The notes beneath the pieces were generated by a model. That model was not told where the DNA came from and did not search any database. It saw only the letters and a program-made list of their open reading frames with translations. From Candidatus Aenigmatarchaeota archaeon (lineage in GTDB: Archaea; Aenigmatarchaeota; Aenigmatarchaeia; CG10238-14), in the NCBI GenBank assembly GCA_044343545.1, contig JAWBZR010000002.1:19213-83212 (forward strand): a stretch of DNA of 64,000 nucleotides. The letters run 5' to 3'. Positions within the stretch are counted from its first letter, which is position 1, and every line of letters starts with the position of its first letter. The translations under genes and the position numbers were made by a program. Below, one piece after another: positions 1 through 64,000 of the stretch.

Positions 1-84
1 TGCCAAGAAAACAGCTATTAAAATTAACAATCCGAGCAAGTCCCTCTTTCTTATTCTTATGTAATCGCTCTCTTGTGTAGGCAT
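1..84 (-). CDS. Partial CDS (N-terminus only; runs off window edge), membrane-anchored protein
   Basis: ATG at 84 on the minus strand reads MPTQESDYIRIRKRDLLGLLILIAVFLA to the edge with no stop; basic residues then a hydrophobic helix. Confidence 0.55.
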   Translation of the reverse strand, partial: MPTQESDYIRIRKRDLLGLLILIAVFLA

Positions 85-141
85 ACAATTTATATCTTTT
101 TCAACAATTTAAAACTTTTTTATTGAAAAAACAATTTATAT

Positions 142-594
142 TTGATGAAAAAGTTTTTGATATTAACAATAATTTTTATATTGATTTTGTTGAATTCTTC
201 TTTTTCTCAAGATATAGACGTAACTCTGTATTTAAATTCGAGTAGAATCGAGTTAGATAATGGAATAAATGTTCGAGGGATCGTGACAGAGAATGGTGAA
301 CCTCAACAATCAACAGTGTATGTGAAGGTGGATGACAAGATTGTTTGCATTATTTTTACCAATTCTTCAGGCATTTACGAATGTTCTTTTAGTTTGAATA
401 AAGTCGGAAAGTTTCAAATATTCGTCACTGCCATTACTTCATCTCATGCAAAGACGGTGAGCAAGGAAATATCTACATTCATTTCTTTTGGTGAAAAAAT
501 TAAAGAAGTTTATTGCAAGCAAAAAGCCGTGTTGATTCAAAATATCGATGGTTCTATAAAATTTTCTAAAATGAAAATTTGTATTGGCGAGTGA
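142..594 (+). CDS. Secreted/surface protein, probable Ig-like beta fold
   Basis: Signal peptide MKKFLILTIIFILILLNSSFS, then beta-rich sequence; first gene of a tightly packed + strand cluster. Confidence 0.6.
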   Translation: MMKKFLILTIIFILILLNSSFSQDIDVTLYLNSSRIELDNGINVRGIVTENGEPQQSTVYVKVDDKIVCIIFTNSSGIYECSFSLNKVGKFQIFVTAITSSHAKTVSKEISTFISFGEKIKEVYCKQKAVLIQNIDGSIKFSKMKICIGE

Positions 595-600
595 TGAAAG

Positions 601-1815
601 ATGAATTGGTTCGAGTTCGTTCTTTCAACTTTCATTTTTCTTTTATTTTCAACTTTCATCATTTTTTATTTCACAAATAGAGTTTCTTCGAGATTGGATG
701 ATATGAAATTTTATGAGATGAAAGCTAAAGCAACAATAGTTGAAAGCATTTTACTTTTTCCTGAAGAGTCAGAAAAATTTGAGGAATTTGAAACTATTAC
801 TCAAAAAACATATTACAGAGTTTTGATGGTTGATGGAAAAGAGAATCAACGAAAAAAAGAAATAGTAAACTTCTTTATACACATTGACGAGAATTGTGAA
901 AAAAATATAACAAAAGATAGTATTTTAATTTTTGATGAAAATGCTACTCAAGTTCCTTTTGTTTTTTATGAAGAAAACTATTGCGGTAACGGAAAAATAA
1001 AAAATGCAAAAATAATTTTTTTTGATTCTTTCAATGCCACAAGAAATTATTTCATCTACTATTCATGTTTAAATTTTACTCGAGAAACAATTTTCAACTC
1101 CACTTTGGTTGGATTTTGGAATTTTGATGAAGAAGGTTTCATAGCTTTAGACAAAACAGAAAATAAAAATCACGGAGAAATCATCGATTTGGAAAGAGTC
1201 CCAGGAAAATTTGGTATGGCATTGAATTTTTCAGGTCAAGGTTTTGTGAATGTAAGTAAAGGCAACAATCTATCCAATGAAAAAACATCAATAGAATTTT
1301 GGGTTTTCATAACAAACTTTACCGAAGCAACCATTATTGAAAAATACGATTCATATGGAGTTAAGCTCGAAAATGATAAAATAAAAGGATATGTTGTTGG
1401 CTTACCTTCAAATTATCAACCTTCTTTTTCTATTGATCAGAACAAATGGCATCACATAGTTTTTACGTCCAATGGCACTTTACATAATCTTTACATTGAT
1501 GGAAGCTTGCGCAATTCAACTGAATACGAAGCGAATATTCCTTTGAATGTCGGGCCATTAAGTATAGGTGCAACATATGATGGAAGCAAAAAATTTTATG
1601 GTTTGATAGATGAAGTGAGAATATATTCTCATTTCATGGAGGAAGACGAGGTGGAAAGGGCGAATGATTCCAAACCTATCAACATAATGATATATCCGGA
1701 AACAGAGAGCAAAATTATTTCAATTAATAAAATTAAAGCTATGAAAAATTTTGATTCAAGTCAAATAGATCGAATTTTTGGTTTTCACAATTTCTATGTA
1801 GAGGTGGGAGAATGA
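601..1815 (+). CDS. LamG/concanavalin-like domain surface protein with pilin-like N-terminal helix
   Basis: N-terminal TM helix; LamG hallmarks LVGFWNFDE, GKFGMALNF, WHHIVFT, LYIDG, FYGLIDEVRIY. Confidence 0.8.
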   Translation: MNWFEFVLSTFIFLLFSTFIIFYFTNRVSSRLDDMKFYEMKAKATIVESILLFPEESEKFEEFETITQKTYYRVLMVDGKENQRKKEIVNFFIHIDENCEKNITKDSILIFDENATQVPFVFYEENYCGNGKIKNAKIIFFDSFNATRNYFIYYSCLNFTRETIFNSTLVGFWNFDEEGFIALDKTENKNHGEIIDLERVPGKFGMALNFSGQGFVNVSKGNNLSNEKTSIEFWVFITNFTEATIIEKYDSYGVKLENDKIKGYVVGLPSNYQPSFSIDQNKWHHIVFTSNGTLHNLYIDGSLRNSTEYEANIPLNVGPLSIGATYDGSKKFYGLIDEVRIYSHFMEEDEVERANDSKPINIMIYPETESKIISINKIKAMKNFDSSQIDRIFGFHNFYVEVGE

Positions 1816-2192
1816 AAGGAATAAACTTTATGATAGAGTTGGCAATTTCCATAATTTTAATTTTTTCCATTTTCTATTTATTCACAAAAAACGTGGAAAA
1901 AAAAGATTTTTTGTCAAAACAAAAATATGAGATTTTTCAAGCGCTTGAAATTTTAGATCAATCAAATAATCTTAGGCCTCATGCTTTGAGAAACGAGGCA
2001 AATATTATAAAAGAAAAATTATCGTATTTTTCGCCTACAAAAAATTATTCTGTTGTTATATTTAACAAAACTACCAATACAACAGAAATTCCAAATATCG
2101 AAAGTAGAAATGTTGCTATAGTTGATTATTTGATTGCAGGTGATTTCGGTCTTTATGAGCCAAGAATAATAAAAGTTTTCATATGGGATTAA
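1812..2192 (+). CDS. Type IV pilin-like protein (class III signal peptide)
   Basis: MKG|INFMIELAISIILIF: KG cleavage site followed by a hydrophobic helix; overlaps upstream stop. Confidence 0.6.
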   Translation: MKGINFMIELAISIILIFSIFYLFTKNVEKKDFLSKQKYEIFQALEILDQSNNLRPHALRNEANIIKEKLSYFSPTKNYSVVIFNKTTNTTEIPNIESRNVAIVDYLIAGDFGLYEPRIIKVFIWD

Positions 2193-2193
2193 A

Positions 2194-2766
2194 ATGAAGG
2201 GTCAGGCCATTTTAATGTCAGCAATGATTTTGATAATGGTTTTTACCATAATAGAATTAGACATTTTTAATTTTTTGCAAAATCCAACATTAGATAAAGA
2301 CTACAATTTACACTATTTTGAAAAATTAAAAAAAGAAATAACTCTAGCTTTAACAAACGAAAATTCTGTTGAAAACTTTTTAGATTTTTTACTATTAATA
2401 AAACAAGATGCTGCTTTGAAAAATTACAATTTTTCTCTTTTTAGTGTCATAGCAACAAACGATACAAACAAACTTAATGTAAGCGTTTTGAATTATCTTG
2501 ACACTAATATCAATGTCACATTGAAAATCAACACGACGCCTCATCAAATACAAAATATTCTATTAATGAAGGGAGAATGTTATAATTTTACGTTTGATAT
2601 AGAAAGCGATAGTGATTACGAACTTGAAATAAATTACACTGAAAACATAACCATACCTATAATTTTTAGAGAAAAAAATAACATTTTTGCTTTCATAGAT
2701 GTATTTCTTCAGAATGAAAATATAAGATACATAGATAAATTTCGAAAGTCATATTATTTCTCATGA
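2194..2766 (+). CDS. Type IV pilin-like protein (class III signal peptide)
   Basis: MKG|QAILMSAMILIMVF, the KGQ start typical of archaeal prepilins. Confidence 0.6.
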   Translation: MKGQAILMSAMILIMVFTIIELDIFNFLQNPTLDKDYNLHYFEKLKKEITLALTNENSVENFLDFLLLIKQDAALKNYNFSLFSVIATNDTNKLNVSVLNYLDTNINVTLKINTTPHQIQNILLMKGECYNFTFDIESDSDYELEINYTENITIPIIFREKNNIFAFIDVFLQNENIRYIDKFRKSYYFS

Positions 2767-3236
2767 AAGGATTGAATGAATTTGTGGCCATCGCTATTAT
2801 ACTATCTATCGCTATATCCGGTATAGTAATTTCGATGGAATTTATAAAACCCATGATTGAAAAATCTCGAGACAATTTTATTGTGAATGAAGCTATAAGC
2901 AATATTTTGAAGATAAGAGATACTTTATATGAAATTGTTAACGAGGGTGAGGGCTCTAGAAGACTCATAAACATAGTAGTCTCTGATGGAACATATACTT
3001 TCGATGAAAATGCAGATGCAATAAACTTCACATACCAAATGAAGGGAAATTTGGTTTTTTTGGGAGAAAAGCGTGGTATTCAAATTAGAACTGTTGATCG
3101 GCAACTAATTATGTCACTCAATTTTAGCAACATAGATTTTATCAATGAATTTTACATATATAAAGGAAGTAAAACGATAATGTTAAGTTATGAAGATTTC
3201 GAGAATGGCAAGGCCAAAATATCCATTTCAGATTAA
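2763..3236 (+). CDS. Type IV pilin-like protein (class III signal peptide)
   Basis: MKG|LNEFVAIAIILSIAISG; ATGA overlap with the preceding gene. Confidence 0.65.
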   Translation: MKGLNEFVAIAIILSIAISGIVISMEFIKPMIEKSRDNFIVNEAISNILKIRDTLYEIVNEGEGSRRLINIVVSDGTYTFDENADAINFTYQMKGNLVFLGEKRGIQIRTVDRQLIMSLNFSNIDFINEFYIYKGSKTIMLSYEDFENGKAKISISD

Positions 3237-3295
3237 ATTTATGAGCGGTTAAACCAAAAAATATTAAATAAAGAATTTTACGAATAATATATTGT

Positions 3296-3433
3296 ATGGC
3301 AATTTGGAAAAACATCAAGTGTCCTCGATGTGGTAAGCCAAATGAAAGAGAAGTTTTGAATAAAAGAAACGGTTCTTGCATTTTTTGCGGCTTTAGAATC
3401 GCTTCAAATCTAAACAATTTTATGAAAAAATGA
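3296..3433 (+). CDS. Small zinc-ribbon protein (45 aa, not in ORF track)
   Basis: MAIWKNIKCPRCGKPNEREVLNKRNGSCIFCGFRIASNLNNFMKK; two CxxCG pairs. Confidence 0.65.
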   Translation: MAIWKNIKCPRCGKPNEREVLNKRNGSCIFCGFRIASNLNNFMKK

Positions 3434-3438
3434 AACTT

Positions 3439-3603
3439 TTAAGCAAAAATGCTACTGTTTTCGCTTTGATTTTTTTCGCAATCCAAGCATATCCATTCAT
3501 TCTTTTTCTTTCTCAAACATTTATGACAACCGATTTTCCCGCATCTATCACACTCTCTCATCTCTATGGTTTCGCTGTTGCAATTCAAGCATTTTAGAGT
3601 CAT
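3439..3603 (-). CDS. Small 8-Cys double-zinc-finger protein (54 aa, not in ORF track)
   Basis: MTLKCLNCNSETIEMRECDRCGKIGCHKCLRKKKNEWICLDCEKNQSENSSIFA; four CxxC pairs. Confidence 0.7.
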   Translation of the reverse strand: MTLKCLNCNSETIEMRECDRCGKIGCHKCLRKKKNEWICLDCEKNQSENSSIFA

Positions 3604-3640
3604 CGAATTAAATATTTGGAAAATTACAAATTAATAAAGT

Positions 3641-5047
3641 ATGGGCGAATCAAAGGAATTTGGTTATTCAGACATAGTAAGGAGAAACATAGAAAATACT
3701 GCAAGAGAAGGCAATGTAAATTCAATAAAGGTTGGCATAGGAGAATCCTATTTTGATGCATTTGCGATAAGGGTGATAAACGCGACACCTTTTCAAGTAG
3801 GCATACTTTCTTCCATTCCACAACTATTCGGTCATATTTCAAACATATTTTCTCATAAAGCTATAGAAAGATTTAGAAGTCGAAAAAAAGTGATTTTGAT
3901 TTGTGTTTTAATCAATGCCTTATGCTTTATACCAATATTTTTAAGCGCTTTCATAAAGGGATACGAATTCATCTTCTTGCTCGCTTCGATAACGTTGTAT
4001 TTTACTTCAGAGTTATTCCTTCTTCCAGCTTGGGTCAGCTTGATGGGAGATATCATACCAGATCAAATAAAGGGAATATATTTTGGTGAAAGAAACAAAT
4101 CAATGAAATTGTTCGCATTTGTTTCCATGATAATTGGTGGGTTTATTTTGCAAGTAATTTCCGGTTTAAGTTTGTTGCTTTCTTTTGGCATAATTTTTTT
4201 CATCGCTCTTTTGGCAAGATTAATTTCATTCTATTTGTTTTTAAAAATTTATGAGCCGGAATATGTTTTTGATGAATCATTCAAGTTTGGTTTCATCGAT
4301 TTCGTAAAAAACTTGAAAAAAACAAATTTTGGCATGTTCGTCATTTTTATGGTCACATTCACCTTTTCTTATAGATTAGCCGCACCATATTTTTCTGTTT
4401 ACATGCTTAACTATCTAAAATTTGATTATTGGAAATTTACTCTCATCAATGCGTCAAGCGTGCTTGCAACAATTGTTAGTATGCCCATATGGGGAAAATA
4501 TATAGACGAGTATGGCAATAAAAAGATAATGACATTGACAGCTTTTTGCATCCCACTAATCCCGTTTTTATGGATGCTTTCTAGCAACATCATTTATTTG
4601 TTCTTGGTGGAGTTATTTTCTGGTTTTGTTTGGGCTGGCTTCAACTTGTCGACATTTAATTTTGTATTTTTTTCAACATCGCCAGAAAAAAGACACATAG
4701 CTCAATCATACTATAACGTTCTTTTAGGAATTTCTATGTTTATGGGTAGCATGACGGGAGGTTTGCTGATAGAAAAAGTCAAACTTTTTGAAATACCAAT
4801 ATTCAATGTCTTTGCTGTTTCTACTGCAATGAGATTTTTGACAGCATTCTTGTTTTTGAGAAAAATTGAAGAACCAAAAGAAAAGAAAGAAATAAGCTAT
4901 TCAAAATTACTATTTAGCGCTTCCATCGTGGAAGTGTGGAAATCTTTGCAGAGCACCTTTACTTTCAAAAAGAAAAGAAAAAAATCCTTTTTTGAAAGAC
5001 TTGCCGAAGAATTGGAAGAAATTACAAATGCAGGAGGCAGGATTTGA
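3641..5047 (+). CDS. MFS transporter
   Basis: About 12 hydrophobic segments; MFS loop motifs IERFRSRKK and WGKYIDEYGNKK. Confidence 0.85.
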   Translation: MGESKEFGYSDIVRRNIENTAREGNVNSIKVGIGESYFDAFAIRVINATPFQVGILSSIPQLFGHISNIFSHKAIERFRSRKKVILICVLINALCFIPIFLSAFIKGYEFIFLLASITLYFTSELFLLPAWVSLMGDIIPDQIKGIYFGERNKSMKLFAFVSMIIGGFILQVISGLSLLLSFGIIFFIALLARLISFYLFLKIYEPEYVFDESFKFGFIDFVKNLKKTNFGMFVIFMVTFTFSYRLAAPYFSVYMLNYLKFDYWKFTLINASSVLATIVSMPIWGKYIDEYGNKKIMTLTAFCIPLIPFLWMLSSNIIYLFLVELFSGFVWAGFNLSTFNFVFFSTSPEKRHIAQSYYNVLLGISMFMGSMTGGLLIEKVKLFEIPIFNVFAVSTAMRFLTAFLFLRKIEEPKEKKEISYSKLLFSASIVEVWKSLQSTFTFKKKRKKSFFERLAEELEEITNAGGRI

Positions 5048-5114
5048 ACCTGCGTATCCACTAAGGAACCAGCTCCTAAGGCTGGCGCCATTGACCAGGC
5101 TAGGCGACTCCTGC
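5029..5114 (-). tRNA. tRNA-Leu(UAG)
   Basis: Cloverleaf GCAGGAG...CTCCTGC-A; anticodon arm CCAGC-CTTAGGA-GCTGG; long variable arm; TTCAAAT T-loop; no encoded CCA. Confidence 0.95.
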
Positions 5115-5157
5115 CTTATTAATAAAAATTATCAATCCTTAATAATTTTATGTTTTT

Positions 5158-6057
5158 TTAAGAAGCCAATTTTATCTTGTTCTTCTTAAACTGTTTCATA
5201 ATTTCTTTGAGTAATTCTGATACTATTTCTTCTTTTCTTGAGATATCCACAGTTCTTATCCAAACTTCCAAAGTTATCTTAGTGGCAGTGCAAGATTTTA
5301 CTAATACCTTTGGCATAAAAGGTGTCAAATCCATTCCAGATTCTACTATCTTTGAAAACTTCTCAGCCAGGTATTCTATTCTCGCTATTTTTCCTTTTTC
5401 TATGATGTCATCTAAAATGTTTCTTTTTTTGGGTATGTTAGGAAGCACGTAGGGATGACTTCTGCATACGTCTATTATTATTTTTTCTGCCTTTTCAAGA
5501 TTGGTATCTGCACTTAAATCCAAATTGAAAGATATTTTGACAAAATTACCTTTTGTATAGTTTATGATGTTGGTCGTAACCAATACGGAGTTTGGGACAT
5601 AAACAATAGAACCATCATACCTTCTGAGAACGGTTCTAAATAAAGTCATATCTTTTACTCTTGATATTCCAGGTTGAGGAAAACCGCCAACTTCAACCCA
5701 ATCCCCTATTTTTAATGGCCTTTCGACTGATATTATTATTCCAGCGATGATATTTTGAAAAGTTTGTTGCGTAGACAAACCTATTATTATTGTGGCTATG
5801 CCAGCCGCAGTCCAAACAGTGCTCAAATTAATACCCAAAATTTTGTTTAATATGAAATAAAAACCCAAAAAATAAAATAAATAGTTCGCGAGTCTAGATA
5901 CTGTTTTTGAAAGATTCTTATTGATTTTTTCATCTAAAAATCTTCTCATGAAAAAATAAATCGCATTTCCTATAACAATAACCATTAAAGAAAGAATTAT
6001 TGAAATTATAACCGTTTCAGTTGTTACTGTACCCAATTCGAAGCCGTTCATAAACAC
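5158..6057 (-). CDS. mscS: Small-conductance mechanosensitive channel (MscS family)
   Basis: Three TM helices, then QNIIAGIII..ERPLKIGDWVEV and VYVPNS..INYT. Confidence 0.9.
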   Translation of the reverse strand: MFMNGFELGTVTTETVIISIILSLMVIVIGNAIYFFMRRFLDEKINKNLSKTVSRLANYLFYFLGFYFILNKILGINLSTVWTAAGIATIIIGLSTQQTFQNIIAGIIISVERPLKIGDWVEVGGFPQPGISRVKDMTLFRTVLRRYDGSIVYVPNSVLVTTNIINYTKGNFVKISFNLDLSADTNLEKAEKIIIDVCRSHPYVLPNIPKKRNILDDIIEKGKIARIEYLAEKFSKIVESGMDLTPFMPKVLVKSCTATKITLEVWIRTVDISRKEEIVSELLKEIMKQFKKNKIKLAS

Positions 6058-6167
6058 TTATTATTATTGTTTAGGCCTATTTTAAATAATTTCGTTCTGT
6101 TAGGATCAATTTCGCAGAAAAATTATGTCGTGTTAAATCAAAATAAATGAAAATCTAGAAGGTGGTT

Positions 6168-7790
6168 TTATTTTTGAATTTTATCGCTTAATTTTTTTAT
6201 CTTTTCATCCAACTTCTTTTCAGCTTCCAATCTTTCTAAAGGATAGTCTTTAAAATCGACAAACTTTGTCGCGTACTCCGCTAGTAAGGGATGAACGTCC
6301 CTTACTTTTGATGCAATGGCTTGAGCTATCTTCCTGTAATATTCATGACCTTGAGGGGAGCTTCTCAACTCAGTTAAGTGAGAAATTTCACGCAAATTCA
6401 GTTTAAAATACCATCTTACTTTGAAACCCAATGGAACTATGTATTGTGCTTGTAAAGGCATTTTCTTTCTCACTTTCTCAAAAAAATTCTTCGCAGCCTC
6501 CATTGCTTTCACATATTTTGATTCCAATTTCGCTTCTGTAATGTCTTTTGGTACATCAAAACCATAATCAGTGGTGATGAGTTGTCTTTCTTGTGTAAGC
6601 ATTCTATGTCTTTGCAAGTCCTTGTACGCGCCTAAAGGAGCCAAAATATCAAAAGTATAATAAGTGTTTTCAAAAGCTCTTCCTATTTTTTGTTGCCTAA
6701 CTTTTCTTCTCGATGCATATTCAAAAACAATTTTTTTCTTTTCTTCTAAACTCATATTTTTCACAATTTTTCTCAATTCTTTCAAGCTCATGTCGGTGAA
6801 AGGATATAGCATCGATGCTATAACCTTTTCTTCCGCATCTTGATCATAATCAACAAGCTCAACATAACTTCCATCGTGCTCTTTAGCTTCGAATTTCTTA
6901 CCTATTTTTTCCATTGCTTCTCTTGTTTGCTTAAAATATTCTTGCATAGCCTTTCCATGTTCCATTTTGGCTCTTTTCACGAAAGAAGGTATAACCTTAT
7001 CCAATTCTTCTTGCATCATCAAAGCCAAATTTCTTACTTCGAAAAGCGGAGAAGCATACATCTTGTTCAGTAGATGCTCAAAAGCTCTTCCATTTCCAAA
7101 CAGGCCAACATTTGTGAGAGTGGACGCCGGTAAAAGTTGTCTTAGAGTGTCGCATACTTTCGCTCTTATTGTTGCCTGATATGCTCTATCAGAAACATCT
7201 TTTGGTTGTGGATATTTTTTTTGCATGAAATCCGACATTTTTGGTATTAATTCGGAATATGTATCGAACAAGAAATCCATCGTTTCTTCGTACATTTCTC
7301 CAAATTCAGAGCTCATCAATTCGGGATCTCTATAATACTTGTACTTTCCATCTTCCTTTTGGTCGAAAAACACGTATCTCGTGGATTTTTCAAGCGGAGA
7401 TATGCCTATTCTATTATCTTCTAGCATCTTTGCCGCTATTAATTGTGAAACATCTTCGCATGCTACATGAACACCTGCCAATTCAGCTACGGAATCATCA
7501 CCAAAACCTATCAAAACTCTCTCATAAAATTCTTCAGCTTTTTGTGTGGCAATAAACTTTTCAAAATGTTTTCTTTCGTCCATTGAAACAATTTCTTTGA
7601 AATTCATTTCAGGATTTAAAATGAATTCTTCAAGCAAAACTCTTCTTAAACTCTTTGGCGATCTACTATATCTTGCAAACAAAGCACCCTTGACAACTTC
7701 CGGCAAGTTTATTAACACGAATACCGGCTTGTCCAAGTTTGTTAAAAAAGGTTGCAATATTTTTCTTTCTTCTTCGGTAAAATTTTCCAT
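6168..7790 (-). CDS. thyX: FAD-dependent thymidylate synthase, tandem two-domain form
   Basis: GALFARYSRS, GDDSVAEL, EKSTRY, LQRHR, ELRS.PQGH motifs; 540 aa fits a duplicated ThyX fold. Confidence 0.9.
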   Translation of the reverse strand: MENFTEEERKILQPFLTNLDKPVFVLINLPEVVKGALFARYSRSPKSLRRVLLEEFILNPEMNFKEIVSMDERKHFEKFIATQKAEEFYERVLIGFGDDSVAELAGVHVACEDVSQLIAAKMLEDNRIGISPLEKSTRYVFFDQKEDGKYKYYRDPELMSSEFGEMYEETMDFLFDTYSELIPKMSDFMQKKYPQPKDVSDRAYQATIRAKVCDTLRQLLPASTLTNVGLFGNGRAFEHLLNKMYASPLFEVRNLALMMQEELDKVIPSFVKRAKMEHGKAMQEYFKQTREAMEKIGKKFEAKEHDGSYVELVDYDQDAEEKVIASMLYPFTDMSLKELRKIVKNMSLEEKKKIVFEYASRRKVRQQKIGRAFENTYYTFDILAPLGAYKDLQRHRMLTQERQLITTDYGFDVPKDITEAKLESKYVKAMEAAKNFFEKVRKKMPLQAQYIVPLGFKVRWYFKLNLREISHLTELRSSPQGHEYYRKIAQAIASKVRDVHPLLAEYATKFVDFKDYPLERLEAEKKLDEKIKKLSDKIQK

Positions 7791-9110
7791 CTATATCATC
7801 ACATCCTCATATATTGGAAAATTTTCGCAAAGATCTATAACTTCTTTTCTTATTTCTTTTATTGCTTCGTTCCTTTCAATTTCTTTTCTGAATTTATTTA
7901 TTAACAAATCCTTATTTTCTTTTGAAAATTCATATTTCATCGCGAGCCGAATCACTTTAATCATGTAATCTGCTATTCTTTCCATTTCAGATTCCTTCAT
8001 ACCTCTTGTAGTTAATGCAGGCGTTCCACACCTTATGCCACTAGGATAAAAGGGAGATGCATCGTTTGGTATAGTATTTTTGTTGACGATTATTCCAGCT
8101 TTATCCAATGCTTCTTGAGCGTACATGCCTTTACCATAGCCGAAAGGAGTAAGGTCTATTAAAAGTAAATGTGTATCTGTTCCGCCAGAAACGAGTTTTA
8201 TATCCATTTTTATAAACTCTTCAGCCAACTTTTTACAGTTTTTAACTATTTGTTTCGCATATTCTTTGAATTCAGGTTGAGATGCTTCATGCAATGCAAC
8301 TGCTATAGCAGCAGTAACATTGTCATGAGGTCCGCCTTGAAGTCCAGGAAAAACAGCTTTATCTATTTTTTCAGGCAAGCTTTCATCTTTTTCTAAACCT
8401 TTTCTTGTAACCATTATCATCGCTCCCCTCGGTCCTCTAAGAGTTTTGTGAGTAGTTGTTGTTATAACATGTGCATATTTTGATGGGCTAGGATGAACCT
8501 TACCAACTATTAAACCTGCTATGTGTGAAATATCTGCAACTAAATAAGCATCAACATCATCGGCAATTTCAGCGAATCTCTTGAAATCGATGATTCTTGG
8601 ATAAGCCGTGAAACCACACCATATTAATTTAGGTTTGTATTTTTTTGCAAGTTTCTCCATTTCATCAAAATCTATGTAACCATTTTCATTTAAATGATAG
8701 TGGACTGAATTAAACAACATACCTGAAAAACTTGTTTTCCATCCATGAGTTAAGTGGCCACCATGAGTCATGTCCAAACCCATTATTGTGTCGCCTGGTT
8801 TGCAAAGAGCCAAATACACTGCGAAGTTTGCCGGGCTACCAGAATAAGGTTGAACATTCACATGCTCTACCTTGAAAAGTTTTTTCGCTCTTTTTATGGC
8901 CAACCTTTCTATTTCATCGATGTATTGGTTTCCGCCATAATATCTTTTTCCAGGATAACCTTCTGAATATTTGTTTGTTAAAACAGAACCCAAAGCTTTC
9001 AGGACATTGACGCTCGCATAATTTTCTGATGGTATCATCACAAGTGATTTTTGTTGCCTTTCTAAATCTTTGCGAATTAAATTAAAAATTTCTTCGTCGA
9101 TAAAAGGCAT
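7791..9110 (-). CDS. glyA: Serine hydroxymethyltransferase
   Basis: PSENY, NKYSEGYPGKRYYGG, GGHLTHG, TTTTHKTLRGPRG (PLP Lys), FPGLQGGP. Confidence 0.97.
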   Translation of the reverse strand: MPFIDEEIFNLIRKDLERQQKSLVMIPSENYASVNVLKALGSVLTNKYSEGYPGKRYYGGNQYIDEIERLAIKRAKKLFKVEHVNVQPYSGSPANFAVYLALCKPGDTIMGLDMTHGGHLTHGWKTSFSGMLFNSVHYHLNENGYIDFDEMEKLAKKYKPKLIWCGFTAYPRIIDFKRFAEIADDVDAYLVADISHIAGLIVGKVHPSPSKYAHVITTTTHKTLRGPRGAMIMVTRKGLEKDESLPEKIDKAVFPGLQGGPHDNVTAAIAVALHEASQPEFKEYAKQIVKNCKKLAEEFIKMDIKLVSGGTDTHLLLIDLTPFGYGKGMYAQEALDKAGIIVNKNTIPNDASPFYPSGIRCGTPALTTRGMKESEMERIADYMIKVIRLAMKYEFSKENKDLLINKFRKEIERNEAIKEIRKEVIDLCENFPIYEDVMI

Positions 9111-9164
9111 AAATTTATTTTCAAATAATTCATTTAAAAAAATTTTAATATTTTAATAACAAAA

Positions 9165-9500
9165 ATGGATTTAAAGGGATTCTTTAAATTAGAAAAAAAT
9201 AAAATAATATTAACTTTAGTTATCCTTTTAATTTTTCCGTTACCATACTGGAATGGAATTCTTTGTGAAAGATGCGAAAAAGAACCTTGTCCCAAATGCC
9301 CTGATACTAATTTTGGCCCAGCCTTGTTAGGTTGGTGGTTTACGTGGAAAGGTAGTTTCTATGGCCATTCAAAAATAATAGGAAACTATCATCTTGCACT
9401 AAATGTTTTAGAAAAAATACTACTTCAATTATTAATAATAGGTCTGCCAGTATCATACTTAATATCTTGTTTCATTTTTTGGTTTTTCAAAAATAGATAA
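9165..9500 (+). CDS. Small membrane protein with Cys-rich loop
   Basis: Two TM segments flanking CERC..PCPKC. Confidence 0.55.
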   Translation: MDLKGFFKLEKNKIILTLVILLIFPLPYWNGILCERCEKEPCPKCPDTNFGPALLGWWFTWKGSFYGHSKIIGNYHLALNVLEKILLQLLIIGLPVSYLISCFIFWFFKNR

Positions 9501-9548
9501 GGATGTCAATTAAATTTTTGTGTCTAATGTTGAAGAAATATTGCTTTT

Positions 9549-9620
9549 TGGACCAGGCGGGATTTGAACCCGCAGCCTCTGCCTTGCGAAGGCAGCGATC
9601 TACCATTGATCTACTGGCCC
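9549..9620 (-). tRNA. tRNA-Ala(CGC)
   Basis: GGGCCAG...CTGGTCC-A with G3:U70; anticodon arm CTGCC-TTCGCAA-GGCAG. Confidence 0.95.
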
Positions 9621-9669
9621 GCTTGAAAGTATTAAAATTTTTTATTAGAAATAAAATATAGATTTTGAA

Positions 9670-9744
9670 GGGCCACTAGCTTAGCCTGGTTGGAGCGCCT
9701 GACTGATAATCAGGAGGTCGCCAGTTCAAATCTGGCGTGGCCCA
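9670..9744 (+). tRNA. tRNA-Ile(GAU)
   Basis: GGGCCAC...GTGGCCC-A; anticodon arm CCTGA-CTGATAA-TCAGG; divergent from tRNA-Ala. Confidence 0.95.
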
Positions 9745-9745
9745 T

Positions 9746-10216
9746 TCATTTTAAGCAAAATTTTTTAATCAAGCAATTTTTGAATCTGGTTATTTCATTT
9801 CTAAACGTCGAATTCTTTTTGTAAAGCGTAAAAAGTAAGAACAAGCCTACTAGATCTAAAATAAATAATTCCAAAGTATATGAAAGTTTGAATGGCGTTT
9901 GAGGAAAATCATAATTCATGAACGGGTAAAACCAAGGAACAAAATAGGGCAAGTCTTCTACCAAATGCATTATTATGCCGAAAGACACTGACAAAGCAAT
10001 CAATTTTTTTCTTGTCATTTCGAGAGTCATTAAACCGAGCAAAATGGCTGCGAATAGAGTGTGACCTATATATCTGCCAGAGGGAAAAATTCCAATTATG
10101 TATAGTGGTTTGTCTATAATATCTGGCAATTGCGAAGCGAAAAGAGCTGTTAAAGGCGAGAGATGTAGCAAGGAAGCGAAAAAAGCCGTTATTCCCAGGT
10201 GAGCTAATATAAACAT
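9746..10216 (-). CDS. Membrane-bound metal-dependent hydrolase (YdjM-like)
   Basis: H..G near the start, SQLPDIIDK, R.IGHT, HLVED motifs; ATG at 10216 preferred over the longer track ORF. Confidence 0.75.
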   Translation of the reverse strand: MFILAHLGITAFFASLLHLSPLTALFASQLPDIIDKPLYIIGIFPSGRYIGHTLFAAILLGLMTLEMTRKKLIALSVSFGIIMHLVEDLPYFVPWFYPFMNYDFPQTPFKLSYTLELFILDLVGLFLLFTLYKKNSTFRNEITRFKNCLIKKFCLK

Positions 10217-10248
10217 AACAATAAAATTTCCCAAGTCTTTATTTAAAC

Positions 10249-10740
10249 TTAACAAACTTTTCTTGTTAAATTTTCATTTACGAATATAGGAACTTTCATT
10301 CTAACAGCTATAGCTATTGCATCACTCGGTCTAATGTCAACAGTCAAAAATTTTAAACCTTTTTGAAATGTCATTTCTGCAAAATACGTACCTTCTTCCA
10401 TCTTGATTATTTTCACATTTATTGGCTTTATTTCGTAATTCTCTAATATACTTTTTATTATGTCATGAGTGGTTGGTCTAAAATATGTTATATTTTTTTC
10501 TCCTATTTGAATCGATTCTGCTTGTTGTTGAGTAGTATAAAACTCAAATTCATTGCATTTATTTGAAAGCTTAACGATTGCAAATTCATTTTGAACCAAA
10601 ATTTCTTTAACTTCCAACTTGACAAAACCATCTGTTGATGTAACTTGCTTTAGGATGTATTGATATTGAAAGTAAAGAAGGATTACTGCTATAAGAAAAG
10701 ATACAACAAATAATTTTATCATTTTAGATTTTTTCAACAT
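10249..10740 (-). CDS. Bifunctional nuclease family (DUF151) protein with N-terminal TM anchor
   Basis: RPTTHD, GTYFA, DIRPSDAIAIAVR..VPIFV motifs. Confidence 0.85.
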   Translation of the reverse strand: MLKKSKMIKLFVVSFLIAVILLYFQYQYILKQVTSTDGFVKLEVKEILVQNEFAIVKLSNKCNEFEFYTTQQQAESIQIGEKNITYFRPTTHDIIKSILENYEIKPINVKIIKMEEGTYFAEMTFQKGLKFLTVDIRPSDAIAIAVRMKVPIFVNENLTRKVC

Positions 10741-10883
10741 TATAATACTATTAATGATGTTTGAGTTAATATTTTTGGCTCAAAGTGGTTTGCATCTGAA
10801 AATTTCACCCAAAAATAATTGGTTGAAAGACGCAACATTTTGAATAGAGCATAGAATATAATTTTATTTTACAAAATTATCAT

Positions 10884-11933
10884 TTGATGAAAATTGCAAA
10901 GATGCAAGAACGATTGAATAACAGTTTAGTCAAGTGCACCGCATGTTCGCATTATTGTATAATAGCTCCAAATAATACAGGTTTGTGCGGTATAAGAAAA
11001 AATATTAAAGGCAAGCTTTACTTGCTCGTTTACGGTAAGGCAGCCGCTGTTAACATTGATCCCATAGAAAAAAAGCCTCTCTATCATTTCTTGCCTGGGA
11101 GCAAGATATTTTCTTTTGGAACTTTGGGTTGTGATTTTGGATGTTTGTTTTGTCAAAACTATGACATTTCTCAGTTTCCAAGAGAGATAAGATTAAACGA
11201 TGATAGAGACGAGTTACTAAAAGATGCTATAGAAAAATGCGATAATCTTTCGCCGAAACAAATAGTTGACTATTGTTTAAAACATAATTTGCCTTCAATA
11301 GCATATACTTATAATGAGCCAGCAGTATTTTTCGAGTACGCATATGATACGGCAAAAATGGCAAAGAAGTTTGGTATAAAAAACGTTTTTGTCACCAATG
11401 GTTACGAGTCGAAAGAATCTTTTGATAAAATAAAAAAATACTTGGACGCAGCTAATGTAGACTTGAAATCATTTTCAGAAGAATTTTATTCGAACATTTG
11501 CAAGGCAAAATTAGAACCTGTTCTGAGGACAATAGAAAGGATGCACGATGCTGGTATATGGATAGAAATTACGACTCTTGTAATTCCTGGAAAGAATGAT
11601 TCTGAAAAGGAATTGAAAAACATAGCAGAATTTATAGCATCTATTAGCAAACACATACCTTGGCATGTCACGGCTTTTCATCCAGATTATAAAATGCTTG
11701 ATGCACCCCCCACATCTTTATCTACCTTGATTAAAGCTTACAAAATAGGAAAGAGTTCAGGCTTAAAGTACGTATATATAGGTAATGTAAGAGCAGGAGA
11801 TTATGAAAACACTTTTTGTCCCGTTTGCGAAAATGTTTGTATTTCTAGAATCGGCTTTTTCAATATAAAAAACAATTTAATAAAAGGCAGTTGCCCAAAA
11901 TGTGGTTACAAGCTTGAGGGTGTTTGGGAATGA
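10884..11933 (+). CDS. amrS: AmmeMemoRadiSam system radical SAM enzyme
   Basis: CTACSHYC, DPIEKKPLYHF, CDFGCLFCQN, AYTYNEP, YVYIGNV, C-terminal CxxC pairs. Confidence 0.92.
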   Translation: MMKIAKMQERLNNSLVKCTACSHYCIIAPNNTGLCGIRKNIKGKLYLLVYGKAAAVNIDPIEKKPLYHFLPGSKIFSFGTLGCDFGCLFCQNYDISQFPREIRLNDDRDELLKDAIEKCDNLSPKQIVDYCLKHNLPSIAYTYNEPAVFFEYAYDTAKMAKKFGIKNVFVTNGYESKESFDKIKKYLDAANVDLKSFSEEFYSNICKAKLEPVLRTIERMHDAGIWIEITTLVIPGKNDSEKELKNIAEFIASISKHIPWHVTAFHPDYKMLDAPPTSLSTLIKAYKIGKSSGLKYVYIGNVRAGDYENTFCPVCENVCISRIGFFNIKNNLIKGSCPKCGYKLEGVWE

Positions 11934-12685
11934 TAAGAAAAGCGGTGGTAGCGGGAAGCTTTTATCCTAAAGACAAGGAAAAACTTGAAAAAATGATAGA
12001 CCATTTTTTGTCGAATGTTGATGTCGAAGAGTTAAATGCAAAAGGTTTTGTCGTGCCTCATGCAGGCTATGTTTATTCTGGCCAAGTTGCTGCTTATGCC
12101 TATAAGATTATAAAATCCTTAGGTTGTAAAAGAGTTATATTGTTAGGCCCTTCCCATTTTATTCCTTTTATTGGTTCATCTATTTCAACTGCAGATTTTT
12201 GGGAAACGCCTTTAGGTAAAGTAAAGGTAGAAAAAATTGTCACAAACTTTTTAGATTTTCCCGCAGCACATGCATATGAACATTCTATTGAGGTTCAACT
12301 ACCTTTCTTGCAAAGGGTTCTAAAAGATTTTTCTATCGTTCCGATAAGTATAGGAGACGATGATTACAGGGATGTGGCTAATGAAATAGAAAGATTTGTA
12401 AATGAAGAAACCATCATAATTGCTAGTTCTGACTTGAGTCACTATTATGATTATGAAACTGCCAAGAAGATCGATCAAAAAGCAAACGAAGCCATCCCAA
12501 AATTAGATATAAAGGCCGCGGAAAATATAGAAGCTTGCGGAAAAATAGGTATACTTGCACTTATGTCTCTAGCAAAGAAAAAAGGCTGGAAAGGTATGAA
12601 ACTTTTTTATGCAAATTCTGGTGACGTGACCGGAGATAAATCAAGGGTCGTTGGTTATGGATGCTACGCGTTTTACGAAATATAA
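11924..12685 (+). CDS. amrB: AmmeMemoRadiSam system protein B (MEMO1 family)
   Basis: VAGSFYP, PHAGYVYSG, GPSH, EHSIEVQLPFLQ, SSDLSHY, ACG. Confidence 0.93.
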   Translation: MGMIRKAVVAGSFYPKDKEKLEKMIDHFLSNVDVEELNAKGFVVPHAGYVYSGQVAAYAYKIIKSLGCKRVILLGPSHFIPFIGSSISTADFWETPLGKVKVEKIVTNFLDFPAAHAYEHSIEVQLPFLQRVLKDFSIVPISIGDDDYRDVANEIERFVNEETIIIASSDLSHYYDYETAKKIDQKANEAIPKLDIKAAENIEACGKIGILALMSLAKKKGWKGMKLFYANSGDVTGDKSRVVGYGCYAFYEI

Positions 12686-13232
12686 AGAATTTCTTTTAAG
12701 TTTGGCAAGGAAAAGCATAGAATATTTCTTGGAAAAAAGAGAGCTCATGCACGTGAACGAAGAAGAATTAGATAATGAGTTGAAAGAAAAAAGGCCAGTT
12801 TTTGTCACGTTAGAGAAGCACGGTATGTTGAGGGGATGCATAGGAAACTTGCAGCCAACAGAACCTCTTTATGCAGGCGTTATAAAAAATGCTGTGGCCG
12901 CAGCCTTTTATGATGTAAGATTTTACCCTTTGAGTAGAGATGAATTGGATGAAGTTACGATAGAAATATCGATTTTAAGTGAGCCTAAAAAGATCGAATA
13001 TAAGACAGTCAAAGAGCTATTAAGGAAGATAAGACGCTTCAAAGACGGCTTGATAATAAGATGTGGTCATAGGACTGCAACATTCTTGCCTCAAGTTTGG
13101 GAAAAACTTCCCGAAAAAGAGCTATTTTTGAGCGAGCTTTGCTTGAAAGCTGGGTTGAAAGCGGACGAATGGAAAAAAGGTAGTTTGGAAGTTTTCAAAT
13201 ACAATGTGATTTGCTTCAAAGAAAAAGGTTAA
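12651..13232 (+). CDS. amrA: AmmeMemoRadiSam system protein A (AMMECR1 family)
   Basis: FVTL...[32 protein letters not shown]. Confidence 0.93.
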
Positions 13233-13549
13233 TCCTTAAAACTTATTTGTATTTGAATGTTTTGTGGTATTTGAACTCTTAATACCTGCCTCAATGCTCT
13301 ATCATCTGCTTGCAAATCTATCATCCTTTTATGAATTCTCATTTCCCACCTGTCAAATGTCGCATTTCCATGTCCAGTTCCATCGCCACAAGGAGTTTTC
13401 ATAGTAACCACTCTTAATTTTTTTGTTGGCAAAGGTATGGGGCCTCTCCAATTTACGCCGAATTTTTTGGCTATATCTATTATCTCGTTGCATATGCTAT
13501 CCAATTGTTTGGGATCTCTACCTGAAAGTTTTATTCTAGCTATTTGCAT
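13229..13549 (-). CDS. rpsJ: 30S ribosomal protein uS10
   Basis: [27 protein letters not shown]. Confidence 0.97.
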
Positions 13550-14054
13550 CGCACCATCACTTTGAATTATAAACCAAACTTATATTTAAATAATTTTGTG
13601 TTTAGAATAAAGCTATAAAAGGAGGAGATATGGGGTTAATTTTATGGGTTTCAAACTAATTTATATTATTTTTTGATTCAGAAGGATTGGTAGGAAAGCA
13701 AAAATATTTGCAATCTTTTTTATCTCATAATACCATAGTTTTTTGGCATTTTTATAAAATCTAAGAGTTTACATTAGTGTGAGAAAAATTTAATGCGGGC
13801 ATCCAGGTAGATCAGCTATTATATATCTACATTAGGCAAACCTGGATGTTTTTGGAAAAAATATACTGTTCCAACTGATTGGCCTTTTTTACAATAAAAG
13901 ATTATTATTGCCTATCACAACTTGACAACCACCATCAACTTTGCTTAATAATTTTTCTGGTATTTCGTTTTTGTAAATACAAACAAATGGACAATATTCT
14001 CTTCCATTATACTCTATAACTGCATAAAACATTAAATTAAAAAGAAATAAGGAT

Positions 14055-15335
14055 TTATTTCTTTAAAGGAACAACATCTAAAACAATTCCTGCCGCGACT
14101 GTTTGACCCATGTCTCTAATAGCGAATCTTGCCAATTGTGGGAAATCTGATTGTTTTTCAACAACCATCGGTTTTGTTGGCACCACTCTTACTCTTGCAG
14201 CGTCACCCGTTTTTATGAAATCTGGATGTTCCTGAACAACGGCACCCGTTTTTGGATCTATTTTTGCAATTATTTCCTCAATCTTGCAAGCTATGCTGGC
14301 TGTACCTAAATGGAAGACGGGGGTGTAGCCCGCTGTGATGACTGTTGGATGGTTTAAAACAATAATTTGCGCTATGAATTCTTTTGCGACTGTTGGCGGA
14401 TTGCTTACATGACCGCAAACATCTCCTCTTTTAACATCATTCTTGCTAATGCCTCTTACATTGAAACCAATATTATCTCCTGGCCTTGCTTCCGGTTGTT
14501 GTTTGTGAAACATTTCTATGGATTTTACTTCACCCGTAGCTCCAGAGGGCATAAAAATAACTTTGTCATTCACTTTCAAAATACCTGTTTCCACCCTACC
14601 AACAGGTACAGTTCCTACACCAGTGATGCTGTAAACATCTTGTATCGGTATTCTTAAAGGCTTGTCGATTGGTTGCTCGGGTGGTTTTACTGTTGCATCC
14701 ATTGCTTCAACTAGTGTAGGTCCTTTATACCAAGGCATTTTATCCGTCTTGTTCACAACATTATCTCCTTGATAAGCTGAAACCGGGACAAACGGAATTT
14801 CATCCACTTTATAACCAACACTTTGCAAAAGTTTCTTTACTTCAGCTACAATTTCTTGATATCTCTTTTCGTCATAATTTACAGTATCCATTTTGTTAAC
14901 AGCTACAATGACTTGATTAACACCCAAAACTTTTATCAAGTAAGTGTGCTCTCTTGTCTGCTCTTGCACGCCTTCTCCTTGTTTGGCAGAAACAACAAGA
15001 ATTGCAGCGTCAGCCTGAGATGCACCGGTAATCATGTTTTTAACGAAATCTCTATGACCCGGAGCATCGATGATAGTATAATAATATTTTTTACTTTCAA
15101 ACGGCGTGTGCATGATATCAATGGTAACACCTCTCTCTCTTTCCTCTTTTAGTCTATCCATAAGAAAGGCAAATTCAAATGTTTCTTTTTTCAATTCCTT
15201 AGCCAACTCTTTCAATTTTCTTAATTGATCCTCTCTTATAGCACCTGAATCGTATAAAAGTCTACCTATCAATGTAGATTTTCCCGCATCAACGTGTCCT
15301 GCAGTCATGATGTTAATTTTTGGCAAATCGGCCAT
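14055..15335 (-). CDS. tuf: Translation elongation factor EF-1 alpha
   Basis: [50 protein letters not shown] upstream. Confidence 0.98.
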
Positions 15336-15382
15336 GGCTACACCTCCTACATTTATTATATCTTAAAGCTTTTAAATATATT

Positions 15383-17581
15383 TCATTCAAATTTTGGAAT
15401 TTCAAGTGGCAAACCTTTTCTTTGCCTGATTTTCTTTATTGTTTGCTCTTGCAAATCTTTAGGAATTCTTTCGAAAACAACATCAATTAAACTGTAAAAT
15501 CCTTTCCCTCCCGTCGCAGATTTCAAGGCAGAGTTGAAGCCGAACATTTCAGAAACAGGCATCTTACATTTTATTATTGTTACACCCCTTTCTTCATCCA
15601 TTTCCAAAATTTGACCCCTTCTGTTTTGTATCTCTTTTATAGCACCACCCATCGTTTCTGTAGGTGTATCAATTCTTATTATTTGCTTTGGCTCAAGTAA
15701 AACAGGTTCAGCCTTCATCATAGCAGCCATGATAGCATGACTAAAAGCGGGTAATATTTGTCCAGGTCCTCTATGGATGGCATCTTCGTGTAGTTCGGCA
15801 TTTATCAAGCTCACTTTTATTCCTGTACATGGCTCTCTTGCTTGAGGGCCATCATCCATGACATTTCTAAAAGCTTCCTTGAGCATTTCTTCTACTTCAT
15901 TCAAATATTGAATACCTTTTGTTTCGTCAACAAGAATGCTTTTGTTATATATTAACCAAATATTTTTAACTTCGGCATGAGAGAGTCCGGCATCAATTAA
16001 CTTTTTTTGAACATCCAAATGCTTTTTCTTAAAATCTACTTCAGGAGGTATGTCACCATTGTTTATCAATTCCTCTATTTTTGGATTTATTGGCTCAACT
16101 GTGATATAAAATTTATTGTGTTTGTTCGGCGATTTTCCCTCGACTATTGGTGATTTTGATGTTACAGTCTCTCTGTATACAACTATTGGCGGTGTCGTCG
16201 TGAATTCTATTCCAGCTTCCTTTAACTTTCTTTCAACCTTTGCATCCAAGTGCAACTCGCCCAAGCCAGAAACCAAATATTCGCCCGTTTCCTCATCTAT
16301 TTTAACTTTAATAGTCGTGTCCTCTCTTTCCAGCTTTTTGAGAAATGCTGCTAATTTTGCCAAATCACCAGGATTTTTCGGTTCTATAGCTTTTGTAACC
16401 ACAGGTTCAAATATGTGAGTGATTTGCTCAAATGGCTCAATGATATGGTTAGGTCTGCAAATTGTTTCTCCTGAAAATGCTTCACCCAAGCCAACTATGC
16501 CGACTATGTTACCTGCAACGACTTCGTCTACTTGCAACCTATGCGGACCTTTGTATATAGAAACCTGTTGAATCCTTTGAGTTTTTTTCTGTCCAACCAA
16601 ATAAACTTCATCACCAACTTTTAAAGTACCAGAAAATATCCTTGCCGTGGCAACGTAACCGGCATGAGGGTCCGGCATCAGTTTTGTGACTACAGCAGCT
16701 AGCACACCGTTCGGGTTTACGTTTAACATATCTTTGCCAGCTTCACTCTCAATATCACCTTTCCATATTTTCGGTATTCTATACTTTTGCGCCTCGATAG
16801 GAGAAGGCAAATGAGTAATTATCATGTCCAAAACCACTTTATGTAAAGGAGCCATTTTCGCCAACTCATCTTCTTTTTCATTCAACGTATACTCTATTAT
16901 TTGTTTGAAGGTAATTCCGTATTTTTTCATGAAGGGAACAGAAATACCCCACTTTTTCAGAGCAGAGCCAAAAGCAACTGAGCCATTTTCTACGTTTACT
17001 AACCACTTGCTTTTAAATTCATCCTCTGCATATTTTTGTATCAAATAATTAACTTCTTGAATTATTTTCGTGAATCTTTCCATCATTTGCTCCGGAGTAA
17101 GTTTTAACTCCTTTATCAACCTATCAGTTTTATTGATGAATAAAACTGGTTTTACTCTTTCTCTCAAAGATTGCCTAATAACGGTTTCTGTTTGTGGCAT
17201 CACGCTTTCTACCGCATCAACAAGCACTATGGCACCATCAACCGCTCTCATAGCTCTTGTAACATCGCCTCCGAAATCTACATGACCTGGAGTGTCTATC
17301 AGGTTGATAAGATAATCTTGGTTGTTGTATTCGTGAATCATGCTTGCATTTGCAGCCCAAATCGTTATTCCTCTTTCTTGCTCTTGTGGATCAAAATCCA
17401 TAAATAACTGTCTTCCTGCAAGTTTTTCCGATATCATGCCAGCTCCTGCTAACAAGTTATCAGAAAATGTTGTTTTTCCATGATCTATGTGAGCACATGT
17501 CCCGATATTTCTTATATTTTGAGGTTTTTTCATAACTTCTAATATTCTTTCTACCATATCTTTTTCTGCCAAGACATTCAC
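15383..17581 (-). CDS. fusA: Translation elongation factor EF-2
   Basis: AHIDHGKTT, DTPGHVDF, NKTD, GLGELHL; diphthamide loop HEDAIHRGPGQ intact. Confidence 0.98.
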   Translation of the reverse strand: MNVLAEKDMVERILEVMKKPQNIRNIGTCAHIDHGKTTFSDNLLAGAGMISEKLAGRQLFMDFDPQEQERGITIWAANASMIHEYNNQDYLINLIDTPGHVDFGGDVTRAMRAVDGAIVLVDAVESVMPQTETVIRQSLRERVKPVLFINKTDRLIKELKLTPEQMMERFTKIIQEVNYLIQKYAEDEFKSKWLVNVENGSVAFGSALKKWGISVPFMKKYGITFKQIIEYTLNEKEDELAKMAPLHKVVLDMIITHLPSPIEAQKYRIPKIWKGDIESEAGKDMLNVNPNGVLAAVVTKLMPDPHAGYVATARIFSGTLKVGDEVYLVGQKKTQRIQQVSIYKGPHRLQVDEVVAGNIVGIVGLGEAFSGETICRPNHIIEPFEQITHIFEPVVTKAIEPKNPGDLAKLAAFLKKLEREDTTIKVKIDEETGEYLVSGLGELHLDAKVERKLKEAGIEFTTTPPIVVYRETVTSKSPIVEGKSPNKHNKFYITVEPINPKIEELINNGDIPPEVDFKKKHLDVQKKLIDAGLSHAEVKNIWLIYNKSILVDETKGIQYLNEVEEMLKEAFRNVMDDGPQAREPCTGIKVSLINAELHEDAIHRGPGQILPAFSHAIMAAMMKAEPVLLEPKQIIRIDTPTETMGGAIKEIQNRRGQILEMDEERGVTIIKCKMPVSEMFGFNSALKSATGGKGFYSLIDVVFERIPKDLQEQTIKKIRQRKGLPLEIPKFE

Positions 17582-18180
17582 CTGGAGGCATCAGCTTCCT
17601 TTTCAATTCTTTCCTTTTCCTTTATTGCTTCGGATTTAGAAGCATCATTTTTGTAAGCATAGTAAATTTCATCAGCCAATTCTTCAGCCATGCTTCTTTT
17701 CTTTCCAAAAGCTTTCTTATAAGCAGCGCGAACCATCATTGTTAAAGCCAAATCAACCCTCCTTTGAGGCGAGGTCACAACCGCTTTTCTAACCATTATA
17801 CCTCCGGCTTGATAAGAGGCTAATTCTTCTCGAAGCGCGGCGTTTTCTATTGCTGTCACGAAAACCTTGATTGGATTTTCGTTTGTTCTTTTTTCCAAAA
17901 TTTCAAATGTTTTTTTAATTATCTTGTATACGGTTTGCGTTTTTCCAGTATTTCTTCCAGACGTCAAAAGATGCTTTTTTCCTTTATGTCCAGGAACCAT
18001 CAATTTATTTGCAAGCCTTTCTACTATGTTCATTTGTGATTTATAAAATTGCTTTTTTGAAAATCTACCTCCACTTCTTGGAATAACAGAAGGTTTCAAG
18101 CAAATATACATTTTTAATCCAGGATCTTTTACTTCTATTCCTTCAAACGACCATTTGTTGAAGAGTTTTAATTCTGCCAT
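17578..18180 (-). CDS. rpsG: 30S ribosomal protein uS7
   Basis: LFNKW, IVERLANKLM, ENPIKV, SPQRRVDLAL; position in str cluster. Confidence 0.96.
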   Translation of the reverse strand: MAELKLFNKWSFEGIEVKDPGLKMYICLKPSVIPRSGGRFSKKQFYKSQMNIVERLANKLMVPGHKGKKHLLTSGRNTGKTQTVYKIIKKTFEILEKRTNENPIKVFVTAIENAALREELASYQAGGIMVRKAVVTSPQRRVDLALTMMVRAAYKKAFGKKRSMAEELADEIYYAYKNDASKSEAIKEKERIEKEADASR

Positions 18181-18185
18181 AAAAA

Positions 18186-18611
18186 CTACCTTGATGGTTT
18201 TTGTTTTTTACCTTTCAATATTTCTTTTAAAGATACACCGTTAACCTTGACGACTTGATATTTTAAACCCCATTGAGACCCAACAGGCCCACCTTGAGAA
18301 CCGCCAACACCCTCCAACAAAACTTCGTCATGTTCGTTGATGTGATCTATAGCATGATTACCAGGAACAAAAGCGGTAACTTGAATGTTGTTTTTTATTA
18401 ATTGCACTCTCACAGCCTTTATCAAACCAGAAGACGGTTGTTTTTGCTCTACAGTTCTTTTAGCCAAAACTATTCCTCTGGCTTGAGGTGCACCCTCGAA
18501 TGGCTTTTTCTTGTAAAGTTGCAACTGCCTCCTCATGTATCTTACATCCTTCCATCTAAACTTTTGCCTATTCGAGCGCAACTTTCTAGCTGCAAATTCG
18601 CCTCTTGCCAT
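18186..18611 (-). CDS. rpsL: 30S ribosomal protein uS12
   Basis: [33 protein letters not shown]; position between nusA and S7. Confidence 0.95.
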
Positions 18612-18612
18612 C

Positions 18613-19029
18613 CTACTTCAACCTCACATCATCTATATCATGTAATCGTTTAAGTATTTCTTTTAATATTTTAAACTTTTGCTTGTTTCTTCCAAAAACT
18701 TTGTTTTTATCTCTTTTATTTATTTTTATTTCCGCGATATTTTTACCATCCTCTTCTATTATTGTCGCTTCTACGTCAGCCGCGATGATATTCTTTATAA
18801 AATCATTAATATCCGAAGAATATTCGAACACTTTCACGTGTTTGCCTAATAACTTTTCAACATATTTTATCAAAGATCCACCTTTGCCTATGGCTAGTCC
18901 TGCTTTGCCTTCTTCAACAATATAATAAACAGTATTGTCGTTTTCGAAGCAATCCACAACCCTAACATTGGTTATGTTTTCAAACAAATTCAAGAATCTT
19001 ATAGTACTTGTGTTTAACTCCCTCTTCAT
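18613..19029 (-). CDS. nusA: Archaeal NusA-like KH-domain transcription factor
   Basis: [18 protein letters not shown] motif; conserved synteny. Confidence 0.93.
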
Positions 19030-19301
19030 TTTTTATCGCTCTCTTTGATTGCTAGTATGCTTACTGAAAAAGGCTTTCCGCAGACAAGACCCAAGTTAAC
19101 GTTATCCCCTTCAAACTCCTTTACTTCTACTTTGGCAATTTTTGCGTTGTGAAGGATTTCTTGTTTTTTATCTTCAGGTAAGTTATTTGCAATTACAACC
19201 ATATCTATTTTACCACTCTTTAAATTTTTCATAACTCTATTATAACCTAAAATGACTTGTTTGCTTTTTACCTTGTCTTGGATGAGTTTTACTAAATTCA
19301 T
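19026..19301 (-). CDS. rpl30e: 50S ribosomal protein eL30
   Basis: [22 protein letters not shown]. Confidence 0.95.
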
Positions 19302-20425
19302 TCTTCACCAACCTTGCCTATTAATTCGAACATACCAGTGCCTACCGGTACTTGTTGGTTGATCATGACATTATCAAATATTCCTTCAAATTCGTCCACT
19401 TCATTTCTTACCGAAGCTCTAACAAGATGCTTTATCGTTTCTTCGAAACCTGCTCTTGAAAGAACCGCTGATTGCGTACCAGCAACACCATATCTTCCTA
19501 CAGGCCTCACTTCTCCAGTAAAACACATTATATCCGCAACCAATGTGATATGCCTTTCATCAACATTCAACCCCTGCTGTTTCAAGGTATTGTTTATTTC
19601 CCTTATGAGAATAGTTCTTGCAGCTTCTATACCTAAAATCTTTTCAACTTCGTGAAAATTGTTTGAGTATGTTCTTGTGAAATCCACTTCTTCAAGCTGA
19701 AATATTTTTTCTAAGTTTGATCCAAGTGTTTTTACAACCCAATCGTTTCCTTCTTTTACAACAACAGCATTTTTCACATTTTCCACACCACTTACATACG
19801 AGGCGAGAACCTTTCTTTTCAATTTTTCAAGTTCTTTTATCGATATGTCTTGCTTGGGCTCTATGGTGATGGAGTTAGTGTGCGGTTTGACTTGATATCC
19901 TTTCAAAAGTTTTTGCAACCTTTCCACTATTTCATCCATTTCCTCTTTTGTAATCTTGCCAAAGTTTATTTTTATTTTTTTGTTGGTAAGGTCAGTTGTA
20001 ACTTCAGTTGCAAAGTATTTTACCTTTTTTTCTTTGATTTTTTTCGAAAATTCCTCAGCCGCTTCTTTTGTATTGTGTTTTGGTTTTAGATATATAGTCA
20101 TCATCGGAGTAGTAGGTTCTTTCCTCGCATCGAATATTTCTATTAATCTTGGCAAACCTAAAGTGACTTGAATGCCGGCCGAAGCTGCAAAGTGATATGT
20201 ACGCATTGTCATTTGCGTCGCAGGTTCGGAAATCGATTGAGCCACAAGGATTCCTATAGCTTCTCCAGGTTGGAACATATTTTTGTAATATTCTCTCTTT
20301 ACTTCTTCTATCAATTTTATTTGCTGCTCTTCATTAAGCTTTCTTTGAGTGATGACCCTTTCCACTTCTTCCTTGAGATTGGCAGGAAAATCATCCAAAT
20401 AATCTTCTAGCAATTTTTTCGACAT
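19298..20425 (-). CDS. rpoA2: RNA polymerase subunit A'' (Rpo1C)
   Basis: [51 protein letters not shown]. Confidence 0.97.
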
Positions 20426-23400
20426 TTATATCACCCTTTTGTATTCTAGACGGGTCTAACCCGTCTTCAGCGGGAACAAATTGGATAATTTTTTTCATCG
20501 AATCTCTTACAGTTCCATCATATTCTACCTTTAAATCTTTTAATGCACCTATCAATCTTCTTTCCAAGTAACCACTGTGTCTTGTCTTTAAAGATTTATC
20601 CATAAGACCTTCTCTGCTATTCATTGCATCGAAGAAAAATTCAAAAGGCGTTAATCCTGTTTTATAACCATGTCTAACAAAACCTTTGGATTCCAAACTT
20701 ATATCATTTCTTTCAAAATGAGTGAATGTTCTCTTATAATAACCTATTCTTATTCTTTCTCCTCTCAAAGTTTCTTGACCTAAACAAGCGATGCATTGAA
20801 CCATGTTAACAAGACTGCCTCTTGCTCCGCTTTTGGCCATTATATATACAGAATTTTCTTGAATGTTTTTCGCAACTAAGTTTGTGATTTCATTAAGCGT
20901 GTCCGCTAATTTTATTTTTATCAAAGTTTCCAGGGTTTCTCTCGGCGTCTTACCGACAACTCCTTTTATGTTACCTTTTTTGAATTCCTTAATCAATTCA
21001 TTGACTTCATCCTTTACTTTGTCAAGTTGATTGTTAATTTTTTCAATAATTTTTGGAGATACATCATAATCTGATATGGCTATGCTAAATCCATACCTTG
21101 TTAAAAATTCGAGCGAAAGTTTAGTGATATTGAATAAAAACTTCTTAGCATACTCACCTCCATAAACTTTTTCTATTTCATCAAGTATTTTGCCTTTGAA
21201 AGCACCAACACCACTTTCATCAATAAAACCTTCAAGCTCACCATTTTTTATGACAATTTTTGTATCGCCTTTAGTATATTCAAAGTTGAAATCTTTTGGC
21301 AAGAACAAGCTGAATATTTCTTGACCCGTAAATTCCTTCTTTTCCGGTACCTCTATTTCAAGATCACATGCTTTTACAAGCGATATCACATCCTTTCTTG
21401 GTAATTTCATCTTTGTCGTCAAAATATAAAGCCCGGTTATATGATCATTTATAGCACCTATTATTACACTGCTAAACCTCGGACTTCTAAACTGTGTGGA
21501 TACACGAGTGAGCAAGTTTGTTTCAACTTGAGCCTCTTTTGTTTGAGGTATGTGCAAATTCATTTCGTCTCCGTCAAAATCAGCATTATATGGTGGAGCA
21601 ACCGTTAAATTAAGTCTAAAAGTATTCCACGGCATAACTCTAACTCTATGTCCCATCATACTCATTCTATGCAAAGACGGCTGCCTGTTAAAGATGGACC
21701 AATCACCATCTTCTATTTGTTTTTCAACAATATAGCCAGGTTCCAACTCTTTTATTATATCAGCCTTATTTTGCTCGGTAACTTTTTTTCTCCTTCCATC
21801 AGGTCTATTCACATAGTTTATTGTCGGCCATTCAGGATATCTTTCTATCATTTGTTTTATTTTTTCGATGTTTCTCTCGTTAACAACAACAGGTATTGTT
21901 AATTCTTTCGCTATTGATAGTGGAACGCCAACTTCATCTATATCCAAGAACGGGTCAGGACTTATGACAGTCCTTGCAGAATAGTTAACTCTTTTACCTA
22001 TGAGGTTACCTCTAAACCTACCTTCTTTCGTCTTCAATCTTTGTGCGAGTGTCTTTAATATTCTTCCAGATCTATGCCTTGCTGGAGGCACGCCACTAAT
22101 TTCATTATTCATATAAGTTGCAACATGGTATTGCAACAATTCCCACAAATCTTGAATAATAAAGTCAGGAGCACCCAAGTCAATATTTTCTCTCAATCTC
22201 TTGTTTATTCTCACAATATCAACAAGTTTATGAGTTAGGTCATCTTCAGATCTTTCACCCGTTTCCAAGGTTATGGAAGGTCTCACCGTGACTGGTGGTA
22301 TTGGTAAGATAGTGAGCACGAAAACTTCTGGTCTCACACCTTTTATGCCAAGATATTGCAATTCTGAATCAGGTATTTTTTCCAATCTTTCTCTTATTTG
22401 CACAGGCGTTAAAACATCTTCATCTTCTTGATAAGTCGTTGGTTTAATATACTTTATTTTCTTTTGTTTTTCGTTGCAATAAGGACATGTAGATTTTACT
22501 AACGTTTTTAGCTTCTTTAATGATTTTTTCTTTTTGAGTTTTTCAGCATCTTCTGGTGTAATTAAAACCTTTCCACATTTTCTGCAAGTATATCTCAATA
22601 TATTGTAAATAAGTTTTGCATAGTTTACGTGGATTACGGGCTTTGTTAACTCTAAATGACCAAAATGACCTCTACATTCACCAACCGTGCCACCACACGT
22701 TCTACATCTTAAACCAGGATCTATAACGCCTAATCTAGGATCCATTAAACCTCCTTCTATCGGGTAACCTTCTTGATCATAAAGTTCTGTTTTGCTAATC
22801 TTGGATGCGGACATCTTCCTTATCATTTCAGGTGTCAATACGCTGAATGTTATTTTATCAATTATATTGAGATCTTCGTTGATTGTAAGTTTCGGATATA
22901 TAACCATACTTTTTAGCTCGTCCAATAGCAACTTGAAGGCGTAAGACATATCGACATCTATGATTTTTGAGCCTCCACACATGGGGCAGAATTTTTTGTT
23001 TTTCACCCTATCGTTTATCGCTTCTATTCCACATTCTTTGCATATTGGTATTGAAATCTTGTCAGAATCGAACCTTTCTTTAAGCAAAAGGGAGGCGCCA
23101 TGCGCAATTAAGCAGTCTTTTTCCATTTCCCCTAATCTCAATCCACCCATTTTTGATTTTCCTTCTGTTGGTTGTTTCGTCAACAATGCTACAGGACCTT
23201 TAGATCTAGCGTACATTTTATTTGAAACCAGGTGGTCAAGTTTTTGATAAAATATACTTCCTATGAGTATCTTGTTCATCAATTTTTGTCCGGTTCTACC
23301 GTCGAACATAACTTCTTTACCATCATCGTCATAACCAAACTTCTTTAGCATTTCCCTTATTTGCTTTTCTTCTGGAGGATGAAATGGAGGGCTATATATC

Positions 23401-24674
23401 GGTTCGCCAGAAAGAGCGGCAACTTTAGCAGAAATAATTTCTAGAAGTTGACCAATAGTCATTCTTGATGGAATGCCGTGAGGATTAAACACCAAGTCAG
23501 GTACTATGCCTTCTTCGGTGAATGGCAAATCTTCTTCACCTATTATCAATCCAACTACGCCTTTTTGTCCGTGTCTACTCGCAAATTTGTCTCCCACTTC
23601 GGGAATCTTTAAATCTCTTATAACTACCTTCACAAGTTTGTTACCTTCAGAACTTTCTGTGATGAATACCCTATCAACTATCGCATTTTCGGAATGTTTC
23701 AATCTTACGGAAGTTTCTCTTATGTTCTCAAGGCTTGTTGTGAATTGATCTAATCCGCCTAAAAATCTCAAAGGTGAAGTTTTTCCTATCAAAACATCAT
23801 CTTTCTTCACATTAGTTTCCGGATTAACTATGCCATCTTCTGGTAAATGTTTATAAGCATCTTCACCTGCATATCCCCTTATTCCTGGTTGCGGTATTCC
23901 TATTACATCTTCTTGTCCACCTAAATATCTCTTTTCTTCAGCTTCATAAACCCTAAACATGTATGACCAGAACAAACCTCTTTCTATTGAGGATTTGTTT
24001 AGCACAATGGCATCTTCCATGTTGTATCCTAAAAACGACATGACAGCAATGGTAACGTTACATCCACCAGGATGCTCTTTATCGTTGATAATTTCGTTCA
24101 TATGTGTCTTTACCAGCGGAACTTGAGGGTAAATCATTATGTTTGATTTCGTGTCAACTCTTAGAGGATAGTTTGAAGCATATATTCCTATGGATTGTCC
24201 TATCATCTTACCTCCGAAATTAACCCTATCACCTCTGTTAAATTCTGCAAAAGGAACAAGAGAAGTTGCTATGCCAAATATGATAGTGGGATCTAGCTCC
24301 AAATGCGTGTGTTTGGGTGTAAGATCTTTTGGTGTTAACGCAACAAGAGCATTTTCTTCTTCTGTCGCATCCAAGTATTCTATAACACCTTGTTTTATTA
24401 GGTCACTCCACTTAATTTTTCCTGCTTCCAAGGCTTTTATATGCTCTTCCGTTAATTTAGGTTTTCCCTTTTCTACAACTATTAATGGCCTTCTCGCCCT
24501 TCCAGGTTCAGTAGAAATCATGACTATATCAAAATGATCCAAGTAAGAGACGTTAAGCTGATTCGAAAGCAAACCTTTCCTTCTCTTTTCTCTCAACATT
24601 TCTACAAATTTTTTTGCATCCTTTACCTTACCGACATATTTTCCGTCCAAAAACACATCAACCATTTTTCTCAA
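20391..24674 (-). CDS. Fused RNA polymerase subunits B' (Rpo2C) and A' (Rpo1N); likely start ATG at 24665
   Basis: First ~600 aa are B' ([28 protein letters not shown], zinc finger); remainder is A' ([31 protein letters not shown], catalytic [15 protein letters not shown]); no stop between them. Confidence 0.93.
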
Positions 24675-26172
24675 CCTCTTTCAACACAGTATCCTCTATT
24701 ATTTTGAACTCTTTTTCAGTCACTCCAGAAGTAACTTGGGTCATTATCGCTAGATACTTTCTCAACCCAATCGTTGCACCTTCTGGTGTTTGTGACGGGT
24801 CAATCTTGCCCCATTGTGTTGGATGCAAAATTCTTGCTTCGAAATGTTCTTGAGTGGATGTAAGGGGTGACAATACATTTCTCATGTGTGAAAGTGTCTT
24901 TACAAAACTACCTCTTTCCAACCTTTGTGACACGCCAGTCCTACCACCAACCCAAGAGCCTATTGCTATCGCTGAATTTACTTGGTTCGTTAAAACACTC
25001 GATTCGACGATGGATTGCAAGGGCGGAAACCTCCCTCTTTTAGTAAGTTTTTGATAATTGTATGTTATTCTCGTTATAAGACCCCATTTACCAAGGAGTA
25101 TCGACCTAAACAATATTTCCAGCAGATCTCCGGACAATCTCAATCTTTTGTTAGAATAATGATCCAAATCATCTTTTGGTGTTTTTTTGAGATGATATTT
25201 TATAATCCTTTCACACGCTTTTATCAAGTAGAAAGCTTTTGTTAAACGATCCTTTTTTTCTTGACCTAAATGAGGAAGCAAATATTTGTCTAGTAACTTG
25301 TTGACCCTATCTTGTCTATATTCTTTTTGAACAATTTTCAAGAAATCAGCAATCTCTTCCATAGCCTCCTTGCTTGTAGCTGCTTGTGTCTCAAACAAGT
25401 TTGGATAAAACTCTTGCTGAACTTCAGGATCTTCGGATAAGCTCATAATTATGTCTCTATCCGTTTCTAAACCCAAAGCACGAATTAATATTATTATCGG
25501 CATTTTGTTAACATTCGCAAAACTTATTCTTATTATGCCGTCACCTTTCCTTTCTATTATGTGTCTTTGTATATATCCATCTTTTTCAGAATGAATTCTT
25601 GCCGTTTCCGTCACGTTGGGCGTGGATGACTTTTCTACTATTATTTTGTTTGGTGCTATTTCTTCTATTAACACAAGCACTCTTTCCGTTCCGTTTATGA
25701 TAAAATAACCGCCAGGGTCATCAGGGTCTTCGCCTGCCTTTATCAATTCGTCTCTATCCATTTTGGATAAAGGACAAATTTTTGATTTTAACATGATGGG
25801 AAGATCACCAAAGTTAACCATTACCGGTTCGCTTTCTATGTCGTTTAGGGTTGGTGTCATTTCAAGATACATTGGCGCAGAATACGTGAGGTTTCTTATC
25901 CTCGCTTCCAATGGCAATATAGGTCTTTCCGAGCCATCAGCTTCTTTTATCCAAGGGCCCCATCTATCATTTCCCAAAGGCTTGCCTATCTTAAATTTTC
26001 CTAATTTTATTCTAAAATCTCCCAAGTCAGGAACTTCTGGTCTTATTTCTTTTATTTGTTTTATTATTGCAGGAATCCTGTTTTCAATGAAATCATTGTA
26101 TGAATCTATTTGAAATTTAACCAAACCTTCTTCCTTGACGAATGATTTTAACATCGTCATATATTCTTTCAT
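24658..26172 (-). CDS. rpoB2: RNA polymerase subunit B'' (Rpo2N)
   Basis: QIDSYNDF, EARIRNLTYSAP, DPGGYFIINGTERV, NKRLRL, ARILHPTQWG, TPEG. Confidence 0.97.
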   Translation of the reverse strand: MKEYMTMLKSFVKEEGLVKFQIDSYNDFIENRIPAIIKQIKEIRPEVPDLGDFRIKLGKFKIGKPLGNDRWGPWIKEADGSERPILPLEARIRNLTYSAPMYLEMTPTLNDIESEPVMVNFGDLPIMLKSKICPLSKMDRDELIKAGEDPDDPGGYFIINGTERVLVLIEEIAPNKIIVEKSSTPNVTETARIHSEKDGYIQRHIIERKGDGIIRISFANVNKMPIIILIRALGLETDRDIIMSLSEDPEVQQEFYPNLFETQAATSKEAMEEIADFLKIVQKEYRQDRVNKLLDKYLLPHLGQEKKDRLTKAFYLIKACERIIKYHLKKTPKDDLDHYSNKRLRLSGDLLEILFRSILLGKWGLITRITYNYQKLTKRGRFPPLQSIVESSVLTNQVNSAIAIGSWVGGRTGVSQRLERGSFVKTLSHMRNVLSPLTSTQEHFEARILHPTQWGKIDPSQTPEGATIGLRKYLAIMTQVTSGVTEKEFKIIEDTVLKEVEKNG

Positions 26173-26174
26173 TC

Positions 26175-26429
26175 CTATTCCTCCACAACGATTCTATAAT
26201 ACACAACTTCTTTTGCAATGCTACTCTTTCTTATTATTTTTATTAAATCTCCGGGTTTCGCTCCTAGCGCCTTCACGACAGGGTCAGTTGATTTTATTTG
26301 GGGAAGTTGATTCAATTTTGTTATCTTATATTTTTCCAAGATTTTTTGCTTTTCTTCTTCAGAAACAATGTAATGTTTTGGCACCAATTCATGCTCTAAG
26401 ATGTTAATATTGGTTTCTTCTTTCAACAC
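26175..26429 (-). CDS. rpoH: RNA polymerase subunit H (Rpo5)
   Basis: [40 protein letters not shown]. Confidence 0.96.
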
Positions 26430-26440
26430 ATCACCCTTTA

Positions 26441-26544
26441 CGCTCTGGCCGGGATTTGAACCCGGGTCACGGGAGTTCTGCTTATTATTGACAGTCCCGT
26501 ATGATTAGCCTCAAGGATGATTGGGCCAGCTACACTACCAGAGC
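26441..26544 (-). tRNA. tRNA-Asp(GUC) with two introns (17 nt at 21/22, 26505-26521; 13 nt at 37/38, 26476-26488)
   Basis: Removing both inserts gives a 74-nt canonical archaeal tRNA-Asp (GCTCTGG TA GTGT AGCTGGCCCA TCAT A CGGGA CTGTCAC TCCCG TGAC CCGGG TTCAAAT CCCGG CCAGAGC G); both junctions fold as BHB-like motifs. Confidence 0.9.
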
Positions 26545-26642
26545 AATTAAGATTTTTTTTATTAAAAGAATTTATAAAAATTTTTGCTGGGTTGGCAGTA
26601 TAGCTATTTTTGATCAATAACACATCACCGTGAGTGAATGAT

Positions 26643-26758
<116 letters not shown>

Positions 26759-26842
26759 TTACTATTTTATACCAACAAATATTTAAAAATATAATTTTCG
26801 TCTACTCGATAAAAAATTAAAAATTTTCGGCATTTTAAACAT

Positions 26843-27106
26843 ATGATTCCTGTAGTTGCGTGGGATATAGAGAGAACATTGATAACAACAAGCTATGAAA
26901 ATGATTTTGCTGCTTTTTTAGCTCTTTTTTTAGGAAACGTAATTACGTTCAAGATAACCAATTTATGTAGATTAAATAGGCCTTACAAAACTTCACCTAT
27001 ACATATGTGTGATAAAGAGGGTGACGAAGCGGTAAGTTACGTAGGAGTTTCAGCAATCATAGTTGGAAATAAAGAAAATTTTATGGCACAAATATTCAAG
27101 TGTTGA
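26843..27106 (+). CDS. Hypothetical protein, possibly a degenerate HAD-like fragment
   Basis: 87-aa ORF; VVAWDIERTL resembles HAD motif I but other motifs are not evident. Confidence 0.3.
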   Translation: MIPVVAWDIERTLITTSYENDFAAFLALFLGNVITFKITNLCRLNRPYKTSPIHMCDKEGDEAVSYVGVSAIIVGNKENFMAQIFKC

Positions 27107-27143
27107 TAATTTTTGTGATGGTAGAGTTATAGGGGTTTTATAA

Positions 27144-27258
27144 TCCCCCCGGCCGGATTTGAACCAGCAACCCTTCGGTTTCTGACGAGCATACGCCGGT
27201 GACGAATGCTTTTAGCAAACGTCTACAGCCGAATGCTCTACCGTTGAGCTACGGGGGG
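27144..27258 (-). tRNA. tRNA-Tyr(GUA) with 43-nt canonical intron (27180-27222)
   Basis: C1:G72 acceptor CCCCCCG/CGGGGGG-A; anticodon arm TTCGG-CTGTAG|intron|A-CCGAA; 72 nt after splicing. Confidence 0.92.
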
Positions 27259-27309
27259 TCATAATTACAATAATCAATTTAATTAAAATATTTTAACCAT
27301 ATAATTTTT

Positions 27310-28707
27310 CTATTTCACTCTTTTGGAGAAGGTGACGATTTTTTCAGCAATCTTGTTTATGACACTCTTCCCTGATTTATAACTAAAGTAAGCTTTTGGC
27401 AACCTTACCTTTCCATCAATATTCATCGTTGGCTTTATTCTGTACGACAAAACTCTATCTTCTTTCGGTTTAAGTTTGTCTATTCTCCATATTAAATTTG
27501 TACCCTTTGGCGTGACTTTGATTTCAGGTTTCAACGTGTCGAATTCTTTGACAACGATGAATACAGGAGGAACAATATCTTTAACAACAACGTTGTCTAT
27601 TTCTCTTAAAGAATTATTTTTTATGTGCAGTGTCACGAGATTTTCTTTTTCCAAATCTAATTTTTCAGAATATTTTTTCATCAATGTTGGTTTGTGTAAG
27701 AGGGAAAGAATAAATGTCATGAAAAGTAGGAACAAAAATATAACAAAAGCAGCGCTACCAAATCTCAAAGAATATTGTAAGTTTACAGATTGATTGGGCT
27801 TGACATCACTAAAACTCCACGTATAAGTTATTCTATTTTCTTTTTCTTCGCTTTTTTCTGGCTCAATTTCAGGATAAAAAAAGTATTTGGAAAATTTCGG
27901 CATGGTTTCCGTGATAATTATATTTTGAGGATAATTTCCCTTGTTCGTTACATTTATTGTGAATGTCACTTCCAACAAAGTTTTATGTATCTTTTTTTCT
28001 TTTTCTATCTCGCTATATTTTTTTATCGTGAAAAAACTTGATTTAGAATGAATAGGATTTCCAAATTCATCATACATAAAAACTTGAACTTTGTATAAGC
28101 CAGGTTCATATGTATTTTTTATTTCAAACGGTATCGACAAGGTTTTTGTTGTCAAAGGTTGCAGAATCAACTCTTCATCCAAAACCGCTATTTGCTCTTC
28201 ATCCTTTAATATTTTAGTTTTAACCATCACGTGTTTGCCCTGCGTTTTGTCCAAGTTAACTAACATTGGTTTTATGATTAGTGTTTCTTTCGGCGAAAAA
28301 ACATCTTGATTTAACGTCAAGTCAGAAAAATACGTTCCCGTTCTTCTTCTTATATTCAATATTATGTCCAAGCTTGCTATTTTGGTTGTTTGTGTTGATT
28401 TTGCTTTGATACTAAAAACTACATTTCCCACATCTGCATCTATCGGCGGCTCTATGACAAATTTTATAATTTCTTCTTCGTTCGGATCTAAACTTACAAA
28501 ATATTTTTCTAAACTTATCCAGCTACTGGGCCAAATTCCTATGTAAAAAGTATCTCTTTGTCCATCATCGTTGATTATTTTGAACTTGACTGTTGTTTTT
28601 TCTAAAGTATAAACAGTTTCTGGATAATCCACCATTTCTATTCTTAATGACGATGCAAAGGGGAATAGTAAAAGCAAAAAAACAAGGACGAATTTCACCA
28701 GTTTCAT
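27310..28707 (-). CDS. Surface/membrane protein with repeated Ig-like (DUF11/CARDB-like) domains
   Basis: Signal peptide, beta-sandwich repeats (INVTNKGN, VTLHIKNN..VVVKDIVP), internal TM helix. Confidence 0.65.
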   Translation of the reverse strand: MKLVKFVLVFLLLLFPFASSLRIEMVDYPETVYTLEKTTVKFKIINDDGQRDTFYIGIWPSSWISLEKYFVSLDPNEEEIIKFVIEPPIDADVGNVVFSIKAKSTQTTKIASLDIILNIRRRTGTYFSDLTLNQDVFSPKETLIIKPMLVNLDKTQGKHVMVKTKILKDEEQIAVLDEELILQPLTTKTLSIPFEIKNTYEPGLYKVQVFMYDEFGNPIHSKSSFFTIKKYSEIEKEKKIHKTLLEVTFTINVTNKGNYPQNIIITETMPKFSKYFFYPEIEPEKSEEKENRITYTWSFSDVKPNQSVNLQYSLRFGSAAFVIFLFLLFMTFILSLLHKPTLMKKYSEKLDLEKENLVTLHIKNNSLREIDNVVVKDIVPPVFIVVKEFDTLKPEIKVTPKGTNLIWRIDKLKPKEDRVLSYRIKPTMNIDGKVRLPKAYFSYKSGKSVINKIAEKIVTFSKRVK

Positions 28708-28751
28708 AATTATTAATTATTTTTTTTTTATTTTAATATTAAGTTTTTTCG

Positions 28752-29480
28752 TCATTGTTGCTGCTTTTTACCTAAATTTCTCATCCAATTGTAAAACTTT
28801 ACGAATATGCTTTCTTTCCCTTCCTTTTTATCTTCCTTTTTCTCTTCCCTTACCTTTTCTTGAATTTTCACATCTTTCAAACTTTCAAAAACACTCTTTT
28901 TTATCACAAATCTATCCTTTCCTGTTTCCTTGAAAAACCACGGTAATTCTCTTCCATATTCTTCCGACCAGCTTATATTTTCGAATGGTATAACGTCAGT
29001 TTTGTAATATTGTTCGTATGGTAAAGGAAAACCTATAGCCAAAACACCGACTGGCCTTAATTTGTCGGGTATTTTTAGAATTCTTTTTATTGCTTCTTCC
29101 TCGAAAGCATGAACCCATGATGCACCCAATCCTAACGAATGTGCGGCTAAAAGCATGTTTTGAATAGCAGCGCCAGTATCTTGTATTGCATATAAATTTC
29201 TTCCTCTTTCACCAAATTTCAATGAAACTTTTTCCAAGTTTGCACAAACGATTATTAATAGTGGAGCCTCTTCTACGTGTCTTTGACCCAAACAGGCGAT
29301 AGAAATTTCTGACTTGGCTTTCTTGTCTTTAACAACTATAAATTCCCAAGGTTGTATATCGCCTGCAGAAGCAGCCAATGTGCCCGCGTGAAGTATCTGT
29401 GCTATTAATTCTTCAGGAACATCTCTCTTGTCATAAACTTTTACATTTACTCGTGTTTCCATCGCTTCGAAAACATCCAT
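28752..29480 (-). CDS. Nitroreductase family protein
   Basis: AASAGDIQPWEFIVV, QNMLLAAHSLGLGASWV. Confidence 0.9.
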   Translation of the reverse strand: MDVFEAMETRVNVKVYDKRDVPEELIAQILHAGTLAASAGDIQPWEFIVVKDKKAKSEISIACLGQRHVEEAPLLIIVCANLEKVSLKFGERGRNLYAIQDTGAAIQNMLLAAHSLGLGASWVHAFEEEAIKRILKIPDKLRPVGVLAIGFPLPYEQYYKTDVIPFENISWSEEYGRELPWFFKETGKDRFVIKKSVFESLKDVKIQEKVREEKKEDKKEGKESIFVKFYNWMRNLGKKQQQ

Positions 29481-29537
29481 TATTAAATCATTGGTTAACG
29501 TGAATAATAAATTTTTACATTGAGGATATTATTTTTG

Positions 29538-31244
29538 ATGAAATATTCTGAAATAGTAAAAACCTATGATTTGTTGGAGAAAACATCTTCAAAGATTTCA
29601 AAAACAGAAATTTTGACAGAGCTTTTAAAGAATACACCATCAAGAGAAATGGAGATGGTAGTTTTATTGATTCAAGGTATGGTTTTCCCAAAATATACAG
29701 GATATGATTTGGGCGTAGCGCAGCAATTGATGATAAAGGCTATCTCGAGGGCAACGGGTTTTAGTGTGGAAGACGTAGAAAAGATGTTTAAAGAAAAAGG
29801 AGATTTGGGTGTTACTGCAGAAAATTGTGTGAGAGAAAAAAAGCAAGTTTCGCTTTTGAAAAAAGAGCTAGACGTGGAGACAGTTTTCAAAAATTTACAA
29901 AAATTGGCATTTTTAACAGGAGAGGGTGCTCAGGAAAAAAAACTCAATTTAATTGCAGAGTTGCTTTCATTCGCAAAACCAGAAGAAGCAAAATACATAG
30001 TGAGAACAATATTGGGAGATTTAAGGGTGGGCGTGGCTGAAGGAATAATAAGAGATACCATTGCCAAAGCCTTTTTGCCTGAGGGAGACGAAAGTTTACA
30101 AGCTTTGGAGCGTGCCATAAATATCTATCCTAACTTCGGCGAGGTTGCTTTGATAGCAAAAGAAAAAGGTTTGAGTGGTTTGAAAGAAATAAAAGTAAAA
30201 ATAGGACAACCAATTCAAGTGATGCTTGGTGAAAAAGCTGAAAGTATAAAGGATGTTGTCGAAGAATTCGGCAAAGTAGCAGCTGAATACAAGTACGATG
30301 GCATGAGAGCACAAATACACAAAGATGAAAACAATATATGGATATTCACGAGAAGACTTGAAGACGTCACAAAGCAATTTCCGGATTTGGTTGAATTGTG
30401 CAGAAAGCATTTGAAAGCAAAAAGATGTATAGTCGAAGGAGAAGTCGTCGCTGTGGATAAGAATAAATCACCTTTGCCATTTCAAGTGCTATCACAAAGG
30501 ATTCAAAGAAAATATGAAATAGAAAAAATGGTAAAAGAGATTCCCATTCAAATAAACTTGTTCGATGTTGTTTTTGTTGATGGTGTCTCATTGTTCGAAA
30601 GTAGCTTGGTTGAAAGAAGAAAAGTGCTTGAAGAAATCGTGGAAGAAAAAAAGGATGAGTTTATGTTGGCAAAGCAAATAGTTACAGATGACGTAAATTT
30701 GCTGGAAAAATTTTATAAAGAAGCTTTAGATGCAAAACAAGAAGGAATATTTTTGAAGGTTTTGACTTCGAAATATGTTTTTGGAAGACATGTTGGTGGA
30801 TGGTATAAAATAAAGCCAACGCTTGAAACTTTGGACTTGGTAATAACAGGAGCAACGTGGGGTACTGGCAAGAGGGCTGGTTGGTTAGGTTCTTTCATAT
30901 TGGCTTGCAGGGATGAAAAGACAGGTAAATTCTTAGAGTGCGGAATGCTCGGTACTGGAGTGAAAGAAAAAAAATCTACTGAAACTGATATAACATTTGA
31001 AGAATTGACAAATTTACTAAAACCTTTAATAATTTCTGAAGAAGGAAATAGCGTGAGATTCAAACCGAAAGTTGTAATATCTGTGGATTATCAAGAAATT
31101 CAAATATCACCAAATTATGAGTCGGGTTTTGCTTTGAGATTTCCGCGATTTGTTGCTTTGCGCGTAGATAAAGGACCTGAAGATGCTGATACTGTTGAAA
31201 GAATAAAATATCTTTACGAGCTACAAAAAAAGACTAAAAAATAG
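29538..31244 (+). CDS. lig: ATP-dependent DNA ligase
   Basis: EYKYDGMRAQIH adenylation motif, EGEVV, FDVV, EGI.LK, WYKIK, LRFPRF. Confidence 0.96.
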   Translation: MKYSEIVKTYDLLEKTSSKISKTEILTELLKNTPSREMEMVVLLIQGMVFPKYTGYDLGVAQQLMIKAISRATGFSVEDVEKMFKEKGDLGVTAENCVREKKQVSLLKKELDVETVFKNLQKLAFLTGEGAQEKKLNLIAELLSFAKPEEAKYIVRTILGDLRVGVAEGIIRDTIAKAFLPEGDESLQALERAINIYPNFGEVALIAKEKGLSGLKEIKVKIGQPIQVMLGEKAESIKDVVEEFGKVAAEYKYDGMRAQIHKDENNIWIFTRRLEDVTKQFPDLVELCRKHLKAKRCIVEGEVVAVDKNKSPLPFQVLSQRIQRKYEIEKMVKEIPIQINLFDVVFVDGVSLFESSLVERRKVLEEIVEEKKDEFMLAKQIVTDDVNLLEKFYKEALDAKQEGIFLKVLTSKYVFGRHVGGWYKIKPTLETLDLVITGATWGTGKRAGWLGSFILACRDEKTGKFLECGMLGTGVKEKKSTETDITFEELTNLLKPLIISEEGNSVRFKPKVVISVDYQEIQISPNYESGFALRFPRFVALRVDKGPEDADTVERIKYLYELQKKTKK

Positions 31245-31325
31245 AAACAAAATTTATCTCGAATTTTTAAGAAAATATTAATTTTTAAATATTCATAGTT
31301 GTAACTATTAAAAGAAGGGATTTTA

Positions 31326-32144
31326 ATGTTAGGGTCACCACAGCTTATGGATACCTTAAAGGGTATAGGTTTAAATTTATATGAAAGAAAGTTGTGGGTT
31401 GCCTTGCTCGCAAAAGGAGTGGCCACGGCGGGAGAATTGTCGGCAATGACAAATGTTCCAAGATCAAGAACATACGATGTTCTTCAAACGCTTGCAGAAA
31501 AAGGTTTTGTTGTTGTGCAAAGCTCCAAGCCATTAAAATATGTCGCGATTCCTCCTCTTGAAGCATTGGAAAGGGTAAAAAATAAGATGAAGATGGACTA
31601 TGAAGCAAAAATAGAAAGGATAGAAAGATTGAAAAATTCTCCCTTGCTGGAAGAATTAGAAAACATACACAAGCAAGGGTTGGAATTAATTTCGCCTGAG
31701 GATATAAGCGGATCTTTAAAAGGCAAATATACTGTATTGCAACAGATAGATAGCATGTTCAAGTCAGCATCTCGCTCCATACATATAGTAACAACTCCTG
31801 CGGGCTTGAACGAGCTTTACGAAAATCATTATAACATGCTAAAAAATCTAAAACAAAAGGGTGTCGAAATCAAGGTTGCTGCGAGAATTGATGATACATG
31901 TAAGGAAGCTTTAACTGCTTTGTCAAGCATTGCTGAAATAAGGAAAATTGTAGACGAGAAATTACCGATTTTTGGCAAGTTTTACATTGTCGACAATCAA
32001 CAAACAATGATGAGCTTAACTCATCCTGATTCGGCTGATATTCATCACATGATGTTTTGGACGAAGTCAGAGCACACATCAAGAGATATTCTAACACCCA
32101 TTTTCAATTTGGTTTGGGAACATTCAGTTCCAATAAAAAGTTAA
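31326..32144 (+). CDS. TrmB family transcriptional regulator
   Basis: GLNLYE, VPRSRTYDVL..L..KGFV HTH; C-terminal effector domain. Confidence 0.9.
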   Translation: MLGSPQLMDTLKGIGLNLYERKLWVALLAKGVATAGELSAMTNVPRSRTYDVLQTLAEKGFVVVQSSKPLKYVAIPPLEALERVKNKMKMDYEAKIERIERLKNSPLLEELENIHKQGLELISPEDISGSLKGKYTVLQQIDSMFKSASRSIHIVTTPAGLNELYENHYNMLKNLKQKGVEIKVAARIDDTCKEALTALSSIAEIRKIVDEKLPIFGKFYIVDNQQTMMSLTHPDSADIHHMMFWTKSEHTSRDILTPIFNLVWEHSVPIKS

Positions 32145-32149
32145 AAAGC

Positions 32150-34018
32150 CTATCCTATGAAAACAGGTCTTTTTGAAAGCATCATAGGTAATGTTAATTC
32201 TTTAAATGGTTTTCCTTTTGTCGCTTCTTTTATTTCGCTTATCAAGCTTTCAAGGCTCATTTTTTCTTCAAAACTTTTAACACCTCTCTTTCTCACATTA
32301 AATATTCCGCTCTCTCTTTCTTTCTTGCCTATGACAAGAATGTATGGAACCCATTCAATTTCCGCATCTCTTATTTTCTTTTCTATTCTTTCGTTTCTAT
32401 CATCTATATCCACTCTTATGCTATTTTCTTCAAATTTTTTGGCAAGTTCTTTACAATATTCTATATAATCATCGTTTATAGGACACAATCTTACTTGAGT
32501 TGGACAAAGCCATAAAGGCAAGCGTGGATTTTCTCCCTTTTGAGAAGCGATATAAGCCTTTTCAAGCATTGCATATAAACATCTTTCTAAACTTCCGGAT
32601 GGAGAACAGTGTAAGATGTACGGATGTTTCTTCTTTCCATCTTCATCAACGTATTCTATTCCAAATCTTTTAGCATTTTCATGATCTATTTGAACTGTCG
32701 TGAGAGCAGATGCTTTGTTCATGGAATCTATGAAGTTGAATTCAAATTTTGGATCAAAATATGCGTATCTAAAATTCCACATTTCTATAAGCACTGGTTT
32801 ATTCACAAGCTTTACTAATGAAATTATGAAATCTTTGTTTTCTTTCCAAAAATCTTTTGTAAATCTAATGGCAACTTCAAAATCGTCTATGGAAAATTCT
32901 ATATCTTTCAATGTTTCGATTCCCAACTTGAATTGATTGTAAAATTCTTGTTTGGCTGTGTCTAAATCTTTGCAGAGTGTATGCATATCAGGCATAGTGA
33001 ATGCTCTTAATCTTCTCAAACCAACAAGCTCTCCTGATTTTTCAAGTCTAAAAGAATATCTCGTTAGCTCGAAAAATTTAAGTGGCAAATCTTTGTGAGA
33101 GATATTAGATGCTGCTAATGTCAAGAATTGTCCGAAGCAAGCTGCAAATCTGAGGAAAAACTTTCTTTTCGCAGATTCAAGTGTATATTGTCTCGCAGGA
33201 AATCTATTTAGATATTCTTTCAATGCAGGATGCTCATAATCATACATTATTGGTGTTTCTACTTCCATAGCACCATACTTTATTACTTTTTGTGTAATCC
33301 ACATTTCCATGAGACTTTTTATTAATCTTCCTTTGGGTAAAAATCTGAAATTTCCAGGGTCAGAACCTGGCTCGTAATCTACAAGTTCCAAAGATTTCAT
33401 TATCTTTACATGAGGCGGTATGATAGAAACACCTCTAACTTTGGCATACTCATATTCAAAGAATTTTTTTAGATTTTCATGATCTTTATAATCAAATTCT
33501 TTTGCATCTATCAGTTCGCCTTTTGGTGTCAATATATACCATTCAGATTTCACCTTTTCCTCCTGCTGTAAAGCTTGTGAAATTTCTTCTTTAACTTCTT
33601 TAACTTCCTCCGCTGTAAAAACTTTTAGTTGCTCTGCTAAGGGATGTGCCTTTATTTTTAATTGAAATTGCTTGTTCCATCCAAAAGGTGCTCTGTAAAC
33701 TTCCAGACCCTCTTTCTTTGCAAAATCTTCCATTTTTCTTATTATTTCAAGAGCCTCTGAAGGTTTAGCTAAATTTGAACTTAGATGCGCATAAGGGTAT
33801 ATCAAAATTTTGTTCACTTTTATTGTTTTTAAAGATTCGTTTATTTGCTTTATCGCATGCTTAGCTAAAGATTCATTATCACCTTCTTCTACGGCAACAA
33901 AAAGAACTACAACATCTTCAATTCTCACTAATTTTTTTTCTATCTTTTCTGCGATAGCTATTTCTCTTTCTATAGGCAAGTATTCTATGAAATCTACGTG
34001 TTGTTGCAATATTCTCAT
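32150..34018 (-). CDS. thrS: Threonine--tRNA ligase (archaeal type with N-terminal editing domain)
   Basis: YPYAHLS, RAPFGW, LRFAACFG, LRRLRAFTMPDMH, HCSPSGSLER. Confidence 0.97.
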   Translation of the reverse strand: MRILQQHVDFIEYLPIEREIAIAEKIEKKLVRIEDVVVLFVAVEEGDNESLAKHAIKQINESLKTIKVNKILIYPYAHLSSNLAKPSEALEIIRKMEDFAKKEGLEVYRAPFGWNKQFQLKIKAHPLAEQLKVFTAEEVKEVKEEISQALQQEEKVKSEWYILTPKGELIDAKEFDYKDHENLKKFFEYEYAKVRGVSIIPPHVKIMKSLELVDYEPGSDPGNFRFLPKGRLIKSLMEMWITQKVIKYGAMEVETPIMYDYEHPALKEYLNRFPARQYTLESAKRKFFLRFAACFGQFLTLAASNISHKDLPLKFFELTRYSFRLEKSGELVGLRRLRAFTMPDMHTLCKDLDTAKQEFYNQFKLGIETLKDIEFSIDDFEVAIRFTKDFWKENKDFIISLVKLVNKPVLIEMWNFRYAYFDPKFEFNFIDSMNKASALTTVQIDHENAKRFGIEYVDEDGKKKHPYILHCSPSGSLERCLYAMLEKAYIASQKGENPRLPLWLCPTQVRLCPINDDYIEYCKELAKKFEENSIRVDIDDRNERIEKKIRDAEIEWVPYILVIGKKERESGIFNVRKRGVKSFEEKMSLESLISEIKEATKGKPFKELTLPMMLSKRPVFIG

Positions 34019-34338
34019 AAACTCCCCTCATTATTTTTTATTTCAATAGATTTAAATTTCATACTAAATGCCATTTTTTGCAAAAACATCTTTTCTAAAA
34101 AATTTTGTCTCCCAAGACCCTTTTTTGAAATAACAACTTTTACGCCAAAATCTTTTATCCATTCATGTTTCGAATAAAGCTTTTCAGGTAAACTAATTAA
34201 TCTTAACTGGGGGCATTTGTTTAGAATTTCTTTTAATAGTTTTTTACTTGCAAATTTTCTTAAATGAACTATTCGAGTTTCTTTGTTAAGTTTTGAAATA
34301 TCAGAATAGCTAGAAATAGAGACTTGTTTGGCATTCAC
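34015..34338 (-). CDS. DUF1699-like protein
   Basis: IVHL...ILNKCPQLRLISLP pattern recalled from the archaeal DUF1699 family. Confidence 0.55.
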   Translation of the reverse strand: MNAKQVSISSYSDISKLNKETRIVHLRKFASKKLLKEILNKCPQLRLISLPEKLYSKHEWIKDFGVKVVISKKGLGRQNFLEKMFLQKMAFSMKFKSIEIKNNEGSL

Positions 34339-34423
34339 CTTGTCCGTTTATCACCCATACTCTCCACTAATAATTTTTTCAGTTGAATATTTTTAAGTTT
34401 TTTGTAATGCCGTTTTTTATGCT

Positions 34424-34885
34424 TTATATGAAAAAGCTAAACCAATACCATGATAGAGTTGCTATACCACCCACTGTGATGATGAGCGAGCTCATTAGTT
34501 TTCTAAAATCAATTTCTTTTATGGAAATTTCGACGCCTGCTGAATAAAGAGAAAGCCACACCCACCAATAAATGAGAAAATTAACTACGCTATTCACGAA
34601 ACCATATTTCGAGGCAAAAAAGATAGATGATATTATTGAAACAAAAAAGCCTGATATCATAACCATTGAATGATTTTCCACGTTTTCTTCTGTCGTGAGT
34701 ATTCCTTCAATGAGCGAAATTTCTGTTAATAGCGCGAAGAAAGAATAAATGTAATTTTGAGGGGACCATAAAAATATCATCAAGGCCAAGACTAGCGGCA
34801 AAAACAAAAATACAAAACCAGTTATTTGTATGAATAATTCGCGCCAATTTATTTTATGAAACATATTAAACAGAATTGGTGCCAA
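34424..34885 (-). CDS. Hypothetical membrane protein
   Basis: About five hydrophobic segments. Confidence 0.6.
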   Translation of the reverse strand: MAPILFNMFHKINWRELFIQITGFVFLFLPLVLALMIFLWSPQNYIYSFFALLTEISLIEGILTTEENVENHSMVMISGFFVSIISSIFFASKYGFVNSVVNFLIYWWVWLSLYSAGVEISIKEIDFRKLMSSLIITVGGIATLSWYWFSFFI

Positions 34886-34952
34886 TAATTATAAAATTAT
34901 GTTTTTTGTGTGAAGAAAATATTTATAGCAAAAAAATGAAATTAATGAATTT

Positions 34953-35267
34953 ATGAACGTACAATTTGTAGGTTTTGACAAGTTTTCTTCCGAAATAAAA
35001 GATGATGTAAAAAAACAGTGTGATAGGCTTTTAGATAAATGCAAGAGGATTTTTGATGAAAAACATATAAAAACTCTAAAACTTTCGGTAGATAAGCTGA
35101 GAAAAAGAGGAGATCATACATTATTTGAGGTTAAGTGTTATCTTGAAGCGGGGAACAACTTGTTTTATGCTTCACATAGTGATTGGAATATATTGGATGC
35201 AGTAGAAAGGGTAGTTGAAGATATTTTGAAGCAAGTTATAAAGAAAAAGGAGATGCACGAAAGATGA
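34953..35267 (+). CDS. HPF/RaiA-like ribosome hibernation domain protein
   Basis: 104 aa, beta-alpha-beta-beta-beta-alpha pattern ending FYASHSDWNILDAVERVVEDILKQV. Confidence 0.6.
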   Translation: MNVQFVGFDKFSSEIKDDVKKQCDRLLDKCKRIFDEKHIKTLKLSVDKLRKRGDHTLFEVKCYLEAGNNLFYASHSDWNILDAVERVVEDILKQVIKKKEMHER

Positions 35268-35304
35268 ATTTTTAAAATTTCACAAAAATCTTATATTTAT
35301 TAAT

Positions 35305-35395
35305 AGCCCCGTCGTCTAGATGGCTTTGCCAGGATAACGGTCAAGGATAGCGGGCTTTGGACCCGTTGACAGCGGTTCGAATCCGCTCGGGGCTA
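35305..35395 (+). tRNA. tRNA-Gln(UUG) with 18-nt non-canonical intron at 15/16 (35320-35337)
   Basis: A1:U72 acceptor AGCCCCG/CGGGGCT-A; anticodon arm GCGGG-CTTTGGA-CCCGT; removing ATGGCTTTGCCAGGATAA restores D-loop AGCGGTCAA (73 nt). Confidence 0.92.
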
Positions 35396-35430
35396 TAAAA
35401 TCAAATAGATTAATATTTACTCTATTTTTT

Positions 35431-36063
35431 ATGCAATTAAGGCAAGTGTATGATGAAATTGCAGATAGTTGGAGTAATTTTAGAACAAAACCCAAAAAAT
35501 CCATACCTTTTGATAGAATAAGAGGTTTTGTGCTGGATGTTGGCTGTGGCAATGCAAGAAACATGATACCTTTGCTTAAGAAAGGAGTAAAATGCGTTGG
35601 AATAGATTTTTCAAAAAATATGATAAAAAACGCTTTGAAGTTGTGTGAAAAGCATGAAGTAGAAGCAGATTTTGTATTAGCAGACATGCTTCATCTTCCT
35701 TTCAAGAAAAAAGTGTTTGACGTGTGTTTATGCATATCAACCCTTCATCATTTGGATGATAGGTTGAAAAGAATAAAAGCTTTAAAGGAAATCAAGAGGG
35801 TTTGCAAGAAAGACATCTACATATTGGTGTGGTACAGATGGCAAATCTTTCACATAAAACATTTATTAAAAAATTTCATGCATTTCGGAGACGTATATGT
35901 AGAATGGAGAAAAAGAAACAAGATATTATATCGATACTATCATCTTTATACGAAGCACGAGCTAGAAAGAGATTTAAGTTTGGCTAGGTTAAAATTAATA
36001 GAAATTAAAATAACTAAAGAAAATAAAAAAAAGGATTTGTTTGCATATTGCACGGTGGTTTAG
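35431..36063 (+). CDS. Class I SAM methyltransferase, Trm9/ALKBH8-like (candidate tRNA cm5U34 methyltransferase)
   Basis: VYDEIA..WS..R.KP, VLDVGCGNAR, ISTLHHL...RIKAL.E, ILVW, RYYHLY...EL match the Trm9 pattern. Confidence 0.75.
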   Translation: MQLRQVYDEIADSWSNFRTKPKKSIPFDRIRGFVLDVGCGNARNMIPLLKKGVKCVGIDFSKNMIKNALKLCEKHEVEADFVLADMLHLPFKKKVFDVCLCISTLHHLDDRLKRIKALKEIKRVCKKDIYILVWYRWQIFHIKHLLKNFMHFGDVYVEWRKRNKILYRYYHLYTKHELERDLSLARLKLIEIKITKENKKKDLFAYCTVV

Positions 36064-36978
36064 GTGAAGTCATGTAGCAATTGTAAAAACAAAGCCATTT
36101 ACTTTAGAATGAATGAAGGTAGATATTATTGCAAAAAATGTTTTTCTAAAAACATTGAAGATAGAGTGAAAAGAGTCATAAGAAATTTCAATTTAGTTGA
36201 TAATGGAGATAATATAGCTGTAGCCCTTTCTGGAGGAAAAGATTCGTCAAACACTCTCTATATTCTTAAAAAAATATTTGAAAAAAATCCTAAAATCAGA
36301 ATTTTTGCCATAATTGTTGATGAAGGTTTTCATTTTAGAAAAGAAGCTATAAAAAAATCTAAAAAACTTTGCGAAGAGATTGGTGTAGAGTATTACATAT
36401 TTTATTTCAAGAAAGAGGTTGGGAAAACTATGGATAGTATTGGTAGAAAATTTAAAGATAAAAACATGTGCAGTTATTGCGGTGTTCTTAGAAGGTACTT
36501 GATTAATAAAAAGGCAAGAGAATTAAAGGCAAATAAAATAGCTTTAGGACATAACTTGGATGATGAGGTACAAAGCATAATAATGAATATTTTCAAGGGA
36601 GATTTTCTTCGAATGGCAAGGTTTGATTTTATGCCAAAAATAAGAGAAAATACAAAATTTGTACCACGGATAAAACCGCTTGCTATGATACCGGAGAAGG
36701 AGTCTGCTATTTATGCTATAACCAACAATTTGCCCATTTCCCTTTCTCATTGCCCATATGCAGCTCACAATCACTTGAGAATGGAAGTAAAGTATTTTTT
36801 GAATAAACTTGAGTTCGAATCTCCAGGAATAAAATATTCTATATTCAACAGTGGAAGAAAGCTTGCTAAAATATTGAAGGAAAATATGAAGATAGGGGAG
36901 ATAAATAACTGCAAGATTTGTGGAGAACCTAGCTCAGAAAGTGTGTGTCAAGCATGCAAGATTATTGAGAAATTATAG
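36064..36978 (+). CDS. ncsA: tRNA 2-thiouridine synthase, NcsA/Ctu1/TtuA family
   Basis: N- and C-terminal zinc fingers, SGGKDS PP-loop, CSYC, GHNLDD, PRIKPL, CPY. Confidence 0.88.
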   Translation: MKSCSNCKNKAIYFRMNEGRYYCKKCFSKNIEDRVKRVIRNFNLVDNGDNIAVALSGGKDSSNTLYILKKIFEKNPKIRIFAIIVDEGFHFRKEAIKKSKKLCEEIGVEYYIFYFKKEVGKTMDSIGRKFKDKNMCSYCGVLRRYLINKKARELKANKIALGHNLDDEVQSIIMNIFKGDFLRMARFDFMPKIRENTKFVPRIKPLAMIPEKESAIYAITNNLPISLSHCPYAAHNHLRMEVKYFLNKLEFESPGIKYSIFNSGRKLAKILKENMKIGEINNCKICGEPSSESVCQACKIIEKL

Positions 36979-37068
36979 AATCATCATATAAATCCTTCAA
37001 GAGGCTTGAAAAGATCCTGTTTGACAAATTAAAATCTTTATTATACTCAAGCATTTTTGCCAAGAAAA

Positions 37069-37239
37069 TCACCCTTTTTTATAATTATTTTCAATTTCCG
37101 CTATCTTTTCTTGCAAAAAAGCTATCCTATCTTGCCAATATTTGACCTGCCTCAAGTTTTTTGCTTTGAATAGTTGAGCCTTTGCATTAAACAATTCTTC
37201 TCTATAAAACCTCAATCTAAGCAGGTCTCGTTTGTTCAT
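37069..37239 (-). CDS. Small helical hairpin protein (56 aa, not in ORF track)
   Basis: MNKRDLLRLRFYREELFNAKAQLFKAKNLRQVKYWQDRIAFLQEKIAEIENNYKKG; amphipathic, fills the ncsA-elp3 gap. Confidence 0.5.
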   Translation of the reverse strand: MNKRDLLRLRFYREELFNAKAQLFKAKNLRQVKYWQDRIAFLQEKIAEIENNYKKG

Positions 37240-37341
37240 TTCAAATCACTATATTACTTTTTAGTGGTTCTTATATATAAATGTTACTACTATAAAATAG
37301 AAATATTATTTTATAGATATTGAAGTAGATAAATTTCAATT

Positions 37342-38916
37342 ATGATTACAGAGAGAGAGTTTGCCAAAATTTTTCTGAAAGAGTTTAGAGCAAGGAAGCC
37401 GAAAACAAAAGAAGAAGTGATCAAGCTTAAAAGAGAATTGGCGGCAAAGTTTGGCATAGAAGAACCGACAAATCCAGATATACTGAAGTATGCAAGCGAT
37501 GCATTTATAGAAAAGTACAGATCTCTTTTTGAAATAAAACCGACGAGAACCATATCCGGCGTGGCTACTATTACGGTTGCTTGTAAGCCAGCTTATTGTG
37601 GCGGTAACTGCAGTTATCGTCCTCCTTTAAGCAAGTTTGTGCCCAAGAGCTATTCTGCAAATGAACCAGCTATACAGAGAGCTATAAGAAACAAGTTTGA
37701 CCCTTATAGACAGGTGAGAGATAGATTGAGCCAATATAAAATAATGGGTCATCCCACGGACAAGATAGAAATCATAGTTTTGGGCGGAACCTTTTTGGCA
37801 ACAGAAAAGGAATATCAGCATAAATTTATTAAGGGAATTTTTGACGGATTAAACGGAAAGAGAGCTTCCACTTTGGAAGAAGCAAAAAGGATCAACGAAA
37901 CAGCAAGACATAGATGTGTAGGTTTAACGATAGAGACAAGGCCAGACTATTGTTTCGAGGAGCATGTCGATGCTTTATTGGAGTATGGCTGCACGAGAAT
38001 AGAGTTGGGAATGCAATCGATATATAATGACGTCTTGGATAGAGTTAATAGAGGTCATCATGTTGAAGAAACTATAAGAGCTATACAAATTGCAAAGGAT
38101 TCTGCTTTTAAGATCATATCTCATGTGATGCCATTCTTGCCTGGCTCAAGTGTTGAGAGGGATATAGATATGTTTAGGGAAATTTTTAGAAGTGAAGATT
38201 TGCAAGTAGACGAATTCAAGATATATCCTTGCGTTGTTGTTGAAGGAACAAAACTCTACGAGGAATGGAAGCAAGGAAAATATACTCCACCAACTTTGGA
38301 AGAAGCAGTCAAAGTTATTGTTGAAATGAAAAAAATGGCACCTCCTTGGGTGAGGTTCAGGAGAATTTTTAGAGATATTCCGGCAAACGAAATTGTTGCT
38401 GGTGTGAAGAAAAGTAACTTAAGAGAAATAGCGATAGAAAGGTTAAAGAAAGAGGGTTTGTGGTGTAGGTGCACCCGTTGTAGAGAGCCAGGGCATGCAA
38501 AGAAAATTTACTGGAGAGAAGTAGATAAAAGTCATATAAAGCTTGTCAGGAGAGATTATAGAGCATCGGGCGGAGATGAAATATTTCTTTCGTTTGAAGA
38601 TGTCAAGAATGATGTGCTTGTAGCTTTACTACGGCTAAGAATACCATATAAGCCGCATAGAAGAGAAATAGATGATAAGACAGCGTTGATAAGAGAGATT
38701 CATACCTATGGAAAAATGGTGCCTATAGATAAAGATGATTCGAATAGCTGGCAACATAAAGGTTTTGGCTCATTGTTGCTTGAAGAAGCAGAAAGAATTG
38801 CTAAGGAAGATTTTGACAAGAAAAAAATGATAGCTATATCGGGAGTTGGAGTAAAGAGTTGGTTTATGAAGCATGGATATAAGTATGAAGGACCTTATAT
38901 GAGCAAATTTATTTAA
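37342..38916 (+). CDS. elp3: Elp3 tRNA uridine(34) carboxymethylase (radical SAM + KAT)
   Basis: RTISGVA, KIE.IVLGGTF, IETRPDY, RIELGMQS, KIYP, RIFRDIP, CRC.RCRE, IREIHTYG, QHKGFG, GPYMSK. Confidence 0.95.
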   Translation: MITEREFAKIFLKEFRARKPKTKEEVIKLKRELAAKFGIEEPTNPDILKYASDAFIEKYRSLFEIKPTRTISGVATITVACKPAYCGGNCSYRPPLSKFVPKSYSANEPAIQRAIRNKFDPYRQVRDRLSQYKIMGHPTDKIEIIVLGGTFLATEKEYQHKFIKGIFDGLNGKRASTLEEAKRINETARHRCVGLTIETRPDYCFEEHVDALLEYGCTRIELGMQSIYNDVLDRVNRGHHVEETIRAIQIAKDSAFKIISHVMPFLPGSSVERDIDMFREIFRSEDLQVDEFKIYPCVVVEGTKLYEEWKQGKYTPPTLEEAVKVIVEMKKMAPPWVRFRRIFRDIPANEIVAGVKKSNLREIAIERLKKEGLWCRCTRCREPGHAKKIYWREVDKSHIKLVRRDYRASGGDEIFLSFEDVKNDVLVALLRLRIPYKPHRREIDDKTALIREIHTYGKMVPIDKDDSNSWQHKGFGSLLLEEAERIAKEDFDKKKMIAISGVGVKSWFMKHGYKYEGPYMSKFI

Positions 38917-39655
38917 GATATGGGGGGTGGGGTATACGATGAGTTGATCGTGTGAGATATTCTAAATTATAAGTTTCATAGGCATATAACCAAAAATGAG
39001 TACCTTTTTTTGTTTGATTTAATAGCATATTCCTTGTTTTTCTAAGACGATCTAAAGGTATTCCATATTCCAAAACTGCCTCTCTCAATGCTTCTCTAGA
39101 TACATAAGCTAACTTCTCAGGATCTTCTCCTCTGTCATTTATCACCTTTGCTACCCTTTCAGCCCTTTCTTTCGTTGCTGCATATGGATGCAACATAGTT
39201 ATGTAGTATACTCCTAGGTGTGGAGCAGGTACGCGTAGACCATTTGAAACTATTACATCAAATCTTTCCTCAAAATCAATATCAATTACGTCTACCCTTC
39301 CTTCAAAAACACAAAGTGGTACACGACCTAAATATGTTCCAGCATCATATAGACAAAAATCACCATTATATACATGAAATGAAGGGTTTCTTTCTAGCTT
39401 TCTTATTCTATTAACACCTAAAATAACACCTTCATATCTATTTGTTCTTTCAAGGAAAGTTCCATTATTGCTAACAACGATTCTTTGAACCTCTCCAACA
39501 CAACCACAAGCAACGACAATATCCAAATCATTTGGTTCATAATTTAAATTTTTAGACAAATAAAGTAAAAGAAATGATCCTACAATTCTCACTCTATCAT
39601 ATCCTAATTCATTTAATAAAAATTTAACCGCCTTTTCACCAACATCCTTTCTCAT
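38909..39655 (-). CDS. Putative nucleotidyltransferase (Pol-beta superfamily-like), unknown function
   Basis: VRIVGS...PNDLDIVV (GS + DxD); ATG at 39655 preferred. Confidence 0.5.
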   Translation of the reverse strand: MRKDVGEKAVKFLLNELGYDRVRIVGSFLLLYLSKNLNYEPNDLDIVVACGCVGEVQRIVVSNNGTFLERTNRYEGVILGVNRIRKLERNPSFHVYNGDFCLYDAGTYLGRVPLCVFEGRVDVIDIDFEERFDVIVSNGLRVPAPHLGVYYITMLHPYAATKERAERVAKVINDRGEDPEKLAYVSREALREAVLEYGIPLDRLRKTRNMLLNQTKKGTHFWLYAYETYNLEYLTRSTHRIPHPPYLK

Positions 39656-39719
39656 AAAATAGTGATTTAAAAAATAGTTTTTTAAAAATTTATGTTTTCG
39701 TTTTGCCAAAATTTATTTT

Positions 39720-41141
39720 ATGAAATATGACAAAATTCTAAAAGAGGTTTTAAAAAAAATCACGCCTAAATCAAAAGAAGAAAAAAAAATCAAGTCACTG
39801 AGTAAAAAAATACTTGAAACAGCAAATCATCTTTCATTTTTCTACGGAGCTAAGGCTATTTTAGCCGGTTCATTAACAAGAAATACATGGTTGCCAAATA
39901 AAAATGAAATAGATGTTTTTATCCTCTTCCCGAAAAATTTGAGCATAAAACATTTAGAGGAAAATGGTTTGGAAGTTGGCAAAAAAATAGTAGAAGAATT
40001 AGGTGGCAAGTGGACAATAGAATATGCGCAACACCCTTACATAAGAGGAACAATAAATGGCATAAACATCGACATCGTTCCTTGTTACAAATTAGAAAAA
40101 GGAGAAAAAATAATATCTGCTGTTGATAGAACGCAATTTCATGTAGAATACTTGGAAAATAAGATATCTAAAAAATTAAGTAGCGAGGTTAGACTGTTAA
40201 AACAATTTTTGAAAGCTAATGGCTTGTATGGCGCTGATGCAAAAACAAATGGCTTTTCCGGATATTTATGCGAGTTGTTGATAATTCATTACAAGAATTT
40301 TTTGAATTTTCTTGAAGCAGCAAAAAATTGGAGAGTAAAAGAAATAATAGACATAGAAAATCAATGGAAAAAAGAAGAGTACAATCATTTGAAGAAAAAG
40401 TTTAAGGATGAAGTTTTGATAGTGATAGATCCTGTAGACAAGGAAAGAAACGTTGCTTCGGCGGTTAGCGCTTATAACTTTTTCAAACTGAAAAAATTAG
40501 CAAGAGAATTTTTGGAAAATCCAAGTGAAAGTTTCTTTTTTGAAAAAGAAATTAAACCTCTTTCTAAAAAAGAATTTGATGAGGTTTTAAAAGAGAGAGG
40601 AACTGAAATAATAGGTATATTTTTCGAGCCACCAAAGATAGTTCCAGATATATTATGGCCACAATTAAGAAAAGCAACCAAAAGATTAGAAAGCATAATT
40701 GAAGAGTACGAGTTTTCTGTTTTGAAAAGCGATTGTTGGACTGATGAAAAAAAGATTGCAGTCATTTTATTAGAAATGCAAGTAAGCAATTTACCTAGAA
40801 TTGATAAAATAATTGGCCCATGGGTTTTTGATGAAAAAAACGCGAAAAATTTTGCTGAGAAACACAAAGCTGATGCAATAGCAGGACCATACATAGAAGA
40901 TAATTGTTGGGTGGTTGAGGTTAAGAGAAAATGGACATCTGCTAAACTTAAATTAATAGATTCTATAAGTAAAGATAAGGAAATTCTCAAAGCAAAAGGA
41001 ATACCAAATTTTATTGCCGAGCAATTATCAAAAGATTTCAATGTAGTTTCAAACGATGAAATAAAAAATTATTTCAAAAACAAAGAGTTTGCAATATTCA
41101 TGAGAAAATATTTTGAAAAGGAAAATCTTGCTTTATTTTAG
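39720..41141 (+). CDS. cca: CCA-adding enzyme (class I, archaeal)
   Basis: GSLTRNTWL...EIDVF, YAQHPY, DIVPCY, SAVDRT.FH, GFSGYLCEL, DPVD..RNVA. Confidence 0.95.
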   Translation: MKYDKILKEVLKKITPKSKEEKKIKSLSKKILETANHLSFFYGAKAILAGSLTRNTWLPNKNEIDVFILFPKNLSIKHLEENGLEVGKKIVEELGGKWTIEYAQHPYIRGTINGINIDIVPCYKLEKGEKIISAVDRTQFHVEYLENKISKKLSSEVRLLKQFLKANGLYGADAKTNGFSGYLCELLIIHYKNFLNFLEAAKNWRVKEIIDIENQWKKEEYNHLKKKFKDEVLIVIDPVDKERNVASAVSAYNFFKLKKLAREFLENPSESFFFEKEIKPLSKKEFDEVLKERGTEIIGIFFEPPKIVPDILWPQLRKATKRLESIIEEYEFSVLKSDCWTDEKKIAVILLEMQVSNLPRIDKIIGPWVFDEKNAKNFAEKHKADAIAGPYIEDNCWVVEVKRKWTSAKLKLIDSISKDKEILKAKGIPNFIAEQLSKDFNVVSNDEIKNYFKNKEFAIFMRKYFEKENLALF

Positions 41142-41877
41142 CTATCAGGTCTTGAATTTTTTGTAATATCTGGTAAAACAGTCCAGTTCTTCTAAATAAA
41201 TGTTCATACTTTCCTTCTTCAAAACCTAAACGGCTGCTTATTTCTTTATCTGTGGCCACAACAACTTTGATCAAATCCTCATAAGAAAAATCTATACTTT
41301 CGAAATAAACATCATCGCATTTTCTTATAGTTTTCTTAACAACGTTGCAAGGAAAGCTAAAACTACATTTTTGGGATATTTTCCAACCTTTTTTCCCAAC
41401 AAAACTATCTATTTTATCTTCAAATGGTTTATGACAAGAAAAATAATCTTCTCCTGTTATCTGATGTGTTGGCGTCAACGCATCTGAAAAATAATGAATC
41501 GCCATACCAATACTGTAATCATCCATTTTTATCGTTTCATTGAATTTTTCAAGAGCAGGACAATAAAAATAATCTCCATCAAAGCATTCAGAGATATCAG
41601 CAAAATAGTGCAAACTTCCTGGAGCTTTTATGGTTGTGTCAATTTTTTTGCATTGCTTTGCATAATAACAGCTATGTTGTCTTTGGTCCTTAACTATTGT
41701 GTCCGGCGCGATGCAGCCTTCTAAAAATAATGTTTTATTTTTTATCACTTCTCTCAAAGCTTCGTTTCCACTATAAATTTGATTGCAAATCCAAACATGA
41801 GTTTCACGGCCCCACGCATTAACTATGGGAAGCATGAATGATAATAAAATCAAAAATTTAAGGTAATATTTCATCAT
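41098..41877 (-). CDS. Secreted zinc-dependent phospholipase C / S1-P1 nuclease fold protein
   Basis: Signal peptide then A|WGRETH; G..APD; HYFSD..TPTH; H..FE tri-zinc ligand pattern. Confidence 0.7.
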   Translation of the reverse strand: MMKYYLKFLILLSFMLPIVNAWGRETHVWICNQIYSGNEALREVIKNKTLFLEGCIAPDTIVKDQRQHSCYYAKQCKKIDTTIKAPGSLHYFADISECFDGDYFYCPALEKFNETIKMDDYSIGMAIHYFSDALTPTHQITGEDYFSCHKPFEDKIDSFVGKKGWKISQKCSFSFPCNVVKKTIRKCDDVYFESIDFSYEDLIKVVVATDKEISSRLGFEEGKYEHLFRRTGLFYQILQKIQDLIAKIKQDFPFQNIFS

Positions 41878-42734
41878 AAGTCCTCATCGTCCATCCTCGG
41901 ACAAGCCATATTTATTGTTAAATCAAATTTCATTCCAATGATTTTTTCTTTTGATATAGCATCAAAAGCAAGGATATGAACTTTTTTACCCATTTTTTCT
42001 AGTTGATGTTTCAGTGCAAATGCTTCATTTATTCTATTTTGCCCTTTTTTCCAAGATACTAAAATGCCAATGACTTTTGCATTTTTAATCTCTTCATTTT
42101 TCCATAACTTTTTTTTGATGTATTTCATTTTTTCCTTTTCGAAGTCTATTATTTCACCTCTTTCCAAATCTAAAGAAAAAACAGGTTTATTTGAAAGAAG
42201 GGCAACTCCAAGAGGATGAAATTTTCCCGTACCAACGTAAAGAAGGCAAGACGTTTCGAGTTTTAGTGCGGCATCAACTCTGCAGCCCAACACTTGGCCA
42301 TCATGTTTTTCTGTTTTTGCAACCTCAACTTTTTTACCCCTACTTTTCAACCATTTTTCAACTTCTTTCATGACAGGTACATATTGCAAGGTTGTAAATA
42401 AACCTACACTTTCATAATCCTTTATTTTTTGAAATTCTTTTTCAATTATAGGTATTGGATCAACTTTCAAGAAATAATCTACGTAAACGACCGGTATCTC
42501 AGAGCTTACACCAAAATCTGAATGACCTATATGCAATATCGCATCACAACCTAATCTTTTCGCTTCAACATCTCTTACATCGCAAGCTCCAAATGTCGGT
42601 TCACAACACAATACAGTTTCAAATCCATTATTTTGCATCTCTTCATCTATTTTTTGAATTTTTGTTTTCAATCCTTCCGGGTATTGAATGAATATTCTTT
42701 TTGCTTTCAAATTCTTCAATTCTTCAAACATCAA
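41874..42734 (-). CDS. dph2: Diphthamide biosynthesis enzyme Dph2
   Basis: QYPEGLK, FGACD, HIGHS, GQVLGC, G.FH, KKGQ, ACPR; all three Fe-S cysteines present. Confidence 0.93.
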   Translation of the reverse strand: MMFEELKNLKAKRIFIQYPEGLKTKIQKIDEEMQNNGFETVLCCEPTFGACDVRDVEAKRLGCDAILHIGHSDFGVSSEIPVVYVDYFLKVDPIPIIEKEFQKIKDYESVGLFTTLQYVPVMKEVEKWLKSRGKKVEVAKTEKHDGQVLGCRVDAALKLETSCLLYVGTGKFHPLGVALLSNKPVFSLDLERGEIIDFEKEKMKYIKKKLWKNEEIKNAKVIGILVSWKKGQNRINEAFALKHQLEKMGKKVHILAFDAISKEKIIGMKFDLTINMACPRMDDEDL

Positions 42735-42766
42735 AAATTAAGATTTTCGGAATTAATTTAAATGTT

Positions 42767-43004
42767 ATGGTTAAATTGTCTTGGAGAGTTAAGAGAAAAG
42801 GTTATTGGCTCTATAAGGATGGTAAAGTTAAAAAAGATGTTGAAACTGAAAAGAGAACATATTTTCTTGTGTATAGCGACAAGGAGCATTCCGTGATATT
42901 TGATAAGACAAGAAATCAATTCTTGTGCGATTGCGAATACTTTTCTCTAAAACTCACAGAATGTTCACACATTTATGCCGTAAAATTATTCTTGGGTGTG
43001 GTTG

Positions 43005-43018
<14 letters not shown>
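42767..43018 (+). CDS. SWIM zinc-finger protein
   Basis: CDC.YF.....ECSHIYAV (CxCxnCxH); ATG at 42767. Confidence 0.75.
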
Positions 43019-43268
<250 letters not shown>

Positions 43269-43325
43269 ATTTTGTTTGGCTTAGTTTATAAACTATTATT
43301 AAAATTTTCTTTTTAATTTTTAATT

Positions 43326-44153
43326 ATGCCTGTAAATGCACCGGCAGAATATTATGCTGCTGAAGAAAAATATAGAAATGCCAAAACGAAAGAAGAAAAA
43401 ATAAAATATTTGGAAGAAATGATAGCACTCTTACCAAAGCATCATGGATCTGAAAAACTTTTGATGGAGTTGAAAAAAAGATTGTCAAAACTCAAAATGC
43501 AAAAGGAATCTAAACCTGGTAGAACAACTTTTTCTTTAAAAAAGGAAGGCGCCGCTCAAGTTTGTTTAGTTGGTTTAGCAAATTCTGGTAAAAGCACTTT
43601 GTTAAAACTTTTGACAGGCGTTGACGTTAAAATAAGCGAATATCCTTACACGACTACAAAACCTGAAGTCGGCATGATGAGTTACGAAGATGTTTGGATA
43701 CAAGTAGTCGAGATACCATCAACTTTTGAACCTATGTGGATGGGTATAGTTAAAAATTGTGATTTAATAATAAAAGTAATAGACGGTAATGAAAATTTGG
43801 ATGAGCAACGAAGAGAAATAAGAAAAATATTTGAGGAGAATAAAATCAGCGTGCCTTCTATAAAAGTTGTCATGAAGAGAAGCATTGATCTGGAAAAGAT
43901 AAAAAGAGAGATATGGTCGAAGTTGAATCTTATAAGAATTTATACGAAAGAACAAGGTAAAGAACCTGAGAAAAAACCCATCATATTTAAGGGGAAAGCG
44001 ACAGTAAGAGATGTAGCAAAAGAAATACATAAAGATTTTCTGAAACACTTTAGATTTGCCAAGGTATGGGGGAAATCGGTAAAGTTTCAAGGTGCTCAAG
44101 TAGGTTTGGATCATGAATTGGCTGATAAGGACATAGTTCAAATATTTGCTTGA
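43326..44153 (+). CDS. DRG/OBG-family GTPase with TGS domain (short form)
   Basis: PKHHGSEKL, GLANSGKS, YPYTT, LIRIYTK, AKVWGKS.KF..Q.VGLDH.L.D.D. Confidence 0.9.
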   Translation: MPVNAPAEYYAAEEKYRNAKTKEEKIKYLEEMIALLPKHHGSEKLLMELKKRLSKLKMQKESKPGRTTFSLKKEGAAQVCLVGLANSGKSTLLKLLTGVDVKISEYPYTTTKPEVGMMSYEDVWIQVVEIPSTFEPMWMGIVKNCDLIIKVIDGNENLDEQRREIRKIFEENKISVPSIKVVMKRSIDLEKIKREIWSKLNLIRIYTKEQGKEPEKKPIIFKGKATVRDVAKEIHKDFLKHFRFAKVWGKSVKFQGAQVGLDHELADKDIVQIFA

Positions 44154-44192
44154 GATGCTTAAATAAATCTTTTTTCTTTCAAATTATTATTT

Positions 44193-44603
44193 ATGGTGTT
44201 TGAAGTAGAAATGTATGCGATAGTAGAAAATAATGGAAAAATTTTGGCTTTGTTAAAAAAATCGACTGATGGGTTTTCAGAAGACAAGTGGTGTTTGCCA
44301 GGAGGAAAAATGAATTTTGGTGAAGATGCAATAGATTGCTTGAAAAGAGTTGTTAAAGAGACATGTAACTTGGATATAGACATATTAACACCGATAGATG
44401 TCTCAGTCAACGTGGACGAAAACAATAATAAGCAAACCGTTGCCATAACCTATATTTGCGAGTTCAAGTCTGGTCAAGCAAAACCATCAAAAGAATATAA
44501 AGAATGCAAGTGGTATGAACCGAAAAAACTATCAGAGATAGAAGAATTGGATTGGGTAACAGAGAAAGCATTATATCCTTACATAGATTTCATTTCAGTT
44601 TAA
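44193..44603 (+). CDS. NUDIX-fold protein
   Basis: WCLPGGKMNFGE...CLKR; Nudix box partly degenerate. Confidence 0.75.
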   Translation: MVFEVEMYAIVENNGKILALLKKSTDGFSEDKWCLPGGKMNFGEDAIDCLKRVVKETCNLDIDILTPIDVSVNVDENNNKQTVAITYICEFKSGQAKPSKEYKECKWYEPKKLSEIEELDWVTEKALYPYIDFISV

Positions 44604-45625
44604 TCCACAAAAACTACTGGTAATTTCGGTAAATTGCAAAAATCTGTTGTGAAGCAATATGCACCTGCATTTAGAAACACTATTTTATCTCCAACCTTTG
44701 GATTTTTCAATTTTACATCGTACCTAAATATGTCCATAGAGCAGGGAGTGCATCCTTTTATTACATAAGTGTCGCCTTCTTCCAATTCATTTTCCACGAG
44801 TAATTTTATTGGAACGATTATTGTATCCAACGCTCCATTGTAAACAGAAGCATCAACGATTATGTTATTGTCATAAATAGCTAAAATTTCTGTTTCTAGT
44901 TTCGTAGGAGGCGCGGCAAGAAATCTACCTGGCTCTATAATTGTCTTTATCTCATATTCCTTTAACCAGTCTCTCAATTCTTCAATTTTTTTGAATATGA
45001 AATCGATGTTTCTGGCTGAAGTGTTCTTATAATCAACTGGCAAGCCGCCACCAATATTAACAGCATCTATACTTTTTAATGTTTCTTCTTTCAACATTTG
45101 AGATAATTCGTCTTTCAAGTTCCATTCGCTCGTGTTTTGAGTTTTTCTGTGAAAATGAACGCCCAATAATTTTATCGCTTCATTGTCGCGGAGTTTTGGT
45201 ATCCATTCATTTATCTGTCTTGAGTACATGCCGAAAACAAAATACTTTCCTGTATGAATAGTGTATTCTTTCATTTTCATTCTTAAAAGAAGGTTTATTT
45301 TAACTTGATTTTCTTTCAAAAAGCTTAATAATGTGTTAAGATCAGCTTCATTATCTACGATAAAATTTTCTATCCCCATTTCTATTAATTCGTTTATTTT
45401 ATTTTTGTCCCATGCTTGCGCAACGAACCATACTCTTTTTTTATCTTTCACATAACTCAAAGATTCCATCATATGTATCGTAAAAAAAGAGTCCGTCTTT
45501 TCTTCCAATATCCATGCTATTTCTGGAAATGTCTTCAAACTATACGAAACTTCAAGGTTTAAAGATTTCAACTTATTATATTGCTCGAGCAATTTCGAAA
45601 TGCTCACAATAAATCTCGATTTCAT
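44600..45625 (-). CDS. PLP fold-III basic amino acid decarboxylase (ornithine/arginine/DAP family)
   Basis: YSLKT (PLP Lys), HFH, NIGGG, EPGRF, CSMD, AGAY. Confidence 0.85.
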   Translation of the reverse strand: MKSRFIVSISKLLEQYNKLKSLNLEVSYSLKTFPEIAWILEEKTDSFFTIHMMESLSYVKDKKRVWFVAQAWDKNKINELIEMGIENFIVDNEADLNTLLSFLKENQVKINLLLRMKMKEYTIHTGKYFVFGMYSRQINEWIPKLRDNEAIKLLGVHFHRKTQNTSEWNLKDELSQMLKEETLKSIDAVNIGGGLPVDYKNTSARNIDFIFKKIEELRDWLKEYEIKTIIEPGRFLAAPPTKLETEILAIYDNNIIVDASVYNGALDTIIVPIKLLVENELEEGDTYVIKGCTPCSMDIFRYDVKLKNPKVGDKIVFLNAGAYCFTTDFCNLPKLPVVFVD

Positions 45626-46569
45626 ATTAATCCCTCATCGCTCAAAATATCTAAGGCGGCAAACATCGCTAAAGGAAAAGTTACGCTAACATCTCCTATC
45701 ACGGTAACAGCATCGGCAGAATCCTTTATTTTTCCCCAACTTTTTGCTTCCCTCGTTGTAGCTCCACTCAAACTACCCGAATATTCGTGTGCCGTCGTCA
45801 TGTATACAGCATAATCCGCACCTCCATTTATTAGAGTACCTAAAATGGCGTGATGTTTTGACACTCCTCCACCTAAAGCTATTATTGCTTTTTTGTCGTC
45901 ATGAGTTGAGCTAAAAATTAAATTGGCAAAATCTTGGACAACATCTATTATAAAATCTTTGTGGTCTTGTTGAAACATGAACAAATGAAAGCCAAGAGAA
46001 CCATCAGTTATTGCTGGACAAAATATTGGTACATTATTTCTTGCTGCTTGATATAAAATCGATTTCTCATCGTTTAACATAAATCCTATTTCTCTTAGAA
46101 ACTCAGAAACACAATATCTCTTCTTTTTTTCATAAAGTTTTGGCAGTATTTCTTGCATGAAAGCTTCAAACCTTTCATAACTTTCATTTCTTATTAAAAG
46201 ATTTCCAACTCTATTGATACCTTTTTCATGCAAACCAACATCATCTGCAGCGTAATTGCCGATGAAGAAATCTTCTCCTATAGCTTTCATTATATCTTCT
46301 TCTACACTTCCAACAGTTGTGATTATCACGTTTGCCATTTTCAACTTTATCAATTGAGCGAAAAATCCTCTTAGACCAGAAGTTACCATATTGGAAGTAA
46401 ATGTCAAATAAATTTTTGCACCTTCTCTTTTCATTTTCGTGAAGCATTCTACAGCTTTACCTAGCTCAACACCTTGAAAACCGCAACTACCTAAACTTTT
46501 AACCAAATCCAATACTCGTGTGTGCTTATGCCATTCTATGTCTTTAACTTTTACCATAAATATCACCAA
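45622..46569 (-). CDS. dys: Deoxyhypusine synthase
   Basis: GFQG, FTSNMVTSGLR, NRVGN, CPAITDGSLG, GGGVSKH, GSLSGA..REAKSWGK (active-site Lys). Confidence 0.95.
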   Translation of the reverse strand: MVIFMVKVKDIEWHKHTRVLDLVKSLGSCGFQGVELGKAVECFTKMKREGAKIYLTFTSNMVTSGLRGFFAQLIKLKMANVIITTVGSVEEDIMKAIGEDFFIGNYAADDVGLHEKGINRVGNLLIRNESYERFEAFMQEILPKLYEKKKRYCVSEFLREIGFMLNDEKSILYQAARNNVPIFCPAITDGSLGFHLFMFQQDHKDFIIDVVQDFANLIFSSTHDDKKAIIALGGGVSKHHAILGTLINGGADYAVYMTTAHEYSGSLSGATTREAKSWGKIKDSADAVTVIGDVSVTFPLAMFAALDILSDEGLI

Positions 46570-46668
46570 TAAATGAATTTGATTAAATCAACTTATAGAA
46601 ATAGCCTATGGAGTTGTTCTTTTTTTCATTAAGAATATATTTTAAAAGAAAAAATTTATAAATTTTTT

Positions 46669-47517
46669 ATGAATCATTTTCTTTTCACAGAATTAGGAAT
46701 AATTTTGATGTATTTTATCTGCCTAATATACGTTATCAAAAAAGACAAGTCTATGCTTCCTTTTTTGCTTTCAACAACTTTTTATGCTTTATTTTTTGAA
46801 AACATGAACATTCTCATATCTTCTGGAAAAGAAGGGAGTTATTATTACAACAAAAATTTTTTCATCAACATTTTTCATTTACCTTTGTTCGTGGCTCTTG
46901 CGTGGAGCATAATAATGTATACTAGCTTTAAAATAGCAAAATCTGTTGGAGTATCAAAGAAATCTTTACCAATGGCAGCTGCTTTATTAGTGTTGCTCAT
47001 AGATTTATCTATAGATGTTGTTGCCATAAGACTTGGCTATTGGTTCTGGGTAGGATACGAATTTAAAGACGGATACTTTGGTGTTCCAGCAAGCAATTTT
47101 ATAGGTTGGCTATTGGTTTCTTTTTCATTTTTTTATTTAGAGCAAAATATTAAAATGAAATCTTGGTTGAAATATTTATTTTTACCATTCCTTTCATATT
47201 TTACATTTTTGTTGTTGTTTATTCCTATAACTTTGATTGAAGAAATATTTGTTTTAAACAAAGGCCAACAATTTTTAATTTTCATGTTTCTTTTAATTAT
47301 TTTCTTTGTATCCATAAAAAAGGATTCAAATAAAACAGCTTTTAACATTTTTATTTACTCACTTAGAATGCCTTTCTATTTTTTCGGTTTATATTTTATA
47401 TTAAGCAAACACATGTATGAAGAAAATATTTTATTACTTTTTTTATCAATATTTTTTTTAATCGTCGAGCTAGCTTTAATGTTCGGTGAAATTAAATGTA
47501 TACACAAGAAAAAGTAA
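46669..47517 (+). CDS. Carotenoid biosynthesis CruF-like (DUF422) membrane protein
   Basis: LPLFVALAW, DLSIDVVA, GYWFW, YFGVPASNFIGW. Confidence 0.75.
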   Translation: MNHFLFTELGIILMYFICLIYVIKKDKSMLPFLLSTTFYALFFENMNILISSGKEGSYYYNKNFFINIFHLPLFVALAWSIIMYTSFKIAKSVGVSKKSLPMAAALLVLLIDLSIDVVAIRLGYWFWVGYEFKDGYFGVPASNFIGWLLVSFSFFYLEQNIKMKSWLKYLFLPFLSYFTFLLLFIPITLIEEIFVLNKGQQFLIFMFLLIIFFVSIKKDSNKTAFNIFIYSLRMPFYFFGLYFILSKHMYEENILLLFLSIFFLIVELALMFGEIKCIHKKK

Positions 47518-49214
47518 TGAAAGAAATTTGCGAAATGTTAAGCAAAGTTGATTTTTTGAAGAGTGAGGACATAAAAAATTTCATTGAAAAACCACCAAAA
47601 GAAGATTATGGTGATTACGCGTGCAACATAGCATTTTCTTTAGCCAAAAAATTGAGAAAATCGCCAACAGAGATAGCGAAGGAAATAGCAAACCATTTGA
47701 AAGCCAAAAATTTTGTAGAAAAAGTGGAATCAAGAGATGGTTATGTCAACTTTTTCTTGGATTATAAAAAAATTGCAAAGAAAGTTTTGGAAGAGGTTAT
47801 GAGTATGAAAGAAAAATACGGTAGCTCTAATATTGGAAAGGGAAAAAGAGTTATGGTAGAATTTTCCCAACCGAATCCCGTTCATCCCATGCATATAGGT
47901 CATGCAAGAACAACATTTTTAGGCGATGCTATTTCGAATATACTCGCTTTTAACAATTATCACGTCATAAGAGCTAATTACATGAATGATGTCGGTCTGC
48001 AAGTTGCTAAGTTGGTAACGGCTTATGAGTTGTGGGGCAATAATGAAAAACCTAAAGGCAAGGAAGATGTTTGGTTATGGAATTACTATGTCAGGTTTCA
48101 TGAAGAAGAGAAAAAAAATAAAGAGTTGGAAGAGAAAGCAAGAGAAATGCTGAGAAAGTTTGAATTGTCGAGAGACAGAAAAGTTATTAAATTGTGGAGA
48201 AAGGTTGTAAACTGGTGCGTAAAAGGTTTTAAAAAAACTTATAGAGACATTTATGTAGATTTTGATATCTATTTTTACGAGAGTGATTTTAGAGATGAAG
48301 GAAAAAAACTTGTGTTGAATGCATTGAAAAGAGGTATAGCTTTCAAATCACCTGAGGGAACTATTGTGGCTGATTTGGAAAAATCAGGACTACCAAATTT
48401 CGTTTTGCTAAGATCTGATGGCACGGGATTATATCAGACAAGCGATTTAAGCTTGACAGTTCATAAGTTCAAAAAATACAAGTTAGACAAATCAATTTGG
48501 GTTGTTTCTTCTCAACAAAATCTTTATTTCCAACAATTATTCAAAACATTAGAACTTTTAGGATTCAAGTGGGTGAAGGATTGCCATCATTTATCTTTCG
48601 AACATGTAGTTTTACAAGAAGGCAAGATGTCTTCTAGAGAAGGTAGAGCGATAATGATTGACGAGGTTGTTGAGAAATTGAATAGTCTAGTTCTCGAAGA
48701 AATAAATAAAAGAAATGAAAATTTAAGCAAAAAACAAAAGTCAAACATGGCAAGAATTATAGGAGTTAGTGCTTTGAAGTATTGGATTTTAAAAGTAGAT
48801 ACAAATAACATGATAACTTTTGATTGGAATCAAATGTTGAGTTTTGATGGTAATACAGGACCATATATACAGTATGCATACACTAGATGTAACGGTATTT
48901 TGAAAAAAATAAAGAAAAGAGGTAAGGTGAAAAAAATTCGTGAAGTTAATTTTGCCGAAAGAAAGCTGATCAAAAAAATTTTGGAATTCCCCGATGTCGT
49001 GAAAAAATCATGCATAGATATGAAGCCAAATTATATATGCAATTATGCTTATGAGCTTGCAAGAGATTTTACAGAATTTTACCATTCTTGTCCGGTGTTA
49101 AGAGAAGAAGATGAAAGCAAAAAGGAATTTAGGGTGGGTTTAGTGTTTTCAACAAAAATTGTTTTACAAAATTGCATGAATTTATTGGGAATGAGAGCTC
49201 CTGAAGTGATGTGA
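47496..49214 (+). CDS. argS: Arginine--tRNA ligase
   Basis: GDYACN, EFSQPNP...HIGH, RSDGT.LY, KMSSR, GPYIQYAY.R, FY..CPVL. Confidence 0.97.
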   Translation: MYTQEKVMKEICEMLSKVDFLKSEDIKNFIEKPPKEDYGDYACNIAFSLAKKLRKSPTEIAKEIANHLKAKNFVEKVESRDGYVNFFLDYKKIAKKVLEEVMSMKEKYGSSNIGKGKRVMVEFSQPNPVHPMHIGHARTTFLGDAISNILAFNNYHVIRANYMNDVGLQVAKLVTAYELWGNNEKPKGKEDVWLWNYYVRFHEEEKKNKELEEKAREMLRKFELSRDRKVIKLWRKVVNWCVKGFKKTYRDIYVDFDIYFYESDFRDEGKKLVLNALKRGIAFKSPEGTIVADLEKSGLPNFVLLRSDGTGLYQTSDLSLTVHKFKKYKLDKSIWVVSSQQNLYFQQLFKTLELLGFKWVKDCHHLSFEHVVLQEGKMSSREGRAIMIDEVVEKLNSLVLEEINKRNENLSKKQKSNMARIIGVSALKYWILKVDTNNMITFDWNQMLSFDGNTGPYIQYAYTRCNGILKKIKKRGKVKKIREVNFAERKLIKKILEFPDVVKKSCIDMKPNYICNYAYELARDFTEFYHSCPVLREEDESKKEFRVGLVFSTKIVLQNCMNLLGMRAPEVM

Positions 49215-49217
49215 ATT

Positions 49218-49337
49218 TCACATAATAATAGGATTTGGTTCAATGAAAATTTTTTTACACCTCAAACACTCGTAAGTGACAGGAAATAAACCGTTAATTA
49301 TTTTTGTTTTTGGAGATCCACAATATGTGCATTCCAT
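49218..49337 (-). CDS. Small zinc-ribbon protein (39 aa, not in ORF track)
   Basis: MECTYCGSPKTKIINGLFPVTYECLRCKKIFIEPNPIIM; GTGATG RBS-like motif upstream. Confidence 0.65.
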   Translation of the reverse strand: MECTYCGSPKTKIINGLFPVTYECLRCKKIFIEPNPIIM

Positions 49338-49353
49338 AATATCATCACTTTTT

Positions 49354-49399
49354 AGGGGGACGCAAAGTTTTCGGTAAACCCCGTGGGTTTTATCCCCCT
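49354..49399. promoter_or_regulatory. GC-rich nested stem-loop, candidate structured leader or small RNA
   Basis: AGGGGGA (49354-60) pairs with TCCCCCT (49393-99); inner AAACCC/GGGTTT hairpin; AT-rich flanks. Confidence 0.4.
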
Positions 49400-49547
49400 T
49401 TATAATTAAATTATGTGATGAAAAAGTTTATAAAAAAATTCTAAAAATTTGTTTGTTTTACAATTTTTTAGAGAAAGAATATTCAAACAAAATTAATATA
49501 AAGCATTATAATAAAATTTATAATATTTTAATTCCAATCATAATTTT

Positions 49548-50483
49548 ATGCAATTCCTTGTTGAAGAAGAAAAGGAGGGTCAAAAAGTTTACGAAACAAA
49601 AGTATTGAATAACCCTAAATCACTTTCTTGTTTTTCTAATGATTTGTGTTTGAAAGTAATCAAAGAAATAGCGAAGTCACCTTGCTGCACGATGGATATA
49701 GCAAGAAGGTTAAAGCAACATGAACAAAAGATATACTATCACATAAGAAAGCTAGAAAAATATGGAATAATAAAGCTTGAAGGTATAGAAGAAAGAGTTG
49801 GAGCGACAGCCAAAATCTATTCTCTCTCATCACCTACTTTTTCCTTTAAAATTTTGGATGAATATTATACTAAAAATCCAAAGGTGAAGCCTCTTGAAGT
49901 AAAGTTTTTAAGACCATTTATAGAAAATAGCAAGTTCAATGCTTTGATAATAGTTGGCAGTCCGGATCCGCATGGAAAATATAAAGCCCAAGCATCTGAC
50001 GGTTATTGTGCCATTAATTTAGGAGCTTTTTTAGGCCAATTTGTGTCTCAAATTAAATTGCCTATATACAAGCTTGACACTCAAGTTAACGATAATGATT
50101 TGAAGAAAAATCTCATAATTATAGGTGGACCGAAAATAAACATGATTGCAGAAAGAATAAACGAAAAGCTGCCTATTTATTTTAATTATTCTGATGAATT
50201 GTTGGATTGGACGATAATATCAACTTTGTCTAAAAAGATTTACAAGGAAAAAGAAATAGGTGTTATTGAGAGATTGAAGAATCCTTTTAATGAAGAGAAA
50301 GAAATTATATTTTTGTCTGGAAAAGGTTTTAGAGGAACAATTTCTGCAGTTATTGGATTTACCAACTATTTGAAAAAAGTTTCAGAAGGAAATTTGTATG
50401 ATAGCAAAGTGATAGCTAGAGTTGTAAGAGGCATAGACGGAGACGGTGACGGATTAATAGATGATGTGGATTTTTTGGAATAA
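49548..50483 (+). CDS. ArsR-like winged-HTH regulator fused to an S-layer-C-terminal-like domain
   Basis: DIARRL..HEQKIYYHIRKLEK.G HTH; NLIIIGGPKIN; terminal DGDGDG motif. Confidence 0.75.
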   Translation: MQFLVEEEKEGQKVYETKVLNNPKSLSCFSNDLCLKVIKEIAKSPCCTMDIARRLKQHEQKIYYHIRKLEKYGIIKLEGIEERVGATAKIYSLSSPTFSFKILDEYYTKNPKVKPLEVKFLRPFIENSKFNALIIVGSPDPHGKYKAQASDGYCAINLGAFLGQFVSQIKLPIYKLDTQVNDNDLKKNLIIIGGPKINMIAERINEKLPIYFNYSDELLDWTIISTLSKKIYKEKEIGVIERLKNPFNEEKEIIFLSGKGFRGTISAVIGFTNYLKKVSEGNLYDSKVIARVVRGIDGDGDGLIDDVDFLE

Positions 50484-50486
50484 TTT

Positions 50487-50717
50487 TTATTTTTGAAATA
50501 TTCTTTCCAAAGCATTTCTATTAAAACCTATAATAATGTTATTTTCAACTTCTATTACGGGAACACCCATCTGGCCTGTTTTTTCTATCATCTCTTTCGC
50601 AGCATCTACATTTACAGATACGTCCACTTCCTCATATGGTATGTTTTTAGATTCAAAGTATTGCTTCGCCATTTTACAAAAATAGCAATTTGGCGTAGTG
50701 TAAATTTTTACTTTCAT
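50487..50717 (-). CDS. Glutaredoxin/NrdH-like redoxin
   Basis: IYTTPNCYFC, GQMGVPVI, IIGF. Confidence 0.92.
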   Translation of the reverse strand: MKVKIYTTPNCYFCKMAKQYFESKNIPYEEVDVSVNVDAAKEMIEKTGQMGVPVIEVENNIIIGFNRNALERIFQK

Positions 50718-50800
50718 AATCTCATTTTATTAATTTTTTAGAACTTTATATTTTTTGCTAAAATTAAATATTAAAAGATTAGTTGCATTATAAAATTTTC

Positions 50801-51973
50801 ATGTCTAATTTTTTCGAAATCACATACACTTTTGGTAGGGCAAGGACGGGAGTGATACATACACCACACGGAAGTTTTGAAACTCCAGCATTCATACCAG
50901 TGGCAACGAGAGGCGTACCTCCAGGCTCATCTTTATCCGATCTTAGAAATATCGGATACAACTATATAATGTGTAATACATATCATCTAATGGAACGGGA
51001 GGATGAGATAAGACGTAGAGGCGGCTTGCATGCTTATTTGAATTGGGAGGGTGTAATATTTACAGATAGCGGAGGTTTTCAAGTTTTTAGTTTGGGTGCC
51101 GGCTCAGAGTTCGGTATAGGTAAAATAGGCAGCATCTTCACGGGTAGCGAAATTAAGAGGGGAAAAAATTATGTAAATATTTTAGATGACGGAGTTGAAT
51201 TTTTAGATCCAAAAACTGGTAAAAAAACAATATTGACACCAGAATATTCTATTTATCTTCAACAATTATATGGGTCTGATATTATGTTTGCTTTTGACGA
51301 GTGTACGTCACCTACTCATGACTATAAATATACTTTGGATGCTTTGGAGAGAACTCATAGATGGGCGAAAAGGTGTCTTTGCGCGAAAACTAAAAATGCT
51401 TTGTTCGGTATAGTTCAAGGTGGTGTATATAAAGATTTGAGAGAAAAGAGTGCCAACTATTTGAGTAGATTGCCTTTTGATGGTTATGCTATAGGTGGTT
51501 CTTTGGGAAAAAGCAAGAATGACATGTATAGGATATTAGATTGGGTTTTACCTTTGCTTCCACAAAACAAACCGAGACATTTGTTAGGTATAGGAAGGCT
51601 TGATGATATTTTTGAAGCGGTTGAGAGAGGCGTAGACACGTTCGATTGTGTGGAGCCAACAAGGTTAGCGAGGCATGGTAGCTTATTAGTGTCACCAAAG
51701 TCTGGAGGTAGTGTTAAAAATTGGTTTAGATGGAATATATCTAAATCTAAAGGCAATGATGCTAGGGTAGATGAAGATTGTACATGCCCACTATGTCAAA
51801 GTTATACTCGAAAATATGTGTATGAAATGTTTAAGGATAAAGATTCACAATACCTTCGATTAGCAGCCATTCACAATTTAACTTTTATGTACAATTTTAT
51901 GAGAGCGATCAGAGAATCTATAATGATTGGGAGATTTAGTGAATTGAAAGGGTATTGGCTTTGTTCAGTTTAA
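50801..51973 (+). CDS. tgt: tRNA-guanine transglycosylase, bacterial (queuine/preQ1, position 34) type
   Basis: TPAFIPVAT, NTYHL, TDSGGFQVFSL, FDEC, GIVQGG, PRHLLG, FDCV.PTR.ARHG, CTC..C...HN zinc site; no PUA extension. Confidence 0.9.
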   Translation: MSNFFEITYTFGRARTGVIHTPHGSFETPAFIPVATRGVPPGSSLSDLRNIGYNYIMCNTYHLMEREDEIRRRGGLHAYLNWEGVIFTDSGGFQVFSLGAGSEFGIGKIGSIFTGSEIKRGKNYVNILDDGVEFLDPKTGKKTILTPEYSIYLQQLYGSDIMFAFDECTSPTHDYKYTLDALERTHRWAKRCLCAKTKNALFGIVQGGVYKDLREKSANYLSRLPFDGYAIGGSLGKSKNDMYRILDWVLPLLPQNKPRHLLGIGRLDDIFEAVERGVDTFDCVEPTRLARHGSLLVSPKSGGSVKNWFRWNISKSKGNDARVDEDCTCPLCQSYTRKYVYEMFKDKDSQYLRLAAIHNLTFMYNFMRAIRESIMIGRFSELKGYWLCSV

Positions 51974-52675
51974 ATTTTTTAAACCAACCCAGATTTCTTT
52001 GAAAAATTCTTCTTGTTCTGTCGTCACGTCACCTCTTTGTGCCAAATATAACAAAGGAAGAAAATGTTTCACTATCTCTTCTCTTTTCCATTCATCAACC
52101 AATTTTGAAAATTCTACTTTATTTTTGTTTAAGAGCCTTGTTAGATCTTCTATTTCTTTGAGCAAGTTGTTTATTCTTTTCTCTATATCTTCCTCGTTAA
52201 GAAGTATGTTTTCTGCGATTCTTTTTCCAAGGACGTGTTTTCTGCGATCTTTTCTTTCTTTGACTCTCATAGCTTTTCTTAATGCATCAATGAGTTCTTC
52301 AAGTGTGACTGGCCTTGTCGGCATTCTTTCAACCGGTGCAGGAATTTTTATTTGTTGCAATTTTTCTTTCAAAATTTCCAATTCTTCATCGAATGTTTGA
52401 GCAATTTGTATCATTTCATCCTCTTCCTCTTTTGGAAATAATGTTTCTATTTTCAATTTGAGTAATATTGCTGCGACAAAAATAATTTTTGCAGGTATTC
52501 TAAAGTCCAACATTTTTACAGTTTCAATGTATTTCAAAAAAGAATCAGCCAACTTCACTATATCTATATCCCAAGGGTCTAAACCTTCTATACTAACAAT
52601 ATTATAAATAACATCTTCCCATGTTTCGCTTTCCATTATTTTTTTTAATATATCTTTTTCTTTACTTTCACTCAT
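51965..52675 (-). CDS. scpA: Segregation/condensation protein A (kleisin)
   Basis: LDPWDIDIV, AAILLKLK, RPVTLEELI.AL, FLPLLYL...QEEFF; directly downstream of smc. Confidence 0.92.
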   Translation of the reverse strand: MSESKEKDILKKIMESETWEDVIYNIVSIEGLDPWDIDIVKLADSFLKYIETVKMLDFRIPAKIIFVAAILLKLKIETLFPKEEEDEMIQIAQTFDEELEILKEKLQQIKIPAPVERMPTRPVTLEELIDALRKAMRVKERKDRRKHVLGKRIAENILLNEEDIEKRINNLLKEIEDLTRLLNKNKVEFSKLVDEWKREEIVKHFLPLLYLAQRGDVTTEQEEFFKEIWVGLKNLN

Positions 52676-55163
52676 TAGGCATCTCCAATCCTAATATCTT
52701 TGATTCTCCGTTTTCCATTACTACGCCATATACTTTATCTGCTTGCTTTATTGTATAATCATTGTGGGAAATCAAAATGAATTGATGGTCTTTTGATTGT
52801 TTTTTGATCATGTCTATGATTTTTTTTGTATTAATCTTATCTAAAAAAGCATCGATTTCGTCGAGAACATAAAATGGTGCGGGTTTATACATTTGCACAG
52901 CAAGCAAAAAAGTCAAAGCCGTCACAGATTTTTCCCCTCCGGACATGGCATCTATGTTTACTATGGCTTTGCCTGTAGGATTTGCTTTGATTATCAAACC
53001 GCTTTCTATATTCAACGGATCTTCCAATTCCAGCGAAGCATCACCGCCTACTATTTCTTTGAATAGTTTTTGAAAGTTTTCATTTATCGCTTCAAGCGTC
53101 GTGTAGAAAACTTCTTTTCTTTTTTCTTCTATTTTTTCGATCATTTCAAGAATGGCTTGCCTTTCCTTGTTTATGACATCATATTTGCTTTTTAATTCAT
53201 CAAATTCTACTTTGAAACTTTCATATTCTTCTATCGCTTTCAAGTTTACAAGACCTAAAGAGTTTAATTCTCTTATAGTATCTTGAATTCTCATCTCGAG
53301 TATTTCAGGCTTTTCATCTATGAATTCTATGTTTCCATATCTTTCTGCTTCTATTTTATAATTATCAATTTCCGCTTCTAACTTTGCTGCCTTTATTTTA
53401 GCTTTGTTTATCTTGTTTTGCAAGATTATTCTTTGCTCGTATAATTGCTTTCTTTTTTCTTTCAATTCTTCTATATCTTCCTCTATATTCTTTCTTTCTT
53501 CCTCAAGTAAGGCAATCTCCTTATCTTCTTTTTCTTCGATTTTTTTCAACTCTTCAACTTTCCTTTCCATTTGCTGAATTTCTACTTGCAAAAAGTTTAC
53601 TTCTTCTTCCAAATCTTTTTTTGCTTGCAAGTATTCTCCTATTTCTTTGTCTACACCAAAAATTTCTTTCTTTTTATAAAACCCACCTATCATTGCTCCT
53701 GTTGGTTCAACCAAGTCACCATCAAGCGTCACCATCCTCACGTTACCTATACCGATATCTCTTGCAACTCCCAAATTTTCTACTATTATAGTATCACCGA
53801 AAATGTGCTCTATAGCAGGTGCGAACTTCCTATCATAATTTATGACATCCATGACGCATCCGATAACTCCAGGTTTTTTCAGCAAGAGTTTTTGTTCCGG
53901 AGTCAATTTTTTCGGTTTTATTTTGTTTAAAGGTAAAAACGTAGCCCTACCGATTTTTTCTCTTTTAAGATAACTTATGCATTCGGTAGCAATTAACGTA
54001 TCTTCAACAACAATATTTTGTAACCTTCCACCGCCAGCCACTTCAACAGCAATTTCATATTCCGGAGGAACGCTTATGAGTTGGCTTACTACGCCATGCA
54101 CACCCTTTCTATTCAATTCTAAAATTGCTTGAACAGATTTTTCAAGATCTTTTCTTTCGTATTTCAAAACTTCCAATTTTTGTATCATTTGACTTATTCT
54201 TTCCATTTCTCTGACATTTGCGTCAATTTTTGCTTGATTCCTGTAAATCCTGTTTCTTAAATCATCTATTTCAACTCTTAAGCTACTTCCTTTAGAACGA
54301 ATGAAAATTTTGTTTGATATTTCTTCTTTTCTGCTTTCAGCTAACTCCAAATCTTTTTCAACTTTTTTTATTTCATCTTCTATATCTCTAATCTTTACTT
54401 CTATGTCCGTTGCTTCTTGGTCTGCTTTTTTGAAATCTTCCAACAAATAAAGATATTTTTGTTTGGCTAAGGATGCTTTTAAAACTTCAAGTTTTTTTTG
54501 CAAATCTTTGTATTTCAATGCAATGTTTCTATCATTTTCAAGCTCGAGTAGCCTTTGCATTCTTTCAGAAATTACTATTTCAACTTCCTTTAATTTTTGT
54601 TCAACCTTTTCAAGATTTGCTTTTGCCTTTTCTTTTTTTTCATTATAATGACTTATGCCAGCTATATCATCTATTATAAATCTTCTTTCCTCCGGGCTCA
54701 TTTCTATAATTTCATTCACGTCACCTTGCATTATTATGTTGAATCCATCTGGATGAATTCTTGCGGCAGATAAAACTTCAAGTATATTTTCTCTTGTAGT
54801 AGTCTTTCCATTTAACTTGAAAATGCTCATGCCGTTTTTGCTTATTTTTCTTGTTATTGCTATTTCATCTTCTTCGAAAGGAAACACTTTATTTTTATTA
54901 TCGAACCATATTGTTACAGAAGCAAAATCTGCAGGTGGATAAATTTTATTTCCATGATATATTAGGTCATGTAACTTTTCTGCTCTTAAAGACTTCACAG
55001 ACGTTCTTCCTATGGCAAAGCAGATGGCATCCAATATATTCGTCTTTCCAGAGCCATTTGGGCCGGTGATAACTGTCAAGCCTTCAAAAAAAGGTATGGA
55101 TATTTTTTTTCTAAATGACTTGAAACCCTGCATGCTTATTCTATTAATTTTTGTTTCCACCAT
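52668..55163 (-). CDS. smc: Chromosome segregation protein SMC (short, 831 aa)
   Basis: GFKSF, GPNGSGKTN, Q-loop IMQG, hinge (GRATFLPL, VTLDGD..GAMIGG), MSGGEK, LDEIDAFLD. Confidence 0.95.
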   Translation of the reverse strand: MVETKINRISMQGFKSFRKKISIPFFEGLTVITGPNGSGKTNILDAICFAIGRTSVKSLRAEKLHDLIYHGNKIYPPADFASVTIWFDNKNKVFPFEEDEIAITRKISKNGMSIFKLNGKTTTRENILEVLSAARIHPDGFNIIMQGDVNEIIEMSPEERRFIIDDIAGISHYNEKKEKAKANLEKVEQKLKEVEIVISERMQRLLELENDRNIALKYKDLQKKLEVLKASLAKQKYLYLLEDFKKADQEATDIEVKIRDIEDEIKKVEKDLELAESRKEEISNKIFIRSKGSSLRVEIDDLRNRIYRNQAKIDANVREMERISQMIQKLEVLKYERKDLEKSVQAILELNRKGVHGVVSQLISVPPEYEIAVEVAGGGRLQNIVVEDTLIATECISYLKREKIGRATFLPLNKIKPKKLTPEQKLLLKKPGVIGCVMDVINYDRKFAPAIEHIFGDTIIVENLGVARDIGIGNVRMVTLDGDLVEPTGAMIGGFYKKKEIFGVDKEIGEYLQAKKDLEEEVNFLQVEIQQMERKVEELKKIEEKEDKEIALLEEERKNIEEDIEELKEKRKQLYEQRIILQNKINKAKIKAAKLEAEIDNYKIEAERYGNIEFIDEKPEILEMRIQDTIRELNSLGLVNLKAIEEYESFKVEFDELKSKYDVINKERQAILEMIEKIEEKRKEVFYTTLEAINENFQKLFKEIVGGDASLELEDPLNIESGLIIKANPTGKAIVNIDAMSGGEKSVTALTFLLAVQMYKPAPFYVLDEIDAFLDKINTKKIIDMIKKQSKDHQFILISHNDYTIKQADKVYGVVMENGESKILGLEMPNE

Positions 55164-55204
55164 AATTCATCAACAATTAAAATATTACTTATCAGTTTCT
55201 AAAT

Positions 55205-57838
55205 TTAAAAAGGCAAATAATTATATTTTCTCTTTTTTATTTCACCTAAAAATAAAATGGAAGAAGATATGGCAATGGATAGTAAAAATTCTTTTATAGA
55301 TAAAGGTTCCAAGCCCATAATCTTCAAAAAAGTTGGATTGAAGATTGCTAATGTTTGAAGTAAGACGGTCAATAAAAACAGAATTGAAAATGCAACGTTG
55401 TCTTTTATTTTCATCTTGAAAATAGATATTTTTTCTGATCTACAATTTAGTGCGTTAAAAAGTTCAAACCAAACCATTGTATTGAAAGCAAAAACGGTTG
55501 CTTTTGATAAATTATTTTTCGAATAGATGAAATAAAGTAAAAATACTCCGAAAAATATGAAAATTGATTGACCGATTATTCTTTTTATTACATCTTCATT
55601 TAAGAATCCTTGCTTCGGATCTTTTGGTTTTTCTTTTAACAAATTCTTTTCCCCTCTTTCAAAAACAAAACCGCTGGCAGGCACACCTTCCGTTACTATA
55701 TTAAGCCATAATATTTGTTTAGCCGTGTACGGAAAAGGCAAACCAAATAATATGCTTGTCAAGATAACCAACACCTCTGCTATTGATGTAGAAACAAGAT
55801 AAACTACCGAATTCTTTATGTTTTGATAAACTCTTCTACCTTCTTCGATTGCGTAAACTATGGTGTTAAAATCTTCATCTACCAAGATGATATCGCTTGC
55901 TTCTTTTGCGACTTCCGTCCCCCTACCCATTGAAATGCCAACTTCAGACATCTTTAATGCCGGAGCATCGTTTATACCATCCCCTGTCACCAAAACCCTA
56001 TGTCCTTTTTCTCTTAAAGCTTGCACAATTTTTATCTTTTGCTCCGGAGTTGTTCTTGCAAAGATATCAACATCGTCAACTATTTCGACAAGTTTTTCAA
56101 AAGTTATAGAATTCATATCTTTTCCGGTGATAACCTTTCTTACTTTCATTCCAACTTCTTTTGCAACATATATTGCAGTTAACTCGTGATCGCCTGTTAT
56201 TATCTTTACATTTATTCCAGCTTCCTTGCATTTTCTTATAGCCTCCTTAGCTTCGGGTCGTGGGGGATCAACCATTCCTACTATGCCAATAAAATACAGG
56301 CCAGTTTCTGCATTATTCGGTTTTGGTTTATCGGTCTTTTTGTATGCTAAGGCCAATATTCTCAAACCTCTAGAAGCCATATCTTTCACTTGGTTCAATA
56401 AAAATTTCTTTTTTCTTTCTGTGAGTAACTTTCCGTCAAAGTCGTAGACGCATTTTTCTATTATCACTTCCGGTGAACCTTTCGAGAAGATGAAATTCTC
56501 TTTATCTTTGTAGGCGACTGTCATCATTTTTCTTTCTGAATCAAAAGGTATCTCAAAAATGAGATTTTCATCATTTTTTTCTATTTCGATGTTTGCTTTT
56601 TTTGCTAAAACTAATAAAGCACCTTCCAACGGAGAACCCATAACCCAATAGTTACCTGTATAATTTTTCAATATAGCATTATTACAAATAACCCCAGCTT
56701 TTATGAGCATTAAAAGTCTTTCATCTTTTTTGGGATCAATTTTTTTGTTTTTTATGAAAAATTCTCCTTCAGGCAAATAACCGCTTCCGCTAACTGTGAT
56801 TTTCTTGTTGGTGTATATCTCTTTTACTGTAATTTCATTTCTTGTTAACGTACCCGTCTTGTCAGTGCAAATAACATCAATACTAGAAAGACTTTCTATG
56901 GCAACAAATTTTCTAACTAAAGCCTTTCTTTTTGCCAGCATATTAGCGCTAAAAGCAAGTGAAACAGTGATTATTATCGGTAAACTTTCAGGAACCGTGG
57001 AAATGGCTAATGCTAAAACAGCTAAAAAAGCTTGTTTCATTTCCGCACCTTTTGTAATAACCACTAAAAATATTACCAAGCAAATTGATGTGAGCAAAAT
57101 AGTTAATTGTTTACCCAAATTATCTATTTCACTTTTCAAGGGAGACTTTTCTTCTTCTTGACTCACAAGTTTGGCGATTTTACCTATTTCCGTTTTGCTT
57201 CCGGTTTCTGTTACTATCGCTATAGCCCTTCCGTGTGTTATAACAGTGCCAGAATAAACCATGTTAATTCTATCAGCTATATCCACGTCACTCTTTATTG
57301 TCTCGTGCGTTTTCTTTATCGGAACAGATTCTCCAGTTAACAAGGATTCGTCTACTTCTAAGGAATGCGCTTCGATTATTCTTGCGTCAGCCGGTACTTT
57401 ATCTCCGGTTAACAGAATAATTATGTCGCCGGGCACCAATTCATCAGAAGAAATTTCTATTTGTTTTCCGTCTCTAATAACTTTGACCTTAGGTAAGGTC
57501 ATCTTTTTTAATTCTTTTACAATCTTTTCAGCTTTGTATTCTTGAAAGAAACCTATACCAACAATTATGAGAGTAAAAGTTGCTATTAATAAAAAATCTA
57601 CAATTTCATTGAGAGTAAAAGAAATTATAGCAGCTATAAGAAGCAAAATCGTCATGAAACTTTTCAATTGATTGAAAACTATTTTCAAAATGTTTATGCT
57701 ATATTCTTCATAAATTATGTTCTTTTTAAAAATTCTTTTTCTCTTTTCTACTTCATCGCTTGTTAAACCATTTCTTGACGAACCCAATTGTTTTATAGTT
57801 TCTTCTGCAGAAAGTTTGTACCATTCTCTCGAATTCAT
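55205..57838 (-). CDS. Cation-transporting P-type ATPase (type II, Ca2+-like)
   Basis: LTGES, VPESLP, DKTGTLT, KGSPE, DPPR, TGD, GDGINDAPAL; ATG at 57838. Confidence 0.93.
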   Translation of the reverse strand: MNSREWYKLSAEETIKQLGSSRNGLTSDEVEKRKRIFKKNIIYEEYSINILKIVFNQLKSFMTILLLIAAIISFTLNEIVDFLLIATFTLIIVGIGFFQEYKAEKIVKELKKMTLPKVKVIRDGKQIEISSDELVPGDIIILLTGDKVPADARIIEAHSLEVDESLLTGESVPIKKTHETIKSDVDIADRINMVYSGTVITHGRAIAIVTETGSKTEIGKIAKLVSQEEEKSPLKSEIDNLGKQLTILLTSICLVIFLVVITKGAEMKQAFLAVLALAISTVPESLPIIITVSLAFSANMLAKRKALVRKFVAIESLSSIDVICTDKTGTLTRNEITVKEIYTNKKITVSGSGYLPEGEFFIKNKKIDPKKDERLLMLIKAGVICNNAILKNYTGNYWVMGSPLEGALLVLAKKANIEIEKNDENLIFEIPFDSERKMMTVAYKDKENFIFSKGSPEVIIEKCVYDFDGKLLTERKKKFLLNQVKDMASRGLRILALAYKKTDKPKPNNAETGLYFIGIVGMVDPPRPEAKEAIRKCKEAGINVKIITGDHELTAIYVAKEVGMKVRKVITGKDMNSITFEKLVEIVDDVDIFARTTPEQKIKIVQALREKGHRVLVTGDGINDAPALKMSEVGISMGRGTEVAKEASDIILVDEDFNTIVYAIEEGRRVYQNIKNSVVYLVSTSIAEVLVILTSILFGLPFPYTAKQILWLNIVTEGVPASGFVFERGEKNLLKEKPKDPKQGFLNEDVIKRIIGQSIFIFFGVFLLYFIYSKNNLSKATVFAFNTMVWFELFNALNCRSEKISIFKMKIKDNVAFSILFLLTVLLQTLAIFNPTFLKIMGLEPLSIKEFLLSIAISSSILFLGEIKKRKYNYLPF

Positions 57839-57840
57839 AA

Positions 57841-58620
57841 CTAATACCTTGATAAAATTGTTTTCACTTCTTTTAATAATTCTACAGCACCTTCCCTCGC
57901 CCAAATATTTCTACCCAAAGCAAACCCCTTTGCTCCAGCCATTAAAGCATTATTCACGTTATTCAAAAAATCTTCTTTTGTTTTAGTTTCCGGACCACCC
58001 GCAACTAATAATGGTACAAAGCAGCTTTTAACTACTTTCGCGAAAGTTTCTCTACTACCAGTATAGTAAGTTTTTACCACGTCGCATCCTATTTCAGCTC
58101 CTACTCTCGCGGCATATTCAATCGCTCTATGGTCATATTTATTTTTGTATTTCGGAGATCGAGGGTACATAAAACCTATTAAAGGCATCCCAACTTCCAA
58201 GCATCTTTTTTTTACTTGAGAAAATTGCTCGAACATGTAATATTCCATGTCACTTCCTAAATAAATGGTGAACGCGACCGCATCTGCTCCCAAATAAACA
58301 GCCTCATCAACTGTTGTAATGAGAGATTGAACATTGCTTCTTTCACTAACCAAGGACGTCCTTCCAGTTAACTTTATGACTAAAGCAAAATCTTTTGGTA
58401 AATAATCTTTCACCACTCTAGCTGCTCCAGCGTGAAGTATTATTCCGTTTGCACCCCCGTCTATAGCTATTTTTGCTATTTTTACCGGATGTAGGTCAAC
58501 GTTTGGATAGGCAAGAGGTCCGTGTTCGACCATATGATCAAAGGCTATAAGCAAAGATTTACCGTCCCTCAAGATTTTTTTCATCCTTTCTTGCTTATTT
58601 TTTCTAAACACACCTTTCAC
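57841..58620 (-). CDS. Class I fructose-bisphosphate aldolase (DhnA/archaeal type)
   Basis: AFDH..EHGP, LGADAV, YPR, YAARVGAEIG.DVVKT.Y (Schiff-base Lys), AGG, GRNIW. Confidence 0.88.
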   Translation of the reverse strand: MKGVFRKNKQERMKKILRDGKSLLIAFDHMVEHGPLAYPNVDLHPVKIAKIAIDGGANGIILHAGAARVVKDYLPKDFALVIKLTGRTSLVSERSNVQSLITTVDEAVYLGADAVAFTIYLGSDMEYYMFEQFSQVKKRCLEVGMPLIGFMYPRSPKYKNKYDHRAIEYAARVGAEIGCDVVKTYYTGSRETFAKVVKSCFVPLLVAGGPETKTKEDFLNNVNNALMAGAKGFALGRNIWAREGAVELLKEVKTILSRY

Positions 58621-59557
58621 CTATTATTTTCAATATATCATTTTCGTTTGGGAAATTTTTTACTGCACCAACGGTTTGAATGTTCAACGAAGCACACACG
58701 CAGGCAAATTTCAAAGCATATGTCAATGCATCTTTCCTCAAAAGAGAGTAGAGAAAAGCTGCAGTAAAAGCATCACCTGCACCTGTTGTATCTACGACTT
58801 TTACTTTGTAAGCTTTTTGTTGATATATCTTTGTTCCGTGCATTGCGATGCAACCTCTATTACCTCTTGTTATGACAACAGTTTCAGGACCCATATCCTT
58901 TATTGCTTGAAGCGAGTTTGGCAATTCTTTTTTTGTCAACAATTTCGCTTCTTCCTCATTCATTATAGCTATGTGGCTATTTTTCATAAGCTCCGATAGG
59001 TCTCTCTTCCTTTCCTTTATCATTGCAGCGCTTGGATTGGCTACGATAAATAGTCCGCATTCTTTTGCATACTTGTATGCCCTATATAAAGCTTCGATAG
59101 ATTTTTCACCCACCACCGAAGTGAAGACAAAATATCTAAACAGATTCACGTATTCTTTTGTAATTTTTTTTGCATCGATAAAATCATTTGCCCCTCTGTA
59201 AATTATTATTGTTCTTTCATTATCCTCTCCTATAAGCACCACAGATTTACCAGTGGGTTTGTCTATAATTTGAATGCCGTCGACGTTAACACCTGCTTGA
59301 TTCAAGAAATTCAGCAAAGATCGGCCGAATTCGTCATTACCTACAGCGCCTATGATCCCAGATTTTTTACCCAATGAGGCAATCCCATAAGCTATATTAA
59401 GTGCAGAACCTCCAAAATCTGTTTCCAAGAAATTAGCTTGAATTTTCGTTCCGTAATCTAAGGCGAATTGTTTCTTTTTTCCCAACTTTTTAACTTTGAT
59501 TTGTTTTGAATATGCAATCACATCCGTTATTATGGAACCAAAAGATAGAACGTCCAT
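58604..59557 (-). CDS. PfkB/ribokinase-family carbohydrate kinase
   Basis: GGSALN.A, VGNDEFG, NEEEA, DTTGAGDAF. Confidence 0.92.
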   Translation of the reverse strand: MDVLSFGSIITDVIAYSKQIKVKKLGKKKQFALDYGTKIQANFLETDFGGSALNIAYGIASLGKKSGIIGAVGNDEFGRSLLNFLNQAGVNVDGIQIIDKPTGKSVVLIGEDNERTIIIYRGANDFIDAKKITKEYVNLFRYFVFTSVVGEKSIEALYRAYKYAKECGLFIVANPSAAMIKERKRDLSELMKNSHIAIMNEEEAKLLTKKELPNSLQAIKDMGPETVVITRGNRGCIAMHGTKIYQQKAYKVKVVDTTGAGDAFTAAFLYSLLRKDALTYALKFACVCASLNIQTVGAVKNFPNENDILKIIGERCV

Positions 59558-59687
59558 ATTTAGAATTTAATGTTTTTTTAATTATTAAATTTGTTAAAAC
59601 AAGTTTATTTTATTTCATAAAGCTATGGTAGTTATTTAGTATTATTTCTTCTGGCATATTTAGGCTAAAAAGAAGGTAGGCAAAATT

Positions 59688-60854
59688 ATGAGCTTAAATA
59701 CTGCCAGAAGCTTGGAAAAAGATATTGAGAGAATTAAAAACTTTTCTATATGCGAAGAAAACAAACAGCTTATCTTCAAGTTCTTCAATCTTCTTAATGC
59801 AAACGGCTTCAGAAAAGCTACTTTGAGGAATGTTCTTTGGGCTTTGTCCACGATAGCAAAAATTCTCAACAAACCCTTTACAGAAGCTACAAAAGAGGAT
59901 ATCATAGCTGTTGTTAGTGAAGTAGAGAATAGGTACGGAAGTGAGAAATCTAAAACTGCGATTAAATGCGAGCTAAAGAGGTTTTATAAATGGTTGAAAA
60001 ATTCAAAAACTTATCCGGAAGAAGTAGAATGGATTAAGTTAAATCATAAGTTGAAAAACAAGTTCTTACCAGAAGAGATTTTGACTAAAGAAGAAATAGA
60101 AAGGATGGCTAAAGTAGCAAACAATCTTAGAGATAAAGCCCTAGTTCTCGTACTTTATGAATCGGGTTGCAGAGTAGGAGAGTTGCTTTCCCTAAAAATT
60201 AAAAATATAATTTTTGATGAGTATGGCTGTGTGTTAATAGTCGACGGAAAAACTGGAATGAGAAGAGTGAGAATAATAGAGTATGTTAAGGAGTTAGAAA
60301 ATTGGTTAGATGTACATTCTTTAAGAAACGACCCAGAAGCTTATGTGTGGATATCTTTGGGCAAAAACAAACGAGGATTAATAACTTATGTGCAAGTTGA
60401 ATCTATTTTAAAAAAGTTGGCTGAGAAAGTTGGAATTAAAAAAAGAGTGAATCCTCATGCTTTCAGACACGCAAGAGCTACTCATTTAGCAAAACATTTG
60501 CCAGAAGCTGTGATGAAGGAAATATTCGGTTGGACTAAAGATAGCAAGATGGCTTCTGTTTATTATCATTTATCAGGAAAGGAGATAGACGAAAAGCTCT
60601 TAGAAGTTATGAACAAGGAAGTTAAGAAATGTTTTAAATGTGGTGAAGTCAACCCATCATCTTTTAGTTTTTGTAAAAGGTGTGGCTCTCCTTTGGATAT
60701 TAAAATGATTTTGGAAGCTGAAAAGGTGAGGAAGGATTTTGATGATTTTGTTAAAGATTTTCTTTTGGTGTTGGCAAATAGGGACGAAAGTGTAAAAGAA
60801 GTTTTTAGGCAAATGGTCAAGGAGAGAGGTTTGGAATATTTGTTTGAGGAGTGA
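59688..60854 (+). CDS. Tyrosine recombinase/integrase with C-terminal zinc ribbon
   Basis: ESGCRVGE (R), GKTG (K), HAFRH (HxxR), FGW, VYYH (Y); CFKC...CKRC. Confidence 0.92.
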   Translation: MSLNTARSLEKDIERIKNFSICEENKQLIFKFFNLLNANGFRKATLRNVLWALSTIAKILNKPFTEATKEDIIAVVSEVENRYGSEKSKTAIKCELKRFYKWLKNSKTYPEEVEWIKLNHKLKNKFLPEEILTKEEIERMAKVANNLRDKALVLVLYESGCRVGELLSLKIKNIIFDEYGCVLIVDGKTGMRRVRIIEYVKELENWLDVHSLRNDPEAYVWISLGKNKRGLITYVQVESILKKLAEKVGIKKRVNPHAFRHARATHLAKHLPEAVMKEIFGWTKDSKMASVYYHLSGKEIDEKLLEVMNKEVKKCFKCGEVNPSSFSFCKRCGSPLDIKMILEAEKVRKDFDDFVKDFLLVLANRDESVKEVFRQMVKERGLEYLFEE

Positions 60855-61426
60855 TGTTTATGGTCACCGTTGGTCAAGAAAACACAAACGGTGAAAATAA
60901 AATTAAGGACAGCAGAGAAACAGTTGTAAAGCAGATTGACAGAGACCCTAAAACAGGAAGGTTTGTAAAAGGAAATTTAGCTGCTTTCAAGCATGGGATG
61001 AGAGCGAGAAGATTTAAAATAATTGATTGTGATAGTTGCTATATAAGAGATAGGTGCAGCTTTTATCAGGCAGGAGCGATTTGTGCTTTCAAAAAAATTA
61101 TAATCAAAAAATATAACACAAGAAATGTGGAGCAATTAATAAATTTAATGTGGAATGAGCTTGAGGATATAGATAGAAGACTTGAAGTGGCTAAGTGGTA
61201 TGAAGTAAAGGATGGAGGGATGTTGGATAAAAATATAGACAGGCTTTTACTTGTAAAAATTCATTTAATGAAAGTTTTAGGAGAAATGTACCAATCTCCT
61301 ACAATTGTTCAAAAAATCGAAAAAACCCATCAATCAGCTATTTTGGAAAAATTTGACATAATTTATGAAGCTTATATGAAAAAGAAGGAAGAAGAGATGA
61401 AAAGAAAGAGTTTAGAAAAAAATTAA
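60851..61426 (+). CDS. Phage-like protein, possibly terminase small subunit-like
   Basis: RDPKTGRFVKGN.AAFKHG motif, four Cys, helical C-terminus; overlaps the integrase stop. Confidence 0.4.
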   Translation: MMFMVTVGQENTNGENKIKDSRETVVKQIDRDPKTGRFVKGNLAAFKHGMRARRFKIIDCDSCYIRDRCSFYQAGAICAFKKIIIKKYNTRNVEQLINLMWNELEDIDRRLEVAKWYEVKDGGMLDKNIDRLLLVKIHLMKVLGEMYQSPTIVQKIEKTHQSAILEKFDIIYEAYMKKKEEEMKRKSLEKN

Positions 61427-61557
61427 ACTCGAATTGTAAATTCATATGTTATTTCATTTCATAAAACTCATGCAGTTTCAACAACGATTTTAACCTTCTC
61501 TGCTCAAATCTTTTAGAGCATCTAGTTTAATATTTTTAATTCAAATAATTTCTATTA

Positions 61558-64000
61558 ATGACAATAAAGAGAGAGTCTAAAATCCAGGGAAATTTATTCT
61601 ATTTATTGAATGAGATTATAAAAAGGAGTCCACGCTTTGATGATATAGAATTTAAAGAAGCTGAAATAAATTATCCAGTAAATGTAAGTGGTAGAAACTT
61701 AGAGGCTGATATAGTAATTTTTGATAAGAACAATAGATGTTGGCTTGTTATAGAAACTAAAAGGCTTGTTGAAGGAGGATATAATGAGAAATTTGACCCG
61801 TATAGTCCAACTGTTATACAACAAGCGGCCCAATATGCTATTGGTTTGGGTGCACCATTTTTTGCAACCTGTAATGGTGAAGTCTTAGTTCTTTTTGAAA
61901 CATTCAAAGAGTTTGTACCCCTCCCGCAAAGAAAGCAAAAAAGCTATTATCTTAGAAAATTTATTCCAGAAGAGTTTGCAGAAACATTACTTCAAGACTT
62001 AGTTAACCTTAAAAAAGGTATAACTAAATGGCCTCCGTTAGATGAAACTTTTGTAGCAAGACTAAAGACATTACATCAATTTATATCAGGGCCAATTTTA
62101 GAATCTTTGAAGAGAATTTTAGAAACAGATAGTAAATTTAGGAAGATTTACTCAGAATGGCTTGAGGAGCAAGGATTTTCTTATAATGATGAAACCCACA
62201 ATAAAATTGCTGTAGAAGCTGCTTATTTGCTCATAAACAAGATTCTATTTTACAAAATTCTTGAAACAAAGTATAAGGATTTACCAAAACTATCAAAAAT
62301 TTCTCTTTTAGCTAAGGATACATCAAAATTAAAAGATAAATTAGAAGAGTGTTTTAATAAAGCATTAAAAATTGACTACAAAGCAGTTTTTCAACCAGGA
62401 ATATATGACAAAATACCTTTACCGCAACAAATTGTAGAAACACTCAATGAGTTTTTAGAAGAAGTTTCTACTTATGATTTAGATAAAATCCCAAGCGATA
62501 TTATAGGAAGAATTTATGAAGGACTTATACCAAAGGAAGAAAGACATAAATTAGGGCAATATTATACCCCACCTCCCATATGTGAGTTAATAACTAAAAT
62601 GTGTATAAATTCTCCGGATGCCTTTGTTTTAGACCCAGGATGTGGCAGTGGTGGATTTTTAGTTAAATCGTATTACAGAATCTTGGAGCTAATGGGTAAA
62701 AAAGAAGCCGATGAAGAAACTCATCAAAAAATTCTTAATCAATTATGGGGAATTGATATAAACCAATTTGCGGCTCACCTTTCAGTTATTAATTTGACTA
62801 TGAGAAACATAAATGTCAAAAGTGATGTTGTAAACATTTTACCAATTGATTTTTTCAAAGTATTTCATACACAAAGAACTTTAAAACCTTACAAAGGTCT
62901 TACATTAGAAGAAGCAAAAGGCATACATTCTTTACCTTTAACTTTTGATGCTATAGTGTGTAACCCACCTTATACAAGACAAGAGCAGATTGGAGATAAA
63001 AAATATAAAGAGTATATAAGAAAAGTTGCTTTAACATTTGACGGAAAGCAAATTAAGATGAGTGCTAGAGCAGGAATTTATGCTTTATTTTTCGCACATT
63101 CTACGCATTTTCTTAAAGAAAGAGGTATGATGGGCTACATAGTTTCCAATTCTTGGCTTGATGTAGAATTCGGTAGAGACTTACAAAAATTCTTCTTAGA
63201 TAATTTTAAAATTCATTCAATCATCGAATTCGACAGAAGAGCTTTTGAAGAAGCGGCTATAAACACCATAATCATAATATTACAAAAATTGACAGGAAAT
63301 GAAAACAAGGAGGAAAGAAATAACAATTTTATAAAATTCGTCAGGATTAAGAAACCGCTTAAAACAGAGGAAATTAAGAGTTTGATAGAAAGAGCCAAAG
63401 AATCTTATGAAGATGAGACAGCTCACGTGATTCTTAAAAAACAAGGAGAACTTTATTATGAAGAAAAATGGTCAAAATACTTAAGAGCACCCCCCATATT
63501 TTTTGAAATAATTAGAAATCCTAAGATTTGTAGGCTGGTGGATTTAGCATATGTTGTAAGGGCAATAACAACGAATGCCAATTCATTTTTTATTTTATCG
63601 AAAGAAAAAGTTAAGGAGTGGGGTATTGAAAGTAAATATGTTAGACCCATAATTACAAGTCCCAGAGAAATAAAAAGTTTAGTTTTAAAAGAAGATGAAA
63701 TTCATAATTTTATTTTCTTAGTCAATGTACCAAAAAATAAGTTAAGAGGTACGAATGCTTTAGAATATATTAAGCACGGGGAAAATATTGAAATAAAAAT
63801 TACAAGAGGTTCTGAAGCAGGAAAGACCGTAAAAGGATATAACAACTTACCATCTTTTAGAAATAAAAAAATTTGGTATAGTTTGGGTGAGAGAAAACCA
63901 GCACCCATATATTTTCCCGCAATCATATGGGAAAGAATATTTGCTGTTTGGAATAAATCTAATTCATTTGCTACTCATAATTTCTATGAAATTTTGCCTC
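61558..64000 (+). CDS. Type IIG restriction-modification enzyme (fused endonuclease + N6-adenine MTase), truncated by window end; not in ORF track
   Basis: Open frame from ATG 61558 to the edge: ADIV...IETK nuclease motif, QAAQYA, GQYYTP, LDPGCGSG, NPPY. Confidence 0.9.
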   Translation, partial: MTIKRESKIQGNLFYLLNEIIKRSPRFDDIEFKEAEINYPVNVSGRNLEADIVIFDKNNRCWLVIETKRLVEGGYNEKFDPYSPTVIQQAAQYAIGLGAPFFATCNGEVLVLFETFKEFVPLPQRKQKSYYLRKFIPEEFAETLLQDLVNLKKGITKWPPLDETFVARLKTLHQFISGPILESLKRILETDSKFRKIYSEWLEEQGFSYNDETHNKIAVEAAYLLINKILFYKILETKYKDLPKLSKISLLAKDTSKLKDKLEECFNKALKIDYKAVFQPGIYDKIPLPQQIVETLNEFLEEVSTYDLDKIPSDIIGRIYEGLIPKEERHKLGQYYTPPPICELITKMCINSPDAFVLDPGCGSGGFLVKSYYRILELMGKKEADEETHQKILNQLWGIDINQFAAHLSVINLTMRNINVKSDVVNILPIDFFKVFHTQRTLKPYKGLTLEEAKGIHSLPLTFDAIVCNPPYTRQEQIGDKKYKEYIRKVALTFDGKQIKMSARAGIYALFFAHSTHFLKERGMMGYIVSNSWLDVEFGRDLQKFFLDNFKIHSIIEFDRRAFEEAAINTIIIILQKLTGNENKEERNNNFIKFVRIKKPLKTEEIKSLIERAKESYEDETAHVILKKQGELYYEEKWSKYLRAPPIFFEIIRNPKICRLVDLAYVVRAITTNANSFFILSKEKVKEWGIESKYVRPIITSPREIKSLVLKEDEIHNFIFLVNVPKNKLRGTNALEYIKHGENIEIKITRGSEAGKTVKGYNNLPSFRNKKIWYSLGERKPAPIYFPAIIWERIFAVWNKSNSFATHNFYEILP

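Follow-up and report, generated by a model that had tools for sequence, protein, structure and literature searches.

A natural in-frame fusion of the RNA polymerase genes rpoB' and rpoA' that recurs within the Aenigmatarchaeota

In the window, the whole 64,000-nucleotide stretch of DNA that was analysed, the genes coding for the RNA polymerase subunits B' (rpoB', rpo2C) and A' (rpoA', rpo1N) are naturally joined in frame. Almost all cells make their two largest RNA polymerase subunits as separate chains and, to our knowledge, fusions between them outside a few bacterial lineages exist mainly as laboratory constructs. The ORF, its domains, its inheritance and recurrence and its fit to an engineered clamp were all demonstrated, and the fusion is confirmed as real at the gene level. 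Taken as a whole, the data are very probably explained by a natural fusion yielding one polypeptide and behaving as a recurrent, near-neutral toggle; near-neutrality is our inference, as are the production of this polypeptide and its functioning within the enzyme. The fused gene lies in an operon that, apart from the fusion, has the standard order rpoH-B''-B'A'-A''-L30e-NusA-S12-S7-EF2-EF1a, with the following features:

26175..26429, minus strand: rpoH (Rpo5), first gene of the operon (Pfam RNA_pol_Rpb5_C, E 1e-31)
24658..26172, minus strand: rpoB'' (Rpo2N), 504 aa, separate (Pfam Rpb2_1, Rpb2_2, Rpb2_3)
20391..24674, minus strand: fused rpoB'-rpoA' ORF, 1427 codons from TTG, stop at 20391-20393
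22872..24665, minus strand: B' (Rpo2C) moiety, aa 4-601, ending ...CPMCGG...[20 protein letters not shown]
22863..22877, minus strand: junction E-D-L-N-I, aa 600-604; in split relatives, the place of the B' stop and the A' ATG with 0-4 nt between them
20394..22871, minus strand: A' (Rpo1N) moiety, aa 602-1427 (Pfam Rpb1_1 to Rpb1_5, NF006336, TIGR02390)
21567..21587, minus strand: catalytic NADFDGD motif, aa 1030-1036
19298..20425, minus strand: rpoA'' (Rpo1C), 375 aa, separate (Pfam Rpb1_5, positions 66-264)
14055..19301, minus strand: downstream operon genes (Pfam), as follows
19026-19301, minus strand: L30e (Pfam)
18613-19029, minus strand: NusA-like KH protein (Pfam)
18186-18611, minus strand: S12 (Pfam)
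17578-18180, minus strand: S7 (Pfam)
15383-17581, minus strand: EF-2 (Pfam)
14055-15335, minus strand: EF-1alpha (Pfam)

Translation across 20391..24674 was uninterrupted, with no internal stop. The true start is probably the ATG at 24665, giving 1424 aa and 161.4 kDa, and is preferred because the public record for the fused protein has 1424 aa. On this single ORF, Pfam placed Rpb2_4, 5, 6 and 7 at aa 7-597 and Rpb1_1 to Rpb1_5 at aa 604-1405, Rpb2_7 ending at aa 597 and Rpb1_1 starting at aa 604. Among the NCBIfam profiles, the B' half passed the curated equivalog cut-off of TIGR03670 (rpoB_arch; 857.9 bits, cut-off 811), with aa 7-600 covering profile positions 1-597 of 599, and the A' half (aa 603-1424) passed those of NF006336 (1130.3 bits, cut-off 819) and TIGR02390 (1108.5 bits, cut-off 1042.55). 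The cysteines of the B' C-terminal clamp/zinc ribbon are present (CKECG, aa 545-549; CPMCGG, aa 563-568), C6, C9 and C24 of alignment A2 being invariant across 52 sequences, and the A' N-terminal zinc motifs CRTCGG, CRKCG and CPYC lie within aa 657-733. In line with the preliminary description, translation, Pfam and NCBIfam all give one 1427-aa ORF carrying B' and then A' motifs, including NADFDGD. Rpb2 domain 6 and Rpb1 domain 2 hold the two double-psi barrels of the active centre, and the Pfam matches place both catalytic halves, the latter with NADFDGD, on one predicted chain, as had been proposed. B'' and A'' do stay separate: they are distinct ORFs overlapping the ends of the fused one, the last 8 nt of rpoB'' overlapping its ATG start and rpoA'', whose ATG is preceded by GGTGAT, overlapping its 3' end by 35 nt. 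The B' moiety does not stand alone, its frame continuing after the clamp strand into A' without a stop. Rpb2_6 was found once in the assembly (G000; 651 kb, 90% complete), in the fused ORF; since this sole copy encodes one chain of ~161 kDa, the enzyme is predicted to consist of B'', B'A', A'' and small subunits. A place for the fused chain in a functional RNA polymerase is predicted, with the sole copy and its retention in eight genomes of the clade as indirect support. With Rpo3/D-like and Rpo10/N genes both found in G000, the idea that a lost assembly platform drove the fusion was rejected as far as tested.

The junction reads ...[37 protein letters not shown]..., with the wording and the lack of a stop that had been reported earlier, and its predicted junction-spanning tryptic peptide is [12 protein letters not shown]. 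The region aligned without a break to chain 3qqc_A (query 82-262, chain 3-184, E 1.2e-66), which, in the available part of its description, is an engineered B(1053-1115)-linker-A'(3-318)-linker-A''(334-371) clamp that was soluble, bound Spt4/5 and crystallised (PMC3094117). An AlphaFold2 (AF2) model of the clamp fragment (pLDDT 77, pTM 0.77) had 3qqc_A as its best structural match (Z 36.9, rmsd 2.4 A, 333 residues, model range 1-359), and native Rpo1N chains aligned to it from residue 61-64 onward only. Modelling of the junction, which had been suggested beforehand, gave strands 53-60 and 65-73 with a 4-residue turn between them, i.e. a beta-hairpin in the clamp core with pLDDT 88-92 at the join, although this model is not independent of 3QQC because AlphaFold2 may reproduce 3QQC from its training data. 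In the model, the join thus sits in the clamp core, where the short turn would link the B and A' strands without disturbing the fold. A larger AF2 model (aa 130-1060) was poor (pLDDT 62, pTM 0.42; Foldseek matches at rmsd ~21-22 A); it was used for local confidence at the join only and was replaced by the clamp-fragment model. In the clamp core, the last strand of B already runs beside the first strand of A', and the fusion is probably tolerated because these strands are neighbours, so that a 3-4-residue turn (E-D-L-N) can close the hairpin and leave the fold unchanged.

A search of related genomes for the same fusion, likewise suggested beforehand, found it widely: in a sample of the phylum, 63 of 370 species genomes were stop-free at the junction, 53 of these 63 being verified as single ORFs, and another 44 had B' and A' collinear and in the same frame, with at least one stop. 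The open-frame length of the genome search reads through stops, and rows with one TAA, TAG or TGA, as well as rows with two matches (e.g. G301 and G065), were left out of the fused count, ORF inspection having shown them to be split. Among the 41 nearest genomes, G000 included, 21 had a stop-free junction, one an in-frame TAG and 17 split genes, and two gave no match. Five layouts occur in the phylum (B''|B'|A'|A'', B''|B'A'|A'', B|A'|A'', BA'|A'' and B|A'A''). Scored on trees of 121 loci, the junction switches between fused and split at least 16-19 times (19 changes needed with FastTree; 18 with IQ-TREE on all columns, 17 of them forced by starred branches; 16 with one third of the columns). 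These trees were made by quick methods from B' and A' themselves with the junction columns removed; they are unrooted and enriched in fused genomes, and therefore do not separate gains from losses, near-neutrality being a reading of them. The window's own clade (genera g1, g4 and g8) was fused in 8 of 8 rows with support 100. The earlier suggestion that the fusion may mark a lineage consequently holds for this clade, which it defines, and does not hold phylum-wide, where the character is homoplastic. Among the best 150 of the 50%-identity representatives, only P0079 (Aenigmatarchaeota), P0134 and P0202 span the junction, and since fused proteins can hide behind unfused cluster representatives this survey cannot estimate absence outside the phylum; a word-index search found no relatives of P0134. 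In the ESM Atlas, just one archaeal cluster, that of the query itself (204 members), had B'A' architecture, and Campylobacterota beta-beta' proteins came next.

That the boundary has been fused or re-split many times across the phylum points to a nearly neutral, mutation-driven toggle. The fusion has also been maintained through deep divergence, in g1+g4+g8 down to ~77% identity, in most of family f5 and in the f8 B-A' clade, and the linker length is constant within g1+g4+g8. Two readings give more weight to selection. Tentatively, the Aenigmatarchaeota could represent a natural experiment on catalytic subunits whose boundaries are in constant flux, with fusion altering how the enzyme is made and being selected in some clades; the altered making, an equally tentative part of this proposal, would comprise obligatory 1:1 synthesis, lost translational coupling signals and co-translational clamp formation. 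If true, it would provide a tractable system in which to ask why the two catalytic halves of cellular RNA polymerases stay on separate chains. Somewhat less likely still is that the fusion is adaptive in reduced, possibly thermophilic symbionts through stoichiometry, clamp assembly or enzyme stability, a reading compatible with the toggle. The deep retention, the constant linker and the hot-spring labels of the runs containing the stretch speak for such an advantage, whereas the at least 16-19 state changes among 121 loci, the presence of both fused and split loci within each of the genera g9, g20 and g22, and the occurrence of fused and split relatives in the same habitats, as far as seen, speak against it. 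Under the near-neutral toggle, too, the fused form would force the two catalytic halves to be synthesised 1:1 and to assemble while tethered.

The boundary itself suggests how the toggle may operate. In 56 of 68 split loci the gap between B' stop and A' start was -8 to +5 nt, so that small mutations can fuse the genes; the two genes overlap in 16 of the 68 and are in frame in 20. Stop-codon recoding in in-frame split relatives was rejected because all three stop codons occur in the split loci (TAA 30, TGA 28, TAG 10). The fusion probably arose in the common ancestor of g1, g4 and g8, where a small mutation at the boundary of a few nucleotides would have removed the B' stop and set the A' start in frame, followed by decay of the Shine-Dalgarno-like motif serving A' and, in g1, also of the Met codon. 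In the window, Leu602 (CTC) occupies the position of the ancestral A' Met, and the sister genera g4 and g8 retain an ATG at the old A' start (...DEEMNTIDKI...). The absence of Met, which had been taken to argue against a simple stop loss, is therefore real in the window but secondary. Fused clades differ in their junction strings, and several retain the old Met.

The translation signals also bear on a quite improbable alternative, in which the ORF is fused and separate subunits are still made by internal initiation at A', by programmed frameshifting or termination, or by proteolysis of the linker. The ATG kept in the sister genera might permit some internal initiation there, a +1 shift in the junction codons reaches a TAA within a few codons, and linker cleavage is compatible with the gene-level evidence. 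In the window, however, the A' half has neither a start codon of its own at the old position nor a Shine-Dalgarno-like run; the next in-frame GTG/TTG codons lie 9-10 codons on (GTA-TTG..., aa 611-612) and the next ATG 14 codons on, and these candidate starts fall inside the conserved first strand and helix. At the boundaries that are kept in the window, GAGGT and GGTGAT precede the ATGs, and the junction has neither. More widely, Shine-Dalgarno-like runs of >=5 nt were found at the junction in 23 of 68 split loci versus 0 of 53 fused ones. Across 17 independent pairs this trait ran in the opposite direction in ~7-9 and in the same direction in 0-0.4 (median p 0.016 and 0.008), in a test devised after the sequences had been inspected; the loss could follow changes of the linker protein because the motif overlaps the Lys-Glu-Glu codons of the B' tail. 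Moreover, B' cannot terminate alone without a stop, no slippery motif was noticed (none was sought), and the 3-4-residue turn would be packed in the hairpin according to the model.

As to authenticity, all genomes compared are metagenome assemblies, and the independent check of the junction used Logan contigs, i.e. assembled contigs and not raw reads, in which minority variants could go unseen. Contigs of run X2, from a study other than that of the possible source run X1, match 22400-23112 with 0 differences and contain neither a stop nor an indel at the junction, and a contig of run X3 spans 22672-22888. The possibility that close relatives with split genes would expose an artefact, raised in the preliminary description, did not materialise: all three matching genomes of the same genus (G001, G003, G004) are fused, as are four genomes of two sister genera, and the junction codons of these genomes have diverged. 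That a miscalled base or indel erased a real stop between separate B' and A' genes is hardly credible: the metagenomic origin of the window, the one or two bases that separate fused from split states in split relatives, and relatives with B' broken over two frames (L061 and L067, showing that errors or pseudogenes do occur) would allow it, but the identical X2 contig, seven other g1, g4 and g8 genomes fused in frame with different codons around the join, the 63 stop-free species genomes, and the time that decay of a Met codon and a Shine-Dalgarno-like motif takes all argue against it.

The B'A' fusion is the archaeal counterpart of the natural bacterial beta-beta' fusions, for which Lane & Darst (2010) and Zakharova et al. 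(1999) are reportedly the sources. Bacterial rpoB-rpoC fusions are found in Helicobacteraceae and Wolbachia, according to the available part of PMC7483510. In both domains the second-largest subunit is joined through its C-terminus to the N-terminal end of the largest one in the same gene order, with an origin from adjacent or overlapping genes. The bacterial fusions (NF007172, NF011417) comprise full-length beta and beta', with profiles of ~2840-2890 positions, whereas the archaeal one joins the B' and A' halves and, unlike them, flips repeatedly within one phylum. It scored far under both cut-offs (331 bits versus 5372 for NF007172; 323.6 bits versus 4632 for NF011417) and is therefore an analogue, not a member. 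In other Aenigmatarchaeota (11 of 121 loci), B is unsplit, so that the entire second-largest subunit is joined to A' in one ORF of ~1911-1941 aa (B''+B'+A') through the same B'/A' junction. Among artificial proteins, the Pyrococcus furiosus rClamp (PDB 3QQC; Martinez-Rucobo et al. 2011, PMC3094117, as far as its text was available) has the same B-C-terminus/A'-N-terminus joint with a very short linker; unlike the natural fusion, it was built in the laboratory from clamp fragments only, connected by Gly/Ala/Ser linkers, and has a further joint to A''. An engineered Mycobacterium tuberculosis rpoBC fusion with tethered largest subunits gave a purifiable, usable enzyme, and differs from the archaeal B'A' in being bacterial, artificial and full-length (10.64898/2026.04.06.716786, accessible portion). 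The archaeal variants described in the sections at hand of Da Cunha et al. 2017 (PMC5484517), namely the B''/B' split, the A'/A'' split and a secondary A'-A'' fusion in Pacearchaeota, concern the same genes and likewise shift subunit boundaries over evolution; they involve pieces of one subunit and are termed rare, whereas B'A' joins two different subunits and is frequent. In the full-text literature searched, and in the available portions of PMC5484517, 10.64898/2026.06.17.729505, PMC6355029, PMC11237513 and PMC7414124, neither a B'-A' nor a B-A' fusion was found described for archaea, in keeping with the earlier remark that the layout seemed unfamiliar in this domain. In the archaeal fusion/fission survey PMC11237513, 'RNA polymerase' occurs 0 times in the main text as available, and its supplementary tables could list the family.

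Repeated B'-A' (or B-A') fusion in one phylum shows that the joint between the B C-terminus and the A' N-terminus is naturally permissive, and the fused proteins provide natural templates for single-chain archaeal RNA polymerase constructs. Nor is the number of subunits fixed in the archaeal enzyme, a point of consequence since RNA polymerase gene splits and fusions have served as rare-event markers in phylogenetics. In public annotation the fusion goes unnoticed, the proteins being labelled just "subunit A'" or "subunit B", and pipelines that treat RpoB and RpoA as separate marker genes call for caution. Among the listed sequencing runs containing the stretch there were no RNA runs, and all seven that contain it wholly or partly are labelled "hot springs metagenome".

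The preliminary description had placed B' and A' in a single ORF and B'' and A'' in ORFs of their own, and both statements held. The three genes are:

20391–24674, minus strand: fused rpoB'-rpoA' ORF, 1427 codons counted from TTG
24658–26172, minus strand: B'', separate ORF, 8-nt overlap with an end of the fused ORF
19298–20425, minus strand: A'', separate ORF, 35-nt overlap with an end of the fused ORF

Domains of both halves were found with Pfam and NCBIfam: Rpb2 domains 4, 5, 6 and 7 (aa 7–597, Pfam) are followed directly by Rpb1 domains 1–5 (aa 604–1405, Pfam), the B' half matches the archaeal B' model TIGR03670 (NCBIfam; aa 7–600) with 857.9 bits, above the cut-off of 811, and the A' half matches both NF006336 and TIGR02390 (NCBIfam; aa 603–1424) above their curated equivalog cut-offs, with NADFDGD at aa 1030–1036. 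No internal stops occur in the translation of 20391–24674, including the junction at which the end of B' runs into A' (22863–22877, minus strand, residues E-D-L-N-I). Because the public record of the fused protein has 1424 aa, the start codon is likely the ATG at 24665, which gives a protein of 161.4 kDa; near-identical public proteins are named 'DNA-directed RNA polymerase subunit A' [Candidatus Aenigmatarchaeota archaeon]'. The operon has the standard archaeal order (rpoH, B'', B'A', A'', L30e, NusA, S12, S7, EF-2, EF-1alpha), and Shine-Dalgarno-like GAGGT and GGTGAT precede the ATGs at the two kept gene boundaries of the fused ORF. The Rpb2_6 domain is present as a single copy, that of the fused ORF, in the window assembly (22 contigs, 651 kb, 90% complete). 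Upstream of the operon lies a 465-aa ORF with a DUF11 repeat domain (27310–28707, minus strand).

For the junction, contigs of four public sequencing runs were compared over 22400–23400. The window possibly derives from one of them (X1). Contigs of a run from a different study (X2) showed 0 differences over 22400–23112, junction included, and a contig of a further run (X3) spans 22672–22888. An assembly artefact at the junction was ruled out by the X2 and X3 contigs and, more tellingly, by fused relatives. Among the 41 nearest genomes (the window assembly counted), a stop-free frame of 1426–1468 codons crosses the junction in 21, a TAG lies in frame in one, B' (~600 aa) and A' (~830–860 aa) are separate in 17, and two are without a match; all three same-genus genomes with a match are fused. 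Synonymous and non-synonymous changes distinguish the junction codons within the clade of genera g1 (that of the window organism), g4 and g8 (8 rows, support 100), but the frame is kept. On this genomic evidence, the window gene is a real, inherited, in-frame rpoB'-rpoA' fusion; any functional consequence is inferred.

To place the fusion in the phylum, 370 species-representative genomes were searched, with a match in 344. A single collinear match covered the junction in 107 of these, 63 stop-free and 44 with at least one in-frame stop. As the search frame length reads through stops, ORFs were called individually at 120 fetched loci, which confirmed a single ORF in 53 of the genomes counted as stop-free (the window and 52 of the fetched loci; the other 10 of the 63 were not in the locus set).

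Subunit layouts at 121 loci; nearly all fused but only some split genomes were sampled, and the shares therefore do not estimate population frequencies
B'' / B' / A' / A'': 51 of 121
B'' / B'A' / A'': 42 of 121
B / A' / A'': 16 of 121
BA' / A'' (BA' ~1916–1941 aa): 11 of 121
B / A'A'': 1 of 121

Among the 120 matches listed in a protein search nearly all were fused, at ~1420–1460 aa or ~1910–1930 aa, and the ESM Atlas cluster containing the window protein has 204 members. Whole B (B'' plus B') joined to A' in one ORF of ~1916–1941 aa was seen in other families, some of the loci being cut by contig ends (B-A' fused loci L095, L097–L099, L104, L106–L108 and L127–L129; genomes G047, G048, G060, G045, G044, G042, G194, G170, G051, G052 and G304).

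Trees were built from concatenated B' and A' alignments from which 25 columns on each side of the junction had been removed (1380 kept). The FastTree tree required a minimum of 19 fused/split changes, 19 of them forced by starred branches, against a shuffled-label mean of 39.6; a quick IQ-TREE search (LG+G4) gave a minimum of 18 with all columns, 17 forced by starred branches, and of 16 with every third column. One row (L111) is long and of unstable position. Fused and split forms both occur within the single genera g9, g20 and g22, and gains are not separated from losses because the trees are unrooted. The split state is found in the outgroups nearest to g1, g4 and g8 (genera g5 and g10) and in most of family f1, and g4 and g8 keep an ATG at the former A' start (...DEEMNTIDKI...), which together indicate that the window's fusion arose in the ancestor of the three genera. 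The former A' Met codon became Leu codons in g1, later than the fusion (CTC in the window).

The distance from the B' stop to the A' start is −8 to +5 nt in 56 of 68 split loci, so that a stop-codon substitution or a 1–2-nt indel would be enough to fuse the genes; the two overlap in 16 of the 68, often as ATGA, and are in frame in 20. Linkers differ among fused clades (for example EEMNT, DTNTL, DKNLG, EEGKV, NREDNMV, ENLMKV and SGEEMRV), several retaining the old Met, a diversity compatible with independent fusion events. Between the conserved YPK and I-x-F anchors, fused forms are only ~1–4 residues longer than the summed split termini. In split relatives a GGAGG-type motif 4–9 nt before the A' ATG is made up by the last B' codons (AAG GAG GAx); a Shine-Dalgarno-like run of at least 5 nt was present at the junction in 23 of 68 split and 0 of 53 fused loci, and one of at least 4 nt in 52 of 68 and 15 of 53, respectively. 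Across 17 phylogenetically independent pairs, motif and fusion went opposite ways in ~7–9 and the same way in 0–0.4 (median p 0.016 and 0.008), a test that is supporting only, because the motif was picked after seeing the sequences and overlaps the B' tail codons.

The best solved-structure match of a 267-aa junction segment was 3qqc_A (E = 1.2e-66), the engineered clamp of Pyrococcus furiosus, aligned as one stretch through the joint (query 82–262 to chain 3–184; window sequence VIRPKLNLSEGGKVIGSIEFGIL). This chain combines B 1053–1115, A' 3–318 and A'' 334–371 through short Gly/Ala/Ser linkers and was soluble, crystallised and Spt4/5-binding (PMC3094117). The junction was modelled, as proposed in the preliminary description: an AlphaFold2 model of aa 540–925 (input of 52 fused sequences; pLDDT 77, pTM 0.77) predicts a beta-hairpin at the joint, with strands at model residues 53–60 and 65–73 and the turn, E-D-L-N, at 61–64 (pLDDT 88–92). 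Its best structural match was again 3qqc_A (Z 36.9, rmsd 2.4 A, 333 residues, model range 1–359), a likeness that is not independent of 3QQC because AlphaFold2 may remember that entry, and native Rpo1N chains align only from residue 61–64 onward. A larger model (aa 130–1060) was poor overall. The B'-A' joint may be tolerated in that the clamp fold would accommodate a short turn, as in 3QQC.

Its nearest natural counterparts are bacterial, the beta-beta' fusions found in Helicobacteraceae and Wolbachia (PMC7483510), but the window protein scores far under the cut-offs of the NCBIfam models for them; no archaeal fusion model in NCBIfam matched it, the separate B' and A' models alone passing their cut-offs. 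Events of this kind are known, and the fusion is an archaeal variant of them. In public records the fused proteins bear merely the names 'subunit A'' or 'subunit B'. Da Cunha et al. 2017 (PMC5484517) regard it as a rare event when large subunits split or fuse, and the only cases they mention are the A'/A'' split and, in Pacearchaeota, a secondary fusion of A' with A''; a 2026 preprint on B'' insertions of Aenigmarchaea (10.64898/2026.06.17.729505) does not mention the fusion. Searches of the main text of open-access papers turned up no account of a B'-A' or B-A' fusion in archaea, and it is apparently undescribed in the literature searched. Judged from the genomes compared, its frequency and apparent reversibility inside one phylum are unusual.

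Several loci depart from these layouts. At L105 (G227) an unsplit B of 1102 aa (1605–4911 of the oriented locus) is followed by one TAG and an in-frame 1188-aa ORF (4914–8478) holding A' and A'' together, an A'-A'' fusion inside the phylum. The protein P0134 (2214 aa, from one 18.7-kb Logan contig) carries Rpb2_1, 3, 6 and 7 and then Rpb1_1, 2, 3 and 5, hence B, A' and A'' all on one chain, with 37% identity to the window over the junction; a search for its relatives found none, leaving it a singleton. P0202 (1665 aa, JGI name RPB2, on 10 contigs) has a complete B/Rpb2 and then Rpb1_1 and part of Rpb1_2 on one chain, with 36% identity over the junction. Aberrant A'' ORFs at L026, L038, L055, L064, L107, L108 and L130 take two forms, a match limited to residues 1–74 at the start of a ~500-aa ORF running off the locus, or A'' within a 754–786-aa ORF, which suggests that A'' is extended there or carries an insertion, possibly an intein. 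The B' of L061 (G101; aa 4–463 and 454–600) and L067 (G121; aa 3–461 and 477–601) lies in two pieces in different frames, the mark of a frameshift error or a pseudogene in the assembly concerned. In G355 the operon is broken, with ~27 kb of contig C23 between the B' and A' matches, which are on opposite strands, and at L116 (G301), L119 (G173) and L126 (G065) the spacer between B' (or B) and A' is 264–314 nt instead of the usual few nt.

Follow-up and report, generated by a model that had tools for sequence, protein, structure and literature searches.

A conserved gene cluster in an aenigmatarchaeon for the probable modification of tRNA wobble uridine

The locus described here is, with a probability that we put at roughly 0.7, a conserved cluster of genes that install the xm5(s2)U modification on wobble uridine 34 of tRNA, by the steps proposed below. 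It belongs to a member of the Aenigmatarchaeota (DPANN) found in hot-spring metagenomes, whose genome assembly is 651 kb long and 90% complete. Within the 64,000-nucleotide stretch that we analysed (the window), positions 35305-38916 of the plus strand carry, in this order, a tRNA-Gln(UUG) gene and the genes of a Trm9-type methyltransferase, an NcsA-type 2-thiolase and Elp3. The gene and ORF listing and our reading of the sequence place all four, on the plus strand, just where a previous sequence-only reading had put them. A synteny survey of relatives recovered the same order in 10/10 family genomes searched and partly across the order, which makes the arrangement more than chance. The enzyme and tRNA assignments of the sequence-only reading have stood, as has conservation of the cluster; the partner independence and the novelty that it proposed have not, and its logic of a cognate substrate beside the enzymes has been weakened.

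What our data show directly are family assignments, conserved catalytic residues, gene linkage and co-occurrence; we infer the individual chemical steps, the nucleoside that results and the source of the sulfur. With SAM and acetyl-CoA, Elp3 would carboxymethylate U34 at C5 to cm5U. The Trm9-type enzyme would then turn this into the methyl ester mcm5U while bound to Trm112, whose gene lies elsewhere in the genome. The NcsA-type thiolase would adenylate C2, where sulfur would replace oxygen by way of a [4Fe-4S] cluster to yield mcm5s2U; the sulfur would most likely come from cluster-bound sulfide or from a ThiS-like protein ending in GG. The expected targets are tRNA-Gln(UUG), tRNA-Lys(UUU) and tRNA-Glu(UUC), the genes of which are all in the genome, and the adjacent intron-bearing tRNA-Gln(UUG) would be one of them.

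The methyltransferase (35431-36063, plus strand, 210 aa, class I SAM-dependent) begins 35 nt past the tRNA, and ends in a TAG stop (36061-36063) with no nucleotide between it and the GTG codon at 36064 that opens the thiolase gene. Its generic annotation could suggest a class I enzyme of the UbiE or small-molecule type that is unrelated to tRNA: Pfam (Methyltransf_11/25) and NCBIfam return generic families only, with UbiE-type models at 45-49 bits, and most homologs are publicly named 'class I SAM-dependent methyltransferase' or 'UbiE', although four carry the name TRM9 from JGI automatic annotation. The fold search is not specific either, since Trm9 ranks third, practically tied with uncharacterised archaeal methyltransferases, and is not singled out. 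However, a profile of 32 family members finds its best match in Yarrowia lipolytica Trm9 (5cm2_Z; 82.9 bits, E 2e-22) over the full length (profile 16-209 against chain 3-192), with the C-terminal substrate-binding motifs W..Q, DV.V.W and RYYHLY included, as against 34.9 bits, for the core only, with 6f5z_A, which we take to be the HvoTrm9-Trm112 entry. The table names 6f5z '24-sterol C-methyltransferase'. Of the eight yeast Trm9 residues whose alanine mutants abolish or cripple the enzyme according to excerpts of PMC4678810, seven are kept (R18, D59, H106, W134, W159, R168 and Y170). The eighth, N271, a proposed reader of O2/N3 of U34, speaks against the assignment: its equivalent is Asp202 here and Asp in the closest relative, and Asn in 30 of the 32 family members.

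Gene content points the same way as the full-length match to Trm9. In the phylum, 50 of the 66 genomes with Elp3 have a Trm9-like gene but only 1 of the 85 without it, so that the two occur together in 50 of 51 Trm9-bearing genomes, less than 3 kb apart in 31 of those 50. A GTDB-wide scan placed Elp3 inside the 5-kb flanks of 51/80 Trm9-like loci, and of 33/42 in the Dehalococcoidia/Chloroflexota share. This near-exclusive association in archaea and Chloroflexota, together with the predicted binding of Trm112, makes an enzyme foreign to tRNA scarcely credible. We predict that the methyltransferase methyl-esterifies cm5U34 to mcm5U34 with Trm112 as its partner. The suggestion that it might act without a partner, made when no Trm112 was seen in the window, is not supported, as a Trm112 homolog lies elsewhere in the genome (C1:89830-90036; 35.1 bits, cut-off 22), and Trm112 is present in 48/51 Trm9-bearing genomes of the phylum. 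The predicted complex of the two proteins scores an ipSAE of 0.87 (best control, 0.00), the mark used being one that 116/157 solved complexes but 2/215 mismatched pairs reach; contacts agree at 100% between runs and the pLDDT of the partner is at least 91. This pass may reflect likeness to solved Trm9-Trm112 complexes. The predicted interface joins methyltransferase residues 80-95 to Trm112 residues 10-15 and 43-48, and in the excerpts of PMC4678810 Trm9 holds the zinc-binding domain of Trm112 through a parallel beta-zipper.

The thiolase (36064-36978, plus strand, 304 aa) is a PP-loop protein of the NcsA/Ncs6/Ctu1 type, predicted to be [4Fe-4S]-dependent, with the PP-loop at S56-S61, cluster cysteines C136, C139 and C230, and CxxC pairs at both termini. 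Its best relative in the structural database is Methanococcus maripaludis NcsA (6scy; 194.8 bits), a [4Fe-4S]-dependent, sulfide-using U34 thiolase, ahead of Pyrococcus horikoshii TtuA (150.8 bits); PP-loop and both zinc-finger regions align, and the three cysteines fall on Cys142, Cys145 and Cys233 of MmNcsA as numbered in excerpts of PMC10067955, a likeness seen at the level of sequence. NCBIfam ranks the models alike (NcsA 216.5, TtuA 175.6, TtcA 128.6 bits), with every score below its curated cut-off and the NcsA score far under the equivalog cut-off of 500 and just 41 bits over TtuA. These narrow steps, the hot-spring source and the architecture and cluster cysteines that both families share (PMC10067955, as excerpted) would suit a TtuA-type enzyme making 2-thiouridine 54 for thermostabilisation, or a TtcA-type s2C32 enzyme, found in the cluster by accident. 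Yet the protein passes TIGR00269 (105.3 bits; cut-off 62.75), a model absent from the matches (E up to 1e-20) of four TtuA-like paralogs that relatives encode, and these paralogs show the opposite preference (TtuA 230-305 bits, NcsA 85-107 bits). By their scores, TtuA-like paralogs and NcsA-like proteins are two distinct groups; one relative (G093) holds both, and its NcsA-like copy is the cluster member. Two further results argue against position 54: the genome yielded no TrmA/RumA-type m5U methyltransferase (PF05958, the m5U54 family), and it has a Methyltrn_RNA_2 protein (144 bits), of the family that holds the m1-pseudouridine-54 methylase TrmY. In 11 genomes the gene is flanked by Trm9 and Elp3, and in one Woesearchaeote (L083) it adjoins Elp3; an NcsA query found only one NcsA/TtuA-family gene in the window's genome. 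We therefore regard the position-54 or position-32 enzyme as very improbable and retain the NcsA-type assignment of the sequence-only reading. NcsA-type genes are nonetheless frequent without Elp3 in many lineages of the phylum (families f11, 7/7; f13, 12/12; f19, 14/14), so thiolation is not tied to the Elp3 branch.

Elp3 itself (37342-38916, plus strand, 524 aa), with radical SAM and KAT/GNAT domains and a predicted cm5U34 synthase, was correctly recognised: it scores 651.7 bits with TIGR01211 (cut-off 350) and matches the solved M. infernus Elp3 (6ia8) over its full length at 569 bits. One residue counts against the pathway. The third radical-SAM cysteine is replaced by Arg93 (CGT, 37618-37620), where 20/20 relatives examined have Cys, and taken at face value this change in the radical-SAM motif would leave Elp3 inactive in the window strain, with the pathway decaying and U34 receiving s2U alone or nothing. 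However, three contigs from two other runs in two different studies, matching the window at all other positions over 205-396 bases, have T at 37618 (TGT, Cys). Lone C/T discrepancies of this sort are common in metagenome assemblies of low coverage, as errors or minor alleles. Elsewhere the gene is intact and shares 80% identity with that of the nearest relative, and the closest relatives also have an extra cysteine upstream, Cys81. An inactive Elp3 and a decaying pathway thus seem very improbable to us.

The tRNA gene (35305-35395, plus strand) was not called by ARAGORN in default mode and reaches 29.4 bits with the Rfam tRNA model (cut-off 29), in both cases because of a noncanonical intron of about 17 nt in the D-loop, at about 35324-35340, whose borders the GG repeats on either side leave uncertain by 1-2 nt. 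The sequence-only reading had missed this intron. Its identification as Gln(UUG) was nevertheless right: although ARAGORN mistakes the gene for Val(aac) when introns are permitted, a scan of 726 variants with 8-29 nt removed around the intron site gave Gln(ttg) in 318 of 492 tRNA calls, and the mature D-arm that we deduce equals that of the intron-less tRNA-Gln of a relative (G150). All of the same-genus relatives (3/3) share the gene and its intron site, and in each of them the third base pair of the hairpin stem in the intron has changed on either strand of the stem (GGC/GCC to GGT/ACC). In the window's genome, this gene is the sole tRNA-Gln(UUG) copy found.

That this tRNA should lie beside the enzymes as their cognate substrate is less compelling. 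A tRNA-Gln(UUG) is indeed there, and in 10/10 family genomes the UUG anticodon is kept, 19-44 nt (counted by eye) from the Trm9 start codon. But four relatives (G093, G014, G150 and G146) have tRNA-Gln(CUG) in the same position, and C34 is no substrate of Elp3 or NcsA, which weakens the cognate-substrate logic. In the remaining 69 loci of the wider scan, the 500 nt upstream of the Trm9-like gene contained no called tRNA-Gln, and a TATA-like A/T-rich stretch, which by eye comes straight after the 3' end of the tRNA in most relatives, may give Trm9 its own promoter. The surroundings suggest a general translation-related region. Just 5' of the tRNA lies an HPF/RaiA-like gene (34953-35267, plus strand, 104 aa; Ribosomal_S30AE at 23 bits, slightly under the cut-off of 23.7), found there in 8/10 cluster loci, which is a member of the conserved neighbourhood outside the pathway; past Elp3 lies an archaeal CCA-adding enzyme (39720-41141, plus strand; tRNA_NucTransf2 145 bits, CAA_C 126.8 bits), matches to which adjoin Elp3 in L013, L014 and L018-L021; ThrRS and a diphthamide-synthesis gene are also close. 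We lean slightly towards the view that inherited synteny or shared promoter architecture alone keeps the tRNA there, whatever its status as a substrate, even though UUG and CUG are an easy one-base change apart and the CUG copies may be secondary. The position of tRNA-Gln beside Trm9 is an order-wide synteny and no requirement of the pathway.

Within the 363-nt gap between thiolase and Elp3, the minus strand holds a 56-aa ORF (37069-37239) that the sequence-only reading overlooked. It matched no Pfam or PDB family. Copies 52-86% identical occupy the same place in 10/10 related cluster loci, and the ORF is present in 50/51 searched genomes of the order (G000 left out), some of them without Elp3.

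The sequence-only reading saw no ubiquitin-like sulfur carrier in the window. The genome, however, encodes a ThiS-like 66-aa protein with a GG terminus. The assembly, 90% complete, yielded no Urm1 and no E1 enzyme above the Pfam cut-off, the latter counting against the pathway. E1/ThiF-family genes are present in 7/21 family genomes, two of the same genus among them. The genome also holds a cysteine-desulfurase-family protein (493 bits), unlike the Methanococcales as described in excerpts of PMC10067955.

The pathway was known before in archaea, and our locus is a tidy, fairly ordinary example of it; the novelty claimed for it was overstated. Haloferax volcanii has the same three enzyme families (Elp3 HVO_2888, Trm9-Trm112 HVO_1032, and NcsA with SAMP2/UbaA), and in the excerpted reports its Trm112-requiring Trm9 makes mcm5U (PMC6144793) and its NcsA is needed for wobble thiolation (PMC4048286). 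The first of these excerpts reports mcm5U alone and not mcm5s2U, which counts against the full pathway. Gene numbers HVO_1032, HVO_2888 and HVO_0580 suggest scattered genes, whereas here they are contiguous and beside tRNA-Gln; Haloferax also uses an E1, UbaA. By analogy with eukaryotic Elongator, Trm9-Trm112 (ALKBH8-TRMT112) and Ncs6-Ncs2 (Ctu1-Ctu2) with Urm1-Uba4, the same chemistry would be expected on the Gln, Lys and Glu tRNAs, but Elp3, the only Elongator subunit with archaeal homologs (PMC2584109), is taken here as stand-alone, and the NcsA query found a single gene of the thiolase family. Grosjean et al. (2008; PMC2584109) noted the clustering of Tuc1, Elp3 and Trm9 in archaea, with an Elp3-Trm9 pair in Sulfolobus solfataricus, and took such physical linkage as a functional argument. 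Unlike in that pair, all three genes here form one run with tRNA-Gln. Our data document the linkage throughout a DPANN order; the Trm9-Elp3 pair, in addition, turned up in Woesearchaeota, Micrarchaeota and Dehalococcoidia.

The gene cluster that the sequence-only reading had proposed at 35305-38916, on the forward strand, is confirmed with all its elements: a tRNA-Gln(UUG) gene (35305-35395), a Trm9-type methyltransferase (35431-36063), an NcsA-type thiolase (36064-36978) and Elp3 (37342-38916). The methyltransferase ORF begins 35 nt past the tRNA gene, and its TAG stop codon, at 36061-36063, is followed at once by the GTG with which the thiolase begins. The genome containing the window (C11:19213-83212) amounts to 651,488 bases in 22 contigs, with an estimated completeness of 90.45%, and DNA near-identical to the window is held by the hot-spring metagenomes of two studies. 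We propose, with a probability of about 0.7 and with all chemical steps inferred, that Elp3 would form cm5U at U34, that Trm9 together with Trm112 would turn cm5U into mcm5U, and that NcsA would add the 2-thio group. The interpretation originally attached to the cluster thus stands as regards the identities of the enzymes and the class of substrate, and fails on two points, the independence of the enzymes from partners and the novelty of the system.

The identity of the methyltransferase emerges from profiles and individual residues. Pfam (Methyltransf_11, 78.9 bits) and NCBIfam yield generic class I families only. A word-indexed search gave 45 homologs at E ≤ 1e-5, those named by organism being mostly from Aenigmatarchaeota; four bear the JGI automatic name 'TRM9' and most others are called 'UbiE' or 'class I methyltransferase'. 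The best 120 matches of a profile search are all prokaryotic proteins from metagenomes. When a profile of 32 family members (alignment A1) is compared with the PDB, the top match is Trm9 of Yarrowia lipolytica (5cm2_Z, 82.9 bits, E 2e-22), which spans profile positions 16-209 and includes C-terminal lid motifs absent from generic methyltransferases; with the single sequence as query, 5cm2_Z comes third, yet it is the sole long match. Entry 6f5z_A, which carries the table name '24-sterol C-methyltransferase' and which we take to be the Haloferax Trm9-Trm112 entry, matches the profile over the core only (34.9 bits). In the family, G38, C39 and G40 of motif I (GCGxG) and the SAM-binding D59 are invariant, and D59 aligns with YlTrm9 D83, equivalent to ScTrm9 D72 in the numbering of PMC4678810. 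In that study (Létoquart et al., PMC4678810), alanine at any of eight residues of yeast Trm9 abolished or strongly reduced activity. Mapped by hand through the HMMER alignment, yeast R29, D72, H116, W145, W168, R241 and Y243 correspond to R18, D59, H106, W134, W159, R168 and Y170 here. At the position of N271, proposed in yeast to read O2/N3 of the uracil (PMC4678810), 30 of the 32 family members have an asparagine; the window protein has an aspartate there (D202), a substitution that only its closest relative shares. The AlphaFold2 model is of high confidence (pLDDT 92.2), and a Foldseek search of the PDB places 5cm2_Z third (E 5e-14), level with two archaeal methyltransferases of uncharacterised function, 3sm3 and 1ve3, so that the fold by itself does not decide for Trm9 against other small class I methyltransferases.

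The suggestion that this methyltransferase might act without a partner, made because no Trm112 is encoded in the window, did not survive a search of the whole genome, which found a Trm112 gene at C1:89830-90036. Its 68-aa product has two CxxC pairs and matches the Pfam family Trm112p with 35.1-35.7 bits (cut-off 22). Of the 151 genomes of the phylum, 93 have such a homolog; among the 51 with a Trm9-like gene, 48 do. Co-folding of the methyltransferase with Trm112 (family alignments A1 and A2) reached an ipSAE of 0.87 in all three runs (best control 0.00), with 100% contact agreement between runs and a partner pLDDT of at least 91. The predicted interface brings residues 80-95 of the methyltransferase against residues 10-15 and 43-48 of Trm112. 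Of 157 solved complexes, 116 attain the ipSAE mark we used, as do 2 of 215 mismatched pairs; since Trm9-Trm112 and other Trm112 complexes have been solved, passing it here means likeness to them and is not proof that this very pair binds. From the co-folded models, the methyltransferase is predicted to work as a heterodimer with Trm112.

Among NcsA, TtuA and TtcA, the thiolase most resembles NcsA, both in the PDB (NcsA of Methanococcus maripaludis, 6scy, 194.8 bits; Pyrococcus TtuA, 150.8; Thermus TtuA, 88) and in NCBIfam, where it scores 216.5 bits for NcsA, 175.6 for TtuA and 128.6 for TtcA, all of them under the curated equivalog cut-offs. It exceeds the cut-off of TIGR00269 (105.3 bits versus 62.75) and has the PP-loop SGGxDS (S56-G-G-K-D-S61). 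C136, C139 and C230 align with Cys142, Cys145 and Cys233, the [4Fe-4S] cluster ligands of MmNcsA (PMC10067955). Four CxxC pairs can be read from the sequence (residues 4-7, 23-26, 284-287 and 296-299), as zinc fingers at the N- and C-terminus would require, and the matches to Pfam TtuA_LIM_N and zn-ribbon_14 fall under their cut-offs. The phylum as a whole has two groups of thiolase paralogs: four weakly hit copies score 230-305 bits for TtuA versus 85-107 for NcsA, and three strongly hit copies score higher for NcsA than for TtuA. The genome of the window has the NcsA-like copy only; G093, a relative from another family of the order, has both and keeps the NcsA-like one in its cluster. TtuA-like paralogs (L058-L061) were seen in G093:C41, G150:C2, G025:C2 and G137:C10, beside the NcsA-like gene or replacing it.

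A TtuA-like enzyme would use m5U54 instead of the wobble position, and the gene content of the genome bears on this alternative. A search for PF05958, the TrmA/RumA family, gave no match in the genome, and a Methyltrn_RNA_2 protein is present (144.1 bits), from a family that presumably includes TrmY, the methylase of pseudouridine 54. The presence of the latter and the absence of the former fit a pseudouridine-derived position 54 and argue against the substrate of TtuA. From these two observations and from the linkage to Trm9 and Elp3, the thiolase is predicted to act on U34 of tRNA-Gln, -Lys and -Glu. As for the sulfur, the genome encodes a 66-aa ThiS-family protein with a GG C-terminus (contig C6, 32.9-34.2 bits) and a gene of the cysteine desulfurase family (493 bits); a search for Urm1 found none in the genome, and a search for ThiF/E1 found none over the cut-off, the best match reaching 18.4 bits. 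An E1 over the cut-off is found in 7 of the 21 genomes of the family, including G006 and G078 from the same genus, and in none of G010, G008 and G011, which are 93-97% complete. The simplest reading, by analogy with an in-vitro result for MmNcsA in which sulfide on the cluster was the source of sulfur (PMC10067955), is that sulfide bound to the cluster of the thiolase would be the donor here too.

Elp3 is recognized by TIGR01211 over residues 15-523 (651.7 bits, cut-off 350) and by Elp3 of Methanocaldococcus infernus (6ia8) over residues 25-522 (569 bits), with the full radical SAM and KAT architecture. The archaeal C-x4-C-x2-C triad of the radical SAM domain reads C86, C90 and R93 in the window, the arginine being encoded by CGT at 37618-37620, and the third position is a cysteine in all 20 relatives examined. 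We considered a truly inactive Elp3 and compared the gene with contigs assembled from four public metagenome runs (X1-X4), of which X3 and X4 alone cover position 37618. Three contigs span it, two from X4 (study P2) and one from X3 (study P1), and all have a T, hence TGT and a cysteine. In each of them, this is the sole difference from the window across 205-396 bases, at low depths of 2.5-3.1 per contig. On the evidence of these contigs the inactive enzyme was set aside: Arg93 is probably due to a faulty assembly or to a minor allele, and in the population Elp3 probably has its normal triad.

The tRNA gene at 35305 is missed by ARAGORN in default mode. Rfam places a tRNA at 35322-35395 with 29.4 bits, barely above its gathering score (29). 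Read directly, the sequence has a perfect acceptor stem of 7 bp (AGCCCCG/CGGGGCT), a T-arm and an anticodon loop CUUUGGA, which gives the anticodon UUG, together with a D-region that is some 17 nt too long, which we read as an intron in the D-loop. We scanned it by deletion, taking out 8-29 nt at 33 positions: the 726 variants gave 492 tRNA calls in ARAGORN, 318 of them Gln(ttg). The deduced mature D-arm, GTCT-AGATGGTCAA-GGAT, matches that of the intron-less tRNA-Gln of G150, a genome of another family (GTCT-AGTGGTCAA-GGAT). The same insertion is found in three relatives of the same genus, with the third pair of its hairpin altered on both sides (GGC/GCC to GGT/ACC). The Val(aac) that ARAGORN proposes when introns are allowed was rejected in favor of Gln(UUG) on the strength of the deletion scan and of the relatives. 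Minimum free energy folding of the pre-tRNA showed no clear bulge-helix-bulge motif at the borders of the intron. All tRNA-Gln genes of the window's family (f1) have a UUG anticodon and, judged by eye, from one to about five introns each. In related genera (L011, L012, L014, L015 and L016) the tRNA-Gln(UUG) gene has several short introns at non-canonical sites, in the acceptor stem, D-arm, anticodon loop and T-arm, up to about five by eye in G084 (L012), and ARAGORN mislabels these genes as Val, Pro or Leu. A similar case may exist in the genome of the window itself: the gene at C15:1785-1882, on the reverse strand, called Arg(ccg) with an intron by ARAGORN, has an anticodon loop CUUUCGA and, from its sequence, is probably the tRNA-Glu(UUC), its D-region enlarged by an insertion as in the tRNA-Gln.

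The cluster is conserved in relatives: the run of tRNA-Gln, Trm9, NcsA, an antisense ORF and Elp3 recurs in all nine other f1 genomes searched and in G093 (family f4), where the tRNA is a Gln(CUG) lying some 300 nt upstream with an ORF in between. Three genomes of family f2 (G014, G150 and G146) have a tRNA-Gln(CUG) directly upstream of Trm9-Elp3, without NcsA. In seven further loci, where Elp3 runs either divergently or co-directionally, the upstream 450 nt contain no tRNA; the Rfam tRNA search covered half of the loci, and the remaining ten (L018-L027) were read by eye and matched against a short pattern. On the scale of the phylum, 60 of 151 genomes matched the methyltransferase at E ≤ 1e-12, and dropping nine genomes with matches to the core alone (G086, G129, G102, G004, G035, G056, G081, G045 and G145) left 51 with a Trm9-like gene. 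Elp3 is present in 66 of the 151 genomes, and in 50 of these 51; 16 genomes have Elp3 without a Trm9-like gene, and one of the 85 Elp3-less genomes has a Trm9-like gene, counts that carry no statistic, related genomes not being independent. The two genes share a contig in 35 genomes and lie within 3 kb in 31, co-directionally in 15 and divergently in 16. NcsA-type genes are common also in the Elp3-less lineages of the phylum.

The association extends beyond Aenigmatarchaeota. When one genome per GTDB species was scanned, most of the 80 best Trm9-like loci proved to be from Dehalococcoidia/Chloroflexota, and the others from Aenigmatarchaeota, Woesearchaeota, Micrarchaeota, Thermoplasmata and Thermoproteota. 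Elp3 lies within the 5-kb flanks of 51 of these 80, several loci being cut by contig ends, with proportions of 33/42 in Chloroflexota, 5/9 in Woesearchaeota and 0/11 in Thermoplasmata. In the Chloroflexota loci (L079-L144) the Trm9-like gene stands divergently beside Elp3 in 33 of 42 cases, a genomic context which suggests that bacterial stand-alone Elp3 may also feed a methyl-ester step. Twelve of the best 80 loci have NcsA in their flanks, 11 of them Aenigmatarchaeota-like and one (L083) from Woesearchaeota. The latter is an independent arrangement of the three genes, in which NcsA and Elp3 share one direction and Trm9 diverges from them. Apart from the Aenigmatarchaeota-like loci (L066-L076), no tRNA-Gln was called within 500 nt upstream in any of the 69 that remain, a count that intron-rich genes could escape.

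The gap of 363 nt between thiolase and Elp3 holds the antisense ORF, of 56 aa (37069-37239, reverse strand). All 10 related cluster loci have a copy, 52-86% identical, in the corresponding position, and it occurs in 50 of the 51 genomes of the order searched besides that of the window (families f1-f6) and in only two genomes outside the order. The protein is helical, and its family profile finds only chance-level matches (best E 0.012 in Pfam and 0.022 in the PDB). The gene usually adjoins Elp3 where Elp3 exists, and it is kept also in Elp3-less genomes. We considered an accessory role for Elp3 and set it aside, because the gene is present in 31 of the 32 f2 genomes and Elp3 in only 11 of those.

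Other neighbors deserve a mention. Downstream, a 266-aa ORF (38909-39709, reverse strand) overlaps the last 8 nt of Elp3 and separates it from the CCA-adding enzyme. It has no match in Pfam or NCBIfam nor in the loci of 20 relatives, and a GS...DxD pattern, seen by eye only, is reminiscent of small nucleotidyltransferases. In six relatives (L013, L014 and L018-L021) a match to the CCA enzyme lies within about 150 nt after Elp3. Upstream of the tRNA, an HPF/RaiA-like gene of 104 aa (34953-35267, forward strand) is found in 8 of 10 cluster loci.

Where a tRNA gene lies directly upstream of Trm9, as in 13 genomes of the order, the spacer between the two is just 19-44 nt, measured by eye. One could imagine, and we consider it unlikely, that tRNA-Gln and Trm9(-NcsA) form a single transcription unit and that the 56-aa ORF encodes an unrecognised small factor of this neighborhood. 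If it were a single unit, cutting out the tRNA at its 3' end would leave the enzymes with an mRNA that starts there, leaderless or with a short leader, and the supply of enzyme would be tied to the synthesis of tRNA-Gln, the very tRNA that these enzymes would modify.

The claim of novelty has to be withdrawn in view of published work. Grosjean et al. (2008; PMC2584109) predict an mcm5s2U-like U34 in Haloferax from homologs of Trm9, Elp3 and Tuc1, and report an Elp3-Trm9 cluster in Sulfolobus and a clustering of the Tuc1, Elp3 and Trm9 family genes; in van Tran et al. (2018; PMC6144793), who assayed total tRNA from yeast trm9-delta and elp1-delta, mcm5U is made by HvoTrm9-Trm112, and PMC4048286 deals with the role of NcsA in Haloferax. 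The pathway, its occurrence in archaea and a partial clustering of its genes were therefore already known. Among the literature matches listed for Elp3 and Trm9 there is no DPANN occurrence, which is no proof of its absence in print. The present locus adds the fully contiguous arrangement of three enzymes in a DPANN order, with its conserved tRNA-Gln neighbor, and the broad contextual evidence tying a mostly mis-named Trm9-like family to stand-alone Elp3, including in Dehalococcoidia. The locus belongs to a kind of system already known. What it offers is better annotation, and compact, possibly thermostable enzymes for the reconstitution of mcm5s2U in vitro. Genomic context supports the view that a prokaryotic Trm9-like family, mostly named 'UbiE' or generic methyltransferase, partners stand-alone Elp3 in archaea and Dehalococcoidia, and that the full wobble-uridine route of Elp3, Trm9-Trm112 and NcsA is kept in DPANN genomes of about 0.65 Mb.

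Follow-up and report, generated by a model that had tools for sequence, protein, structure and literature searches.

The window analysed here, a 64,000-nt stretch of an archaeal genome (C11:19213-83212), contains a gene for pre-tRNA-Gln(UUG) at positions 35305-35395; this gene and its parts lie on the forward strand. The gene is 91 nt long, runs from A1 to the discriminator A73 and does not encode CCA. Its 5′ exon (35305-35319, tRNA positions 1-15) is made up of the acceptor strand AGCCCCG, U8 and C9, the 5′ strand of the D-stem GTCT, and A14 G15, so that it ends in GTCT AG; it is the same in all five sequences of the genus. Directly 3′ of G15 there are 18 additional nucleotides (35320-35337), which read A, TGGC, TTT, GCCA, GGAT, AA and form a putative intron at position 15/16. 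The 3′ exon (35338-35395, tRNA positions 16-73) starts with CGGTCAA GGAT A and continues with the anticodon loop CTTTGGA, TGAC, the T-arm, the 3′ acceptor strand and the discriminator A; the anticodon TTG is at 35357-35359, as judged from the sequence and the cloverleaf. A TATA-box-like element, TTTTTAAAA, is located at 35270-35278, ~30 nt upstream of the mature 5′ end, and may function as part of the promoter. The genome is that of an uncultured DPANN archaeon whose DNA is present in hot-spring metagenomes. The assembly (651 kb, i.e., 0.65 Mb, in 22 contigs, 33% G+C) is a MAG rated 90% complete.

The tetranucleotide GGAT occurs twice in the gene, once in the insert (35332-35335) and once as the true 3′ strand of the D-stem (35345-35348, tRNA positions 22-25), the latter assigned from the ARAGORN cloverleaf of the product spliced in silico. 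The exon strand GTCT (35314-35317, tRNA positions 10-13) can pair with the copy in the insert through G-U, U-A, C-G and U-G pairs, forming a helix (H) in which the intron strand stands in for the 3′ D-stem strand. On one side of this helix there is a 5′ bulge AG/A (35318-35320, predicted cut after 35319), which is adjoined by the hairpin TGGC-TTT-GCCA (35321-35331, helix h′), and on the other a 3′ bulge AA/C (35336-35338, predicted cut after 35337). The EndA cut falls after the second base of a bulge. The insert after G15, the GTCT/GGAT pairing, both bulges and the TGGC/GCCA hairpin had all been pointed out in an earlier, sequence-only reading of the window, and all are present as described. 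In random sequence, the chance of finding two 4-bp helices at a fixed register is, by arithmetic, ~(6/16)^8, or ~4e-4.

The same reading described this bulge-helix-bulge (BHB) structure as a clean one. This holds for H, for both bulges and for h′ but not for the outer helix h, which is marginal: only two pairs are possible (C9-G and U8-G), and adding them is energetically unfavourable, with a computed energy of -29.7 kcal/mol at 37 °C versus -32.1 kcal/mol without h. The motif thus consists of H and h′ with a marginal h and lies between the strict hBHBh′ and the relaxed HBh′ forms. The conformer with the stand-in strand paired was computed at -32.1 kcal/mol at 37 °C and -10.16 kcal/mol at 70 °C, versus -29.9 and -6.6 kcal/mol, respectively, for the conformer with the true D-stem; the stand-in pairing is therefore favoured by 2.2 kcal/mol at 37 °C and by 3.6 kcal/mol at 70 °C. 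These values fit the proposal that the D-arm cannot fold before splicing, but the margin is modest. The unconstrained minimum-energy fold (-36.8 kcal/mol) resembles neither the BHB nor a cloverleaf; it is not tRNA-like and is uninformative. The view that the 3′ part of the intron acts as a stand-in for the 3′ strand of the D-stem holds. Because an intron of the BHB type that lies two bases past the strand 10-13 is bound to end in the complement of that strand, this mimicry of the D-stem is a consequence of geometry and not a special device.

We consider it very likely that the insert is an archaeal protein-spliced intron at position 15/16 of a functional tRNA-Gln(UUG) gene, splicing being predicted from the sequence. 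In the precursor, exon positions 10-13 (GUCU) would pair with the intron GGAU and not with the real 3′ D-stem strand; GUCU/GGAU would then constitute the central 4-bp helix of the BHB, and the intron hairpin its inner helix. EndA would be expected to cut after G15 and after the last A of the intron, both the cleavage and its register in vivo being predictions. The exons would be joined by RtcB, whereupon the freed 10-13 strand could form the true D-stem.

Predicted splice junction and competing registers

In-silico removal of 35320-35337 produced a 73-nt RNA that was recognized by ARAGORN as a tRNA-Gln(ttg) cloverleaf. ARAGORN, as it turned out, accepts many registers: when each BHB-compatible segment was deleted in turn and the product was submitted to the program, this brute-force procedure did not discriminate between them. 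The assignment of the register consequently rests on uninterrupted relatives. Thirty loci from related genomes were compared with respect to the D-arm and the insert. An insert directly after TCTAG is present in seven; nine have another D-stem and no such insert; and the remaining 14, from other families, are uninterrupted 73-nt tRNA-Gln(CUG) genes with the same D-arm as the predicted product. Three of these 14 genes read exactly TCTAG-CGGTCAAGGAT, which is the predicted junction. The intronless tRNA-Gln(CUG) gene of the same genome also has a 9-nt D-loop of the same AG-N-GGTCAA form. Since the predicted product has the uninterrupted D-arm of the relatives, the predicted 15/16 register is confirmed, and the BHB-type intron with the junction TCTAG/CGGTC that had been read from the window stands.

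We also placed the insert without reference to any splicing motif, using a covariance model trained on 18 tRNA-Gln genes that have no interruption. The model matched 35305-35395 end to end (78.5 bits, E 1.2e-19, model positions 1-73) and assigned the surplus nucleotides to the D-loop, downstream of A14-G15 and upstream of the true GGAT, a placement that is not resolved to the base.

The insert could, in principle, stay in the RNA, giving a mature tRNA with a 27-nt D-loop that holds a small hairpin, and such a conformer, with the true D-stem formed and the hairpin within the loop (see above), is indeed computable at -29.9 kcal/mol. Yet the D-stem has a rival strand at the end of the insert, and the fold in which this rival is paired has the better computed stability. 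In a retained form, G18 G19 would be widely separated from A14 G15 and the loop size would be unlike that of all 18 aligned uninterrupted tRNA-Gln genes, the uninterrupted relatives having a normal 9-nt loop. Moreover, the BHB geometry is kept in all 22 genes of this type that were found in the order (see below), while the insert length ranges from 12 to 36 nt and the exons are fixed. Retention of the insert is, in our estimate, highly improbable.

Slightly less probable still is a different register, in which a 17-nt intron, GCCAGGATAACGGTCAA, would be removed through a GGCT/GGTC helix and the D-loop AGAUGGCUUU would be left. ARAGORN accepts this product as tRNA-Gln as well, the four pairs of the GGCT/GGTC helix exist, and the helix is also possible in two genus mates inspected by eye (the genes of G004 and G001). 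The helix, however, has neither proper 3-nt bulges nor adjoining helices, and the same solution is impossible for the majority of the remaining 15/16 introns, such as those of 12 nt, because they have no TGG. The resulting D-loop would be devoid of A21 and would vary among genus mates (…CTTT, …TTTA, …CTCA), whereas other parts of the exons are nearly invariant. Removal of the 18-nt intron at 15/16, in contrast, reproduces the uninterrupted D-loop exactly.

Conservation, codon demand and recurrence of the intron

The full 91-92-nt gene with the insert is present in all four genus mates with 92-98% identity, and no full-length match above 68% was found in the other 56 relatives searched. Among the five genus sequences, only two of the 73 exon positions, 16 and 20, are variable, while the flanks diverge freely except for an upstream TTTAA core that is kept in 5/5. 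The intron strand of H occurs as GGAT, GGGC or GGAC, each of which pairs with GTCT, so that all four pairs are preserved in each of the five sequences. In the h′ hairpin, there is one compensatory change from C-G to U-A in two sequences and a change from G-C to G-U in one. Every intron change in the genus keeps the pairing: all 125 of 125 pair cells are standard, compared with at most 49.6% when the 3′ partners were slid by 1-3 columns as a control. The observed covariation score was reached by 44 of 500 shuffles; the covariation statistics are weak because they are drawn from five closely related sequences only.

CAA accounts for 85% of Gln codons (3139 CAA versus 553 CAG, counted in 376 ORFs with 200 codons or more), and neither a tRNA search nor an anticodon stem-loop pattern retrieved another tRNA gene with the UUG anticodon from the assembly. 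A second regex match to the G+C-rich UUG stem-loop, on contig C16, has no tRNA context. GAA similarly prevails over GAG (9333 versus 2515), tRNA-Glu(UUC) being the decoder of the majority Glu codon.

The expectation that standard scans may miss such a gene was correct for both programs that we used. ARAGORN detected three other tRNAs in the window and missed this tRNA-Gln; when run with the intron option, it reported a tRNA-Val(aac) containing a 4-nt intron at this locus. The Rfam tRNA model gave a borderline score of 29.4 bits (the gathering cut-off is 29) and wrongly placed the 5′ end within the insert, at 35322. For both majority codons, CAA and GAA, the decoder is missed or miscalled by ARAGORN and barely detected by Rfam. 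Since finders miss or miscall such genes, the tRNA sets of DPANN MAGs would seem incomplete unless D-loop introns are searched for.

The insert is unchanged in contigs of two runs (from one study, with one run possibly being the source sample), and no form lacking the insert or having the exons joined was found among DNA contigs of four sequencing runs. The idea that the locus is a decaying pseudogene, and the insert a neutral insertion or an assembly artefact, could draw on the low Rfam score and on the assembly being a MAG of 90% completeness, but is hardly tenable for what is the only UUG-anticodon gene found in a genome that relies on CAA so heavily, with strong constraint on the exons in five species, a conserved upstream TTTAA box, the same insert in the contigs of both runs and a tRNA-Glu(UUC) gene built alike.

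This tRNA-Glu(UUC) gene (C15:1797-1883, reverse strand) contains a 22-nt intron at 15/16 that starts with AG/A and ends with GGAC-AA/T. The position 15/16 had been regarded as a rare one, which does not apply to this lineage: besides the second case in the same genome, 15 of the 117 genomes of the order have an intron at this site. The pattern used to search the 117 genomes fixed only GTCTAG and a downstream GGYYAAGGAY. It gave 27 matches in 18 genomes, 22 of which, in 14 genomes, have the 15/16 architecture; the other five comprise two long inserts without the motif, two matches of another kind and one insert located elsewhere. All 22 introns start with A and end with AA, neither of which was imposed by the pattern, and their H strand provides four of four pairs in 18 genes and three of four (GGAA) in the remaining four. 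One further genome, in which a 15/16 gene contains a second intron right after the D-loop, brings the total for the order to 15. All genomes of the order with a 15/16 intron belong to families f1 and f2; in family f5, none of the 19 genomes has one. The introns are 12-36 nt long, and an inner hairpin is predicted in 11 of the 20 that were parsed and is absent in nine, including 12-nt minimal forms. As a side observation, the intron resembles D-loop positions 16-27 (YGG..YCA-GGAY-AR), in sequences too short for statistics.

A stricter pattern applied GTDB-wide retrieved 18 loci, among them 17 tRNA-Gln genes. By their titles, these 17 come from Aenigmatarchaeota (seven), Micrarchaeota (three), Woesearchaeota (three), uncultured archaeon (three) and Thermoproteota (one). 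The 17 matches provide no independent support for the register because the pattern imposed the GGRY-AA ending.

Splicing and modification enzymes

The assembly contains one EndA gene with PF02778 and PF01974 domains; its 177-aa product is of the alpha type and scores 130.8 bits on TIGR00324 (cut-off 59.6). No EndA beta subunit was found in the assembly, which at 90% completeness leaves room for a divergent one. Compared with the M. jannaschii alpha4 enzyme (1A79), the protein has a 6-residue basic insertion (…KLKRGPKEA…) before the catalytic His; its alignment shows no gap against the alpha subunit of N. equitans (3IEY_A) and a gap of one residue against the ARMAN-2 enzyme (4FZ2). The enzyme is presumably a homotetramer, and, judging by its position in the alignment, the insertion may correspond to the published L3 loop, with a presumed role in the function of the enzyme. 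The RtcB ligase is also present (538.1 bits).

Given that G15 is the archaeosine site, it had been proposed that the intron would also prevent modification of G15 until splicing occurs. This part of the proposal is unsupported, as no ArcTGT was found; instead, there are two TGT-family paralogues of bacterial type (~397 and 396 aa), one of them encoded in the window at 50783-51973. On the TgtA (ArcTGT) model TIGR00432, they score 146.6 and 142.3 bits and fail the cut-off of 350, while on the bacterial Tgt model they pass the cut-off of 306.75 with 489.6 and 399.6 bits. TgtA is above the cut-off in eight of the 117 order genomes and in none of the genus, where the best mate reaches 121.3 bits. 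Because the assembly is 90% complete, the absence of ArcTGT is probable but not proven. QueD was not found in this genome, and the QueC matches are N-terminal fragments that extend over no more than the first 60-73 positions of a profile of 210. With no ArcTGT, no QueD and only fragments of QueC, there is no positive evidence for modification of G15 here. The TgtA-positive genomes and those with a 15/16 intron do not overlap (eight versus 15 of 117); we do not claim mutual exclusion, since the expected overlap is ~1 and the relatives are not independent.

Relation to known introns and possible exchange between genes

Introns in the D-loop have been described before, in A. pernix and M. kandleri, and in the D-arm in Asgard archaea; the case reported here involves no new mechanism. 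The pre-tRNA-Thr2(UGU) of Aeropyrum pernix likewise has a BHB intron inside the D-loop; this intron is reported to be cut in vitro by A. pernix EndA alone, to require no guide RNA or modifications, and, as long as it is in place, to disturb the tRNA core (Hirata et al. 2011, PMC3241643). A. pernix is a crenarchaeon with an (alpha-beta)2 EndA that has a Crenarchaea-specific loop, whereas the archaeon studied here belongs to DPANN, has a single alpha-type EndA and carries the intron in another tRNA; there, the cut was shown in vitro, and here, splicing is predicted from sequence. The pre-tRNA-Glu(UUC) of Methanopyrus kandleri, as described by Kaneta et al. (2018, PMC5829648), resembles the present gene in that it is a tRNA of the Glu/Gln type whose D-loop intron has an incomplete outer helix. 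That intron, however, is of the relaxed HBh′ type and is located at 20b/21 and not at 15/16, and, unlike it, the present one recruits the 5′ strand of the D-stem for its central helix.

The EndA of M. kandleri is without a specificity loop and is reported to cut the D-loop intron poorly (PMC5829648). Similarly, an EndA without such a loop was described as hardly cutting the D-loop BHB intron of A. pernix (PMC3241643), which indicates that the position of an intron can matter in addition to its motif. Alpha4 EndAs with the L3 loop are reported from several DPANN lineages, alongside a marked rise in disrupted tRNA genes (Kaneta et al. 2018, PMC5829648), and, according to the published view, the subunit type of EndA matters less for specificity than small loop insertions. 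A small, single alpha-type EndA that would rely on cutting a D-loop intron with a marginal h bears on this view. ARMAN-2, also a member of DPANN, is reported to combine an EndA whose specificity is broadened with numerous tRNA introns of non-canonical type (Fujishima et al. 2011, PMC3239211). The intron positions described there are 59/60 and 53/54 in the T-loop, and its epsilon2 EndA is a three-unit fusion, as opposed to the 15/16 position and the single 177-aa subunit found here.

The D-arm insertions of Asgard tRNAs (bioRxiv 10.64898/2026.10.13.758758) are described as short, often BHB-compatible and seen as oversized D-loops. There, it was tRNAscan-SE that overlooked them, while the failures that we observed concern ARAGORN and Rfam. 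As far as the text of that census goes, it is without DPANN genomes, the word "DPANN" occurring 0 times. Neither tRNA introns of Aenigmatarchaeota nor a D-loop intron in a DPANN tRNA-Gln turned up in the papers retrieved by our literature search, which likewise gave nothing on recurrence at the same site in DPANN Gln/Glu tRNAs or on exchange between these genes. No paper on an intron at 15/16 was retrieved, in a text search that misses slashed positions.

Comparison of paralogous genes suggests that these introns may be exchanged. In the genus mate G004, a stretch of 27 nt that includes the whole 18-nt intron is identical between Gln(UUG) and Glu(UUC). In G003, another genus mate, a 26-nt identical run covering a 20-nt intron is common to Glu(UUC) and Glu(CUC). 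The exons of Glu(UUC) are identical between G003 and G004, and the introns differ. The simplest reading would be that at least one intron was replaced by the intron of a paralogue. Near-identical introns in different tRNA genes of one genome have been reported for Thermoproteales, where they are put down to intron transposition (Fujishima et al. 2010, via the review PMC4090602). In contrast to those, the genes that share introns here agree in the insertion position and are almost alike in their D-arm flanks, and gene conversion is for this reason as likely as transposition. Identical introns in the Gln and Glu genes of sister species offer a concrete, testable case of exchange between tRNA genes. 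Separately, the hexamer GCTTTG, which is common to the Gln and Glu introns of the genome under study, was set aside, its chance occurrence being estimated by arithmetic at ~0.05.

A more far-reaching proposal, which we put forward as speculative and rather doubtful, is that the 15/16 intron is a long-lived, exchangeable cassette of DPANN Gln/Glu genes. Such introns would move between paralogous genes by way of the near-identical D-arm flanks and might be kept in decoders of majority codons because the stand-in strand would hold the D-arm unfolded until EndA acts; in that case, they would be under selection as a checkpoint of maturation, or would protect the gene, instead of being carried along neutrally. 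The cassette may have originated by local duplication of a segment comprising the D-loop and the 3′ strand of the D-stem. In one MAG, the intron contains an exact 10-nt copy of the D-loop/3′ D-stem exon segment.

Introns at position 15/16 in different tRNA genes

In addition to the 18-nt intron of tRNA-Gln(UUG), the source genome (G000) carries a 22-nt intron at the same 15/16 position of a tRNA-Glu(UUC) gene located outside the window (G000:C15:1797-1883, minus strand). The start of this intron, AG|A, is as in tRNA-Gln(UUG) of the same genome, and its end reads GGAC-AA|T. ARAGORN reported the tRNA-Glu(UUC) locus as a tRNA-Arg(ccg) with an 11-nt intron.

Identical 15/16 introns were found in different genes of one genome in two genus mates of G000: in G004 they are shared by tRNA-Gln(UUG) and tRNA-Glu(UUC) (loci L033 and L112), and in G003 by tRNA-Glu(UUC) and tRNA-Glu(CUC) (L114 and L115). 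The tRNA-Glu(UUC) exons of these two species do not differ at any position. Comparison of the sequences suggests that 15/16 introns have been subject to exchange or gene conversion.

Further loci with a 15/16 intron

The 15/16 intron of L096, a locus from a MAG labelled Micrarchaeota, is 36 nt long. Within it, 10 nt (GGTCAAGGAT) repeat exactly the D-loop and 3′ D-stem segment of the exon that follows, which hints that the intron originated or grew through local duplication. A possible alternative is that the 36-nt insert consists of two introns. The tRNA-Gln genes L045, L052 and L105 have extra inserts besides the 15/16 intron, some following the D-loop and some at 37/38 or close to it, which brings the number of introns per gene to two or three.

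TGT-family paralogues

Two TGT-family paralogues are encoded in G000, one in the window (50783-51973, plus strand) and one on another contig (G000:C6:17543-18736, plus strand). The scores of both assign them to bacterial-type Tgt (guanine-34 type) rather than to ArcTGT. TGT is absent from most of the order, with no match at an E-value of 1e-5 or better in 100 of the 117 genomes compared.

Other tRNA loci of the source genome

Some expected tRNAs, e.g., Asp, Cys, Glu(CUC), Gly(GCC) and Ala(UGC), were not found in G000 by ARAGORN or Rfam. Oversized or low-scoring tRNA loci are located at G000:C13:1127-1233, C13:2319-2435, C4:10664-10777, C18:34170-34295 and C19:224-319. The tRNA-Asp(GUC) locus of the window (26431-26534, minus strand) has a canonical intron and a D-loop insert flanked by repeated AATCAT; model matches to it are weak, and several registers are possible. 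A tRNA-Tyr(GUA) gene (27144-27258), which also has a canonical intron (43 nt according to ARAGORN versus 46 nt in the Rfam alignment), lies close to a 5S rRNA gene (26643-26757), both on the minus strand. Finally, contigs from two sequencing runs of one study (X1 and X2) have one base fewer at window position 35302, within an A/T run just 5′ of tRNA-Gln(UUG).
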